Shown piece by piece: positions 1-64,000 of a DNA stretch of 64,000 bases (the first letter of the stretch is position 1; the number at the start of each line of letters is the position of its first letter). This DNA comes from Ostrea edulis. Taxonomy: Eukaryota. The notes below the pieces were generated by a model, which searched no databases, was not told the DNA's origin, and saw only the letters and a program-made list of their open reading frames with translations. The stretch is from positions 21,142,001 through 21,206,000 of the forward strand of contig NC_079164.1 of NCBI RefSeq assembly GCF_947568905.1. Direction: 5' to 3'. The position numbers and the translations under genes are program-made.

Positions 1-160
1 TAGATGGAGATGAAGGCGTTCCCTGTAGATGGAGATGAGGGCGTTCCCTGTAGATGTAGATGAGGGCGTTCCCTGCAGATGTAGATGAGGGCGTTCCCTG
101 TAGATGTAGATGAGGGCGTTCCCTGTAGATATACATGTAGATGAGGGCGTTCCCTGTAGA
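1..160. repeat. Tandem repeat, ~22 bp unit (TAGATGTAGATGAGGGCGTTCCCTG-like), ~7 copies, truncated by window start
   Basis: Direct reading of repeated GATGAGGGCGTTCCCTGTAGAT units. Confidence 0.95.
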
Positions 161-1749
161 TCTAGATTAAGTACCTCTAAACCTAGAAGTGATTCTATGT
201 ACATAACTGTTACATGTGATTCTATTAAATAATACTGAGATTGTCATCATCATTTTTTTAAAAATAATAAATTTATCAAATATGTTATAACCAGCTTACA
301 AGCAAAATAATAAGTTGAATGAAAGCATAAAAGAAGTTGAGGATTTACCTGCCAAGAAAATCCATGATGGTTTTATTGTATTTCAAATCAACCCTAAAAG
401 ACATGTTCAGGACTATTGGCACGGTGACTCGGGATGCAGGTGTTCTAAAGTACATAATGTTGTATCAAAAGCCATGGTGGTCATAAATCTATTATTATTC
501 GAATTGCTTATAAAAGTAACACTATTAAATGAATACTAGTATTTGTAAATATACCAACATTGGTGACTGTGTTCACATTGGTTCTGGGCATACTCGTTTA
601 CAGAAGGCAACAAATTAAACATCGCCATGAACTCATTGATTAGATGACGTGGGTTCGAGCCTCGCTCATGACAGTCGTGAGTCGTTAAAATAGGAGGGGC
701 TGTTCCTCGTCAGCGTTCACTATCTATAAATTTCTCATAGCTCAAGGTTGAACACACAAATTCTTGTATAATTAGAAATATCACCCACGCAAGTTAAAAC
801 TTTTATTAACCATTCTCAGGATTTTACTACGAAATAACAGTAAAACGTTCTAAGAATAATACCCCCTCCTGTCGTAACAATCAATTTCTTTGTAATCTTT
901 TAATCTGTGCAAAAATAAGCCATAATCACATTCGTTTTGGAAAAAACAACACAACAAACAAACAAACCTCTGCCAAATCAACTGTAAGATAAGATAACTT
1001 TAAAACAACAAAAATTCCCGATACTATCTTTTCTCGATAAACTTCTTTTTCAGGATTATGCTTGCATGCGTGACGAACTTCTTCCACGACATGGGACACG
1101 GCTACTGGTTTTCTCGGAGAGTCTGTTGATGTCAGAGCTATCTTGTTTTGGAAATAAACAGAATAATACATCATATACAAAAGTTCATCCTAACTGAGTC
1201 CCGCTGTCGCAATCTGAGGCTCTGAAGGTTTCCATGCAGTTCAGTGTTGGCATGTTATTTGTTAGCTTGACAATTGAACGCTACGTTTTCGGTCCCTTGT
1301 GACTCTTCTTTGTAAGTTAACAAAATTGCGATTTCGAAGTCATTTATTTAAACATCTTCCAGGTTTCCTTGTTATTGACATATTGTAAGTGATGACTCTG
1401 AAAGAAACATAATCAGTTTATTAGATGTCATTCGGTACCTTCGTGTGGAGAAAAGAGATAATCAAATTCACCGATGCTATTGTGTCAGTATAAATAGTAG
1501 CATACTTGTATATTAATTTTTGGTAAAAGCACCGCATGGCTTACATATTGTTTGTGCAATGAGTGTATCTTTCAATCTCCTGGAAATAAATGGCTCCAGA
1601 TTTCTTTCTTATTTAAATAACTCTGATCTTGAAAGACCATAGTTGAGCCTTACGATGAACTGTCTTGCTCATAATGCAATATGCAATACCAAATATAGGC
1701 TCTCGATGACCTCAAACAAATATTTCTAAAAGATATTTGTCAGCTACCC

Positions 1750-2215
1750 TTACTTTAATCTCGACAGAGATTCGACACGGCTGAATATTTAGACTGACGC
1801 CTTTATCGAGCAGTCCTTCATGCGTAATTCCTGTTTGGACTTCGGTCGGTTCTAGCAATTAATGTGCACTTAGGTAACACTAATGTTTGCTTCATATAAG
1901 TTATTTGAATATTAAAGTAACTTTCTATCACTATTACTTTTCTATTGTTTACCGTCTAGGTATGAAAATCCCAAAATGAAAACAGTTCAGTATAGTTTCC
2001 GTTCAAATGAGGACTCCCTTGATGGACTTATTTATCTCCTGATATTGAAGAGTCTACTGATATACGGTAGGTATGGGCAGTTACAAGTAAAGACAGACTA
2101 TAGGAACTCTGAATGTAAATTTCCAGACATGAATTATAAAGGACTGTTCCGAGATTCGGTGAAGACGTCAACTCGTCCAAATATCCAGCCTAGCCGAATA
2201 TCAGCTGGGATTACC
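1750..2215. mobile_element. Old degenerate inverted-repeat element (MITE relic)
   Basis: Reverse complement of ~1755-1830 (GAAGGACTGCTC..AAGGCGTCA..AAATATTCAGCCGTGTCGAATCTCTGTCGAGATTA) resembles ~2137-2212 (AAAGGACTGTTC..AAGACGTCA..AAATATCCAGCCTAGCCGAATATCAGCTGGGATTA). No TSD found. Confidence 0.45.
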
Positions 2216-3581
2216 TTTACCCTGGGTACGTGACATTAATCCAAAGTCATGACACAAAATCTTATCATAATCAGTCTTTGTAACTTAGTATAAGAATTTC
2301 ATTGGTAAAAATAAACAATCAGTTAGTTTTTCCCCAAAAGGGGTGTACATTTATAAAGGGTGTACATGTACACACGATAAGCTTACAAGGCAAGCATCGC
2401 TATGTTTATCGAACTTCATGGATTATTAATAATTCAAATATAATATGCAACAATTAGCTGGGAAAACAATAATACATCGAGATATCAGTAATTAATGTTC
2501 TATCTCTAAGAGCGTTTGAAATGCGCGCTCTTATTCAGCTGAAGAAACCATCAATTACAACACCATGCTAACAAACTCAAATAACTGGAACGCTGTCTAG
2601 TGTATTAATAAATATCAAAGAAATACACATGTCTTTTAATTACTCGTAGATGTCTTCAAAATGTTTCATTTCATGCTCTCTCTATTCGAGAACACCCTAG
2701 TTAATCGGAGTCTTAATAAACCTGCCTAATCCGACACCCGTGTAATCCGTTTCACTGAATATCTCAACCTTTATTTTATTGCCAGTTTCCTAATCCCATG
2801 TTCTTTACCCAGTGTAATGCGAAAGCTTGTCTTATTCAACCAAAAAAAAAAATTAAAAAAAAAAATCCCAGACCATGCTGGGTTGCTGTTTCTCTTAAGA
2901 AACAAGGAGTAAGAGTTTTATAGTTTAAATTGATCTCCATTTGAATTAATTAACCTCTAATCTAAATAGAGATAGTTTCGATTTAATTAAAATAGTTGTA
3001 ATTCAGTTCGAGACGACCAATTCAAAAAGAACACGCTCTACAGGAATTACAGAGAACATGAATCCAGCTAATGTATTCGAGATGTGTTCAAATGAAGGAA
3101 AGATCTTTTTAATTTGAATGTGAGAATCTGTAATTCAATTAAAAATATCTAAAACAACCGTCAATGTATTCAAAACAGTTGAAGATATCTCTAATTATTT
3201 GGATATATTCTCAATAATTAAACAGGGCAGCAATTACTTGAATAAAGGTTAATTTGGTAAGTTGGCCAAACATAATTTTTGCGAAAGTCCAATTTATTCA
3301 TTAAACACACCTGTTCGATATGTACGGAGTAATAAAATAATTTTACGAGAACCTGATTTTTGCGTCACGGCGCCGGCAGCCTCGAAAATTTACTAAAAAA
3401 TAAAAAATAAAAGATAATCTATAGTAATGCATATTCATTGTTTATAATCATTAGAACATCTGTTTTATACTTGCACGTGTACATTCAAAGCATGTACTCG
3501 AGTGAAAATTCTCAAATGGAGCGCACAACAACCTACAGCATAAAAAAACAATACATGTACATTCAAAGATGTACTGTATTT

Positions 3582-3671
3582 CACAGGGGCTAAGCCGGTT
3601 TTGAGCCGAACCCATTGTAGCCATATGTATGGTTATAATGAGTTTAGGGTCAAAACGGGCTTAGCCCTGTG
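3582..3671. mobile_element. 90 bp MITE with CACAGGG termini and 8 bp TSD
   Basis: TIRs CACAGGGGCTAAGCCGGTTTTGA / TCAAAACGGGCTTAGCCCTGTG; direct repeat CTGTATTT at 3574-3581 and 3672-3679. Confidence 0.8.
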
Positions 3672-4165
3672 CTGTATTTGGTTACATCGAGGAACTAAAC
3701 TTCTCCCTAAGAGTACTGTATATCAGTGTGGTTTAGTTTGCACACGGTCCAAATGTCGAACTCTTGGTTAATGAACATATTGTAGAGCATCGTAGAGGAT
3801 ACTCATTCTATTAATTGCGTGTCCCTCCGCAGAACTTTTTTGTTTTGGGAAAAGTAAAAAAGCAGTGGGTATCCATACCAATTACTTTAGCATTTTCATC
3901 TAAAACCACAACGGAATTGGTCGTGAAACTTGTGTGTCATTTCTTCCGTTTGAATATTAATCTACATTAATAGCGTGAATATTGAACAAATACTCCATGG
4001 GCTTCACTACAAGTGCGTACTGGCGGTATCGTAAGTAAATGAGATCCCACATGAGAGATGGAATATAACTGCAGGTGAGCTGCATTTCCATGACAACTCT
4101 GTCAAATTTGTTTCTCTCATATATGTAAGGACTGATTGCAGTGTGGTGACTTGCCATATCTAGGA

Positions 4166-4910
4166 ATGGAGAACTGTGCTTTCCAACCCCCGCCAAATGA
4201 CGGTAAGTCTAATTTCTTTCCTCATGATCAATGTAAAGAAATGTGAGTTTGGAGAAAATGATTGATACATATCTTACCATGTGAAAGATGAATCTTACAT
4301 TCCACCCACCGCCTCTTCCTGATTGTCTCCATATGAGTGAGAAATTCTCGAGAGGGACGTTAAACAATATATAATCAATCAATCTATCTATATTTCTGTT
4401 TGTAAAGTAGAAAATACAACATCAATTTTACAGAATTAAACGACATTCATTCAATTCGAGAGAGAAAAAAACCCATAGAAACTATTGATGCCTTTATATA
4501 ACAATCTGCCTCTACACAGTAACCAATATGACCTTGTGTAGTGTACGATGTACATGTGCATTTCATACGTGTAATGTATAAACTATCGCTTTATCCTACA
4601 CCCGATGGATCATATTGTTCCAAAATAACTTCATGTTTTTGTTACACTCTTTTAACTCGCTTTATGAAGTATACTGGCCGACCGGCGTGAAGCGTTGCAA
4701 TTCATAACTTCATGAATGTTCAAAAGTTGAATTAATTTCTTATATTCATATTCTGGTCTACGTACTATATTCATCAAGTAGTTCTATATTCATACGCGCA
4801 TTATTTACAACTTCTGCGAGTTCATGAGGAAATGGCTATATATACAATTTTTAAAAAAGATATCAAAGGTAGATTGATAGTATATTGCTTAACGTCCTTC
4901 TCGAGAATCC

Positions 4911-4941
<31 letters not shown>

Positions 4942-5185
4942 TGAAGGGCTGCAAAATTTAGACCTATGCTCGGCGTTTACGGACTTTGAGCAGGAGGGAT
5001 CTTTATTGTGCCACAATTGCTGTGACACAGGACCTCGGTTTTTGCGGTCTCATTCGAAGGACCGCCACATTTAGTCGCCTCTTACGACAAGCAAGGGGTA
5101 CTGAGGACCTATTGTAACCCGGATCCCCATGGAAAAGATATCAAAAGCAAAAACATTGGATTGTTTGTTTGTTTTACGCCCGGTT

Positions 5186-5216
<31 letters not shown>

Positions 5217-8200
5217 AGCTGTAGGTGAAGTACCACAAATATAGGCTTATGGTTAGCGCTCAGAGCCGTAGCAGTAGGGTTCTTTAACATGCCAACGCCT
5301 GCCGCGACATGGAACCTCCGTTTTTAAGGTCATATCCGAAAGACCCGTGATTCTCACTTCTAAATGCCGAGCGTTTGGCGAAGGAGCAATCACTACCTAT
5401 GTTAACGTCTTAGGATTGGCACGAGCGGGACTTGAACTCACGAAGCGAACGCTCTACCACTGAGCTACCGTAGTTAAAAATCCACCTATGACGTCATTCT
5501 TTTGTTCGAACGGTCCATTATTGTCCGGAATGGAGAGTATCAGACAACTACTTAGTGATGTTCTGTTGAGTTAAATTTGATTTTTTTTTTATGAACAAGT
5601 GCCCCCTAATCCGCCTCTGTCTCTATGGAGCTTTTCAACAACATAAATAATAATCTTAAGTTTCAAATTAAAACCCAAGACACAGATGAGAGATCAAGAT
5701 TTTCCACATCTATCCACGGAGCCACTGATGACACTGACAACCTTGAAAAAATCAAACAACAGAGGTTGCATTTGACAAAACTTTTTACTAATATTATATA
5801 ATTCTGATATATAATTGTATTTTTAAATTTATTGAAAGAATTTCCTAGTTGAGTTACAATTATAGCTAGATTGAACTGGGGGCGGATTTCAAGTCGGTCA
5901 ATATCCTCGTTCCTCTCCATTCCTTAAAGCAATGGACCTCGGCCCCTTAGGGACCTCGGCTCAATTACTTTTAAGGAATGGAGAGATACTTGGACATGAC
6001 CTATACGTAATGTAGTCCACATTATTCATTTGATAATGAAAACACCCAGTGGCGGATTTAAGGGAGGGGCGCAGCTGGAGCGCGCTCAACCCCCCTCCTA
6101 ATTTTTTTTTAATTAAGGTAAATCGTGATCACTTGTTTAGAAAAATATGAACGATAAAAGAAGCAATATTTTCTTCCGCTCTTGGAGAAATAAATGACAA
6201 AATCTTTTGATTTACTGAATGATTTTTATTGGGAGAACTTACATTTTTTTTAAAAAAAACCCTTAAAATTTGCGTCATTTTATTAATTTCACCATAAGAA
6301 TGGCAGAAAATTGTAAAAGTGACTACTTAGGAGGCATATTTTAAGCCCTGTGAAATCTGTAAAATCCATGAGCTCCCGGGGGCTTAGCCCCCTGGCCCCT
6401 ACCATGGCTTCCGCCCTAGACCCACTGGGGGCCTCAAGGCGGCCCACAGACCCCCTGCCTCATAAACTTGCGCCCCCTCCCCCCTAACCGCAATTCCTGG
6501 ATCCGCCCCCGACACTTGTGCATTTTGCTGGCTTTAATGTAATTCTTAGCGTTTTCTGAACTCTGATCGGTACAAACTAGGATATGAAATTTATTATGTA
6601 TAATCTGGTTTGGTATGGGGATACCCCCTGACAGCTAGCGGCCGGAAATACTTTTTAAAATATTGTTAAGTTGTATGCCATTTATGAAATAGAAAATCAA
6701 CGTGAACACTAAGATGCAGATTGTTTTCTCGGTATCAAACAAGACGCAGGAGTGTAAACTAACAAACCAGGTTATACCGAATGAAATGCCTCAAAGTCAA
6801 ATTCATCCCATAAATACTGTTATTTTAAGAAACATCATTTAAAGGAACAATATCTAGAATTTCATAAGATACGCAGGTTTCCTTCAATTATTGGATCTGT
6901 TGGGAAAATATCATCTAAAACAGCACCTACCTCTTGAAATTGACCATTGTCACATCTCCAATAATATACATGTACATGTAACTAGTTCTTTTAGAATTTA
7001 AACATCTGATATTGGAATTCTACCGTTGTTGTTTGACAAATGAAGGAAATCAGTATTCATGCATATTTGTATGCGGAATATAGACATTTGAAAATGTTGA
7101 AAAATAAAGCGTCTGAACCACATTTAATCAACGGTAAATGATGTTTTAAACAGGTCATGGCACAATATACACTGTGATGTTAGCCATGAGACATCGTCGG
7201 AATAGTCGGATTAATTTGTGGTTCATGTAAAACTGAAAAGAAATGCAAAGTCTTTCCAGCATTGTTTTTAACTTTTCAATGAGTAATTATTTAGTGTTTG
7301 TTGTTTTCACGTGGTAAAGTTCCCAGTAATCCCTATTGGTATTCAATTCAAAGAGACAAAAATCTCGGAAAGCCTTTTAAAAAACATTATATCATTATCA
7401 CTTGTATGATTTATTTGCAGAAAATCGATCTATCATGGGAAAAGTAAAACAATATCAAAATGAATGACGTCAGACGTGTGCAATTTTAAGTTGGAAGATG
7501 ATGTCGGGTTATCTCTTGTGCATTGTGGCAGTAAATTTGTTGTCTTCAGGGCAGCGTAACATGACATACTACTGTCTCGCCGTTTAAAGCATAAATGATT
7601 GAAATTCACTTTAGCAACAAGTGAGTGTGTCAATTTCAATTACTCTGTGTTCGACGTTGCAAAGACGAGTTTGAGTCTTTTGAGTAACGGCAACACCTTA
7701 TTCGGACGGACGGGCATTACGATTACCTTAATGTACGTTGTAAATATAAGACTTGTTAGGCGCGTTTGGTTGTGTTTCATGTTGACATCTTGATGTTGTC
7801 CTCAAGGAGTACAAATGCTTCTAAATTATTTTAATTTGAAGAGCTTATACTATCATCTATTTCGCAACAGCACATTAATAGATTCTATCGTAGGAAAATC
7901 TTTTATACCGGTACATGTATTCGGTTATATAATACTAAGACTTTCAGCACGTGGGTTCCCTTTCAAACATAATCTTTGTCATTATATCACTTCTTTGTAA
8001 AATTAGATTTAAACAGATTAAGAAATGTTTCCTATAGATGCATGTAAAATGAATTTTGATTTGCTTCCTATGGGAATACACGATCACCTAACGGGTGGAT
8101 CCAGACATTTTTCGAAGGGATGGGCGTGGCCCAATTTTCTGCCTTTTCCGCCTAAAGGAGAGGATGTTGACCCCAAAATGGCAAATTAAATACTTGTATA

Positions 8201-9752
8201 AATTTTCTTGTTATAAATGTGCAACCCCCATACCCCTCCCCCAGATCCGCCTAATGTTTGTCTCAAAAATACTGTTTAGTAAAACAATTTCAATTTACTT
8301 ATCAACCATGATCGACTAAGTTTAACCTTATAAGTTTGGAATACCTCGAATGATTTGAAAACGTAGTCAAACTAGCATACACCTAAACGGTGTACATTGT
8401 ACATTGTATTCAATGAAAAGTTATGACTGAACCCGCAGGGGACACTCTCCTCACGAGTAAGGTTTAAATATCGATTAGCAAATCTATACTAAAAACGTTT
8501 GCAAGAAATATCAAATAAATAATTAAAATACGACTAAAATATTTCTGATTTCATGCAATATCTGCAATTAAAGCCCCCACAGATTAATATAGATAATGTT
8601 TTATTACGAGGTGAAACGATAGTGATTATCATTTTTAAAGCTCTTAAAGCCTAGATTTCTCACCACATCAAAAATTCATGACTTGTTATTTCTTTTCTTA
8701 TGCAAAGTTATTATCAAGTGCTCTACCAACTGTAACTACCTTCCTCCCAGAGTATATCGTGCAAAACTCCTAGAATACAAGAGTACTTCATTAAAATCTC
8801 GTAGAAGAATATATTGTTCAAGACTCTGAAGGGAGTATATTATTCTACCACGGTCATTGCAAGGAACCCCGCGGTCATTATTCTACCATATATACCTTCA
8901 TACTGATTATGAGAAAATTGATACACATCTCGCTTGCACCTCGAGTTTTGCTAATGCAACAATAAAGTCGATGACTGATAATTCATTTTTATAATCATAA
9001 AAATCAATCAATATATGTTGTAAAACAAATTCATAAATGATTGAGGAACATTCGTCATTCAGTATAAACCAAGTGAACCATATGAGGTGCACCGAGTTGG
9101 GGACATTCTGCGTTTTTCAGTATTGAAGGGAGTCCTAGATTACATACATTAGTTTTGTTTGTACTCGTATTTTCTTTAAGTCCCGTTCGAAATTTTCCAC
9201 TCGTGTTGAGACATTACCAGTATTAGGTAAAGCGCCATAAATTTTGACACTATGGAAGTAGCAGCAGGGATTCGTTATCATACCAGCGTCTTCTGTGATA
9301 CAAGACCTCCATTTTCAAGGTCATATCCGAAGGGTTCTTTATCGTGGCAACACCTAGGCTACTGCGACACGGTACCGAAAAAACCGTGACTTACCGCCTT
9401 AATGTCGGGCGTTTGGCGATGGAACCTACACTGCATGCTACACGTCTTCAGTCTGACGCGGCGCTTCACAGTAGTATTGCGAAATACAATAATACAACGA
9501 ATTATCTCACTTAGATTGCTACAATTACTTGCAAATTACAGTAAGCAATCTCTGATATTCCCCCTGTAAATTAAAACAAAATGTATAATTTCATGCAATT
9601 TCGCTGAAAATGTAGGCATTTTACGAAAGTATATGGAATTTTCTGTCCCTAGTCATTTTGTTATGATTTGCGAAATGTTCATTCATTCGAGGATAGCTAC
9701 ACGGTATATACGATTATTACATATCCAGCCACACTTTCGGCACCCCCCTTTT

Positions 9753-9803
<51 letters not shown>

Positions 9804-12800
9804 GTCCAAACTTGCATTTTTGCAAAATAGAATAGTAATCTATCTATTAACGTGATGTAATAATAGACAGAGTTTTTATTTCGTATGGAGTGCTTTTCTT
9901 TGGCTTCAGCTTTCGGTTTAGTACAATGTGTTATGAAACATTTCTCCGGCAGTCTATCAGCTCAATCTTGACTGAAAATCAAATATTGCTGCCATGAAAA
10001 TGGACGAGCCTGTCAGCTGTGGACTCAACATTTCATAAACATGTAAATGCATTGTCCTGGTTACAATACCTTAAATCCTTCCCTTAAGCTATATATATAT
10101 ATATAATTTCCTCTTCTTATTTATACAAATGCAAATGCTTGATTGTGTTTAAGGATTGGTGTATTGTAACGCCACGTTTGACGATCTTCAGTGCTGGAAC
10201 TACACTCTTGCTGGTACCACTGCCTTCGGGGCCTGTCCCAAAGAACATAAATATTCTTACCTGTTCACAAATCCAAAAGGTATGACCATACTGATAAGTT
10301 ATCGTTGAATTGTTTATTACTTACATGAGTTTGACCCACATTCTCGGTGACACCCTCCCCTTTATTTGTGTATGCAAAACGATATCCTGTAAATGTGTGG
10401 TTCTTCAATTTCCAGTGACATTTAGCGCTTCAGTGATACAGACGTTCATTGATTTAGATATGTGGAAAACGAACGATAGTAAATAGATGCTCTAGACATG
10501 GAATTTACGCATTTACATTATTTTACATTATCTTATTTACGGTAATAGCAAACCTCCTGGGTCAGCGAAAACAGTTCGTTATAACCAAACTTCATTACAT
10601 GTGTACTCCAATAAAATGTTCGTTGTTTTCCTTTCATAGAGAAATAAACATCACTTTGCAATAGTGTAAATTCGTTTTAAAAGTGTTCGTTACAAGCGTG
10701 TAATACTGTATTTTAGTTTTGTAATCAGAATAAGAGGGGCGGATCATTAGGAGTGTGGATCCAAACGTTATCTGCGTGTTACACAAATGCATACATTGGA
10801 TACATAGACATTAGTACATTATAACATATAGGTCATTCATACTTGTATAGCAATATAGAATGTTGTGTACGAATTTGTATTTCTTAAGACTTCTAATCTA
10901 ACAAGCCAACACGGTGATGCATGGTGATGATGATTTGAGGTGATGATGATTTTAGGTGTTGATGATTTTAGTTTATGATGATTTAACATGTAGGTGTTGA
11001 TGATTTTAGGTGTTGATGATCTTAGGTGATGATGATCTTAGGTAATGATGATTTTAGGCGATGATGATTTTAGTTTATAATGATTTAACATGTAGGTGTT
11101 GATGATTTTAGGTGTTGATGATCTTAGGTGATGATGATCTTAGGTAATGATGATTTTAGGCGATGATGATTTTAGTTTATGATGATTTTAGGTGATGATG
11201 ATTTTAAATGATGATGATCTTAGGTGATGATGATTTTAGGTGTTGATGATTTTAGTTTATGATGATTTAACATGTAGGTGTTGATGATTTTAGGTGATGA
11301 TGATTTGAGGTGATGATGGTGTTAGGTGATGATGATTTTAGGTGATGATAATTTTAAGTGATGATGATCTTAGGTGATGATGATTTTAGGTGATGATGGT
11401 TTTAGGTGTTGATGATTTTATTTTATGATGATTTAACATGTAGGTGTTGATGATTTTAGGTGATGATGATCTTAGGTGATGATAATTTTAGGTGATGATG
11501 ATTTAACATGTAGGTGTTGATGATTTTAGGTGATGATGATCTTAGGTGATGATGGTTTTAGTTGATGATGATTTTAGGTGATGATGATTTAACATGTAGG
11601 TGTTGATGATTTTAAGTGATGATGATCTTAGGTGATGATGGTTTTAGTTGATGATTTTAGTTGATGGTGATTTTAGTTTATAATGATTTAACATGTAGGT
11701 GTTGATGATTTTAGTTTATTATGATTTAACATGAAGGTGTTGATGGTTTTAGGTGATGATGATCTTAGGTGATGATGATTTTAGGTGATGATGATTTTAG
11801 GTGATGGTGATTTGAGGTGATGATGATTTTAGGTGATGATGATTTTAGGTGATGATGATTTTAGGTGATAGTGATTTTAGGTGATAGTGATTTTAGGTGA
11901 TGATGATTTTAGGTGATGATGATATTAGGTGATGATGGTTTTAGGTTTCTCTAAACGGAAGTGTTCTGCGTCGGGTAGATGGGTACGGAAGAACTACACG
12001 AAAGAATTCCTGATCACAGATTACAGTCCTTGTGGTTCGCTACCCTTGGATGAAAACAACAAACAAGAGGTAATGTGTCGGGGTGCAATCCGCTCATGTG
12101 CTAAGTACCACGTACAGGGTAAACAAAGTCAATGGAACCTACGTTATATATATATCAGATTGAGGGGGGGGGGGGGTAATGCTAAATGTAATGGGAATGT
12201 TTAGAAATCAAAGCAACGCTAGTAATGTATAACCTTCCCCAGAAAGGTAGTGTATGTGATTGGTAATTTAATGCACTACTTCTAGAAATGTACTATAAGC
12301 TAACAATATGTGGCATTACATAACATACAAACAGACATGGAAATAATTTTAGCCTTCCTAATGATATTATCAGACTTGAAATATTTACATTTTATTTTTT
12401 GATAGGTATAAATTTTGAAAAATGAATAAAATGTATTAAACAATTACGCTTTTATCTATCAACCCTTTTAGGCTCCTTTATTTTCAAAAAATTCTTCATA
12501 ATAAAAACAATATGTTATGTCAGGTATCTGGAATCATTTAGGATTCAGCTGTTCTACCTTAGCAATTATAATATATACTACTCAAAATTTGATAAGGATC
12601 ACTAGGTTATATGTGTGTAATTTACCACTAACATAACAAAAGAGATAAATTTGACTCAGAAACGTGTTTACTCAGGTTATGAATGAAAATTCATGAACGG
12701 CATGGACTTTTATCAATACGGAATGCTTGAAATATGATAACAACACCAAAAGGCATTTCATTACAAAAAGTTAACAGCAGACCAGAGAAAGAATTACACA

Positions 12801-15800
12801 GTTTTTGGGGATAGTCCATCATTACACTTAGTCGATGAAGTGTCAATACCGGGTATGGCCTCCCCTTGCATCAATCACGGCTTGACAACGTCGAGCCATG
12901 CTGTCAATAAGCACCCGGATGTTTCCAATGGGAAGGTTGTTCCACTCTTCCACGAGGGCGTTTCCGAGCTCTGCGAAAGTCGTGGGTTGTGCTCTACGGC
13001 GTGAAAGGGCAACCTGCAGCATGTTCCATACATGCTAAATCGGGTTCAAGTCCGGCGAGCGCGCTGGCCAGTCCATACGGACAATTGTCTCCTGCTGAAG
13101 GTACTGCTCCACCACCCTAGCGCGATGAGGACGGGCGTTATCATCCATCAGGATGAACTCAGGGCCAACAGCACCAGCGTAGGGTCTGACGTAAATATCG
13201 AGGATCTCATCCCGGTACCGCACCCCCGTCATTGTTCCTCTCTCCGGGACATGAAGATCTGTTCTTCCATCCCTGCTGATTCCACCCCAGACCATGGTGG
13301 AACCACCACCATAACGGTCATGTTGATGTTGGCATCATGGAAACGTTCACGTTCACGTTGTCGTCGCCACACTCGGTGCCTCCTGTCTGTAAAGTCCAAA
13401 CAATACCTGGACTCCTCGGTGAACAGAACTTGAACCCAATCGTTCTGTGTCCAAGTGACATGATCTTCAGCCCAGTCCAATCGCTCCCGCCGGTGTCGAA
13501 CAGTCAGAGGGACTCGAACACATGTCCTTCTCGAGTTGAGACCTGCATTGTGAAGCCGATTCCGTATCGTCTGAGTGGACACATTCACCCCGTGGCGTTC
13601 AGGAGGTCGTTACGTAGGCTGGTTGCTGTCCAGAAGGGATGGCGTCGTGCCTGAAGAGCCACAAAATGGTCTTGGCGTTGGGTTGTCGACCTCTGACGAC
13701 CACCCCGATGTCGGTGTGCTGCTGTACCAAAAGTTTGCTGTCGGTTCCAGGCCCTGTTTACAACGCTCTGGCTGACGTTTAGTGCATTTGCAACGTCACG
13801 TTGTGAATATCCAGCGTCAAGCATTCCAATACATCTGCCCTGTTGTTCTGTCGTCAGGCGACGCCTTACACGTTGAGGGGGCATTGTGTTGATAAATGTA
13901 GTGTAAACACTCAAGTGAGTTTGAAATTTTAGAAAGAATCAGACACCAATGCCTGAGTGAAAATCGTGCAATGGTAACAAATGCATAAACTGTGATGAGA
14001 AACGCATTTCCCATGGCATGAAATGCACGTGCAAGTTTGTTGAAGACGTTTTTGATCTCACTTGGACACAATATTGCCAGTTATGCAGTTATTAATTTTT
14101 TAAACAGAAAAATATCTATGATCCTATCAAATTTTGAGTAGTATATACCAAGTGCAAATATCTCAAACAATATTCCACAACAGTAACATACAACACAACA
14201 CCAGTAACATACAACACAACATCAGTAACATACAACACAACACCAGTAACATACAACACAACATCAGTAACATACAACACAACACAACACCAGTAACATA
14301 CAACACAACACCAGTAACATACAACACAACATCAGTAACATACAACACCACACAACACCAGTAACATACAACACAACACCAGTAACATACAACACAACAT
14401 CAGTAACATACAACACAACACAACACCAGTAACATACAACACAACACCAGTAACATACAACACAACACCAGTAACACACAACACAACACCAGTAACATAC
14501 AACACAACATCAGTAACATACAACACAACACCAGTAACAGACAACACAACACCAGTAACATACAACACAACACAACACCAGTAACATACAACACAACACC
14601 AGTAACACACAACACAACACCAGTAACACACAACACAACACCAGTAACATACAACACAACACAACACCAGTAACATACAACACAACACCAATAACATACA
14701 ACACAACATCAGTAACACACAACACAACATCAGTAACACACAACACAACACCAGTAACACACAACACAACACCAGTAACATACAACACAACACAACACCA
14801 GTAACATACAACACAACACCAATAACATACAACACAACACCAGTAACACACAACACAACACCAGTAACACACAACACCAGTAACACACAACACAACATCA
14901 GTAACATACAACACAACAGTAGTAACACACAACACAACATCAGTAACACACAACACAACACCAGTAACACACAACACAACACCAGTAACATACAACACAA
15001 CACAACAGTAGTAACATACAACACAACACCAGTAACATACAACACAACAGTAGTAACACACAACACAACATCAGTAACACACAACACAACACCAGTAACA
15101 CACAACACAACACCAGTAACATACAACACAACACAACACCAGTAACATACAACACAACACCAATAACATACAACACAACACCAGTAACACACAACACAAC
15201 ATCAGTAACACACAACACCAGTAACATACAACACAACACAACACCAGTAACATACAACACAACACCAGTAACATACAACACAACACCAATAACATACAAC
15301 ACAACATCAGTAACATACAACACAACACCAGTAACATACAACACAACAGTAGTAACATACAACACTACACCAGTAACATACAACACAACATCAGTAACAC
15401 ACAACACAACACCAGTAACACACAACACAACACCAGTAACACACAACACAACACCAGTAACATACAACACAACATCAGTAACACACAACACAACACCAGT
15501 AACGTACAACACAACACCAGTAACATACAACACAACATCAGTAACATACAACACAACACAACACCAGTAACATACAACACAACATCAGTAACACACAACA
15601 CAACACCAGTAACATACAACACAACACCAGTAACATACAACACAACACCAGTAACATACAACACAACACCAGTAACATACAACACAACACCAGTAACATA
15701 CAACACCAGTAACATACAACACAACACCAGTAACACACAACACAACACCAGTAACATACAACACCAGTAACACACAACACAACACCAGTAACATACTACA

Positions 15801-18800
15801 CAACACCAGTAACATACAACACAACACCAGTAACATACAACACCAGTAACACACAACACAACACCAGTAACACACAACACAACACCAGTAACATACAACA
15901 CAACACCAGTAACATACTACACAACACCAGTAACATACAACACAACACCAGTAACATACAACACCAGTAACACACAACACAACACCAGTAACATACAACA
16001 CAACAGTAGTAACATACAACACAACACCAGTAACATACAACACAACACAACACCAGTAACATACAACACAACATCAGTAACACACAACACAACACCAGTA
16101 ACATACAACACCACACAACACCAGTAACATACAACACAACACCAGTAACATACAACACAACAGTAGTAACATACAACACTACACAACACCAGTAACATAC
16201 AACACAACACCAGTAACATACAACACAACACCAGTAACACACAACACCAGTAACATACAACACAACACCAGTAACATACAACACAACAGTAGTGTGGTTG
16301 AGTCCGTGTTTGGTTGCTCTGACGTACATCTTCTCAAACATTTAGAAATGAGTTATCCCTGAGAATGAAATACTTTATGTATTTTTGTTTGTATTTTAAT
16401 AGATCCTTAATTACCAAATACTGATAAACATTTACGTAAGCGGCTGTGTGACATCAGTATTTCTCCTGATAGTGGCTATAGTAGTGTTTAAACTATTTAG
16501 GTAAGAGAAACTGCTTATAAGTAATTTGATTTTACATATTTCCCGAAATGATTATGATTATGAATGTTGATGTAGCTATACAATATTACAGGCAACTTAG
16601 ATGTCCACGTGTAACTATTCATCTCAACCTGTTTATTTCCTACATTCTGAGTAATATTAGTTGGACCATCATGTTCATCAATTCTGGTGAGCCGGTAAGA
16701 TCCCAATGTCTTCTTTGTTTAATTTTGGTGTTCATTGTAAGATCGATCTAAGATAAATAGATTAAGCGATCCCTGTCTAAGTAAGGAGAGAAACTTTTTT
16801 GATATGAATATCATTTCTTACAACGTATCACCATTCAATCAGTAACTACGGTAATAAAATTACAGAAAAACCTTGTTTTATTTAAAGGATACAGAAAACG
16901 CTGATATCAAAATTAATTGAATGAATACATGTTAAGGTAAAAAAAAAAGGAATATAAAAACTTGATGCACATGACTATCTTTACAGCTGTGGTGTTACGT
17001 GCTGAACATTTTGGCCACGTTTACCTTGTTCAGTAATTATAGCTGGATGTGGGGGGAGGGCTGTTTCCTCTTTTTGTCTCTTGTGAACGTGTATTCCGAC
17101 AAAGAAAAGCTCCTCAAGATGTGCTGCTGTTTCGGTTGGAGTAAGTCCTACTGGGTTTTTTTTAATGTTATACGACTGTAAACGTTGAGTTCTTCAAATA
17201 TAGTGAAGTACTGTCACTTCACCAGGACCACCACATCCAAAAACAACCTATGGAGTCTATACATGTGTGGAAAATTATCCAGAGGTAAAACAACATGCAA
17301 AAAAAAATACTATCAACAGCAAAATACCAAAAACAACAACAACAACAACAACACCGCCACCATAACCACCAACATCATTACCACATACAAAACCACACTA
17401 TCACCACCACCAAACCACCATCAATAGCAACAACATTACCACATACAAAACCACACTATGACCACCACCAAAACACCATCAATAGCAACAACATTACCAC
17501 ATACAAAACCACACTATGACCACCACCAAACACCATCAATAGCAACAACATTACCACATACAAAACCACACTATCACCACCACCAAAACATCATCAATAG
17601 CAACAACATTACCACATACAAAACCACACTATCACCACCACCAAAACACCATCAATAGCAACAACATTACCACATACAAAATCACATTATGACCACCACC
17701 AAAACACCATCAATAGCAACAACATAACCACATACAAAACCACACTATCACCACCACCAAAACACCATCAATAGCAACAACATTACCACATACAAAATCA
17801 CATTATGACCACCACCAAAACACAATCAATAGCAACAACATTACCACATACAAACCACACTATGACCACCACCAAACACCATCAATAGCAACAACATTAC
17901 CACATACAAAACCACACTATCACCACCACCAAAACACCATCAATAGCAACAACATTGCCATCAATTGCCTCCAACATTCTTACTATAACGACCAACAATA
18001 ACACCCTCACTATCAACAGCAACAACACCAGCAACAATAAAAATATCGACAACATTATCAACATCATCACCTCATCTTTCACCAACACCATCTACAACAT
18101 TGCCACAATTACTACATCATTTTCATCAATATTACTATTAACAGGAAAACCACCATTACTACCAGCATCATTACCACTGACACCAAAAACAACACATTCA
18201 CCATTACTACCAACATCATCACCACCACCAACACTAAAAACAACACAGTCACCATTACTGCCAACATCATCACCACCAACACTAAAACAACACAGCCACC
18301 ATTACTGCCAACATCATCACCACCAACACTAAAACAACACAGCTACCATTACTACCAACATCATCACCACCAATAACACTAAAAACAACACAGCCACCAT
18401 TACTACCAACATCATCACCACCACCAACACTAAAACAACACAGACACCATTACTGCCAACATCATCACCACCAATAACACTAAAACAACACAGTCACCAT
18501 TACTGCCAACATCATCACCACCAATAACACTAAAACAACACAGTCACCATTACTGCCAACATCATCACCACCAATAACACTAAAACAAGACAGCCACCAT
18601 TACTACCAACATCATCACCACCAATAACACTAAAACAACACAGCCACCAATACTATCAACATCATCACCACCAACAACACTAAAACAACACAGCCATTAC
18701 TACCAACATCATCACCACCACCAACACTAAAAACAACACAGTCACCATTACTACAAACATCATCACCACCACCAACACTAAAAACAACACAGCCATTACT

Positions 18801-20295
18801 ACCAACATCATCACCACCAATAACACTAAAAACAACACAGACACCATTACTGCCAACATCATCACCACCAATAACACTAAAACAACACAGTCACCATTAC
18901 TGCCAACATCATCACCACCAATAACACTAAAACAAGACAGCCACCATTACTACCAACATCATCACCACCAATAACACTAAAACAACACAGCCACCAATAC
19001 TACCAACATCATCACCACCACCAACACTAAAACAACACAGCCATTACTACCAACATCATCACCACCACCAACACTAAAAACAACACAGCCATTACTACCA
19101 ACATCATCACCACCACCAACACTAAAAACGACACAGCCACCATTACTACCAACATCATCACCACCACCAACACTAAAACCAACACAGTCACCATTACTAC
19201 AAACATCATCACCACCACCAACACTAAAAACAACACAGCCATTACTACCAACATCATCACCACCAATAACACTAAAAACAACACAGTCACCATTACTGCC
19301 AACATCATCACCACCAATAACACTAAAAACAACACAGCCACCATTACTACCAACATCATCACCACCACCAACACTAAAACAACACAGTCACCATTAATAC
19401 CAACATCATCACCACCACCAACACTAAAAACAACACAACCATTACTACCAACATCATCACCACCACCAACACTAAAAACAACACAGTCACCATTACTACC
19501 AACATCATCACCACCAATAACACTAAAACAACACACCCACCATTACTACAAACATCATCACCACCACCAACACTAAAACAACACAGCCACCATTACTACC
19601 AACATCATCACCACCAATAACACTAAAACAACACAGCCACCATTACTACAAACATCATCACCACCACCAACACTAAAACAACACAGCCACCATTACTACA
19701 AACATCATCACCACCACCAACACTAAAACAACACAGCCACCATTACTACAAACATCATCACCACCACCAACACTAAAACAACACAGCCACCATTACTACA
19801 AACATCATCACCACCACCAACACTAAAACAACACAGTCACCATTAATACCAACATCATCACCACCACCAACACTAAAAACAACACAGCCACCATTACTAC
19901 CAACATCATCACCACCACCAACACTAAAACAACACAGCTACCATTACTACAAACATCATCACCACCACCAACACTAAAAACAACACAGACACCATTACTG
20001 CCAACATCATCACCACCACCAACACTAAAACCAACACAGTCACCATTACTGCCAACATCATCACCACCAATAACACTAAAAACAACACAGCCACCATTAC
20101 TACCAACATCATCACCACCACCAACACTAAAACAACACAGCCACCATTACTACAAACATTACCATCACCAATAACAACACCTCAACCGATTACCACAATA
20201 TCATCATCACCACTACCAATAACAACCGTCAACAGCAACAACACCGCCACTATAAGCACTAACAATGTTAACACCATCAGCAATAACAACATTAC

Positions 20296-20330
<35 letters not shown>

Positions 20331-21690
20331 CCACCACCAATAAAGAGAACAACACCACAATCTTACCACTACCACCACCACCAAAAATAACACCGCAACC
20401 ATTAACACCACCACCACCAAAAACAACACTGCAGTCATTATCTCCTCCATCAAGAAAAACACTGCAACCATTACCACCACCACCAAGAAAAACACTACAA
20501 CCATTACCACCACCACCACCAAGAACAACACCATAACCATGAACACAAACACCAAAAACAACAACGCAACCATTAACACCCCACCACCACCAAAAATATC
20601 ACTGCAACCATTAACACCACCACCACCACCAAGAACAATACCGCAACCATTAACACCACCACCACCACCAAGAACAACACCGCAACCATTAACACCACCA
20701 CCACCACCAAGAACAATACCGCAACCATTAACACCACCACCACCACCAAGAACAACACCGCAACCATTAACACCCCACCACCACCAAAAACATCATTGCA
20801 ACCATCACCATCAATAGCATCATTATCACCACCACCACCACCACGAACAACATCAGAACAACATCCTTATTAACAATTGTGCATGGAAACTATCGTTAAC
20901 AAATTGAAATAATGGCAAATTTTCACTGATTTTATTGCAGTTTTTCCTGTCGTTGTGATGGTCGTCTATATTGCCGCTAGAATCACGATAGGAGAAAAAC
21001 CAGGAGAGGTGTAAGTAGAATACATTACATTCCCCCCACTACTGAATGGTTATATGTTATCCCAGATAAGTATCATAAGATACACACAAATTCATTAGTT
21101 GTATTAAAACTTTAATGCAATACTAGCTGTCATTTTGGTGTCGAATTTTTTGTTGCAAAAATGTGATTTACTATTTCAATGACAGAAAAAATAAGGTTTA
21201 TAAACTTTTGTTATTAATATTTGTGTTAGAAAACCTATCCAGTGGCTCTGAATGAAGCACAATTGCATTACTGGCTTCCCGTACAGCAATTGATTTCTAA
21301 ATAATGCTATATATTCAATTGAACCGAGATCTTTATTTTGATAAAATCTTAAACTTATTTTTAATTTTATCAATGACTATGGTTAAAGTTACATACAAAA
21401 CTATCATAATAGCACATATTTACAACAAAATAAAAAATTTGATTTAGACCTGATATTACTTTAAAAATGCAAAAATATACATACTAACACTTACGGACCC
21501 CTGACAACGGGAAGATGCAGCGAAATATCAATACGCAATACTACAAACCCTTAAATTTCAGAAATGTATAAATGATCTTGACTCTGGGGAGACGTAGAAA
21601 ACTGTCACAAATGTTTGGCGAAGGTTTAATTCACAAACCGACTGTGATGCAATAATTGACTTTGTGAAAAAGAAAGAGTAATGTTAGAGA

Positions 21691-21724
<34 letters not shown>

Positions 21725-24700
21725 GAGGAGACGAGTAAAGCGTAGAAGTCTTTACAATGTCTAAGAGAGAAACACATTATCTTGGTTACTTATAGACCCA
21801 AGTGTTTATAGAATGCTCCGTCCCATATTGTGTGAAAAAGTGGTTTTAGAGATCGTATCGATATGCATCACGTGTCCCCACTAATCTAATATCTGGTATC
21901 TGAATCGTTCACATTCTGAGGGTCACATTTATGGGGACGTTAATGTGATGACAGAATTTTTGTACCTGCGCCGCTAATCATCGCGACGTAGGGTAAGTAC
22001 TTCTTCGATAACAACATCGTCATTATATAAGCATGGCATAGATGCTACATAAATTACCAATACTATGACACAATCTTCAAACAAAGAGCCCATTGTATGG
22101 CTGTAAAAGCTACGTAAAGTGAGTTGCTACATTTACTTGTAGATGCTGGCAGACACAGGACTGGACAACCTGGATCTATCTTATCCCTATAGCACTTCTA
22201 TTATTGGTAGGTAATATTCATAGACAATCTGGATATGGTTTGTCCTTATTGCACTTCTATTATCGGTAAGTCATGTTGAACTGCTAGCAGAGTGCAAAAC
22301 GTAATTTACGGACAAATAACTGAAATTTATGTGTAGTAGATTTAAATGGGAATTATCACTCATGGTAAATGTACATAACTCACGGTTTTTTCATTAATCA
22401 TTAATATAATACAGAGCATCAACTTTGATGGTAAACAATTGGGAATTGATGTCATTAAGTTCCCGGGGCGAAGTTGTGAGGTTTTGTTAATTACTCGTAC
22501 AACTCGGTGTAAGCCATGTCAGTTCCCTCAACCTCAAGTCCATAAACTGATAAGAGCCTCAAGTCAAAATTTTGATCTTAAAAATTATCTAGTATTCGAG
22601 ATGTTTAAAGAAACCGCTAGTTTGTGGGGGGAAAATTAAATGCAAACGTATACTGAATTTTTTTTCATGAAAATTATTTCAAAAGTTATTTTAATTCGAA
22701 ATTTAGACTTAAAAATATAAGGAATCAAAATTTAGACTTAATTAAGTCTATTATCAGTTTACGGTCTTGGAGCGTAGTTTTAAAGGTTTTGCGTAAAGGG
22801 TTTTTATATATACAAAACGCATCACTACTTGTTACTGTTCTGACGATTATTGTAGTATTGTGAAATATATTTCTCTTTAATATACATGTCTATATTAATT
22901 CAATATTGTTAACTCTCTTGTTCTTGACTTTATGACAACATGTATTGATTCAGTAAAATGAATTTATCTGAAATAGTTCCTAATTATAACTCTCAACGAC
23001 CAGTCACTGCAAATATATACAGATTTATATTTACACTAGAATATGGGGCAGTCGTGTGCACTTATACGATGAAATGACGATGACCCAATCACATCTCGCA
23101 CTGACGTCACAATTTTTTTCATTTACAGATCAACATTGTGTTTTTAATCCATATCATTCGGATTCTTGCATCCAAACTGAGATCAACCAGAAATGAACAC
23201 TTCAGTCACTACCGGTTAGTTATGTATGAGAGAGTGGAAAGAGAACGATTTACTGATTACTCATGCCAAGTAAACTTCATTTTCGCGCGGCACACTATTC
23301 ACAGGTTACACTATTTCGCGGACTTCGTAATGTAAGCATCTCAGGATGCATCGTACTGTCAGGGCATCAATGAGTAGAGAGACGAAATTCGCGAAATCAT
23401 GCAACTAGCTGTGGGTATCCGATGAAATGCACAAATATACTACTGTAAACTGTTCGCGAGGATTTTCCTGTTAGGAGAAGTTATCCGCAAACTTACCCCC
23501 CCCCCCCCCCCCCCCCCCCCCCGCGCGGAAATAAAGTTCACCACACTGGTGTTTTCTGAATCTCTGAGATTGATGACGTCACAATACGATAAACGCATTT
23601 GTGGAGATCGATCGACTGGGGCCACGTGTACTTTGATATAAACATGTTTCATGAATAACAAGAATCAGCGTGACATTGAAATCGTCATGCATTTATTACC
23701 AAAATGATGTACTTTAAACAATGAAAATTTTATGTACAGCTGCAATACAAAATTTGCTACTGACATCCGCGAAGCAACGGAAAACAGTAAAAGGCATAGC
23801 AATATGTATACTGAGTATGTCAAGCTAATTGAACCGTTTCAATATTATTCAATGATATAATTGATATCGTGTTTTATGGTATCCAACACAAAATATTAGA
23901 ACTTTTCACATTGTGGACGAATGACACATTGGTAAATCAATTGTACATTTTATACTGATAGTTCATATCATTTTACTTGATACAAAATGTTAGAGAGGGT
24001 TTGGTGCAATTTATGGCAGCCGCAATTTATACGTGACCCAAAGTTACAATATTATGACATATTACATTCGAGGTTTTTTTTTTCTCACGACTTGACGGAT
24101 ATCTACACTCTCTAGTTGAAAACGTTCACAAAAGTACCCTCCTCTGTCATACATTTTTGGAGGAAATCGTACTACATTATTATGTAACTACAATGTATCG
24201 TGAATTGCAACTCTCTTCTTTGATTTTTTTTTTTTTTTCGAGAGCCGCTATTTTGTCATTGCTGCACTGTCAACATTTAGCTTAGAATTATTTTATGCAT
24301 CTTTTCATAAACAGCATTGTCTTACACTTTGTTTCATATGCCAAAAACACGTATTTCCTACAGGATTCAATCTAAAAAATCAATAAGGCATTATTTTCAA
24401 AGTATTTGTTTATTTTTCAACAATCTCTCCAAAATTACCTTCTATGTTAATGCCTTTTAATTTAAAATCAATATAGTATTTAATATCTAATTTCCTTTGA
24501 TAAAAATCCCCCTTTTTTGACTAATTATGTGTCGAATACCATAAATTAGAATTCACACGTTGTTTTTACTCAGAGACACCCGTACACACAATGTGTTCGT
24601 TACTATATTTTCGTCAACAGGAAGACAGCTCGGGCCGTACTTTTGCTGGTCCCGTTGCTCGGGATTCATTTCGTCCTCATGGTGTACAGTTTTCCATACT

Positions 24701-25228
24701 TCGGATACAGAATCATAGTTGCCATTTTGACATCATACCAGGTACTCTACTTATCGTGTGCGAATTAATTTTCTGACATGTTAAATGAGGGGAAATGTTC
24801 TATTTTACAAGTATTTACAAAAAATCTAACGGATAATACGAAATATCACAGCTACATTGTACTTTAAAACAATCCATGTTAGTATAAAGTGAATTGTGGT
24901 AGATAAAAAGCATTCTGAAATGTAATGTATCGCTTTTTTCCCAGGGGGCTATAGTTGCCATTCTTTTCTGTTTCACCAATGGAGAGGTAACAAAATTCAT
25001 GCCTTTTCTTCCCGATCACATTATCATAAATAGATACATGGATATAAAAATGAGACACCTCAATATTTATCAATTATAGTGATCTTTTAATATGCCTAGG
25101 TCTTGAAACAGACAAAGAAGAAATTGGCCCTTTTAAAGGGAAGTCGATCCCAAGGATACATGCAGAACGGGGCCAGTCTACGCACCAGCTTTGAAGAATA
25201 CGCCATTGCCAAGATGGGGACCGATTAA
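4166..25228 (+). CDS. Class B1 (secretin-family) GPCR, calcitonin/CGRP/PDF-receptor-like, ~384 aa, 12 coding exons
   Basis: Phase-compatible GT-AG exons: 4166-4202 (MENCAFQPPPND; start uncertain), 10154-10279 (GLVYCNATFDDLQCWNYTLAGTTAFGACP), 11945-12069 (KRKCSASGRW..TDYSPC), 16403-16500 (TM1), 16592-16694 (QLRCPRVTIHLNLFISYIL, TM2), 16987-17140 (NYSWMWGEG..FGW, TM3/4), 20941-21010, 22143-22206 (CW..TM5), 23129-23214 (RILASKLR), 24621-24741 (KTARAVLLLVPLLGIHF, TM6/7), 24945-24986 (42 nt GAIVAILFCFTNGE exon), 25100-25228 (stop TAA). Six ECD cysteines present; total 1155 nt is in frame. Confidence 0.92.
4300..4385 (+). mobile_element. SINE 3' fragment with (CAAT)n tail
   Basis: GTCTCCATATGAGTGAGAAATTCTCGAGAGGGACGTTAAACAAT..AATCAATC is the same 3' module found at 4873-4930 and 5175-5215 on the minus strand. 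Confidence 0.6.
4873..5133 (-). mobile_element. SINE-like interspersed repeat (family also at 27223-27378 and 54425-54462)
   Basis: Clear similarity to the reverse complement of 27223-27378 (GGGGATCC..GGTCCTCAGTACCCCTTGCTT..GAGACCGCAAAAACCGAGGTCC); shares the SINE 3' module. Confidence 0.75.
5161..5470 (-). mobile_element. tRNA-derived SINE
   Basis: Minus strand starts CGGTAGCTCAGTGGTAGAGCGTTCGCTT..GAGTTCAAGTCCCGCTC (pol III A and B boxes) and ends in an (AAAC)n tail; related copies at ~9180-9470 and 40418-40735. Confidence 0.8.
5913..5985. repeat. Small palindromic element
   Basis: CTCTCCATTCCTTAAAGCAAT ... ATTACTTTTAAGGAATGGAGAG inverted arms around a GC-rich core. Confidence 0.7.
6047..6511. 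mobile_element. GC-rich MITE with GGCGGAT(T/C) termini
   Basis: Begins CAGTGGCGGATTTAAGGG and ends CCTGGATCCGCCCCCG; internal poly-C/G tracts; relatives at 8091-8253 and 25775-25961. Confidence 0.65.
8091..8253. mobile_element. Short GGATCC-type MITE
   Basis: GGGTGGATCCAGA ... CCAGATCCGCCT termini. Confidence 0.55.
9180..9470 (-). mobile_element. Degenerate SINE (same family as 5161-5470)
   Basis: Shares TTTTCAAGGTCATATCCGAAG and CGGGCGTTTGGCGATGGA blocks with the 5161-5470 copy. Confidence 0.6.
9756..9801. repeat. (GA)n microsatellite
   Basis: Direct reading; explains the RERERE run in ORF 9633-9830. Confidence 0.95.
10915..11944. repeat. Minisatellite, 16 bp unit GATGATGATTTTAGGT (~60 units with variants), ending in the GPCR exon 3 acceptor
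   Basis: Direct reading; the last unit GATGATGGTTTTAG|GT is the acceptor at 11944/11945. Confidence 0.95.
12576..14143 (-). mobile_element. Tc1/mariner DNA transposon (DD34E), ~1.57 kb, inactive
   Basis: TIRs TACTACTCAAAATTTGATAAGGATCA (12576) / TGATCCTATCAAATTTTGAGTAGTA (ends 14143), flanked by TA on both sides; contains transposase remnants. Confidence 0.95.
12843..13884 (-). pseudogene. Tc1 transposase pseudogene
   Basis: Three overlapping minus ORFs (MPPQRVRRRLT.., VSTQTIRNRLH..VLFTEESRY, MVWGGIS..MDDNARPHR..WPARSPDLNPI*HVWN..GGHTRY*). Two frameshifts; first catalytic D reads E; the catalytic E codon is TAG at 13035-13037. Confidence 0.93.
14173..16290. repeat. Minisatellite, 21 bp unit CAGTAACATACAACACAACAC (~100 units, with 16/26 bp variants)
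   Basis: Direct reading; source of the many spurious V/L/C-rich minus ORFs. Confidence 0.97.
17330..17955. repeat. AC-rich tandem repeat, ~57-58 bp unit
   Basis: Repeated AAACCACACTATCACCACCACCAAAACACCATCAATAGCAACAACATTACCACATAC. Confidence 0.9.
18165..20150. repeat. AC-rich tandem repeat, ~47-51 bp unit
   Basis: Repeated ACACTAAAACAACACAGCCACCATTACTACCAACATCATCACCACCACCA with variable unit lengths. Confidence 0.92.
20290..20860. repeat. (CAT)n run followed by a ~36-39 bp ACC-rich tandem repeat
   Basis: Repeated GCAACCATTAACACCACCACCACCACCAAGAACAACACC. Confidence 0.85.
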
Positions 25229-25774
25229 AATCCAGATCTTCAGCCCCCTGTTCAGCATATGTCACAGTCCTTCCTGAATTATGATATCAGTTTCATTCTG
25301 CAATACACATGACAAACCTTTCTACTTTCAGAGATTGATACTGATAAATACATTGCTGATAATTTTAACAGCATAAAAACTGTATAGTGTGTATATGTAT
25401 ACATTGATTTTGCTCGTGAAGGCGATATCCAATCTCCTGTGATTAAAATTCGAATTGTATAGTACTACTTCATATAGTCCTACTTCATATCTATTAGGGA
25501 ACTAAAAACTTTGTTTTAATTAGATTAGGTCATTCCATTTAAGAATTTCAATAAGAGTCCAGTCTTAAGGGACATTCACACTAAATGTTCTTTTAAAATG
25601 GTGAGTTGTACATGTCCACGTTTTAAGCTTAATTTTAATGATAAAACCTGTAAAGAATCTTGAGGAGACAAAAATAGATATATCCATGTAGATCTTCTTA
25701 CTAGTATGCACTCTAAAGCTTTTGGATATTACTATTAGCATAAACAGAAAAGATGTAACACTTTATATAGTTTT

Positions 25775-25961
25775 CAGGCGCGGATCCAGAAATTTTTTCC
25801 AGGGGGGGGGGGGGGGGCGGGTCGAACCTATACCCAAAATCGAACCCGTGATATAACTCATTTTTCTTATGAATCGTTATATTGTAATTTTTTTTATCTT
25901 TGCAAATTCCAGGGGGAGGGGGGGGGGGGGTCCGGACCCCCCCCCTCTAGATCCGCGCATG
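25775..25961. mobile_element. GGATCC-type MITE between the GPCR and PB1-B 3' ends
   Basis: CAGGCGCGGATCCAGA ... CTAGATCCGCGCATG termini with poly-G tracts. Confidence 0.65.
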
Positions 25962-26123
25962 GTTTTCTAGTAGATGTACATAAAATGTAATAATAACATA
26001 AGGCGATCAAAATATATGCTGGTGGTGACAATAAATTGTTTATGCTGGTCTTTAAAATTTTTCCTTCAAATGTTTGAAAAACTGGATCAAAATTCCTGAT
26101 CACAAAGTTTAGATGAACAGTAT

Positions 26124-28046
26124 TTATGGATCATCAGATATGGACAAGCTGGCGAGCGTTTTCAGGTCCTCGTCCCGCTGTTTCCGTCGCCTGCATTCTC
26201 GCTTCTGACGCGGGTAGCACTTGGCTCCTCGAATCCCATGACGTCGTAGTCGCTTCCTGTCACATCTTTTCAGGCGTCTCTTGATTTTGCATGGTATTTT
26301 GGAAACTGAAAAGAAATTCGGAAAACTGTCTGGAGATTTCTCAACCATCGCTTTCCTACTTTTCCGACATTTTCCTATGATCCGATGGGGATGACGCCGA
26401 TGAACAATGTCCTGTTGCAAGCTGTCTTCTATGAATTCACTTTCTTCATCTGTACTGCTTATCTTATCGGAGGTTTCTGCAATATTGAATTATTATATCA
26501 AAACCAGCTGTATGCTTACAGTCTTCAATTTTCTTTAGCGGACGTCAAGCCGTACACTTTTACATAACTTTGAACATTTGATAATCTTCTAATAAACACA
26601 GAATTGAGAGTAGGGCAAACACGGACCTCTGGTGTTTCCAGAGGTAGGATCAGGTACCTAGGAGGGGTAAGCATCCCCTGTCGACCGGCCACACCCGCCG
26701 TGAGCCCTATACATATTGATCAGGTAAACACAGCAACACTTTATGTCAAAATCAGTATGTAAAAGAAAAGCCTACGATATTGACATGAAACACGTCAGAA
26801 AGCATTCGACTTAACAGCAGGTTGTATTTGTAAATTAGATAATTATAACGTCCATAGACTGTCAAAATGCAGACTTTAAACGAGATTGTTGAAATCCCTG
26901 TAACATCAACTTATTTGTCAGTAAGCCTACCTCAGTTTAAAAATTGATTATACACAGAAGCTCTTGTTTTTCGTGATCTTCGTTGAAAAATTATGTAAAA
27001 AGTCCAGGATTAATATGATTATAGCCATTTATAAATACCTTGAATATAGATATTGAGGTCCTCCTCTGCTCTAAAGGAAACTGCTTCATTAAGCTCCTCC
27101 TGGGATGAAAACGTAATGAAATCTCCATCCATATCTGAAATTTTAAAAAACGTTTGTAAAAGTATATGTAATGTGTCATATCCTTCAACTTTATTAATTC
27201 AATATACGTTGTATATAGTCTTGTGGGGATCCAGGTTAGAATAGGTCCTCAGTACCCCTTGCTTGGCGCAAAAGGCGACTAAAATGGAGCGGTCCTTTGG
27301 ATGAGACCGCAAAAACCGAGGTCCCGTGTCACAGCAGGTGTGGCACGATAAAGATCCCTCCCTGCGCAAAGGCCGCAAGACATTGTATTTACATTTCAAT
27401 AAGTTGACCATGTTTACATGGAAATCAAAATTCATCATTTATATTACGCCCATTACATTAAGTATACAGTATGTCTCTATCGCCGTGTACTACAGCATCA
27501 GTCTGATTAAAATTATATCCTATGATCCGCTCATCTATTATCGCTACGTATGAGTGCGTTCGAGATCGCCGTTCCCGTTGTTCTCGTGCTCCGTTCTTAG
27601 AGTCGCGAAGGACGAGAACATGTGCGGTGAAGTATGAAGCGCGAGCTTCGAAGACTTACGTACTAAGGCTACAGAGGTGGTGTGAGTTCTTGCATCTCGA
27701 ACCCGTTCTCGGGTTGCGTACTTGGCGTTCGGGATCGACAGGAATTTGTACTCGTGCGAAGAACGGCGATCTCGAACGCACTCTTGGTGTAGCGATAGTA
27801 GATGAGCGGATCATGGGATCTAATTTTAATCAGATTGACTAAGTACGGAATATGCTTGAATATACAGGTATACGTGTTCAAAGTCAATCAACTGCAGTAC
27901 ATACCTTTCCATTGAAGGAAGTAATTCTGCGCATGAGGGAAATTTTCCTGAATTACTGTAACCAAATATACGTAGTCAAGATTCCCATCTATAACATCAA
28001 ATTCGCTGAGAATTATCCCAGTTTCTGATATGACGTTTACTTTCAT
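26124..28046 (-). CDS. PB1-domain protein B (p62/SQSTM1-like PB1 plus short Arg/Lys/Cys-rich tail), 196 aa, 3 exons
   Basis: Exons 28046-27905 (MKVNVISETG..YFLQWK, G|GTATGT), 27134-27039 (TTTCAG|DMDGDFITFSSQEELNEA..LNIYIQ, OPCA motif) and 26476-26124 (TTGCAG|ETSDKISSTDEES..HRRHPHR..CRRRKQR..SISDDP*). An in-frame alternative acceptor exists at 26449. 591 nt in frame. Confidence 0.85.
26607..26735. repeat. Probable interspersed-repeat fragment (class unresolved) in PB1-B intron 2
   Basis: GC-rich island AGGGCAAACACGGACCTCTGG..GGATCAGGTACCTAGGAGGGGTAAGCATCCCCTGTCGACCGG in AT-rich context; resembles common bivalve repeats from memory only. Confidence 0.4.
27223..27378 (+). mobile_element. 3'-truncated copy of the SINE-like family at 4873-5133
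   Basis: Near-identity to the reverse complement of ~4985-5133. Confidence 0.75.
27498..27838. mobile_element. 341 bp MITE with ~80 bp imperfect TIRs in PB1-B intron 1
   Basis: TCAGTCTGATTAAAATTATATCCTATGATCCGCTCATCTATTATCGCTAC..GAGTGCGTTCGAGATCGCCGTTC is mirrored at 27762-27838. Confidence 0.8.
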
Positions 28047-28149
28047 GTTTGTGAATAGGTAGTGTATTTGCTTCGAAATTTACAACTGTTCACGAATGTT
28101 AAACACTCAATATTTCTCATGAGTCATAAAAACATATTCATTTGTAATG

Positions 28150-28580
28150 TCCGACTGGCGTCAGTGAGCGCGCTTTTGCGCCAACTGGCGCTTTTATAGG
28201 GCGCTAATAAAAGTCATGTGATAAAGTCTTAAAATAGATATCGAGAATGTTCTGCTTTGATTTCCGCAAACCCACGCGTTATGAATATTCATATTAGCTT
28301 TTCGAATAGCGACTACTGAAGTATCAAACTGATTAGAAAAGAAGGTAGAATGATAGATACATTATAAGTTATGCCTTATATAATATTTCCATACAGAAAA
28401 TGTAATGATATTATTGAGAACTAGCAATAAATATATAGGGATCATGAATATTAATGAGAAGTGAACTTACCTTGACACCTCACGTGATTTTGGAATTACG
28501 AAATACCAGTCACATGACTCATCTAGCAGGCGCCTATATAAAGGCGCCCTAAGCGCGATTGAGCACAAAAGCGCCCAAGT
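28150..28580. promoter_or_regulatory. Bidirectional promoter with two mirrored core modules (TCACATGAC E/M-box + GC-flanked TATA)
   Basis: Plus: GTCACATGAC 28509-28518, overlapping TGACTCA 28515-28521, then GGCGCC-TATATAAAG-GCGCC (TATA 28535). Minus: TCACATGAC 28221-28213, then GCGCCC-TATAAAAG-CGCC (TATA 28198-28191). Confidence 0.7.
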
Positions 28581-28707
28581 GAAGATTGATAGCAGCTTAA
28601 CGTATAAGTCTATCAAATTACCACAGGTACTGTAAAATACTTATTGTTTTATAAAGTATTTGAAATTGCGATTTGTTTGTAAACAATTCCACGTGCATCA
28701 ACAAAAC

Positions 28708-31700
28708 ATGGTGAAAGTGAAAGTAACCTTGATGTCGGCCAGTGAGCCAGAAATCAGACGAATAACGCTGGGAAACGACTCCGACTTTAGCGAATTTGAG
28801 ACGAGAGTGTCAGCATTGTTTGCAGAAAGCAGCGGAACATTTAAGTTCCACTGGAAAGGTAAGATATTTTGAAAAATAGTCTTATCGAGTCCACCAGCGC
28901 CAGCACTAGCTATGTAGTATTTGTGTCACAGAAAAGGACTGTAAATTTGGTCCCCTTACATGGCAATCGTTTTTTAAAGTAGCCAGTTAAAAATATTGTG
29001 CAATTTTTTGTGAATTAAGGCTTGTTCCTACATTAATGATTTTGTGTGTGTGTTCTACTTGAGACAAAAGTTAGTACTTTCAATTTTTTTCAATTGAGGG
29101 AATAAAGTGACATTTCACAACACAGTTAATTACATGTAGCTCCACCGAAAATATATAGGTCGCTATGAATGAAGTTCCCCGGATCCTATTTTAATAGCTT
29201 TAAACTGAGGAGGAAAGAGTAATGTGTTTCCATGACCTAATGTTTCATAACTGAAGAAAATACTTTCATATATTGTACATATCTTCTGATGTGTCTATAT
29301 TACGACAAGACTCAATCGGAACATCACTCGGTCTATTCCGGATTCTCCGGAATAGACCGAGTGATGTTGCGACAAGACTGTGATCTTCCCAAGTCAAGGA
29401 TTTCTGATCCGCTCCGATCAGAAACCATGGACTTGGGAAGATATAGTTTGATGGAGTGTGTATAACAGGGAAAAATTATTTTCTTTATATAAGTAGTACT
29501 ATTTTAGGCAGATGTTTCTTTCAAAGACTGGTCAGTAATGGAATGGTTCTCTAATGCATTCGATGTTATTGAAACATAAAATCACAAACGGAGATGTTTT
29601 TATAGTGATAAAATAACGACGAAAAATGGGCTGCTCCATTTCTGACGTCAAACCATTAGAAACGTTGTGAAACTGGTAGTAAATATGTTCATGGTTTTAT
29701 CGCTCAAAAATTTAAATTTCAAAAGGAGATGACGTTTGAATAAAATGTAAATTTAGAAAGATTTCACATGAATTTGAAAATGTTTAGGGAATTAGGGTTC
29801 AAATTGGGCCCTTATCACTCAAAGCTCTTTGACGATAGATACAAACGCGTACGTGTATCACAAGTTCACGACAATTGTAGAGATATTTATAGTGTCAGAT
29901 TATTTTGATTATGAGCCATTTCAAAGCTTCAGCTGTTACGATGTTCTCCTCAGCCGTTGGCCGATGTATTTAAACATTTCTTTAAAGTATTATATACATA
30001 TCATTGCAGATGATGAAAATGACCTAGTCGTGATATCGACTGACGAGGAATTCCATGAGGCGACCAAGACCGTTAGCGATGAGACTCTGAGAATCTTCAT
30101 TCAGAGATTAAAAGGTTTGAAAACTAATTATGACAGTATTTATCATAAGATTTATATTAAGACCTCTTTGAAGAAGATTTAGCGTTAACATGATAGGAAG
30201 TCTGAATAGTATTTTTGTTCTATATACATTGTAATACATGCAGTTTATTTTTAATTCATAGATTGCTCTAACATCTTAGCGGGGAGAAAAGTGGAATTTG
30301 ATAACAATCCTGACGTTCTAAAGGTATTTAACTAGACAGCTGTAGATTTAATTTAATTTGCCCATGCGCATTTGTAGGTGATTCAAATTTTAACATGTAT
30401 CTCTAAGTGAAAATGTGTAATCCAAATAAAATTTTAATTATGCTATATATAAATTATACCAACTGCTGCAGTGACCCACAAAACACTCAAAATTAAAATA
30501 TAAGTGTTGATCACACATGTTACGGTAAACTGTTAATACACGTATTAAATTGATTTTTTTTTGGTTGTAGACCGAGTTGACTGCTGAGGAATTTCGACCT
30601 AGAAGATGGGAACGTCGCTGCGGTCTAGGGAGATTTGGCCGAGGTCAGAGATCGTTGAGTCCAGCACCATTCATGAGGCGCAGAAGATACCAAAGAGAGA
30701 TGCGTGAGCAACAACCATCTGAAAGAAGGATGTGGAAGCGCATGCATCGAGAAAATGTTGATGGGTTTGATAAACCTTGGAAAAACATCCATGGACATCG
30801 GTCTGGATGTGGCTATGGTAGACAACAGAAAAGGGCTTTAAGATGCAATGATAGAGATCAATATCGGATCTCGAATGGTGTATGCCCCGAAAATGCAGGA
30901 CACCGCTGGGGTAGAGATGAGAAGGGGAGTCGGAGGAGTCAACGTCGATTTGCTCGATATTTAAGGCAGACATTGGACTGCGAGCTCATGACCAATGAAA
31001 ACTGCCGTTCTCGCATGAGAAATCGAGGGATGAAATCCTGCAGGCGAGCAGAGTCGGCCCCACCCACTCGTTTTTACGGAAGAAACCGTGCAGGTTGCGG
31101 GAAGATGATGCACGGAGAAGGAAGAAGATGCAGACGTTCTGCATCAGTCCCTCCACAAGAAAGGGGAAGGAAACCAGAAACACTTGGGATGCCGGTTGGT
31201 AAGAGAAGTTGCAGGCGACACAGACACCGAATGGGGAAAATCTTGCTGAAGATGACTATAAAGGGAATGCAACAGCATGACTGCGAATCAAATGCAGGTT
31301 TAGAGAGAAAATGTTTCGGAAGACGATGCAAAAGTTACAGACGAAGGGCAATGATGATTAAGGAACAGAATGATGACACTTCAAGTTCCCATCAAAAGTA
31401 CGACAGAGAACCTGAAATATCCGAACTCGTCGAAACCATGACCATCGACGATAGCAAAAGCGAAGACCAAAAGGAAAGGGATGTATGTGAAAAAAGAGAA
31501 AGAAAGAGAGCATGCAAACATAGAAAAAGTGATGAAGAAGATGATGTAACAGATGAGAATACCAATTCCGAGAAGGAAAAGAAAAAGTGCCTTAGAAGGC
31601 ACAGAAGAAAGGACGAGTCTGACGGAGCAACCGGATTACAAGAAGACTCCACTGAAGGTCAGGAAGACACTGAGGGAAATGGAGGTCTCCTGGAAGGAAA

Positions 31701-32118
31701 ACGTCGAGGAAGACGCAGGGCGAAAGAATGCCAGCGTTCTATGCGTGATGAAACTACTGCTCGCTGCAAAAAGAATGGAGACGAAGAACACGACTTTGGG
31801 ATTCTCACTTTGACGGTTGGAATGAATGGCGACATGAAAATAAAACCCCGGAAACTGGCACGGAAACTTGGCAAATTTTTCAATCAGTATAGCACCGGCT
31901 GCCAGGAAGACGAGCCGTTCGGAACACGACATGGTCATAAAGAGTTCAAACAATACCGTGGTCGCGATTCTGAGCGCCAGTACAGACGAATGCTCCGCCG
32001 TCAAGGACGTCCCGGAGAAAAAGTGCGGGATTGGCATCCAGAATGTCCAAGCAACCACTGGAGTGGAATCAGAGCCCCTGGACTGAGGAATATGCGTCCA
32101 CGTGATTGTCCATGGTAG
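28708..32118 (+). CDS. PB1-domain protein A (p62/SQSTM1-like PB1 plus ~520 aa Arg/Cys/Gly-rich low-complexity tail), 621 aa, 4 exons
   Basis: Exons 28708-28858 (MVKVKVTL..PEIRRITL..FKFHWK), 30010-30114 (DDENDLVVISTDEEFHEA..LRIFIQRLK, OPCA), 30262-30323 (DCSNILAG..DVLK) and 30571-32118 (contains the 513 aa ORF). All phases fit; 1866 nt; AATAAA near 32548. Confidence 0.88.
29300..29470. repeat. Double-hairpin element in PB1-A intron 1
   Basis: Perfect 23 bp stem with 3 nt loop at 29320-29368; second stem-loop at 29383-29442; ends GTGTATAACAG. Confidence 0.8.
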
Positions 32119-32589
32119 GGGACGTCAGATTAAAGATATACAGTGAATCGGACAAGTAAATTTATTTACTTTTAATGTACCCTTTACTATCATATTCTCG
32201 CTTATTTGTGCTTTATTGGTTTTTGAGGTTATATGCGATTTTCTTTAAATCATATTGATGAATTTTAATGAACGTATTATAAAACCTTTCATTTTCTATG
32301 AAGAGAGAAACAATACCTTACTGAAAATGTCATTGAAATGCCTTTGGAAGATATTTCAAACAATGTAATATCACTTGGAAGTATGATTTGGATCATCACA
32401 AATTTTGTTAGGAAGTTAATGTTTCATTTTGTAAATCTAGATTGATTTCGATTATGTAACATGTTCAAAATTCTCTTGATGTTGAATTAAGTATTGTATG
32501 ATTGCTGTATTAGTATATATATGTATATTTATTCTATTGATGTACGGCAATAAACATTTGTGTAGTAATCCTCGTCTGTTTTATTCAGT

Positions 32590-35210
32590 GGAAGATATAA
32601 TCTATACGATATTACAGGATATATCGGGAGATAAAACCTATACCATGTTACAGGATAAATCGGAGATAAAACCTACACCATGTTACAGATAAATCGAAAT
32701 AAAACCTATACCATGTTACAGGATAAATCGGTGATAAAACCTAAACAATACTACAGGATAAATCTGTGATAAAACCTATACGATATTACAGGATAAATCG
32801 GAGATAAAACCTATACCATGTTGCAGGATAAATCGGAGATGAAACCTACACCCTTTTACAGGATAAATCGGATAAAACCTACACCATATTACAAGATCAA
32901 ATTGCAATAAAACCTATACCATGTTACGGGATAAATCAGAGATAAAACTTATACCTTGTTACAGGAAAAATCAGAGATAAAACCCATACCTTGATACAGG
33001 ATACATCGGAGATAAAACCTATATCATATTACAGAATACATCGAGATAAAACCTATACCATATTACAAGGATAAATCGCAGAAAAAACTATACCATGTTA
33101 CAGGATATATCGGAGATAAAACCTATACCTTGTTACAGGATATATCGAGATAAAAACTATACCATGTTACAGGATATATCGAGATAAAACCTATACCTTG
33201 TTACAGGATACATCGAGATAAAACCTACACCATTTTACAGGATCAAACTGAAATAAAACCTATACCATGTTACAGGATAAATCAGAGATAAAACTTATAC
33301 CATGTTACAGGATAAATCGGAGATGAAACCTATACCATGTTACGGGATATATTGGAGATAAAACCTGCATCATATTACAGGATAAATCAGAGATAAAACC
33401 TATACCTTGTTACAGGATACATCGAGATAAAACCTGTACCATATTACAGGATACATCGAGATAAAACCTATACCATATTACAGGATATATCGAGATAAAA
33501 CCTATACAATATTACAGGATACATCGAGATAAAACCTACACTATATTACAGGATACATCGAGATAAAACCTACACCATTTCACGGGATCAATCTGAAATA
33601 AAATCTTTACCATGTTGGGGAAAAAATCAGAGATAAAACCTATACCTTGATACAGGATATATCGGAGATAAAACCTATATCATATTACAGAATACATCGA
33701 GATAAAACCTATACCATATTACAGGATAAATCGCAGAAAAAAACTATATCATATTACAGGATATATCGAGATAAAACCTACACCATTTTACAGGATCAAA
33801 CTGAAATAAAACCTATACCATGTTACAGGATAAATCGGAGATAAAACCTATACCTTGTTACAGGATATATAGAGATAAAACCTATACCATATTACAGGAT
33901 ATATCGAAATAAAACCTATACCATGTTACAGGATAAATTAAGAGAAAACTTATACCATATTACAGGATATATCGAGATAAAACCTATACCATATTACAGG
34001 ATAAATCGCAGAAAAAACTATACCATATTACAGGATATATCGAGATAAAACCTATACCTTGTTACAGGATATATCGAGATAAAACCTATACCATGTTACA
34101 GGATATATCGAGATAAAACTTGTACAATATTACAGGATAAATCGGAGATAAAACCTAAACCATATTACAGGATATATTGACAATAAAACCTATACTTTAT
34201 TACAGGATACATCGAGATAAAACTTACACCATTTTACAGGATCAATCTGAAATAAAACCTATACCATGTTACGGGATATATCGAGATAAAACCTATACCT
34301 TGTTACAGGATATGTCAAGATAAAACCTATACCATATTACAAGATAAATCGGAGATAAAACCTATACCATGTTACGGGATAAATCAGTGATAAAACCTAT
34401 ACCATATTACAGGATATATCGAGATAAAACCTATACCTTGTTACAGGATATATCGAGATAAAACCTATACCTTGTTACAGGATATATCAAGATAAAACCT
34501 ATACCATATTACAGGATAAATCAGTGATAAAACCTATACCATATTACAAGATAAATCGGAGATAAAACCTATACCTTGTTACAGGATATATCGAGATAAA
34601 ACCTATACAATATTACAGGATATATTGTAGATAAAACCTATACCATGTTCAGTGATTTTTCTACATTTTTTAGAAGGGTACTGTGGCTTTGGAACTGGGA
34701 AAAATTGTCGACATTTCAGTTAAATTGGGAAAAATCAATTTTATCGTAATTAAGTTTTAAATTCATATCAAACATTATATTATCTTTATTTTACACATCT
34801 AATTTTCTTCAACCTTTTAAAATTTTCAACTATTCTATCCATATCATTCCCATAACTCTTTGTTAAGTCTTATGTATATAAATCACATCGAATGTTTATT
34901 TTTTTCTAAAATACGTTTTCCTTTCATAATTTTATTATTGGGAAAAATGCAAGCTAAATTGGGGGAAAATTGGCAATTTTTAGGAGGGGAAAGGTCCGAA
35001 ATTTGGACCCAAAATGGACCTTAAAAAATCACTGATGTTACAGGATATATCGAGATAAAACCTATACCTTGTTACTGGATCTATTGAGATAAAACCTATA
35101 CCATATTACAGGATATATCGAGATAAAACATATACCATGTTACAGGATATATTGGAGATAAAACATTTACCCTATTACAGGATAAATCTGAGATAAAACC
35201 TATACCATGT
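32590..35210. repeat. Minisatellite, 34-35 bp unit TTACAGGATATATCGAGATAAAACCTATACCATG, interrupted by a MITE
   Basis: Direct reading (period 34 at 34441/34475). Confidence 0.95.
34650..35034. mobile_element. 385 bp non-autonomous DNA transposon, CAG termini, 5 bp TSD (ATGTT)
   Basis: TIRs CAGTGATTTTT / AAAAAATCACTG; ATGTT on both sides; the satellite resumes in register after it. Confidence 0.8.
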
Positions 35211-35867
35211 TAAACTACTATTGATAATTCAGGTATGAAGACTAGACCCGGAAAACTTCAAAATCGATCTGTAATTTGTTAAGGCAAAGCAATCATCATG
35301 TTGTACTGAACATCAAATGAATATCTGTAAGCACAACTAAAAAAAAAAGTTAGGAAAACTGATAATTCATGCTATTTTTCTAAGTCCAAGGGTCATAACT
35401 TAGTGAAAAATCAACAGACCAATTATGATATTGCAATGATATATCAGAGATTAAGTGACTGTAAGCACTAAGTATGATGTTCCTCATCAGGACGGTATGT
35501 ATCTATTAAATGACAGTGCATCAGGTAACTCCATACTCACATTTTTATCTGATAAAATGTAAAAAGTGTATTAATTTTCATTTATTAGAGTTAGAACTAA
35601 TAAATCATCAAATAAAAATACTGGTCATCGCACTTTTAAAGATGCAAGACACACAAGAACAAAATCCTATATCAACGTCAGAAAATTACAATTCTCCTTA
35701 AACAGCGTTATCTAAATTTCATAAAAACTGGTTATTATGGTACAATAGTGTTTCATAACAATTTCTTGAAACTGTTTCTTTACAAAAATATATGTTTGTG
35801 AAAAATAAAGGAAATCCATTGCATAATGGACTTGAAAAAGAAATCCATATAAACCAACTCTGACTTC

Positions 35868-36270
35868 CAAGTAGCTAGATTACAGAAGCGCGCCACCACA
35901 AGTAGCTAGATTACAGAAACATGCCACCACAAGTAGCTAGATTACAGAAGCATGCCATCACAAGTAGCTAGATTACGGAAGCACGCCACCACAAGTAGCT
36001 AGATTACAGAAGCATGCCACCACAAGTAGCTAGATTACGGAAGCACGCCACCACAAGTAGCTAGATTACAGAAGCACGCCACCACAAGTAGCTAGATTAC
36101 AGAAGCATGTCACCACAAGTAGCTAGATTATGGAAGCACGCCACTACAAGTAGCTAGATTACAGAAGCACGCCACCACAAGTAGCTAGATTACAGAAGCA
36201 CGCCACCACAAGTAGCTAATTACAGAAGCACACCACAAGTAGCTAGATTACAGAAGCACACCACCACACA
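35868..36270. repeat. Tandem repeat, 31 bp unit CAAGTAGCTAGATTACAGAAGCACGCCACCA (~13 copies)
   Basis: Direct reading. Confidence 0.95.
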
Positions 36271-37675
36271 GTTAGTGCCCTTTGATTCAATATTTTGAAA
36301 CACATAATTGATTATTCATATACATGTATGACTTAGATTTTTTAAATAATTTATGTTTAACAAGTAGCTATGGGAAAACACTCCCAACAAAATTTATGCA
36401 CAAATCCACATAAATTTATGCATAAATCTAAATAAATCATTGATTTTGCAAAATTTGATGACATCACAGGAGGGTGGAATTACTTTATAACATTTTAACA
36501 TAGCTTTATTGTTCCTTCGCCAGGCATTACACGTGAAAGTCACAGGTTGGAGTCATGATAAGCGTTGGCACAATAAAGAACCTTAACTTGTATGGCCGTA
36601 ACCTCAATACAGAGGTCAAATTTGTGGCACTTCACCTTAAGATAAATTCTTGAATGAGACATAAAACAATATACAAAGTGTGGTATCCCCATTACATGCA
36701 TATTATAAGATGGCATCCCTATAGGTACTATTAAACTTTAAAAAAAATTTCCATTCCAGAAACCTTGACCTTATCTTTGACCTTTGAAACCATCATCAAC
36801 TTACTAGACATTTGTCATTGAAATCAAATGTAGCTTAAATCTTGTTTACAGGAGAGAAGTTGGTTTGGTTATATCAATTCTTCACCCTTGAAAATCAAAT
36901 TCTTTACAAAAGTAAGATAGAAAATGGTCTGCATCACCTGTTCCCCTTCTTATGACATCACAAAAATGTGGGTTTTCGCTTTTAGCAAAATGCGTGCAAA
37001 ATAGTGGGGTCCATCAACAGAATTTTTAATACCTAATGTAGTCCACATGAATTCTCTGTCACAGGACCTTGGCCAATGTAATTCAATGATAAGGTTCAAT
37101 GTACATGTATGGTAAACTGGAACAGTACAAGTTTTCTGTCTCTGTGAAATATGGGATATCCCATTACATAATTACATAATTCCCGGTCACATTCCTTGAA
37201 CTACATTACACACATGTTGTGAATTTATCCATACATATTTTCTAAAATGTTACTATGAATATATTTTCCTGAATTTATGTCATTAACTGTAATACTTTTC
37301 AGTGTACTTATGTTTAATTTAAAAACTATAAAAGTGACATAAAAACTTCTCCCAAAGCATTGAATAGCACAGAAAAGTAGACAAAATATGAGGAACACTC
37401 TTAGTAAAATATATGATGACTTTTAAAAAAAAATACAATTATTCATTATATTGCTTAAATCAACTTAATCAATACAGAAAGAAAACATTGGAAACACAAA
37501 TCAAGAGATAAATGGTCACCATTAGCTGGTTTTGTGACCTTTGACCAGGTATCAATAAGCGTTTTCCTAGACTCGCTTCCTGTCACCTTACACCAAAATC
37601 TAGAATGGTGGTTTTTAAGACCGTAGGCCTTCACAACATATATCAATGTAGATGCACACAAGGATGAATGCATGA

Positions 37676-37856
37676 AAGGTGAAGATAATGAACAGTGATC
37701 AATCTCATAACACCTATAAAGCTTTAAGGTGAAGATAACGAACAGTGATCAATCTCATAACTCCTATAAAGGTGAAGATAATGAACAGTGATCAATCTCA
37801 TAACACCTATAAAGGTGAAGATAATGAACAGTGATCAATCTCATAACTCCTACAAG
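37676..37856. repeat. Tandem repeat, ~43 bp unit AAGGTGAAGATAATGAACAGTGATCAATCTCATAACACCTATA (4 copies) just 3' of ASTE1
   Basis: Direct reading. Confidence 0.9.
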
Positions 37857-37982
37857 GAATAAGAAATGTGCATGAACTGTAAAGTTGTGAACAGCTAAGA
37901 AATGAGAATTGCATCAAAACAGTTCATGTTATATATATTTTGCAGTGTTATCTTTCGCTTATGTTCAAGTCACACTAAGTGA

Positions 37983-40190
37983 CTATTGGTCACTTTCACT
38001 TTCACTTTGGCTATCATCACTCAAATCAAGACCAGCAAATCTGTTTGTCAATGGGCAGTTGGCCACATATTGTACACCTGATTTGTTCTTCCTTTTCACT
38101 TTTGGTGAGAGCACCATACTTTCAGCATTGTTTGAGCTGGATGAGATCCCTTTGTTTGCGTTTCCTTTCTTTTTGTGAGATTTGCTTCTCTTCTTGTATT
38201 TGGAATCATCTGTGAAATCATCGGAGGGAAGAGATTTCATTACGGCATCAAAGAGGCTTTGGTAAACCATTGGAAGTTTCGAGTCCTTTGCAAGCATTTC
38301 ACATATAAACATGTCAGGACTTCTACGTTTCTCAAGCTCCTGACAGAAATTGTACAGAAATGTTCCCGAGAATATGTGAGGTATGTATGGACTAGGGAAC
38401 GGGCGCTGCAGGAGATAGTTCAAATGTAAAACTACAAGAATGCAGGACTGGAACTGTGCAAATCCATGGATCAGGTCACTATCCACTGGATGCTTCCTGT
38501 TGTGCTCAGGCTTTGCATTGTATGGATGAAGTTTGGTCCGGACTTCCTTTACAATTTCTATGGATGTGTCTAAAACAGTTGCCTCTATCATATTTTCCTC
38601 ACATCCAGTAGCACCATGGTGTATAAGAACCCACTTTACTTTCAGCATTATCAAACACACCACCGCTGCTCTCAAGTGATTCAGAGTTACTTTTGGTTGA
38701 GCATTTTTGATCCAATATAGAATGATTCCTAAAACAAGCTCAAGATCTCCAGTCATCTCTTCTGTGGTAAATGGGGGTATGTTTAATGCTTGACAGAGGA
38801 GATTCTTTCTGTCAGTATGTAAAATGCCCGGAATTTCTGTTAGTCTTGGTAGTGGACCATATCCTTCTAAAGTGGTGGCTGGGCATACAAGTATCTTCTT
38901 TAAATATAAACCCTGTCTGCTGTATTCTTCAACAGCATATTTTCTGTTTGCTAGAAGCTCACCCTTCTTTGCTTCAATAGCAATATCCTCTGAGAGAAGA
39001 ATTCCATATATCAGCTGTCTTAGTTGAACAGAGCACTGGTGAGATGACTGCGACTTGGGGTGTTCCACCTGTGGAAGGGTAAATATTCTGTGCAGTGTTA
39101 TGATGTCCAAGAAGATTTGTGGAATGAGCCCCTGCCTATGTTTGGGTAAAAACCAGTTTGGAAGAGAAGACCCATTATATCCCCTGACTGAGTTCCTACT
39201 TGGAGGTAGTTCTTTTTCTGTATCATGCTTATCCTCAAAGTAGCTGTAAAGACAGAAATCAGAATCACTTTTATCAGTGGTAAATGCGTCCATGGTTTTG
39301 CCGATGGCTAATGATATGGTTTCTTTCTGTGCTGGAGTTACTGCTGTTCCCATCACTTTTTCAATCCCCTCATTGTAGGATTCTAAACTTTCAAGCCAGC
39401 TGATCACTTTTTGCATCTTTGTGTGAGACTTTGGTATTCTAAACTGTGTCTTTCCTTCATATAATCTGACTGATGAATAGAAGGAATGGAATATTCTTAT
39501 GTCTACGTAATCATTCCCTAACAAGGTAGCCAGCAAAGGAAGTACTGTTTTTCCTAGTGAAGGAAAGAACTTTACGAAGTTGTCCACATGATATCGCCTT
39601 GCTGGAAGGTAATGGTACACTGTACCATCTTCTCTCGTGTCCTCTTGCAATGTAAAATTGACACTGTCAAATGGTATAAATCCCGCTCTTAGAGAGAGAA
39701 TGTAAAAATCACTATCGTACGACAAAACTGGACAGTTAAGTTTGTTTGCTAATATTCCAACTTCTTTGTCAGCTTCAAAATCACAAACAACAAATGGTAC
39801 ATTTATCTCCAACAAAACTGCCTTAAAAGTTTCATAGGCCAGGAGAGGCATTACTTTTCCTCTGTACCCTTTTGCAAGATCCATAGCCATTTCAAGTCTC
39901 CGCTTCACTCTCTCTAATATTGTGTAAAATTTTTTGTCATCCTGCTCATACCCACCATCAAACACAACATATGGCTGAATTTTGCAGGAATGAAGGAGTG
40001 TGAAGAACTCTTTGATTTTCCTGGCATACTGGTCATAATCTCCTCCATGGAGGAAGTCCACGTGATTATTATAAAAGATGAGATGGTACAGGTTGTTGCC
40101 ATCTATCACTACCTTGGTATTGTGTAGGCGAGTTTCCTTCAAAAGATGGAGATTGTCATCCATAAAGGTTGTCAATCCTGAAATCCCCAT
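37983..40190 (-). CDS. ASTE1: Protein asteroid homolog 1 (XPG/FEN1-like PIN nuclease), 735 aa, single coding exon
   Basis: MGISGLTTF..VVIDGNNLYH..PYVVFDGG..DFEADKE..PVLSYDSDFYI XPG-N/I acidic motifs, followed by the asteroid-type C-terminus (HGFAQFQSCI..LNYLL..FSGTFLYN). Acceptor TTTTATTCCAG at 40215/40216 implies an upstream non-coding exon. Confidence 0.92.
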   Translation of the reverse strand: MGISGLTTFMDDNLHLLKETRLHNTKVVIDGNNLYHLIFYNNHVDFLHGGDYDQYARKIKEFFTLLHSCKIQPYVVFDGGYEQDDKKFYTILERVKRRLEMAMDLAKGYRGKVMPLLAYETFKAVLLEINVPFVVCDFEADKEVGILANKLNCPVLSYDSDFYILSLRAGFIPFDSVNFTLQEDTREDGTVYHYLPARRYHVDNFVKFFPSLGKTVLPLLATLLGNDYVDIRIFHSFYSSVRLYEGKTQFRIPKSHTKMQKVISWLESLESYNEGIEKVMGTAVTPAQKETISLAIGKTMDAFTTDKSDSDFCLYSYFEDKHDTEKELPPSRNSVRGYNGSSLPNWFLPKHRQGLIPQIFLDIITLHRIFTLPQVEHPKSQSSHQCSVQLRQLIYGILLSEDIAIEAKKGELLANRKYAVEEYSRQGLYLKKILVCPATTLEGYGPLPRLTEIPGILHTDRKNLLCQALNIPPFTTEEMTGDLELVLGIILYWIKNAQPKVTLNHLRAAVVCLIMLKVKWVLIHHGATGCEENMIEATVLDTSIEIVKEVRTKLHPYNAKPEHNRKHPVDSDLIHGFAQFQSCILVVLHLNYLLQRPFPSPYIPHIFSGTFLYNFCQELEKRRSPDMFICEMLAKDSKLPMVYQSLFDAVMKSLPSDDFTDDSKYKKRSKSHKKKGNANKGISSSSNNAESMVLSPKVKRKNKSGVQYVANCPLTNRFAGLDLSDDSQSESESDQ

Positions 40191-40417
40191 AGTTTCAGTC
40201 AGTAATATGCCAAACTGGAATAAAAAGGGAATAATCTGTTAGTATACACATGAGAGACATACCTAAATTAAAGACCTACTTAACTGAAGACCCATAAAAG
40301 ACCTTGGGAAGACCAACAGTGTACAGAAGTTCAGGCTTATGTATATTAAAAATCTAGATGTCTATGCTCTTGCCAAGTCAAATGTAGTTTAAACTCTTTC
40401 TCTCTCTCTGACCAGTC

Positions 40418-40735
40418 GTGGTAGCTCAGTAGTAGAGCATTCACTTCATAACCAGGGGTGCATTTTACAAAAGAACTTACGACTTACGACCAACTTTACA
40501 TATTGGAATTCTCCCCTTTATTGTAAGATAATTCACTCAAATGTAACATAGTGAAGAAACGAATAACTGTGTAATACAATTTATGACTTGCGACTTTGTC
40601 GTAAGTTCTTTTGTAAAACGGGCCCCAGAGGTCTTGAATTTGGGTCCCACTTGTGCCAATGCCATGTCAAACCCACTACATTAACAAAGGTAGCGATTGC
40701 TCCTTTGCCAAATGCTCAGCATTTAGAAGAATCAG
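40418..40735 (+). mobile_element. tRNA-derived SINE split by a Harbinger-like MITE
   Basis: GTGGTAGCTCAGTAGTAGAGCATTCACTTC head; the body resumes after 40628 (GAGGTCTTGAATTTGGGTCCCAC..GTAGCGATTGCTCCTTTGCCAAATGCTCAGCATTTAGAAG), matching the reverse complement of 5340-5470. Confidence 0.75.
40456..40625. mobile_element. 170 bp PIF/Harbinger-like MITE, 3 bp TSD CAG
   Basis: TIRs GGGTGCATTTTACAAAAGAACTTACGAC / GTCGTAAGTTCTTTTGTAAAACGGGCCC; CAG at 40453-40455 and 40626-40628. Confidence 0.8.
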
Positions 40736-41155
40736 TCATCTGACTCTTATCCCCGCTTTTATATTGTGTGACATGCCGTCGTTTAAATAGCGATAGCATC
40801 GTATTAATCATGATCTATTTGTAGAATAATCTTCCAATAATTGAATCCTCATGTCTTGGAAGATAGATCAGCGAAATAAAGTTGTAAGGGGTAGGTAAAG
40901 CAGCTGGTGTCGCTGAATTCCCACTTTTCAATGTAGAGACTGCTCTGACTCTCCCCCGCACATGTCACAATATAAAAGCGGGAGAAAGAGTCAGAGGAAT
41001 CTCGGATTACTACAGTTGGTGACGTCTCAATATGAGTGAACAATTCTCTATGGGACGTAAAACTCTTTCTATCTCTGTGTGTGTGTGTCTGTGAAACATT
41101 CAACATCCAAAGTATAGAATATAGATACATGTAACACATCAAACAAACAGATAAA

Positions 41156-41941
41156 CAGGTTTGGCACCCCCCCCCCCCCCCTATTTGGTACTTAAGGTCC
41201 CATATGATGGTCAAATGCCTATATGGTATACCCAATATACTGACCAAATGGTGGTCATTTTATTTTGTGTCAATATTATTGAAAAACAATGGACTGGCGC
41301 ATTTGCACGGATATCTTGGTTTCTTCCCTGACATTGTTGCAGACTATAAAAGGCAACTCCCCCAACTTCCACCGTAGCATTACAGCTGGAGTTGATGAAC
41401 AGCACAGAGCAAGTGGTAAGTGAAGGTAAAATCACTCGTATTTATTCCTTACAAAACAAATAATGTTCTTAATTTTTTTTAAATTTCCACTTGGACGTCA
41501 AGTTTCACTTTTGCTGCGTTTTGAATTCAGAGCACTCCTCTGACCATGATGAAAGTACCGTTACATTCCATAAAGTCATCAAAATGTTTGTACAGCGACC
41601 CTCTAGTACTAAAAGTAAATGTAATTTTCCGGAATTCATTGACGGAATTTGTAATTGTTAAATTATTGTTTTAGAAATGCCGTTTCCAAAGAAGTGTTGA
41701 TGCAGAAATCGTGAACTTTTTGGGTTGATGTTACAACTGAACCAAAGCTTTTCAATGTAAATGGTAGAAAGATCAGGATTGCTATCATCAATAAGTTACG
41801 GGAGGAGGGGCTTTCAGAGAAAGCCAAATATGTTTGCTAGACGTGTGTTTCATATACTGAGGTTAAAATGGAAATTCTTTATATATGAGTTTCATCATTT
41901 TATCATTCTCTGCGATATCTAATGATTAAAGTGTGTGCCGT

Positions 41942-41981
<40 letters not shown>

Positions 41982-43818
41982 CGGGAACATCTACAGTACA
42001 TGGTCTAAAAGAAAAAAGAGGACGACAGTTGCAGAATTGTTTTCAAGGATAGAGGAGGGGGAAGTTGAAGAGGAAGATAATGAATCAATTATGAGTGCAA
42101 TTGGTATATTAAATTCTCGGTCCCAATTTAGTAAAACTTCATTGAATTAGAAATTTTATACATTTCTATTTTGTCACACAGGAATGAACGAGGCAAAACG
42201 TATTTTTGAGGACACGCTGCGGGTTGGCCAGCAATATATAAAGGGCTCACATAAGTATACTTTGCCCCAGACGGTGCTTTAATAACAATCGAGACCTCAG
42301 CAGATGTTGCAATATACAAGTCTTTCACCTTTAAAGTGATTCATGCACAAAATTCGTGATTTAGAATAAAATTTCCATTGTACAGACCCTGAAGCGTGCT
42401 ACTACACCTCCAAAGCATTTCGTTTCGGTCCGTGCAAACCATTTAGCATTTCGTGCAGATCGTTCAGCGTCCCGTGCAATTCGTTTCATATAATAATCAT
42501 TCCGTGCATGATCACGCCACGCCCATAGAAACGTGCAGATCGTTCAAACCACGCCCTTAGAAACGGACAGACCGCGCAAATCATTTCGGCACGGGATGCA
42601 AGTCAGGTAAACATTGTTGGGAATTGGAACATTTATTTTAAAATGTCTCTAAGACAGGCTTCCATCAGTGAAAATCTGCAAATAATTGAAAGCAAACAGT
42701 TTATTTTAAAAACCCTAGGTAGAGCAAAACCCAATACCATTTCATCACCGTTGGTAGTTTCTAGCAAGTGCAGAGACATGTAGGCCTATATCTCTGTCCT
42801 TGGTTGTTGTTTTTTTTTTCCTTTCTTTTTTTTTGTATATAGGAATAATTTATTTGTCTTGTTACATTTGTATGATCAAGTTTCTCATTTTAAATTAAAA
42901 AAATATTTTTCATCAAAATTGTTTATCGGAACTGTCTGCAGAATGCAAAGACCGAACTATAAGCAAGTTATTTGTTAACAAAATTTTTTATACGATTAAA
43001 CTGAATTAATTTATCACTTTATAGGCCATATCATCATAAATTTTAAATATTGATAGGATTCTTATTTTCCAATTCTCAAGAAAATTATACACTTATATGT
43101 CATGATGATGAATAACAACCTTTTCATGTAGAGTGTCTTTTCTTTTGTCAAACGAGCGAGTTACTCGTTTGCCTTCAGTCAAGACCTTAGTTTCGGTTTT
43201 CTTTTTTTCAAAGTTTGTAGGATGGTCCCTTTTCTGCCTTTAGAGACTTTCTTCTGAAGTGTATATAAGGATATATTTATGTAAGCAATATTAAATGCAA
43301 TTATAACTGAGATTCGTATTTTATTTGTCTTTAGACGGAGGATTAATGAAAATTTGCACACATGGGCCTCCATACAAAAATATAATCTTTTGCTTGACAT
43401 CAATAATCAAGTGATTTCATTGGCTATGATTGTTTTTTAAAAACCCGGATGATCAAAACTAAAAGTACAGGCATGACAGAAGTCGCCCATGTTTGCAATT
43501 CCACATTAAAAGTGTTAAGATGTTAATACATGTTTGCAATGTTATCATACCTACGTAATGCTATGGAGAAGGCAATTTTAAAACGCCTATGTGCAAAAAT
43601 TGCTAGGGTGGAATTTTATAAAAGACATATTTTATCATGAAAATTATTGTCAGGAACTTATCACTCCAGAGGACATTGTGCGCCGTGTTCGCTTTTAAGG
43701 TGAAAATCAAAATGCACGGAGTTGGACTCCGATTTGGTCAGTAAACATAGGTACCGATTTGGTTGATTGACCACCATATGGGACCTTAAGAACCAAATAG
43801 GGGTGTGTGCCAAACCTG
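41156..43818. mobile_element. 2.66 kb degenerate DNA transposon, CAG termini, ~85 bp imperfect TIRs, 5 bp TSD (ATAAA)
   Basis: Left CAGGTTTGGCAC..CCTATTTGGTACTTAAGGTCCCATATGATGGTCAA; right TTGACCACCATATGGGACCTTAAGAACCAAATAGG..GTGCCAAACCTG. ATAAA at 41151-41155 and 43819-43823. Interior has broken coding-like patches and a 39 nt poly-G. Confidence 0.8.
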
Positions 43819-43875
43819 ATAAACTTAGTACTTTAAAAATTGACCAACGAACAGCATAATTAACAAAAACGGTGA

Positions 43876-45497
43876 CGGGTGGTTTCGTCCCGATTACATA
43901 TTCGCACCTAGTGGATTCGCACCTTTACCTGTACGCCCCAAGTGGATTCGTCCAGAGTGGTTTCGCCCCTATTGTGTATGTAGCAACAGTGGTCGGAAAG
44001 ATTGATCAGTGCATACTCTCCGTTAACGATGAGCAATTAAATTGAATTGAAATTAGGGGATGAATGTTATATATTAATTTACCGACGCCCAAGGTATGTT
44101 CATTTTGATCATTATACCAACAATTTTTGGATGTTTACATATGGCAACAGTGGTCAGGACGATTGATCAGAGCATACTCTCTTTTAACGATGAGCAATTG
44201 AATTGAAATTAATGAATATTATACAGTATATTAATTTACCGATGTCCAAACTATGTCCATTTCTATCATTATACCAAGAATTTTTGCTATGGCAAGTTGC
44301 ATTCATTGTGGAAAATCAGTATTAAAGTAAAATTTATCATATGAAACAGAATTATCATTATGTAGATAAAATTAGTGTGTCTATTATGTGATTTTATTAA
44401 TCTTGGATATATTTATATAAATCTCGAAATGAAGAATTCAATTTATAGCATAAACTTAAAGCAGCAATATTTAAGTGAAAGTAGTTGATCATTTTAAAAA
44501 AGTGAGAATTTTGATGTTAAATCGTTATAATTTTAAGATATGTTAAATTGTTATATTAATGGGGCGAAACCACTCGATTATAAGGCAATGTTCTACCTTA
44601 TGTTACCTGCATTGAAATTGGGACGAAACCACGGGCACTGGAAGTTAATGTAAATATATAGTATGTGCATGTATAAAAAAGGAAGGGTAGGACACTCTTT
44701 TTGAGGCAAATTCGGGTTTGGGTTATTGTGGGCGTTTCTCAAACGGCCTGACGCGATGAATCGTTCACATATACCTTACTTTCAATATATGTACGGTTTC
44801 TTTCCGTTCCAATGCCGTTCATTCGAAGAAAAAGATGTTTTTACACCTCCAAGTGCCTAAGAATTTCACTACACTGTCTTACTTCCGGATTAATCGCACT
44901 GAATCGAAAGGTAAGTTATGATTGGTCAATGTGATAAACATTTATAAGTTTATGTCATATTCTTATTGGTTGTGAAATAATGATAAGAATATTTGAACTA
45001 TAAAAACAAACATGGCTCATGTACTTAACCACTAGTCTCTAACACCATCATGAAGTAATAATCCTGAGAATTATTTTCTCTACATATGTATTTATGGATT
45101 AGATAATGTATGTCAATTCAGACTTCAATTTTATTATTAACCTATCAGAACTTACCTTTCGATTCAGTGCGATTAATCCGGAAGTAAGACAGTCTAGCGA
45201 AATTCTTAGGCACTTGGAGGTGTAAAAACATCTTTTTCTTCTAATGAACGGCATTGGAACGGAAAGAAACCGTACATATATTGAAAGTAAGGTATATGTG
45301 AACGATTCATCGCGTCAGGCCGTTTGAGAAACGCCCACAATAACCCAAACCCGAATTTGCCTCAAAAAGAGTGTCCTACCCTTCCTTTTTTATACATGCA
45401 CATACTATATATTTACATTAACTTCCAGTGCCCGTGGACGAAACCACTTGGTGCGAATCCACTAGGTGCGAATATGTAATCGGGACGAAACCACCCG
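43876..45497. mobile_element. MITE with GGTTTCGTCCC/GGACGAAACC subterminal repeats; host of the 807 bp foldback element
   Basis: 48 bp TIR CGGGTGGTTTCGTCCCGATTACATATTCGCACCTAGTGGATTCGCACC is mirrored at 45450-45497; internal ~170 bp tandem duplication at ~43975-44300. Confidence 0.8.
44630..45436. mobile_element. 807 bp foldback element: 288 bp near-identical TIRs, 231 bp spacer, 8 bp TSD GACGAAAC
   Basis: 44630-44917 is the reverse complement of 45149-45436 with only a few mismatches; TSD at 44622-44629 and 45437-45444; termini CACGGGCACTGG. Confidence 0.9.
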
Positions 45498-47870
45498 CAT
45501 TCAACAAAAACCATAGGCCTATTAATCACCAACACTTACACACTCTCTGATAAATTCACCACTGACAAGGAATGTACAACTAAAAGTCCCTGATCAAGGG
45601 AGGAAAAAAAGAGAAGAAGATATAAATTTATCTCACATGTGACATATGATAGACATGATCACTGGAAGTTCTGATCGTTGAGTAAAATACAAAACCCACT
45701 GTACCGCATTTCTTGAAAGATACATATGTTTGTTGTTTTTATTAGTCTGATTAGATACTATAGTAAACTATCCAAGAATATAATCAATAATTGATATTTA
45801 AAAATATTACTATTTATATTTTTTCAATAGAAGACGTAATTTTTCGGATTGGTAGAAGATTTATTTTAGATGACTTGTTACGTTTCCGATGTTGACGAAA
45901 TCTTACATCAATATAAAGAAACGGGTTACAGTTCAACTTGCAGGGCAGGTGCGTGCAACAACATTGTCCAGGCATGCATATATCTCTCTCCATGCAGTCA
46001 TTGTTAATACTCTAATTCAAATTATATAGGGGCCTCTTAAACTTATCAATGGAGGATTCTTAGGGTCGGTGTAATGACCTGATAAGGGTAATGTCCTGAT
46101 CGACCTGATGGACAATAATTCTACCTACTTGTCTACACTAAAGCATATTTTAAAAATATGATATTTTAAGATTTGTTCTGATTAACTCTATGTTTTTCTT
46201 TCATAAAATAATAATAAGAAAAATTATAAGAAGCCCTCTCACGGCCCAAAAGGCCTTGGGAGCAGAGCTCTCCCTATAGGTAACACGTATATACATGTTT
46301 AAAATAAAAATATAGAAAACTAATGAAAAATTAAACCATATCTATGGAACCTGAAAATTTTGGTCCAAATGGCGTTGATTTGAATACGAGCGCGTGGACA
46401 TGTATTTCTCCATTTTGAATCTCGTGTACCCAAGTTCACATCGTTCTGAGATTTTACATGAAATCCATAAAAGCATGTCAATCTTATTTTCTTATTCATC
46501 CATAGGCCTAATTACGCCTCGATTAATGCGATTGAACCATGTCTCCTATCCTTGTGAATTTGCTAAACAACGACGCTGAATATGATGTCACAATGTACTG
46601 TTTACATAAATTGCATTATATTTCCCGCGTTCAATGAATTGGCAGACCTACATGTAATGTCTAAAGTTAGGCTGCTTTGTTAGAGCTCTGTCCTTGCACG
46701 TTAGGTGCTAACTTCGGGATATTTTTTGTCCTGTTATGCATATAGATTCTAATCCAAATACTTTTTGCTTCGCCCTCAAAAACGGTCACACTGTAAGACA
46801 TAATAATTCATCATTTTCAAACCCGAGGGGTGTAATGTCCTGATATTTAGTGTAATGTCCTGTTATTTAGTGTAATGTCCTGATATTTAGTGTAATGTCC
46901 TGATGAAACATTTCTACAAAAATGATGCATTTTTACGATGTTTTATGCACCCAAATTAATTATGTTTATGAGTTGATATTTATCTTAAGATATTCAACTA
47001 TTATTTTTGACATTTTTTGGTTATTTTTTATTATTTTAGGTTTAAACTAAACCAAGGGTGTAATTTCCTAATATCAGAATGGCCTGACTATGGTCTATTT
47101 TTATTGTCACAAAGCTTCTTTTATTGTTACCCAAAATAAGTCTTCAAATATCAGAAAATACAATAATTTGTTTCTTTTCACTCTATGAAAATTTCTATTA
47201 CACGAAAACTTACCCTTATATATATCATTTTAACCAGTTTTTGTGAAATTTTGATATTGCTGTTTAAGGAAAATTGCAATTTTCTGATGTCGATAACAGG
47301 TATGTGTGTGTGCTAACTGATAAAAAAAATTATCAATACCATAGCATACTTATTTTATCATTTTTATTTGTCACTAAGATATATTATTTGAAGAATCAAC
47401 AATCAAGATTGAACCTATAATTCTAGAGGGGTGGAATTACCTTAACCAGGATTAACTTTATAGAGTGATTGCACTTTCCCATATTAGTTTTGTTCTTATT
47501 GACTAGGATTTTTCGGGTAATTTACAGCTCTTAGTCTTTGAAAATGTCATTCAATGTGCAGTTTATAATTTCAAAATTTTGTTCAATGTGCCTGCAGATA
47601 ATGACATGGTTTTCTGTGAGTAGTTGTATATCGATGTGCTTTCAGATGTATTGACTCAAATGAGCAGTTTCTATTGTTATGAATGACACATTAAATTTGA
47701 GTTTCCTTACAATAGTCCTCATGCAGCAGAATAACTGTGTTGGACTTAGAAAATTTCAAAAAAATGGACAGTTTACCAGACTTTTTTCACAATAATGAGT
47801 TTGATATGACATTTTGTCTGTTGCATTTATATATACAATTGCCGTATCAAGTTTACATTTCCACAGAGGA

Positions 47871-50800
47871 ATGGCAAGCCCAGGAGTGAGGTGGACTGCT
47901 ATAGTTTTAACAACAGCCAATAAAGACTGGACATATGCATTTCAAAAGGGTGTGTATTTTTTCTTACTGAGTGTAAGATGTAATCATAAACAGCTGAACT
48001 ATTGTGTTTTGGTTGGTTTTAAAATAGATTTCATTTCTCAAGAGTTAGAAAATGAAAATGATTTTAAGGATAGGCAGGACACTGATACATCGATATATAT
48101 CATGTCAGATATTCCACACAAGTCATCGTAATGAAGGCTGTTTTCACTTTGTGTATTAGACATGGCTTACTATACTACTATGCAATATAGGCTGTGATGT
48201 CATAGCTTATTGCTTTACCATCTTGGTGCATTGTAATGTCTATGGAAATAGCATTGACCATGATGAACTCTGACCTTTTGCTTCCAGCATTAAAGAAAAT
48301 TCTTGTCAAAGCTGAAAATATATGCTAAACTATACCTTGTTTGTGAAATATGATAATAATGCAATTAACAAATTCAACAGAGTTGGAGCTTCGACAAGCT
48401 AAAGGTTACATTGGGAAAGATGTAATAGTATTAACTGTGGAGGATCCAAAATCATATGTGGGGAGCGGCGGTGCAACCATCAATGCTCTTGTGACCATAA
48501 CAGAATACATAAGTGCTCAACAGGGCCATTCAGTAAGTCTTAACAGAATACATAAGTGCTCAACAGGGCTATTCAGTAAGTCTTAACAGTATACATAAGT
48601 GCTCAACAGGGCCATTCAGTAAGTCTTAACAGAATACATAAGTGCTCAACAGGGCCATTCAGTAAGTCTTAACAGTATACATAAGTGCTCAACAGGGCCA
48701 TTCAGTAAGTCTTAACAGAATACATAAGTGCTCAACAGGGCCATTCAGTAAGTCTTAACAGTATACATAAGTGCTCAACAGGGCCATTCAGTAAGTCTTA
48801 ACAGAATACATAAGTGCTCAACAGGGCCATTCAGTAAGTCTTAACAGTATACATAAGTGCTCAACAGGGCCATTCAGTAAGTCTTAACAGAATACATTAG
48901 TGCTCAACAGGGCCATTCAGTAAGTCTTAACAGAATACATAAGTGCTCAACAGGGCCATTCAGTAAGTCTTTACTTGTACAACGAAAATCGACTGAGATG
49001 GATTAATTGTGTAAAAGTAGAAGTTTCTTAATCCTTAACTTATCATTTCATTACTCTGGTGAAGGAGCACACATGTAAAGGTAGATTGTTACTCTCTGTC
49101 TTTCTCAATCCTTAGCTGATAGTCTTGTCACTCCATACAAGAGCACACACGCAGCACTAAATCACTGTTTCCCATATTTCTTTCTATTCAGTGTGTTGTG
49201 GCTAAGTCAGGAAGAGCTTAATATGCTAGGGCCTATACCTCTGGCTTCAAAGTTCCATGTAATTTATTACACTTTTTTTGATATCCAAGCTGTTATATGC
49301 CCTGTCAATTCAATTCTTTATTAACTTTAGGCTATACAGCTAATCAGTTACATACGTCATTAATGACACAGTTGAAATCAGAAAATAAAGTACATACATA
49401 TGACGGAGAATACAATTACACATTTTGTTCTGGGACTTTCAATGCTAGGTGCATATATTTCCCAAGGTTACATATGTCTTTCAAGTTATTAATAGTAAAC
49501 AATAATTTACTGTACTAATTTAAACATAGAAGGTTTTTTCCAATAGTTTGACTTAATAAATCTTTTCCTTAAAATTGAGTACAAAGGATATGTAAAATGA
49601 GATGAAATTCATCTTCTATTAAATTCTTACAAAGTAAACATTTTCTATCAGATTTCTGAACATTACTATATCTCCTGGCTTCTATCGCTAAACAATGAGA
49701 TGAAAGTCGCAATCTTGCAATAAGTTTTTGGTAAATACAAGGAATAGGTTTTCTTAAATAATATTGCAGACTAAAATTATCTATCAAGTGCTTATATAAA
49801 AAACATTTTGAAGACCAAACTTGCATAGTAGAAGTCACACTCTATCAATGTACTCACTATGCTAGCATAATATGTTGATTATTGTCATAGATTTGAGTGC
49901 TGATCAGGTAATAGTGTTAGGATTAGGTTAATATTTTTGGACACCGTCACATTTTCAAGTAACATTAGGCCCTACTTAACCAAACTTGTATAAAGGAACC
50001 TACATCTAGTGATGTTAACCGAAAATAATTATACTTTTATATGATTGTACAGATTATTAGAATAATTATATTTGTATCATTTCTATGCTGGAGTTATCCA
50101 AAATTTATCATTACAAAGGAGTTCTAGATGATGTATATATAGATAGATACTGAAAGAAAAAAGAGTCTGGATATGCTAGAATAATTCAATTATGATTTCA
50201 TTCTGAAAATAATGTGGAAATAAATTTTTGTAGTGTTATGAAAATTTAAAAAAGAAAGTAATTAAAAATGATTTTTTGTAGGTAATCAGTGCAGAGGTTC
50301 TGGAGCAGTCAAAGATCCTAATATTACACAGTGTAAGTCATCAGTAGACTGGTTAATAGCAAGCAATATGTACAGTTATTACACAGTGTAAGTCATCAGT
50401 AGACTGGTTAATAGCAGGCAATACGTACAGTTATTACACAGTGTAAGTCATCAGTAGACTGGTTAATTGCAGGCAATATGTACAGTTATTACATGGTGTC
50501 AGTTATATGTAGACTATAAATGATCATGTTTAATAGTGCTACTTTTAAAGAGTACAAATATAAGGTTAAAAAGGGACCATTACTATAGCAACTTCTGCAG
50601 ACCAGTTGTGCAGGCACAAACTGTTGTGCTATTAGAATTAATCCAGTCAATATATAAACAATTACATTTTTAAAAACCTCTAACTAATATCTTGTTGGAA
50701 TAGTTTCATGGATAAACAAAGTGTAGAGGTAAAAATTCTGCTATATTGAATAAGCGAAAAGCACTCTTTTAGGTGTTTCAATTTCATATGAGATAAAGTG

Positions 50801-51628
50801 TGGATAAGGGGCATAACTCCTGCCAATTATGCTTAATTCCTGTTTGATTTTAGTGTAAACTGTATATTTTCTTCAACAATAAATTGATTGAAATATAAAA
50901 ATAATTATTGCAGCTTTTAACATTTTATTAGAATTGAAATCCAAGAAATAATTATTGTGTTTCCTATTTGAAATTAGATAAGCATGATTTTTGTAAAACC
51001 GATTTGCAAATTTTTGAATTTGTATGGACTATTTTTATTGGGATTTCTGTGAATAGAATAACATTTTCTCATATAAATGTATATCCTTTTTGAGATACGA
51101 ATGAAGCTAGCTTTGTTTTGATAACAGCCTATAATATTTGTAATGAAAATCTTTCTGGTGACTATTCAACATATTGCATATGAAATGGTCTTAGATAATT
51201 CCTTTGATACTTCTGTGGAAGAATATTCTCAGGTTTTACATTTTGAATATACCCCTTTTCAACAATATCCCCACAGTCTTGGCTGTATACAAAATTCTGC
51301 TGCATGAAGTAAGGGCATATTAGGTGATCGAGCTCACCGAGCTATGAAGAGAAAGATGTTTTCTTTGGGAAAATTATTCTAGGTCACTGATGAATGTTTG
51401 CTGGATTGACAAGACTAAATGTTCCACGCAATACATTAAAAGTACCTGAAAATATTGTTTTTTGTCATTTACTCAAGAGCAAAAATGGACATTATTGTAC
51501 CCTGATGCCATTCTCTCTGATAAAGCTATATACAAATGTTACTATAAATATTCATTTTTTTAGTTTCTGAAATAGCAGCATATTGTACTGATTTCACATT
51601 CAGCATTCCTAGAGAATAGGAGAGAAAA

Positions 51629-51682
<54 letters not shown>

Positions 51683-54600
51683 GGATGGGAGGAGGGAGTG
51701 TTGCACTGTGTAATTTATATCATTCAATAGGAAAGATGGGAGGAAGGAGTGTTACACAGTGTAATTTATATCATTCAATAGGAAGGATGGGAGGAGGGAG
51801 TGTTATACAGTGTAATTTATATCATTCAATAGGAAGGATGGGAGGAGGGAGTGTTGCACAGTGTAATTTATATCATTCAATAGGAAGGATGGGAGGAGGG
51901 AGTGTTGCACAGTGTAATTTATATCATTCAATTGTATGCGAGGAAATATTTAAAGATGGTCTTATAATGATTATGCCTGTTAAGAAATTAATTATAATAA
52001 CAATGTGAATTTTTGATTTGATGCATGCTATCTGTTGAGTAGGGTCGGCAGTATCCATATGACCAATGTGGGCGGGCTTTTGTGACTCTCCCGGCTGAGT
52101 ATGTTACGCCTGAATACGATGGATTGATCTGCAACATAGATATCCTCATCAAGAACATCACTGAAAAGGCAAGGAAAAAGAAACACTTGTTGAAATTATG
52201 ATAACAGATATCACAACATTAACTTAATGCTGGTTGAGTATAAGTTTTGATTGCCACACTGTGGTACTAGGAATTGATTGACTGATTATGTGCTGAACAG
52301 TGTACAGTGAAACATGCTTATGATGAATTCACACTTATTGCAATGTTATATATGTTCCCTTTTATGAGAGGAAAATAATGACAATTATATTGGATATAAT
52401 GAAGTTTGATTACAACGAACTGTTTTTCACTGGCTTTAGAGGTTTGCTATAACCATGTTTTACTGTATTCTGATGTTGACAATTTGAAATACTAATTGTG
52501 TTGCTGTTGTCTATCTAGCTGGCAGTGAAGTCGGGACCGGGACTGTGGGTCAGCAGTACTGACATGATTTTATCATTTCCAAAAGCTTGTGGTCAGTATC
52601 ACCATAACACTTCAGTGGAAGTGCTAAACAGAAAGTTCAGAAGAGAAAGTAGAAAGTGCAGAAGAATAAGGGCAGAGGTCATATGACCAGCAGAAAGTGT
52701 TGCACAGACAAATGAAAGAAAACAGCGATAAAATATGGCAATACATGTTGCTATCATTCTTACCACTTTTATAATATATTCAAATCATCCAAATCCTTGA
52801 CATAACTCACAAAAATTCCAGAAAAGCATGTCAATACGATAGATACATTCAAAATAAACAGTGATTCTGTTTTATAACAAAAACTTCTCGATCAATTGCA
52901 CTTTTTATTGTTATCTTTTGACAGTATTGATTTTTTTATATTTTAATGATATTTGCATCTCTACATACTGAAAAATCGCATTTACTTATGTTATAAGCCA
53001 TTTTTTATAAGTGGTGAGAAACTCTCCAGTCTTCTAAAACCACTACATTTGGTGTATGCTGGTAGGCCAAAAACAAGAAAAAAGGTGTCACGCTGGGATA
53101 TCGAGGTCAACATGCACATTCGGCGTATGCTGGTTTGACAAATGAAGTTGGCCCTTAGGGAAAGTAGAAAGTGGAAGAGAAAGTAGAAAATGGAAGAGAA
53201 AGTAGGAAGTTCAGTAGAGAAAGTACAAAGTGCCGGCGAGAAATTAGAGAAAGCATACATGTGATATCTTGTGCTTCATGTGTGAGTCTTGTGTTTTACA
53301 AGCCCATCTCACACTCTCATGCGTGGGTAATGAATTCTCATACTTTCCAAAATTTTCATTTAAAAAACCCCAAAAGGCTATCGCTATGTGTCTTTAAAAT
53401 TGTCACGTTTCGTATGAACTAAATCTAATAGTAAGAAGCCATAAACACGTCCCAGTCATCCACAGGTAATCTACTATGGATATCATAGCCAATATTGTCA
53501 ATTATTGTAATTACCAAAGTGTGATTAAACAATTCATGGCATGTTTTGAAAATACTTGTCACCTTATTCAAATTTTCTGCCATGCTGCAAAGTGATCTAA
53601 TCTCAATCCCTGTATGTTTAAAGGGCTAGCAAATCAAGGAAATATTGACGATAGGTCAATTTACAATGGTGCCTCACTTTAGTTTATGAAATAAGATCAC
53701 ACTGGTTGCAAAAGATGATAAGAAAGTGAAATGATTGATGCAAAAAAAAAACAACTCACAACCCATCAGCCTGAAAAGTAAAAAAAACAAAAAAAAAAAC
53801 AATCAAACAAAAATATTTTAAAAATGCTTAATATTTTAGACACTGATCAAATATTTAAAAAATTGTAATTATTAAATTGATTAATAAACAGTATTAGAAT
53901 AATTAGTTTAGACAGAATTTACATGGTTTGCAGAAATAGTATGATTGATTAATTTTCGATTGAAATAAAAAAGGTTTTAATTAGCTTTTGGTGTATTCAG
54001 ATAAAGGGCATGGCAAGCTGTCGGTAATTATTGATTGGTGTGGGGCCTGTGTGATAAAAAAGCCAACCTGTCAAAGCTGATCAGAACTTAAATCACTTTC
54101 CTACAGAGAAAAGCCAAAATGTGTTTGTTTTTGAAAAGGAGAATCATACATACATGAGTATTGCACAGGAAATTTTTCAAAATTTTCATTGTTACAATGT
54201 CAATAAAAATCTTATTCCATGATCCCCAAATATCACCTTTGAATGAACAAAATCTCACCCTTTACCTCAGTGAATTCACATGTATGAAAATAAGAAAGGG
54301 TAAAAATAAATGAATGAGATGAATAGAAAGGATGGCCAAAAGTTTCCCAGTATGTAGTATTACAAAGTACATAAACATCTGACAAATAAATATGTTATTT
54401 TCACCTACAGTAAAACAAGGTTATGGCAAACCCACAGGACCTATTCTAACTCGGATCCCCACGGGCTAGTCGCAGTGGAAAATGATTTCAGTCTAATTTG
54501 AATTTGCTTTAAATTATTTATTTCAACTTGGTTAACAAAAACTTTTTAAATTTGCCTACTTTTGATTTCACTTATTGAGGTTGAGGTAGAAATGGTGGAA

Positions 54601-56090
54601 ATAAAACCTAGTGTATTTTATTTGGTGTTTTGTAGACATTCCGTGGAAGAATTGTGATGCTTGCGCCATCACTGTCCCTGCCACACCCCAATACTGTAAG
54701 CATCATGGTGTGTATAAAATTGATAAAGAGGTAAGAAATCTGATTAGTCTATCTTAGCAGTTGAAAATTTAAAAAAAACCTGTTTACAGTAGTGATGAAA
54801 TATTATTTAGCAATGCAGGTAGATTGCTTAACAATACCATTTCAACTGTTAATGATGTTAATGATAAATTTTATCATTAAGCATAGCCATTGCTGTAAAA
54901 GCATTACACCTTATGAAACATTTTATATTTCATATCTTCAATGAAATGTGTAGGCTAATGTACAATTGTGTAGGCTACATGTATGTACAATGAAATGTGT
55001 AGGCTGATGTACAATTGTGTAGGCTATATGTACAATGAAATGTGTAGGCTGATGTACATTGGTTTTCCATTTGTTTTTTCTATTTTCTGTTTACAGGGCT
55101 ATGTAGAAAATATTCTCTATCAAAAAGATGTGGGCAGTTTGGAGTGTTGTGAAATTAAGGATGGAAAAGTTCCCGTGGTGGGTAGACAGTTGTATCGAGT
55201 GCATTGATTGCGTGATATTCATGTAACATACAGCTGTTTAATTCCCGTTATCTCTGTTCAATACTTTGAATATTGAAACGCAGAAGAATTTGGGTGAAAT
55301 GTCTGTCAGTCCATCAGCTCTTTCTATGGCACATGACAACTTAAGTTTCTTTGGAAAGATTATCGTAAATTTATACATAATGCTGTAGAAGTGTTTATTT
55401 ACACTGGGGTTAAGTACGTGATTTTCCATGTCCAACATTACGCATGGGGGGAAAAATATGCAGTATTGAATATAATATAAATCGTATCAATTATTTATAA
55501 CTATATGCGTGCGGGAAATTTACATGCTTATTATGTGACCGCGTAATTAGTGTACATTTCCCCCACACGTAAATAACCACTTTTATTTTTTCTTTTGGAT
55601 ATGACCTTAAAAACAGAGATCCCATGTCACATTAAAGAACCCTCACTGATATGGCCCTGACTGATATGGCCCTGAGCACTAAGCATTAGGTCGAAATTTG
55701 TGGTACTTCATCTTCAGCTGGTGACATCTCAATATAAGTGAAAAATAACAAACTTTTCTTCTACATAATGTCCATTGTCATTAGCTGTTTGATACATGTG
55801 CTTTTTTTATAGATGCATTTGTCATCCTACATTCCATTTTTTTCTTGATTTTATGCTTAAGTTTTATACCATGTAAAACAGGTTAAAACATGACATTATT
55901 TGAACAATTGTGTTTAATGTATGTAATCAGCACGATGTATATCTTATTTTAAAGTTTGTTCTCTTTTCAGGTCTGTTCTGTGGTTTTCTTTAATTACCTC
56001 ATTGCTCAGAAGTTACTGGCCTTCCATGTCAAGCCCCCGCTGGACGCCTGTACGTACATGGGCTTGGACAGTGGAGAGCCCCCTATACAG
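47871..56090 (+). CDS. FCSK: L-fucose kinase, first 8 coding exons (gene presumably continues beyond the window)
   Basis: Exons 47871-47949 ([14 protein letters not shown]), 48381-48532 ([24 protein letters not shown]), 50282-50332, 52043-52168 ([15 protein letters not shown] donor), 52519-52591 ([11 protein letters not shown]), 54636-54730 (HHGVY), 55097-55177 and 55971-56090 ([14 protein letters not shown]). Colinear with the vertebrate FUK N-terminus; all phases fit. Confidence 0.93.
48501..48970 (+). repeat. 11 x 43 bp tandem repeat spanning the FCSK exon 2 donor
   Basis: Unit CAGAATACATAAGTGCTCAACAGGGCCATTCA|GTAAGTCTTAA. Confidence 0.95.
49500..49860 (-). mobile_element. 5'-truncated LINE fragment (CR1/L2-group ORF2 C-terminus)
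   Basis: [29 protein letters not shown], the C-terminal Zn-binding motif typical of these LINEs. Confidence 0.75.
50323..50510 (+). repeat. ~3.3 x 55 bp tandem repeat spanning the FCSK exon 3 donor
   Basis: Unit ATTACACAGT|GTAAGTCATCAGTAGACTGGTTAATAGCAAGCAATATGTACAGTT. Confidence 0.9.
51630..51930. repeat. (GA)n microsatellite followed by ~5 x 51 bp tandem repeat
   Basis: Unit GATGGGAGGAGGGAGTGTTGCACAGTGTAATTTATATCATTCAATAGGAAG; explains ORF 51685-52008. Confidence 0.9.
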
Positions 56091-56387
56091 GTCAGTTACA
56101 CAGTGTCTGTTCAGAGACTTCCTACAGTAATCTTTAATTATGTAGTCAGATTACACAGTGTCTGTTCAGAGATTTCACACCGTAATTTTTAATTATGTAG
56201 TCAGATTTGTTACTGTCGGAATCAGTCATGAAAACTGTAAATGAAAGAGAAGCAGAGTTATGAATGTGTTTTGATTGATGTCGAAGTACCATCACCCAGA
56301 AATGTGTAGATTTTTCATCTGATATGTACATGTAGATCTGTATTTATTATTGTGTATCAAATCTGACAGCTCTGTTGTTGAGAAACA

Positions 56388-56919
56388 CAGGGCTCAACAT
56401 TAACTTTTTTTCCTACTTGTCCATTCGGACAAGGGACAAAGATATTTACTTGTCCGAACTTCAATTTCACTTGTCCGAAAAAAAAATCAAAAATGATCTA
56501 ATATTGTCAACTTGAAAACTGTATTTAATTTACTTAAGATATAGTCCACTTTTATACCTGCTTGATTGATTTTTGATCTTATTCTCTTGATAAAAACAAC
56601 AAACAAATAAAACAAAATTTTATCCAGACTTCCTATCTTGAATCAATGACTTCATAAAGTAGTACGTAATAAGTGAACACCGATCCCGATCGAGTGTGAT
56701 CAGCTAGTTTACATAGCGATTGATATTGGGATCGAAGTTCATTTTTCATGTATTACTTCCGACTCTGAACTACCGATAAACTTTTCACCAAATTGTTTGG
56801 AGACTTTTTTACATAAAAAAGCACTTGTCCAATCGGACAAGTGCCCATCAATACTCACTTGTCCAAAATGTTTTTCCACTGGTACCAGACAAGCGGACAA
56901 ACGTTAATGTTGACCCCTG
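56388..56919. mobile_element. 532 bp non-autonomous DNA transposon, CAG termini, 5 bp TSD (AAACA)
   Basis: TIRs CAGGGCTCAACATTAAC / GTTAATGTTGACCCCTG; subterminal CTTGTCC/GGACAAG repeats; AAACA at 56383-56387 and 56920-56924. Confidence 0.82.
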
Positions 56920-57109
56920 AAACATGATATGTATTTTACTTCTTATAAAGAAAAGCTTCACAAATTTAATTAACCAGCAAAACTGCTGAAAAATATCAAC
57001 AGCAAAAAGAGATTTGCAGTATTTTTATAACAGAGACACCTAGCATATGGATGTGCTCAATACATAGAAATAAAACGATAAAAACAGAGACATTGTGCTG
57101 AATAGTGAT

Positions 57110-60100
57110 AGAAAAATAGAACAGGAGTGGTGCTCAACATAGAGATAGAGAGAACAAAGACATTGTGCTCAATACATAGAGATAGAGAGAACAAAGACAT
57201 TGTGCTCAATACATAGAGATAGAGAGAACAAAGACATTGTGCTCAATACATAGAGATAGAGAGAACAAAGACATTGTGTTCAATACATAGAGATGGAGAA
57301 AACAGACATTGTGTTCAATACATAGAGATGGAGAGAACAGACATTGTGTTCAATACATAGAGATGGAGAGAACAGACATTGTGTTCAATACATAGAGATG
57401 GAGAGAACAAAGACATTGTGTTCAATACATAGAGATAGAGAGAACAAAGACATTGTGTTCAATACATAGAGATAGAGAAAACAGACATTGTGTTCAATAC
57501 ATAGAGATAGAGAAAACAGACATTGTGTTCAATACATAGAGATGGAGAGAACAGACATTGTGTTCAATACATAGAGATGGAGAGAACAGACATTGTGTTC
57601 AATACATAGAGATGGAGAGAACAAAGACATTGTGTTCAATACATAGAGATAGAGAGAACAAAGACATTGTGTTCAATACATAGAGATAGAGAAAACAGAC
57701 ATTGTGTTCAATACATAGAGATAGAGAAAACAGACATTGTGTTCAATACATAGAGATGGAGAGAACAGACATTGTGTTCAATACATAGAGATAGAGAAAA
57801 CAGACATTGTGTTCAATACATAGAGATAGAGAAAACAGACATTGTGTTCAATACATAGAGATAGAGAAAACAGACATTGTGTTCAATACATAGAGATAGA
57901 GAGAACAGACATTGTGTTCAATACATAGAGATAGAGAGAACAAAGGCATTGCATTCAATATATAGAGATAGAGAAAACAGACATTGTGTTCAATACATAG
58001 AGATAGAGAGAACAGACATTGTGTTCAATACATAGAGATAGAGAGAACAAAGGCATTGCATTCAATATATAGAGATAGAGAAAACAGACATTGTGTTCAA
58101 TACATAGAGATAGAGAGAACAGACATTGTGTTCAATACATAGAGATAGAGAGAACAAAGGCATTGCATTCAATATATAGAGATAGAGAAAACAGACATTG
58201 TGTTCAATACATAGAGATAGAGAGAACAGACATTGTGTTCAATATATAGAGATAGAGAGAACAAAGGCATTGCATTCAATATATAGAGATAGAGAAAACA
58301 GACATTGTGTTCAATACATAGAGATAGAGAAAACAGACATTGTGTTCAATACATAGAGATAGAGAGAACAGACATTGTGTTCAATACATAGAGATAGAGA
58401 GAACAAAGGCATTGCATTCAATATATAGAGATAGAGAAAACAGACATTGTGTTCAATACATAGAGATAGAGAGAACAGACATTGTGTTCAATACATAGAG
58501 ATAGAGAGAACAAAGGCATTGCATTCAATATATAGAGATAGAGAAAACAGACATTGTGTTCAATACATAGAGATAGAGAGAACAGACATTGTGTTCAATA
58601 CATAGAGATAGAGAGAACAAAGGCATTGCATTCAATATATAGAGATAGAGAAAACAGACATTGTGTTCAATACATAGAGATAGAGAGAACAGACATTGTG
58701 TTCAATACATAGAGATAGAGAGAACAAAGGCATTGCATTCAATATATAGAGATAGAGAAAACAGACATTGTGTTCAATACATAGAGATAGAGAGAACAGA
58801 CATTGTGTTCAATATATAGAGATAGAGAGAACAAAGGCATTGCATTCAATATATAGAGATAGAGAGAACAGACATTGTGTTCAATATATAGAGATAGAGA
58901 GAACAAAGGCATTGCATTCAATATATAGAGATAGAGAAAACAGACATTGTGTTCAATACATAGAGATAGAGAGAACAGACATTGTGTTCAATACATAGAG
59001 ATAGAGAGAACAAAGGCATTGCATTCAATATATAGAGATAGAGAGAACAGACATTGTGTTCAATATATAGAGATAGAGAGAACAGACATTGTGTTCAATA
59101 CATAGAGATAGAGAGAACAGACATTGTGTTCAATACATAGAGATAGAGAGAACAAAGGCATTGCATTCAATATATAGAGATAGAGAGAACAGACATTGCA
59201 TTCAATATATAGAGATAGAGAGAACAGACATTGTGTTCAATATATAGAGATAGAGAGAACAAAGGCATTGCATTCAATATATAGAGATAGAGAAAACAGA
59301 CATTGTGTTCAATACATAGAGATAGAGAGAACAGACATTGTGTTCAATACATAGAGATAGAGAGAACAAAGGCATTGCATTCAATATATAGAGATAGAGA
59401 GAACAGACATTGTGTTCAATATATAGAGATAGAGAGAACAGACATTGTGTTCAATACATAGAGATAGAGAGAACAGACATTGTGTTCAATACATAGAGAT
59501 AGAGAGAACAAAGGCATTGCATTCAATATATAGAGATAGAGAGAACAGACATTGTGTTCAATATATAGAGATAGAGAGAACAGACATTGTGTTCAATACA
59601 TAGAGATAGAGAGAACAGACATTGTGTTCAATACATAGAGATAGAGAGAACAAAGGCATTGCATTCAATATATAGAGATAGAGAGAACAGACATTGTGTT
59701 CAATATATAGAGATAGAGAGAACAGACATTGTGTTCAATACATAGAGATAGAGAGAACAGACATTGTGTTCAATACATAGAGATAGAGAGAACAAAGGCA
59801 TTGCATTCAATATATAGAGATAGAGAGAACAGACATTGTGTTCAATATATAGAGATAGAGAGAACAGACATTGTGTTCAATACATAGAGATAGAGAGAAC
59901 AGACATTGTGTTCAATACATAGAGATAGAGAGAACAAAGGCATTGCATTCAATATATAGAGATAGAGAGAACAGACATTGTGTTCAATACATAGAGATAG
60001 AGAGAACAGACATTGTGTTCAATACATAGAGATAGAGAGAACAGACATTGTGTTCAATACATAGAGATAGAGAGAACAGACATTGTGTTCAATACATAGA

Positions 60101-60380
60101 GATAGAGAGAACAGACATTGCATTCAATATATAGAGATGGAGAGAACAGACATTGCATTCAATATATAGAGATGGAGAGAACAGACATTGCATTCAATAT
60201 ATAGAGATGGAGAGAACAGACATTGCATTCAATATATAGAGATGGAGAGAACAGACATTGCATTCAATATATAGAGATGGAGAGAACAGACATTGCATTC
60301 AATATATAGAGATGGAGAGAACAGACATTGCATTCAATATATAGAGATGGAGAGAACAGACATTGCATTCAATATATAGA
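57110..60380. repeat. 3.3 kb satellite, 35-37 bp unit AACAGACATTGTGTTCAATACATAGAGATAGAGAG, with higher-order structure
   Basis: Direct reading; degenerate monomers flank both ends. Confidence 0.97.
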
Positions 60381-60994
60381 TTTAGCAAGATAGAACAAAT
60401 GAATGGTGCTTAAACAGATGAATAGTGCTCAATACTTAGAGATAGAAAGATAAGACAAAGGAATAGTGTTAAGTACATAGAGATAGAAAGATACCTGTAG
60501 GACAGAGGAATGATGGACAGAACATAGATAGATAGATAGATAGATAGATAGGACAGATGCACTGTGCTCAATACCAGAGACATATATACCATATTTATGG
60601 TGGATCGTATGGCTCTGTCATTATAGTGATAGAAAGATAGAACAGAGGAATGGTGCTCAATACATAGAGATAGAACAGAGAAATACCTTTATTCTATCTT
60701 TCTATCACTATGTACTGAACATCATGCCTCTAGAACTGTCAGGAAAAATGCTTTAAGTATATGGCCTTAGATGGTAGAATTGTGTGATAGATGGTGAATC
60801 TATACTGGATATTTTGCCGTTGATAAGGAGATTGGGTGTTGTGTGGGATGATGCCAGTCTTTTTAGTACAGGTCAGAGTTAAGTAAACCATGCTATCTTC
60901 CTAACCCCTTCTCAAGCATCATGAACAGAATGCCCGAATTGCCTCTGTCAACCATGTGTTTTTGCAGAAAGCAGTAGACAGTCCTGTGGTGGCT

Positions 60995-61000
60995 CAATAT

Positions 61001-61034
<34 letters not shown>

Positions 61035-61035
61035 T

Positions 61036-61075
<40 letters not shown>

Positions 61076-63746
61076 TAGGCTGAGGTCAACAGATCCGTTC
61101 GAGGGTCAAACAAAACAGCTGTTGTCCGAGGACCCAGTCTATAACTGTTTTGTTATACACCTTAATTTTTAGGCTGTTTTACTAACACATGGTTTGTTGA
61201 TTGTGTACGTTTATCAACGTATCCACTAGTGTAAAAGAAAACATGCCCAATATCATTACCGAAGTATGAAAGATCGGAAGATATAAATAAATCAATTAAC
61301 GTTTATTATTCATGAATTTTCACAATACATATGTAAATATAACAACAAGGTCCACGTGAACAGAAACTACAGAAGCTCATTCTATTCTGGGGTTGAAATT
61401 TCAGGGTGTGTTTGTAATCATTAGCTTTTTAACTTTTAGTTTTTTCCACCATAGTCATTAATAACGACTGAACAGTTATTAAAACTGTATTTTGGACAAA
61501 CATTTTCTTTCGAAACGCACGTGATTTGGTTATTGACGGTGCTAGGCTCAGGAATGTTAGACTGTGCAACGGTTGAATTCTGTTCAAGCACAGAAACCAT
61601 CATATTGTTTAATTCCTGACTATCTATTTCTAGAAAGTCAACATTTTCTAAATTCGCATTATCAGAGCTTGTAGCAGTGATCACTTCTGGAGCTGGTGCT
61701 GTCTGTGGGATTACTTGTTCTGCCAATGCGTTAGACATTTCGCGTTTCTTTTTCTCCCGTGCTTTTGAGACGTAATGTTTTAAACTTGTTTCCGATTTAT
61801 GTTTTGAGACAGTCATAATATGCCTCCCTTCATACCCACTTTCATCCAGAAGAGTTATGCAGGTAGCCCTAATGCAGTGATTACTGTACACTTTAGAAAG
61901 ATCTGCTTGTTTACTTATATTCTGCATCATTTGGCCGAGGGAGTTCTTGCCCAGAACCATGTTGTCATACCAAATCGATGGATCCTCACTTTCAGCTTGA
62001 AAACTCTTGGGCCGTTGCCATAAGAAATGACAACCTGGATTTAATTTCGTCAGGTATTTCTCGAAGCTTAGAACAGGGCAGTGTGGGGTTCCTAGAATAA
62101 AATTAAACTAAAATCAGTTTTTTAAAAAATACTTCTCTACAATTATTAAGTTCATAAATTAAAATAAGATTAAGACAAGACAGAAAACTTTCTGAATGAT
62201 ATAACTATCTAGAACACACAAAGCAAAATGAAATTGATATTGGTTTCAAGTGTGCAACAAGTGAAATATACATGCCACGATATATATCTGGAAAAATGTT
62301 GTTAATCTCTATTTTATGGAATAGACAGGCTGACGTCAATCGCCTGTGAAATGTGTTGAAATGGCCCTAAGTATAACACTGATTCATATAAATTTTTACT
62401 AGTTTCTTACCTGGTTTTTCGTACATCCTACCGCCACCATCATCCACATCATCTGTTCCACCCTGGTGATTTTTAGTGAGCCTTGGTTTCACGTTTACAA
62501 CATATCTCCTCCCACTAGCACCAGTGTTTACTACAAAATCTTCTTTGGTCATATTGCGAAGGTTTTCCCTTCCGCGGTTACACAAAAACATCATCAGTTC
62601 AAAAAACACCTTAAATTGCAGAGATTTAGGGTCTTTAGTCGATAAAGTATCGGTGGAATACAATTTTCTTATATCTTCCTCGGAAATAATTTCCTTATGT
62701 TTGCTTTCACCACCCCCTTCCATTTTCAGCTTTTTCAAACAAGCATGAAAAATTTTGTTGGCCTCCTTGAATCTGTCGTCATTTACAATGTCAAATTTGT
62801 GCGTTTTTTCAAATGTTTTCTGTAAACCGTACCTGAGAGAAATCATTGTTTTCTTAGCATAAGGCTCTCCATTGCGATTTCTGACGTTACAATAAAATTT
62901 CTTCAGAACAAGAGCCAATTCTTCGGCAGGTATATCTTGTATATCATCATAATTCCGTTGAAGCATTTCGTTGATATATTGTTCAAAAATATTTTTCGCA
63001 ACGTTGATAACATTTTTCGTATTCCTGCTTTCCGTTTGATCTAATAGAGTCTGTATCTCATCATCACTAAAATTAGTAAACCTCGCCATTACGTAAAAAC
63101 AGCAGACTGATAATCACGTGACTTGCGTAGCCAATAGAAATAGAGCAGACAATTGCCCGGTCAACAGTTCGAAAACTATTGACCGGTCAATAGACCACGA
63201 GTGTGAAAGTTGATTTAACAGTTGAAATGTTCGTTTTAGATTGTATTAGTTTTATATAGGGAAAAAATTAAGGTGTATAACAAAACAAATTGTTATACAA
63301 CTTCATTTCTTTTTCTATATAAAACTAATACGATTTAGAACCAACATTTTAACTGTTAAATCAACTCTCACACTCGTGGTCTATTGACCGGTCAACAGTT
63401 TACGAACTGTTGACCGGGCAATAGTCTGCCTTATTTCCATTGGCTACGCAAGTCACGTGATTCTCGGTCTGCTGCTTTGTTTACACAATGGCGAGGTCCA
63501 GTGATTTAACTGATAATGAAATACAGAATTTATTAGATGAAACGCTAGGCAGGAATATGAAAAATGTAATGATTGATTATTAATTTGGATATTGGGTATG
63601 TTTTCTTTTAAACTAGGGAATACGTTGATAAACGTACGCAATTACACTGTCTTGTTAAAAGTTTGAAGTCAACAAACCATGTACAACCTTTAAAAAATGA
63701 AGGTGTATAACAAAACAGTTATCGACTGTGTCCTCGGACAACAGCT

Positions 63747-63786
<40 letters not shown>

Positions 63787-63828
63787 ACGGCTTCGGGCAA
63801 CAGATCCCTTCTCGGGTCAAACAAAACA

Positions 63829-63861
<33 letters not shown>

Positions 63862-63868
63862 GATATTG
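60995..63868. mobile_element. Crypton-type (tyrosine recombinase) composite element with ~260 bp inverted ends
   Basis: 60995-~61255 is the reverse complement of ~63585-63868; contains an intact YR gene, an internal palindrome centred at ~63287, and self-palindromic ~140 bp terminal modules. Confidence 0.88.
61436..63089 (-). CDS. Crypton tyrosine recombinase (DUF3504/CryptonA-like), 444 aa, 2 exons, apparently intact
   Basis: Exon 1 63089-62411 (MARFTNF..LKKFYCNVR..GEPYAKKTM..LRYGL..CNRGRENLR..TKNHQGG..KP G|GTAAG); exon 2 62091-61436 (TTCTAG|GTPHCPV..WQRP..WYDNMVLGKN..YSNHCIRAT..IMTVSKHKS..LKHY). Catalytic R, K, HxxR, H and Y are all present; 1335 nt in frame. Confidence 0.9.
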
Positions 63869-64000
63869 CATCCCAAAGAATTAACTCCCTCATACTGTTA
63901 ATTATAAGTCAATAAAACAAAATATTGCATCCCAAAGAATAAACTCCCTCATACTATTAATTTTATATGTAGGTCAATAAAACAAAATATTGCATCCCAA
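63862..64000. repeat. Tandem duplication, ~60-66 bp unit starting ATATTGCATCCCAAAGAAT, abutting the Crypton right end
   Basis: Unit starts seen at ~63863, ~63922 and ~63987. Confidence 0.85.

What the first reader, a model, noticed from the sequence alone, without database searches (positions are those of the whole stretch)
26124..32118. Head-to-head pair of p62-like PB1 genes whose ZZ/UBA half is replaced by Arg/Cys-rich polycationic tails
Seen: two divergent genes with start codons only ~660 bp apart (28046 minus, 28708 plus). Both have a phase-1 intron after an F-x-x-W-K motif, a second exon carrying the acidic OPCA motif (DDENDLVVISTDEE / DMDGDFITFSSQEE), and a last exon that is basic, Arg/Cys-rich and low complexity (~520 aa vs ~115 aa). 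Gene B is absent from the ORF track except for its tail. Known: SQSTM1/p62 has the same PB1 layout (EIRRF, then HYR|DEDGD). From memory its exon 2 is 96 nt, the same as gene B's exon 2 (verify). p62 continues with ZZ, LIR, KIR and UBA, and no ZZ or UBA is visible here. Inference: a lineage-specific inverted duplication produced a co-regulated two-component scaffold in which PB1 filaments display polycationic arms. Such arms could bind nucleic acids or polyanions, or form condensates, in immunity, germline or stress responses.
Basis: partly seen in the sequence, partly recalled or inferred. Interest (0 to 1): 0.85.

Follow-up and report, generated by a model that had tools for sequence, protein, structure and literature searches.

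The report
Oyster p62-like PB1 gene pair
Two back-to-back oyster genes each carry the self-assembly (PB1) domain of the autophagy receptor p62 fused to a new disordered, positively charged tail; the pair and its shared promoter are conserved across oysters, so it looks like an unstudied "polymer plus cap" scaffold, though its function is untested.

Summary
The window is Ostrea edulis chromosome OX387704.1 (about 21.1 Mb). Both genes are RefSeq models named "uncharacterized protein". Gene B (-) is LOC125663650, 196 aa, three exons. Their start codons are 661 bp apart.

Both PB1 domains match p62/SQSTM1 best among solved structures. Their nearest non-family relatives are mostly PB1-ZZ(-UBA) proteins. 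Gene B's exon 2 is 96 nt with phase-1 introns on both sides, exactly as in scallop p62. Neither protein has a ZZ or UBA domain.

The A-type tail was found only in Ostreidae. The head-to-head pair and a footprinted promoter recur in Saccostrea and Crassostrea. The promoter has mirrored GC-clamped TATA boxes, each preceded by TCACATGACT.

Both genes are under purifying selection (dN/dS about 0.25-0.30). A keeps the canonical Lys, the double-arginine finger and the OPCA motif, so it is predicted to polymerise. B keeps only OPCA, so it is predicted to cap.

The tails are predicted disordered and strongly basic (A tail net +53), but A's tail has invariant motif islands. The polymer-plus-cap mechanism and any nucleic-acid binding are inferred, not shown. 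I class this as a new variant of a known kind, of moderate interest. Another first-reader note on this same stretch (s1-274792) proposed the same polymer-plus-cap idea.

The parts
28708..28858 (+). Gene A exon 1 (151 nt): PB1 N-terminal half with canonical Lys (KVKVTL) and double-arginine finger (EIRR). Ends in phase 1 after FHWK.
   Evidence: Pfam PB1 on this piece E 0.011; identical layout in P0001
30010..30114 (+). Gene A exon 2 (105 nt): OPCA motif DDENDLVVISTDEE and the rest of PB1. Phase-1 donor.
   Evidence: Pfam PB1 E 3.7e-5 on this piece; AG/GT sites
30262..30323 (+). It restores the reading frame into exon 4.
   Evidence: Without it the frame breaks. The paralog P0001 carries the encoded peptide. 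A 56-62 nt exon is conserved in Saccostrea.
30571..32118 (+). Gene A exon 4: 515-aa disordered basic tail, net charge +53. Invariant islands: CRSRxRNRE (31003-31026), RRAxSAPP (31042-31065), RSxSxP (31132-31155), RRCKSYRRRAMM (31321-31356), EPEISELVETMTI (31408-31446), LTLxV..P.KLARKL (31804-31869) and C-terminal RPRDCPW (32095-32115).
27905..28046 (-). Gene B exon 1 (142 nt): PB1 N-terminal half. Asn sits at the canonical Lys position and LSE replaces IRR, so there is no arginine finger. Ends in phase 1 after LQWK.
27039..27134 (-). Gene B exon 2 (96 nt): OPCA motif DMDGDFITFSSQEE. Phase-1 introns on both sides, as in scallop p62.
26124..26476 (-). Gene B exon 3: acidic linker, then a basic tail with a conserved block around PDxxPxFFS..PC.IKRRLKR.DRK.
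   Evidence: AF2 pLDDT 45-70
28047..28707 (.). Shared divergent promoter and 5'UTRs (661 bp), footprinted across Ostrea, Saccostrea and Crassostrea.
   Evidence: alignments A2 and A7
28187..28221 (-). B-side core promoter: GC-clamped TATA box (28187-28205; reads TATAAAA on the minus strand) and M-box-type E-box TCATGTGA (28214-28221).
28444..28549 (+). A-side proximal promoter: ATGAATATTAAT (28444-28455), TCACGTGA (28480-28487), TCACATGA (28510-28517) and the GC-clamped TATA element GGCGCCTATATAAAGGCGCCC (28529-28549).
   Evidence: The Crassostrea transcript contig starts about 45 nt after the orthologous TATA.
28281..28292 (.). Palindrome ATGAATATTCAT, the second copy of the conserved ATGAATATT element.
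28586..28616 (+). Conserved palindrome in gene A's 5'UTR: TTGATAG-N17-CTATCAA. It could be two inverted GATA-type sites or an RNA hairpin; unexplained.
   Evidence: invariant block; lies inside the Crassostrea transcript

Best explanation
Shown. This locus holds a conserved, divergently transcribed pair of oyster-specific genes descended from the PB1-encoding first two exons of a p62/SQSTM1-type gene. An inverted duplication that included the core promoter most likely created the pair before the Ostrea, Saccostrea and Crassostrea lineages split. Each copy acquired a new, intrinsically disordered, net-basic C-terminal tail in place of ZZ-LIR-UBA. Both genes are under purifying selection.

Inferred mechanism. 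Gene A keeps all three determinants that p62 needs for head-to-tail polymerisation: the beta1 lysine, the double-arginine finger EIRR and the acidic OPCA motif. It therefore probably self-assembles into PB1 filaments or oligomers that display many polycationic tails. Those tails carry conserved short motifs, including an invariant RSxSxP that fits the 14-3-3 mode-I consensus.

Gene B keeps only the acidic OPCA face. It could dock on the free basic end of an A polymer, or of canonical oyster p62, but could not be extended. It would act as an end-cap or length regulator, as NBR1's PB1 does for p62 filaments.

The two core promoters are mirror copies: TCACATGACT, then a GC-clamped TATA box, then a GCGC..AAAAGCGC element. 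The A side has an extra TCACGTGA. These palindromic T-flanked E-boxes are the type preferred by MiT/TFE factors, which suggests joint control of the two genes. What the tails bind is unknown. Nucleic acid or another polyanion is the most likely guess from composition alone.
For: Identity and gene models.

PB1 domain: Pfam scores are above gathering for the A family (39.7-48.9 bits) and B (28.3-36.5 bits) against a cut-off of 23.6. AF2 gives pLDDT 70-82 for the PB1 of the A paralog P0001 and above 90 for B's PB1. Foldseek top hits for B are all PB1 domains.

p62 affinity: the best PDB sequence matches are SQSTM1, at 1.7e-8 for the PB1 of the A paralog P0001 (NBR1 0.46) and 1.4e-4 for B. Of the 50 nearest non-family hits, 34 carry ZZ, 18 carry the p62 UBA_5 and 6 are NBR1-type. 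Scallop p62 has the same intron phases and a 96-nt exon 2.

Lineage restriction: an exhaustive HMMER profile search found tail matches in only about 11 clusters. All that could be placed are oyster sequences.

Conserved pair: head-to-head A/B occurs in S. echinata (L003), S. cucullata (L004) and a Crassostrea contig (L007), with the Asteroid gene as neighbour in Ostrea and S. cucullata.

Selection: dN/dS is 0.25 for B and 0.29 for A between Ostrea and Saccostrea.

Expression: a Crassostrea RNA-run contig carries the fully spliced 602-aa ORF, and its cluster has 239 Logan members.

Surface asymmetry: K and IRR are 36/36 conserved in the p62-like set and kept in A. B has N and LSE, IRD or FHV there, while OPCA is kept in both.

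Polymer rules and NBR1 end-binding and shortening: PMC6978347.

Promoter: three TCAYGTGA sites lie in 661 bp, against about 0.07 matches expected there. They are positionally conserved in four loci and largely in Crassostrea. The A-side and B-side modules align with each other.

A+B as one clade is not rejected: the constrained tree is 40.7 lnL units better, p-AU 0.925.
Against: - No biochemical or expression data exist for these proteins. Polymerisation, capping and tail ligands are inferred from sequence only.
- No transcript evidence for gene B was found here beyond the RefSeq models. No Logan transcript carries the exact B protein.
- The free PB1 tree did not place A and B as sisters. B has a very long stem, so the better constrained tree may partly reflect long-branch effects.
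- The A and B tails are not detectably homologous (hhalign E 0.24).
- The Crassostrea B-side E-box is TCATGCGA, so it is not strictly conserved.
- The scallop p62 promoter lacks the module, so MiT/TFE control is not evidently inherited from p62.
- The recent O. edulis paralog of A at 70.49 Mb lacks a functional B partner and the C-terminal RPRDCPW motif. Its dN/dS against the window copy is 0.58, so A can persist, at least briefly, without an adjacent B.
- The 14-3-3, NES and MiT/TFE assignments are consensus matches only.
Confidence: 0.6

Rival explanations
1. A and B do not form their own polymer system. They are accessory subunits of canonical oyster p62 bodies. A co-polymerises with SQSTM1 and B caps SQSTM1 filaments. 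Together they tune body size or add polycationic cargo-binding arms to the ordinary autophagy receptor.
For: Both PB1 domains are closest to p62. Oysters keep a canonical SQSTM1 with PB1, ZZ and UBA (PMC7595595). NBR1 does this for p62 in vertebrates (PMC6978347). B's PB1 is more like scallop p62 (34% identity) than like A (22-26%).
Against: The A/B linkage and the mirrored promoter, conserved across three genera, argue that the two work with each other. Neither has a recognisable LIR or UBA. No interaction data exist. This rival overlaps with the main model rather than excluding it.
Confidence: 0.25
2. The proteins are nuclear or nucleolar basic proteins (chromatin, sperm-nuclear or RNA-packaging). 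The Arg/Cys-rich tail is the working part and PB1 only provides dimerisation. There is no link to autophagy-type filaments.
For: The tail is 18% Arg and 4% Cys with net charge +53, and has clusters that look like nuclear localisation signals. The compositional neighbours in the ESM Atlas include viral core and nucleocapsid proteins and SR-rich proteins, but only at non-significant scores of 0.39-0.54.
Against: The Atlas scores are far below any useful threshold. The tail also has a conserved acidic middle block and motif islands unlike protamines. The full AB-type polymerisation signature is conserved in A under purifying selection (PB1 dN/dS 0.22). That would not be needed for simple dimerisation.
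Confidence: 0.1
3. Gene B is a decaying partial duplicate of A or p62 with no function, annotated only because its ORF happens to be open.
For: It is short. Pfam finds nothing on exon 1 alone. No transcript contig with the exact protein was found. The paralogous locus keeps only a 22-codon relic of B. One S. cucullata copy has a truncated tail.
Against: The three-exon ORF is intact, with canonical splice sites and the same exon sizes (139-142 and 96 nt) in Ostrea and Saccostrea. Exon 1 is open in Crassostrea as well. dN/dS is 0.25, with the tail at 0.27. The full protein scores above the Pfam gathering cut-off. B has its own conserved TATA and E-box promoter. Asn at the lysine position is invariant in every B sequence examined.
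Confidence: 0.05

Closest known systems
p62/SQSTM1 (sequestosome-1), including bivalve sequestosome-1-like (Pecten maximus XP_033742230.1)
   Same: The N-terminal PB1 is the nearest in sequence. A keeps the beta1 Lys, the EIRR double-arginine finger and OPCA. Intron positions and phases are identical, and B's exon 2 is 96 nt like the scallop gene's.
   Different: ZZ, LIR, KIR and UBA are absent. The C-terminal part is replaced by an unrelated disordered basic tail. Oysters retain a separate canonical SQSTM1, so these are extra paralogs and not the orthologue. The promoter module was not found upstream of scallop p62.
NBR1 PB1 domain (type A, OPCA only)
   Same: Like B, it has an acidic face but no functional basic face. 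It binds one end of p62 filaments and shortens them. This is the functional analogy for B.
   Different: B lacks the ZZ, FW (N_BRCA1_IG), LIR and UBA of NBR1. In sequence B is nearer to p62 than to NBR1. B's capping activity is untested.
TFG and plant NBR1 (other polymerising AB-type PB1 proteins with a double-arginine finger)
   Same: An AB-type PB1 with tandem arginines followed by long disordered regions; these proteins form polymers or condensates.
   Different: Sequence similarity is much lower than to p62. TFG's tail is Q/P-rich, not polycationic. TFG did not appear among the PDB sequence matches.

Membership tests
PB1 domain (Pfam PF00564) | Sequence match above Pfam's gathering score | tested here: met
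   A family 39.7-48.9 bits and B family 28.3-36.5 bits, against a cut-off of 23.6. The two halves of the window's own gene A each hit PB1 separately.
PB1 domain (Pfam PF00564) | Ubiquitin-like beta-grasp PB1 fold | tested here: met
   AF2: B residues 1-80 have pLDDT above 90 and the A paralog's PB1 70-82. Foldseek top 30 hits for B are PB1 structures, with TM by target 0.6-0.78.
Polymerising type-AB PB1 (p62-like) | Canonical beta1 lysine, double-arginine finger and OPCA acidic motif in one domain | tested here: met
   Gene A and all A orthologues have VKVTL, E(I/M)RR and WKD-D/E-x-D...EE. The rule comes from PMC6978347. Gene B lacks the first two.
Polymerising type-AB PB1 (p62-like) | Actual filament or oligomer formation | not testable with these tools
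   Needs recombinant protein (pelleting, EM).
Type-A (OPCA-only) PB1, for gene B | OPCA present; basic lysine and arginines absent | tested here: met
   DxDGDxITxSSQEE is invariant in B. Asn replaces the Lys that is 36/36 conserved in the p62-like set. LSE, IRD or FHV replace the IRR that is 35-36/36 conserved. Crassostrea B exon 1 likewise has Asn at position 4.
p62/SQSTM1 orthologue | ZZ zinc finger after PB1 | tested here: not met
   Pfam finds only PB1 in the full-length A-family and B proteins. No ZZ was found in the window-encoded tails.
p62/SQSTM1 orthologue | C-terminal UBA (UBA_5) | tested here: not met
   No UBA hit. The gene models end at conserved stop codons.
p62/SQSTM1 orthologue | LIR (acidic-W/F/Y-x-x-L/I/V) and KIR motifs | tested here: inconclusive
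   Reading the conserved islands of alignment A1 by eye showed no p62-like DDDWTHL or DPSTGE motif. Short motifs in disordered sequence cannot be excluded.
NBR1 | FW / N_BRCA1_IG domain and NBR1 UBA | tested here: not met
   No such Pfam hits in A or B. NBR1's PB1 is a much weaker match than p62's.

The most novel reading that the evidence does not exclude
The pair is a dedicated, genetically linked polymer-plus-cap module. Gene A builds p62-type PB1 filaments that present hundreds of polycationic, 14-3-3-regulated arms to capture nucleic acids or other polyanions, for example viral or damaged-organelle material. Gene B sets filament length. Both are switched on together by an MiT/TFE-type factor through mirrored M-box/TATA promoters. 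This would be a previously unknown, UBA- and LIR-independent branch of p62-type scaffolding invented in oysters.
Probability: 0.15. Interest if true: 0.7.

Novelty: new variant of a known kind. Interest (0 to 1): 0.45.

Why it matters
p62-type PB1 filaments are the scaffold of selective-autophagy bodies. How filament length is set, and what else such filaments can display, are open questions. Here evolution has detached the p62 PB1 from its ubiquitin and LC3 modules. It has fused the PB1 to a new polycationic disordered tail and kept beside it a basic-face-dead PB1 copy under a mirrored promoter. This arrangement has held across three oyster genera.

That gives a natural, compact system for testing the polymer-plus-cap idea and the effect of multivalent cationic arms on condensates. 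It also marks an uncharacterised, conserved oyster gene family that may bear on stress or infection biology in farmed species. If the proteins prove not to assemble, the result is still a clean case of lineage-specific exon shuffling around PB1.

Tried and rejected
1. A three-exon model for gene A is rejected. Joining exon 2 (donor at 30114) directly to 30571 or 30577 breaks the frame, giving 36 stops. An alternative donor at 30134 gives an open frame but is contradicted by the paralog's protein, which contains the 62-nt exon's peptide.
2. The B tail as a condensed version of the A tail. I thought CKSYRRRAMM versus KCRKSRKAM, and RRMLRRQGR versus RKRLRRHGIR, looked alike. hhalign of the tail profiles gives E 0.24, so this is not supported.
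3. The weak Rel-homology (RHD_DNA_bind) hit on the B tail (E 0.011-0.029, 15-16 bits against a cut-off of 27) is absent from the Saccostrea B proteins. I treat it as chance.
4. ESM Atlas searches on the whole proteins and on the tails gave no score above 0.81 (whole) or 0.56 (tails), so they give no usable lead.
5. Inheritance of the promoter module from p62: no TCAYGTGA, CACGTG or GC-clamped TATA lies in the 2 kb upstream of scallop p62.
6. Literature: no paper mentions LOC125663650, LOC125683287, LOC117692966 or LOC111132525, and none describes an oyster PB1 family of this kind.
7. Looking up the C. gigas RefSeq orthologue's genomic context failed, because the protein is not on record in the contig index. 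A short Crassostrea contig (L007) was used instead.
8. The free PB1 tree (127 sequences, 87 columns) is too poorly resolved to place A and B. Only the AU test was informative.

Full report
**Where we are.** The window has no N. A 21.9-kb stretch of Ostrea edulis chromosome OX387704.1 (21,158,124-21,180,046, reversed) matches window 16124-38046 at 100%. So the window is O. edulis. Called genes around the finding are an Asteroid-like gene, a 621-aa PB1 gene, a 196-aa PB1 gene and a secretin-type (7tm_2) GPCR.

**Gene models.**
- Gene B (minus strand) has exons 28046-27905 (142 nt), 27134-27039 (96 nt) and 26476-26124 (353 nt). Splice sites are AG/GT. The translation is exactly RefSeq LOC125663650 (P0011, 196 aa).
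- Gene A (plus strand) starts at 28708. Exon 1 ends in phase 1 at 28858. Exon 2 is 30010-30114 (105 nt).
- Joining exon 2 directly to the long ORF breaks the frame. A 62-nt exon at 30262-30323 restores it and gives 621 aa, the length of the called gene.
- The 89%-identical paralog LOC125683287 (P0001) contains the peptide of that small exon. Saccostrea orthologues have the same four-exon layout: 148-151, 105, 56-62 and about 1560 nt.

**PB1 identity.**
- Full-length A-family and B-family proteins score above Pfam's PB1 gathering cut-off, and nothing else is found.
- AF2 models give a confident PB1 for the A paralog P0001 (pLDDT 70-82) and for B (above 90). The tails fall below 50 for A and at 45-70 for B.
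- Foldseek matches B's model to solved PB1 domains: aPKC, NBR1, MEK5 and p62.
- By sequence, the best solved relatives of both are SQSTM1. The PB1 of the A paralog P0001 scores 1.7e-8 against 0.46 for NBR1. B scores 1.4e-4 against 0.047 for PKC iota.

**Wider relatives.** I searched 1.84 billion cluster representatives with an exhaustive HMMER profile of eight A-family proteins. Tail matches appeared in only about 11 clusters. Those that could be placed are Ostrea, Saccostrea or Crassostrea sequences. The next hits match only the PB1. Of 50 of them, 34 carry ZZ, 18 carry the p62-type UBA_5 and 6 are NBR1-type. One is Pecten maximus "sequestosome-1-like".

**Exon structure against p62.** In the scallop gene, exon 1 ends in phase 1 right after YWK. 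Exon 2 is exactly 96 nt and also ends in phase 1. That is gene B's structure. Gene A's exon 2 is 9 nt longer. Oysters also keep a canonical SQSTM1 with PB1, ZZ and UBA (PMC7595595). A and B are therefore extra, truncated-and-refitted paralogs and not the orthologue.

**The pair is old and conserved.**
- In S. echinata, a 194-aa B orthologue (P0194) lies head-to-head with an A-type gene about 690 bp away.
- In S. cucullata, a B-type gene lies 645 bp from A (P0003), with the Asteroid gene alongside, as in Ostrea.
- A 1.4-kb Crassostrea-type contig (L007) has an open B exon 1 on the opposite strand, 649 bp from A's ATG.
- A Crassostrea RNA-run contig (L008) carries the uninterrupted 602-aa ORF with intron 1 removed. 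It starts about 45 nt after the TATA box. Its protein cluster has 239 Logan members. So the A orthologue is transcribed and spliced.
- Nei-Gojobori dN/dS between Ostrea and S. echinata is 0.25 for B (PB1 0.21, tail 0.27) and 0.29 for A (PB1 0.22, tail 0.30). dS is near 1.1-1.5, so these are rough values.
- Both tails are thus constrained. A's tail has invariant islands across eight sequences.

**A recent duplicate.** A 5.2-kb segmental copy (window 27985-33172, about 90.7% identity) lies at 70.49 Mb on the same chromosome. It carries A, the promoter and only the first 22 codons of B. That A copy has lost the conserved C-terminal RPRDCPW. Its dN/dS against the window copy is 0.58.

**Asymmetric PB1 faces.** According to PMC6978347, p62 and AtNBR1 filaments need three things: the beta1 lysine, a double-arginine finger in beta2 and the OPCA acidic residues. 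That paper also shows that NBR1's PB1 binds one end of p62 filaments and shortens them.
- All A proteins keep VKVTL, E(I/M)RR and the OPCA motif.
- All B proteins keep OPCA (DxDGDxITxSSQEE).
- In B, an invariant Asn sits where 36 of 36 p62-like sequences have Lys. LSE, IRD or FHV sit where 35-36 of 36 have IRR.
- Crassostrea B exon 1 likewise has Asn at position 4.

This is the basis for predicting that A is a polymer former and B a non-extendable cap. It is an inference from sequence. An earlier first-reader note on this stretch (s1-274792) states the same idea. I had reached it independently, and I tested only its sequence premise.

**Origin by inverted duplication.**
- Inverted repeats link the two exon-1 starts, the two exon-1 ends with their donors, and two promoter segments.
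- When the A-side promoter is aligned to the reverse complement of the B side, in both Ostrea and Saccostrea, a common core appears. It is TCACATGACT, a short spacer, a GC-clamped TATA box, then AGCGC..GC.CAAAAGCGC.
- The PB1 tree resolves A (99) and B (100) as clades nested among PB1-ZZ proteins, but little else.
- Forcing A+B together gives a better likelihood (+40.7) and is not rejected (p-AU 0.925). B's long stem is a caveat.

**Promoter.**
- TCAYGTGA occurs at 28214, 28480 and 28510. The window as a whole has 9 matches against 6.85 expected, so the three sites (four matches) in 661 bp compare with about 0.07 expected there.
- The same three sites recur at matching positions in the O. edulis paralog and both Saccostrea loci.
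- In Crassostrea the two A-side sites are kept, and the B-side one reads TCATGCGA.
- Three-genus alignments show these sites inside sharply conserved blocks separated by unalignable DNA. Conserved with them are both TATA boxes, two ATGAATATT elements, a CACGTG just before A's ATG and a palindrome in A's 5'UTR.
- From general knowledge, T-flanked CACGTG/CATGTG boxes (CLEAR and M-box types) are preferred by MiT/TFE factors. That assignment is a consensus-level lead.
- The scallop p62 upstream region lacks the module.

**The tails.**
- A's 515-residue tail is 18% Arg, 7.6% Lys, 9% Glu and 4% Cys, with net charge +53. It has a basic first half, an acidic middle and a basic end.
- Its invariant motifs include RSxSxP, which fits the 14-3-3 mode-I consensus. 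About 30 residues upstream lies RRAxSAP.
- Other invariant motifs are RRCKSYRRRAMM, EPEISELVETM and LTLxV..P.KLARKL (weakly predicted as a strand plus helix). A C-terminal RPRDCPW is also conserved in most sequences but is lost in P0001 and P0009.
- B's tail has an acidic linker and then a basic block with a conserved PDxxPxFFS..PC.IKRRLKR core.
- The two tails are not detectably related.
- No family, Atlas or structure search explains them.
- Ligand identity is therefore a guess from charge.

**Verdict.** This is a real, conserved, oyster-restricted pair of p62-PB1-derived genes. It is annotated but uncharacterised, and no literature on it was found. It is not a member of the p62 or NBR1 families by architecture. 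It most likely works like a p62-type PB1 polymer with an NBR1-like cap, carrying novel cationic disordered arms. I rate it a new variant of a known kind, with interest 0.45.

Noticed in passing
window 32593-34649 (also 35035-35212); L001 13755-14328: A 35-bp satellite of about 60 copies starts some 475 bp after gene A's stop codon. The same satellite lies at the right edge of the 5.2-kb segmental duplicate at 70.49 Mb. The duplication breakpoint therefore falls inside the array, which hints at satellite-mediated recombination.
   Followed up: partly
L001 (O. edulis OX387704.1, 70,487,557-70,510,810): This is the paralogous copy of gene A with the promoter, about 90.7% identical. Only the first 22 codons of gene B remain. 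The A copy ends in ...KNAST instead of the conserved RPRDCPW. dN/dS against the window copy is 0.58.
   Followed up: partly
window 28586-28616: The palindrome TTGATAG-N17-CTATCAA in gene A's 5'UTR is almost invariant across Ostrea, Saccostrea and Crassostrea. It lies inside the Crassostrea transcript. It could be two inverted GATA-type sites or an RNA hairpin.
   Followed up: no
window 28281-28292 and 28444-28455: Two conserved copies of ATGAATATT(C/A)AT, one on each side of the divergent promoter. They resemble POU/Oct-type palindromic sites; this is recalled from memory and untested.
   Followed up: no
window 27522-27842 (intron 1 of gene B): A roughly 320-bp element with long terminal inverted repeats that looks like a MITE. 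Related fragments occur in L001 upstream of the duplicated promoter.
   Followed up: no
window 25800-25950: Two long G-runs and C-runs flank a short AT-rich segment just downstream of gene B's stop codon. They may be transposon termini or a site where assembly is difficult.
   Followed up: no
window 14177-20805: Several CA-rich minisatellites (periods 21, 58, 50 and 39 nt; up to 99 copies) with extreme GC and AT skew lie inside the span of the neighbouring 7tm_2 GPCR gene.
   Followed up: no
L003 (S. echinata) 2273-4135 and 10001-12651; L004 (S. cucullata) 1-1930 and 10001-12604: Saccostrea carries tandem extra A-type copies. In S. echinata, B's head-to-head partner is a truncated 365-aa A-type gene, and the full-length gene lies about 6 kb downstream. 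S. cucullata has two full-length A genes and at least two B-type genes, one with a truncated tail.
   Followed up: partly

What the first reader, a model, noticed from the sequence alone, without database searches (positions are those of the whole stretch)
60995..63868. Modular Crypton composite: four modules joined at tyrosine-recombinase-like core sites
Seen order: palindromic module P (61007-61145), YR unit (61152-63283, bounded by TTGTTATACACCTT / AAGGTGTATAACAA), an inverted ~420 bp deletion derivative (63290-63711) with the same termini, and module P in reverse (63718-63856). The P-unit junctions read TATAAC-[6 bp AAAACA or its complement]-GTTAT (61140-61157, 63706-63722). The centre is a 14 bp arm - 6 bp spacer - 14 bp arm palindrome (63270-63303) containing the same TATAACAAAACA. 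Both outer ends read CAATAT-[T/C]ATACA-GTTATT. Known: YRs act on inverted binding arms with 6-8 bp spacers (dif, loxP), and Cryptons use a YR and are usually described with short termini. Inference: the recombinase stacks autonomous, non-autonomous and hairpin units into an integron-like array at its own sites. The inverted sites could also allow inversion switching, or resolution into hairpin-ended or circular forms.
Basis: partly seen in the sequence, partly recalled or inferred. Interest (0 to 1): 0.8.

Follow-up and report, generated by a model that had tools for sequence, protein, structure and literature searches.

The report
Two oyster Cryptons sharing one target
The 2.9-kb "four-module composite" is two tyrosine-recombinase (Crypton-A type) transposons, one coding and one short derivative, inserted back to back on either side of the 6-bp centre of a single palindromic target, which shows what DNA site this little-studied recombinase recognises.

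Summary
In detail: every repeat, junction and the two-exon 444-codon gene lie at the stated coordinates.

The four-module, integron-like reading is only partly right. Genome-wide there are two mobile units, not four:
- an autonomous element of about 2.28 kb (61001-63283);
- a non-autonomous deletion derivative of about 575 bp (63290-63862, inverted).

Each unit has a ~145-nt hairpin-forming palindrome P at one end. The rest is a body bounded by 21-bp inverted repeats that ends in ...GTGTATAACAA. P was never found as a free unit.

- **Target:** flanks of 43 P ends and 29 T ends give a degenerate palindrome, AAYAN-N6-NTRTT, with no duplication.
- **Paired ends:** the T end (AACAA) is itself a perfect half-site. 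All six inverted T-T pairs found have exactly 6 bp between them.
- **This locus:** left flank CAATAT, centre AACAAA and right flank ATATTG rebuild one continuous site. Neighbouring tandem-repeat units carry that site uninterrupted.

This is a Crypton-A family with undescribed termini and a recombinase-type core site read from genomic footprints. An earlier finding of this scan (s1-279197) already noted the terminal hairpin on other DNA of this genome. Function is inferred, not tested.

The parts
60995..61000 (+). Left half-site of the original target (CAATAT; fits RAYAN)
   Evidence: Flank logo of 43 P ends. Together with 63284-63289 and 63863-63868 it rebuilds the uninterrupted sequence seen in the tandem-repeat units to the right.
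61001..63283 (+). Autonomous Crypton-A-type element (P end to T end). Its gene is on the minus strand.
   Evidence: Copies at 98-99% identity end at exactly these limits (L002, L003, L004, L006).
61004..61148 (.). Palindrome P of the autonomous element. Outer end is TATACAGTTATTGAC, inner end GTCTATAACTGT.
   Evidence: 71-nt arms at 86%. DNA hairpin -64.5 kcal/mol, z = -15.9. P stems are among the best conserved parts of the family.
61150..61170 (+). Inner inverted repeat T' of the body (TTGTTATACACCTTAATTTTT), joined to P as AACAA-AACAG-TTATA
   Evidence: Perfect inverted repeat with 63263-63283. The junction column block is 97% conserved in 20 short copies.
61436..62091 (-). Exon 2, with the catalytic HxxR...H...Y region and the stop codon
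   Evidence: Pfam Phage_integrase E = 2.8e-4 and DUF3504 E = 2e-3. Weak PDB integrase alignment that lines up HxxR and H. Atlas clusters with Phage_integrase/DUF3504.
62092..62410 (-). Intron (GT...AG) of the recombinase gene model
   Evidence: Donor CAG|GTAAGA and acceptor TCTAG|G read. Exons sum to 1335 nt, which is 444 codons plus stop. No RNA evidence was obtained.
62411..63089 (-). Exon 1: N-terminal domain, plus a candidate first catalytic Arg in NRGRENL
   Evidence: Pfam QRICH1 domain E = 4.5e-8, above the curated cut-off.
63263..63283 (+). T end of the autonomous element (…AAGGTGTATAACAA). Its last 5 nt, AACAA, equal the preferred target half-site.
63284..63289 (.). N6 core (AACAAA) of the original target, kept between the two T ends
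   Evidence: Identical to the 6 bp before ATATTGCATCCC at the junctions of the tandem repeat to the right. All six T-T pairs found have 6 bp here.
63290..63862 (-). Non-autonomous ~575-bp derivative, inverted: T end 63290-63303, T' 63700-63713, P 63715-63859
   Evidence: More than 30 copies of this unit match query 2295-2867/2873 at 86-95%. It keeps the 5' ~280 bp and 3' ~125 bp of the autonomous element.
63863..63868 (+). Right half-site of the original target (ATATTG; fits NTRTT) and first bases of a 59-65-bp tandem repeat
   Evidence: TRTT lies at +8 of 11 of 29 single T ends, against a mean of 0.66 at other offsets. TRF array.

Best explanation
Two independent elements of one Crypton-A-type family occupy a single palindromic target, CAATAT-AACAAA-ATATTG.

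**The elements.** Each element is [~145-nt palindrome P][body bounded by 21-bp inverted repeats T'...T] and ends in ...GTGTATAACAA.

**Insertion.** It adds no target duplication. It happens at the left edge of the central 6 bp of a degenerate palindrome, AAYAN|N6-NTRTT. The result is flank-AAYAN + TATACAG...element...AACAA + N6-NTRTT-flank.

**Why pairs form.** After a first insertion, the element's own AACAA plus N6 plus NTRTT makes a better site than the original. A second element entering upside down lands on the other side of the same N6. That gives T-6 bp-T.

**Order at this locus.** The older short derivative (about 90% identical to its kin) probably came first. The young coding copy (98-99% identical to its kin) came second.

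**Shown:** the element limits, the flank preferences, the 6-bp rule, the lack of duplication, and the rebuilt target.

**Inferred:**
- two recombinase subunits bind the inverted half-sites, with strand exchange at the 6-bp core;
- a circular donor in which T abuts P;
- P and the AACAG motifs serve as accessory cis sites.
For: - **Two units, not four.** Copies match P + body or derivative + P only.
- **P-end flanks.** 43 P ends read R-A-Y-A-N-(T)|ATACAG.
- **T-end flanks.** 29 single T ends read AACAA|T-N5-N-T-A-T-T. TRTT sits at +8 in 11 of 29, against a mean of 0.66 and a maximum of 3 at 53 other offsets. Loose-end consensus from four read sets agrees.
- **The 6-bp rule.** An exact-pattern scan with free spacing 0-30 found 5 element-derived inverted T-T sites, all at 6 bp. 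The 2-, 12- and 19-bp hits show no other features of the family; the 2- and 19-bp ones are a short hairpin and a 22-bp tandem repeat. A sixth, diverged pair also has 6 bp. The six spacers all differ, so the events are independent.
- **No P-P junctions**.
- **No duplication.** L003 sits in a 30-bp tandem repeat with no base gained or lost.
- **Rebuilt target.** At this locus flank + centre + flank gives TCAATAT-AACAAA-ATATTGCATCCC. Neighbouring repeat units read TCAATAA-AACAAA-ATATTGCATCCC.
- **Protein.** QRICH1, DUF3504 and Phage_integrase hits, with an HxxR...H...Y alignment.
- **Literature parallel.** The active CryptonF-1_cRei ends in CACCG and targets CAYCG (PMC9977147).
Against: - No empty allele, circle junction or long read spanning this locus could be examined. 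Only short-read contigs were available.
- The P-side half-site fits NTRTT only with a 7-bp spacing, not 6, so the site geometry in the donor is unsettled.
- The 6 bp next to the P end are always the element's own (TATACA) and those next to the T end are always the target's. A plain two-strand exchange across unlike cores would give both kinds.
- The flank sample (about 30-45 ends) is modest and was partly chosen by exact 14-mers.
- The first catalytic Arg is assigned by motif only.
- The gene model has no RNA support.
Confidence: 0.78

Rival explanations
1. Four separable modules (hairpin P, recombinase unit, deletion derivative, P) are stacked by the recombinase into an integron-like array at TATAAC-N6-GTTAT sites.
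For: - The P/body junction is a conserved inverted-arm site, 97% conserved.
- Three T ends are followed directly by P or part of P alone (L033, L034, L024).
- One diverged copy has a T' end without P (L008).
Against: - P is attached to a body in essentially every copy.
- The one P with two outer-type ends in the genome directly abuts another element's T end.
- There are no P-P junctions.
- Copies of the two larger units end exactly at P and T, never at the P/body junction.
- No arrays longer than pairs were seen.
Confidence: 0.07
2. The T-6 bp-T junction was made by recombinase-mediated inversion or exchange between the ends of two elements already present elsewhere, not by a second insertion.
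For: - Crypton-mediated inversions between inverted copies are documented in Chlamydomonas (PMC9977147).
- Exchange between two T-N6 sites would also give exactly 6 bp.
Against: At this locus both outer flanks and the centre together rebuild one continuous sequence that also occurs uninterrupted in the neighbouring repeat units. An inversion would join unrelated flanks.
Confidence: 0.06
3. An ordinary fixed 2.9-kb element with long terminal inverted repeats, or an assembly fold-back artefact.
For: The block has 176-nt inverted ends at 96%. Short-read contigs cannot span it.
Against: - No second genomic copy has the 2.9-kb structure.
- The two halves differ in length (2283 versus 573 bp), and their shared parts are only 80-91% alike. 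A fold-back artefact gives identical arms.
- The same junction type recurs at five other loci with different spacers.
Confidence: 0.03

Closest known systems
Animal Crypton-A elements and their non-autonomous derivatives (Kojima & Jurka 2011, PMC3212892)
   Same: - A single tyrosine-recombinase gene of DUF3504 type, with no other enzyme.
- Far more short internal-deletion derivatives than coding copies.
- No target-site duplication.
   Different: That paper found no terminal repeats, direct or inverted, in animal Cryptons. This family has a ~145-nt terminal palindrome, 21-bp inverted repeats around the body, and a defined palindromic target.
Goodwin model of Crypton insertion, as observed in active CryptonF-1_cRei of Chlamydomonas (PMC9977147)
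   Same: One terminus ends in a short motif (there CACCG, here AACAA) that resembles the target motif found beside the other terminus (there CAYCG, here AAYAN).
   Different: Here a second, inverted half-site (NTRTT) lies 6 bp away. Element ends are themselves reused as half-sites, giving T-6 bp-T pairs and head-to-tail junctions.
Core sites of bacterial and yeast tyrosine recombinases (loxP, FRT, dif): inverted arms around a 6-8-bp spacer
   Same: Both the target and the T-T junction have two inverted arms and a 6-bp centre.
   Different: - The arms are only about 5 informative bases.
- The central 6 bp need not match between donor and target.
- Cleavage points are unknown.
Folded-DNA recombination sites (integron attC, CTX phage attP)
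   Same: A long hairpin-forming palindrome lies beside the crossover point. The junctions look like the product of exchanging one strand only.
   Different: There is no evidence here for single-stranded intermediates. This is a resemblance, not a membership.

Membership tests
Crypton (tyrosine-recombinase DNA transposon) | Encodes a tyrosine recombinase with the R-H-R-Y catalytic residues | tested here: inconclusive
   Exon 2 hits Pfam Phage_integrase at E = 2.8e-4, below the curated cut-off, matching profile positions 108-170/172. A PDB integrase (3nkh, E = 0.41) aligns HxxR and the second H, and places Tyr one residue off. The first Arg (NRGRENL, exon 1) is assigned by motif only. The joined protein was not searched.
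Crypton (tyrosine-recombinase DNA transposon) | No reverse transcriptase or other transposase, which separates it from DIRS/Ngaro | tested here: met
   The 2.28-kb unit holds only the two-exon 444-codon gene. Pfam found no other enzyme domain.
Crypton (tyrosine-recombinase DNA transposon) | Short motif at one terminus resembling the target motif at the other flank, with no target-site duplication | tested here: met
   The T end is AACAA and the P-end flank is RAYAN. Insertions into tandem repeats (L003 and this locus) show no gain or loss of bases.
Crypton-A / DUF3504 lineage | Recombinase related to DUF3504 proteins (KCTD1, ZMYM, QRICH1) | tested here: met
   QRICH1 domain PF25561 at E = 4.5e-8, above the cut-off. 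DUF3504 PF12012 at E = 2e-3. The nearest Atlas clusters carry Phage_integrase and DUF3504 and come from molluscs and cnidarians. No tree was built.
   P and body do not occur apart. Only pairs of whole elements were seen.
Fixed long-TIR or foldback transposon | The whole 2.9-kb structure recurs as one unit | tested here: not met
   Only the window itself matches query 1-2874.

The most novel reading that the evidence does not exclude
The terminal palindrome P is not just a binding platform. It is a folded (hairpin or cruciform) recombination substrate. In a circular donor, T-P-T' forms a ~196-nt near-perfect palindrome whose only bulge lies at the crossover point.

Insertion would then exchange one strand only and be completed by replication, as at integron attC or CTX-phage sites.

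This would explain three things:
- the P-side junction always carries the element's 6 bp and the T-side junction the target's;
- Cryptons gain copies although they also excise (PMC9977147);
- some T ends are followed by a P fragment that stops at the hairpin tip, or by a snap-back-like symmetric P (L033, L034).
Probability: 0.15. Interest if true: 0.85.

Novelty: new variant of a known kind. Interest (0 to 1): 0.5.

Why it matters
Cryptons are the least understood class of eukaryotic DNA transposons. No Crypton recombinase has been studied biochemically, and animal Cryptons are described as having no recognisable ends.

This oyster family gives:
- exact ends;
- conserved cis elements (a terminal hairpin, inverted repeats, AACAG motifs);
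- a target with two inverted half-sites and a 6-bp core;
- natural double-occupancy products.

Together these define testable substrates for the 444-residue enzyme. They also explain why such elements nest and pair, which matters for annotating bivalve genomes, where Crypton-A insertions are among the most polymorphic (bioRxiv 10.64898/2026.02.10.705023).

Tried and rejected
1. **Read check.** Only short-read contigs were served. They break in the repeats, so they neither confirm nor deny the central junction, and no empty allele was visible in the rows shown.
4. **Counting head-to-tail T>P junctions by pattern**. The count is contaminated by an unrelated family that starts TATAATAATATACAATTATTG and by ordinary insertions into AACAA-like targets. 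Only L033, L034 and L024 are kept. L038 is ambiguous.
5. **PDB sequence search with exon 1** found nothing.
6. **Joined protein.** The joined 444-residue sequence was not searched, folded or placed on a tree. The large protein searches were not used, because the family scans left the protein's identity clear enough.
The flank logos and T-T pairs fit AACAA-N6-TTGTT better. With that register the internal junction has a 5-bp spacing and the presumed donor junction a 7-bp spacing.

Full report
**1. Observation**

- a 176-nt inverted repeat at the two ends of the block (60995-61170 / 63693-63868, 96%);
- a palindrome P (61004-61148, repeated inverted at 63715-63859);
- a body bounded by TTGTTATACACCTT and AAGGTGTATAACAA;
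- an inverted partial copy (63290-63711);
- a central 14-6-14 palindrome (63270-63303).

P folds as a DNA hairpin at -64.5 kcal/mol, z = -15.9.

The gene is a two-exon model on the minus strand: 63089..62411 and 62091..61436, donor CAG|GTAAGA, 444 codons. I searched it exon by exon, by reference. The joined protein was not searched or folded.
- Exon 1 matches the QRICH1 domain above Pfam's cut-off.
- Exon 2 matches Phage_integrase and DUF3504 weakly.
- A PDB integrase aligns HxxR and H, with Tyr one residue off.
- The nearest Atlas clusters are mollusc and cnidarian Phage_integrase/DUF3504 proteins.

This is the Crypton-A type of Kojima & Jurka 2011 (PMC3212892). The genome is an oyster of about 895 Mb.

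**2. Two units, not four**

A DNA search of the whole genome with the 2874-bp block found no second copy of the block. Instead it found:
- copies matching positions 1-2289 only, that is P + body: L002, L003, L004 and L006 at 98-99%, and L005 at 91%;
- more than 30 copies matching 2295-2867/2873 only, that is derivative + P, about 575 bp, at 86-95%.

So the mobile units are 61001-63283 (autonomous) and 63290-63862 (non-autonomous, inverted here). P is one end of each.

Evidence that P is not a free unit:
- A scan for P with two outer-type ends found one case in the genome, and it directly follows another element's T end.
- P-P junctions: none.

Word depth in four read sets, relative to the unique flank, suggests a few hundred P and short-unit copies and about ten coding bodies (rough only).

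Of the full-length copies fetched, the window copy and one other keep both exons open.

**3. Ends and target**

Across de-duplicated ends in the fetched loci, the P end is (T)ATACAGTTATTGAC preceded by R-A-Y-A-N. The T end is GTGTATAACAA followed by T-N5-N-T-A-T-T. TRTT sits at +8 in 11 of 29 single T ends, against a mean of 0.66 and a maximum of 3 at 53 other offsets. The loose-end consensus of short-read contigs gives the same pattern independently.

The target is therefore a degenerate palindrome, AAYAN-N6-NTRTT. The element enters at the left edge of N6. Its own last five bases, AACAA, are a perfect left half-site. This matches the Goodwin model as seen in active Chlamydomonas Cryptons, which end in CACCG and target CAYCG (PMC9977147). 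What is added here is a second inverted half-site 6 bp away.

Insertion adds and removes nothing. L003 lies in a 30-bp tandem repeat whose register is unbroken across the element.

**4. The 6-bp rule and this locus**

A pattern scan for inverted T ends with any spacing from 0 to 30 gave eight sites. The five that belong to the family all have exactly 6 bp. The 2-, 12- and 19-bp sites show no other features of the family: the 2-bp one is a short hairpin, the 19-bp one lies in a 22-bp tandem repeat, and the 12-bp one has no element features at all. A sixth, diverged pair also has 6 bp. The six spacers all differ. In the pairs that could be mapped, the partners are whole or nearly whole elements.

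At this locus the right flank is a 59-65-bp tandem repeat whose unit junctions read GTCAATAA-AACAAA-ATATTGCATCCC. The block reads ...GGCTCAATAT | autonomous element | AACAAA | derivative (inverted) | ATATTGCATCCC.... Flank, centre and flank therefore rebuild one site, with 18 of 19 core bases identical and the same length. The base just outside ATACAG (T at 61001, C on the element strand at 63862) belongs to the elements.

So the two elements sit on either side of the N6 of one palindromic target. This explains why both outer flanks read CAATAT. The short copy is about 90% identical to its kin and the coding copy 98-99%, so the short one was probably first.

**5. What is inferred**

Two recombinase subunits binding the inverted half-sites, with exchange at the 6-bp core, is the standard architecture of this enzyme class. 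It fits the data but is not tested.

Two things do not fit a simple two-strand exchange:
- The 6 bp beside P are always the element's own and those beside T are always the target's.
- The P-side half-site fits only at 7-bp spacing.

Three T ends are followed, with zero spacing, by P or part of it alone:
- L033: the outer arm, up to the hairpin tip, then exactly the target's N6;
- L034: a symmetric whole P;
- L024: 97 bp.

These cases show that donors or tandems exist in which T abuts P as AACAA|TATACAG. They are otherwise unexplained.

Conservation across 20 short copies is highest in the P stems, the P/T' junction, the T end and a TTGACCGGTCAA palindrome. AACAG is the most enriched 5-mer, with 10 sites against 1.2 expected. 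A hypothetical circle junction would fold into a ~196-nt hairpin with its only bulge at the crossover.

**6. Known or new**

Crypton-A elements are annotated in oyster genomes and are among the most polymorphic insertions in an estuarine oyster. Non-autonomous Cryptons are also known. The papers I could search state that animal Cryptons lack terminal repeats. None describes a terminal hairpin, a two-half-site target or paired occupancy. Repbase and Dfam could not be checked.

An earlier follow-up of this scan (s1-279197) already reported on other DNA of this genome that this lineage ends in a 140-160-nt hairpin. I confirm that and add the target model.

**7. Artefact check**

The two halves differ in length and are only 80-91% alike where they overlap. 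The junction type recurs at five other loci. A fold-back assembly error is therefore unlikely, though raw long reads were not available.

**Verdict**

This is a new structural variant of a known transposon class, with a clear and testable site model.

Noticed in passing
window 63863-64000 (continues to L001 4369-4552): A three-unit tandem repeat of 59-65 bp starts exactly at the right edge of the block. Its unit junctions served as the uninterrupted version of the target site.
   Followed up: yes
window about 63421-63440; L009 around 1049, 1500 and 2900; L050 around 2662: An internal site of the element itself (GGCAATAG|TCTGCC|TTATT) fits the target consensus. Other copies of the family have inserted into it at least three times, giving nested elements.
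   Followed up: partly
L033 3032-4771 and L034 3171-4000: A second non-autonomous subfamily of about 810 bp has the same P and T' but a different T-end region (…GGGGTATAACAA). It carries five AACAGT repeats near the T end.
   Followed up: partly
L051-L058 (position 1500 in each): An unrelated repeat family begins TATAATAATATACAATTATTGCTGTTTTTGAGG. Its first bases resemble the P-end motif ATACA(A/G)TTATTG, but it has no BLAST similarity to the Crypton units. It may be another element using a similar end.
   Followed up: partly
L034 2956-3111: This is the only P in the genome with two outer-type ends. It is an almost perfectly symmetric palindrome placed directly after another element's T end, and it looks like a snap-back copy.
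   Followed up: partly
window 10001-22000: The composition profile shows extreme strand skews here: GC skew +0.41 at 10-12 kb, then down to -0.87 at 14-22 kb. This probably reflects long low-complexity or satellite tracts.
   Followed up: no
window 63152-63193 and 63381-63424: There is a conserved pair of TTGACCGGTCAA palindromes just upstream of the recombinase start codon, plus a CACGTG box at 63112-63127. They could be promoter elements or accessory binding sites.
   Followed up: no
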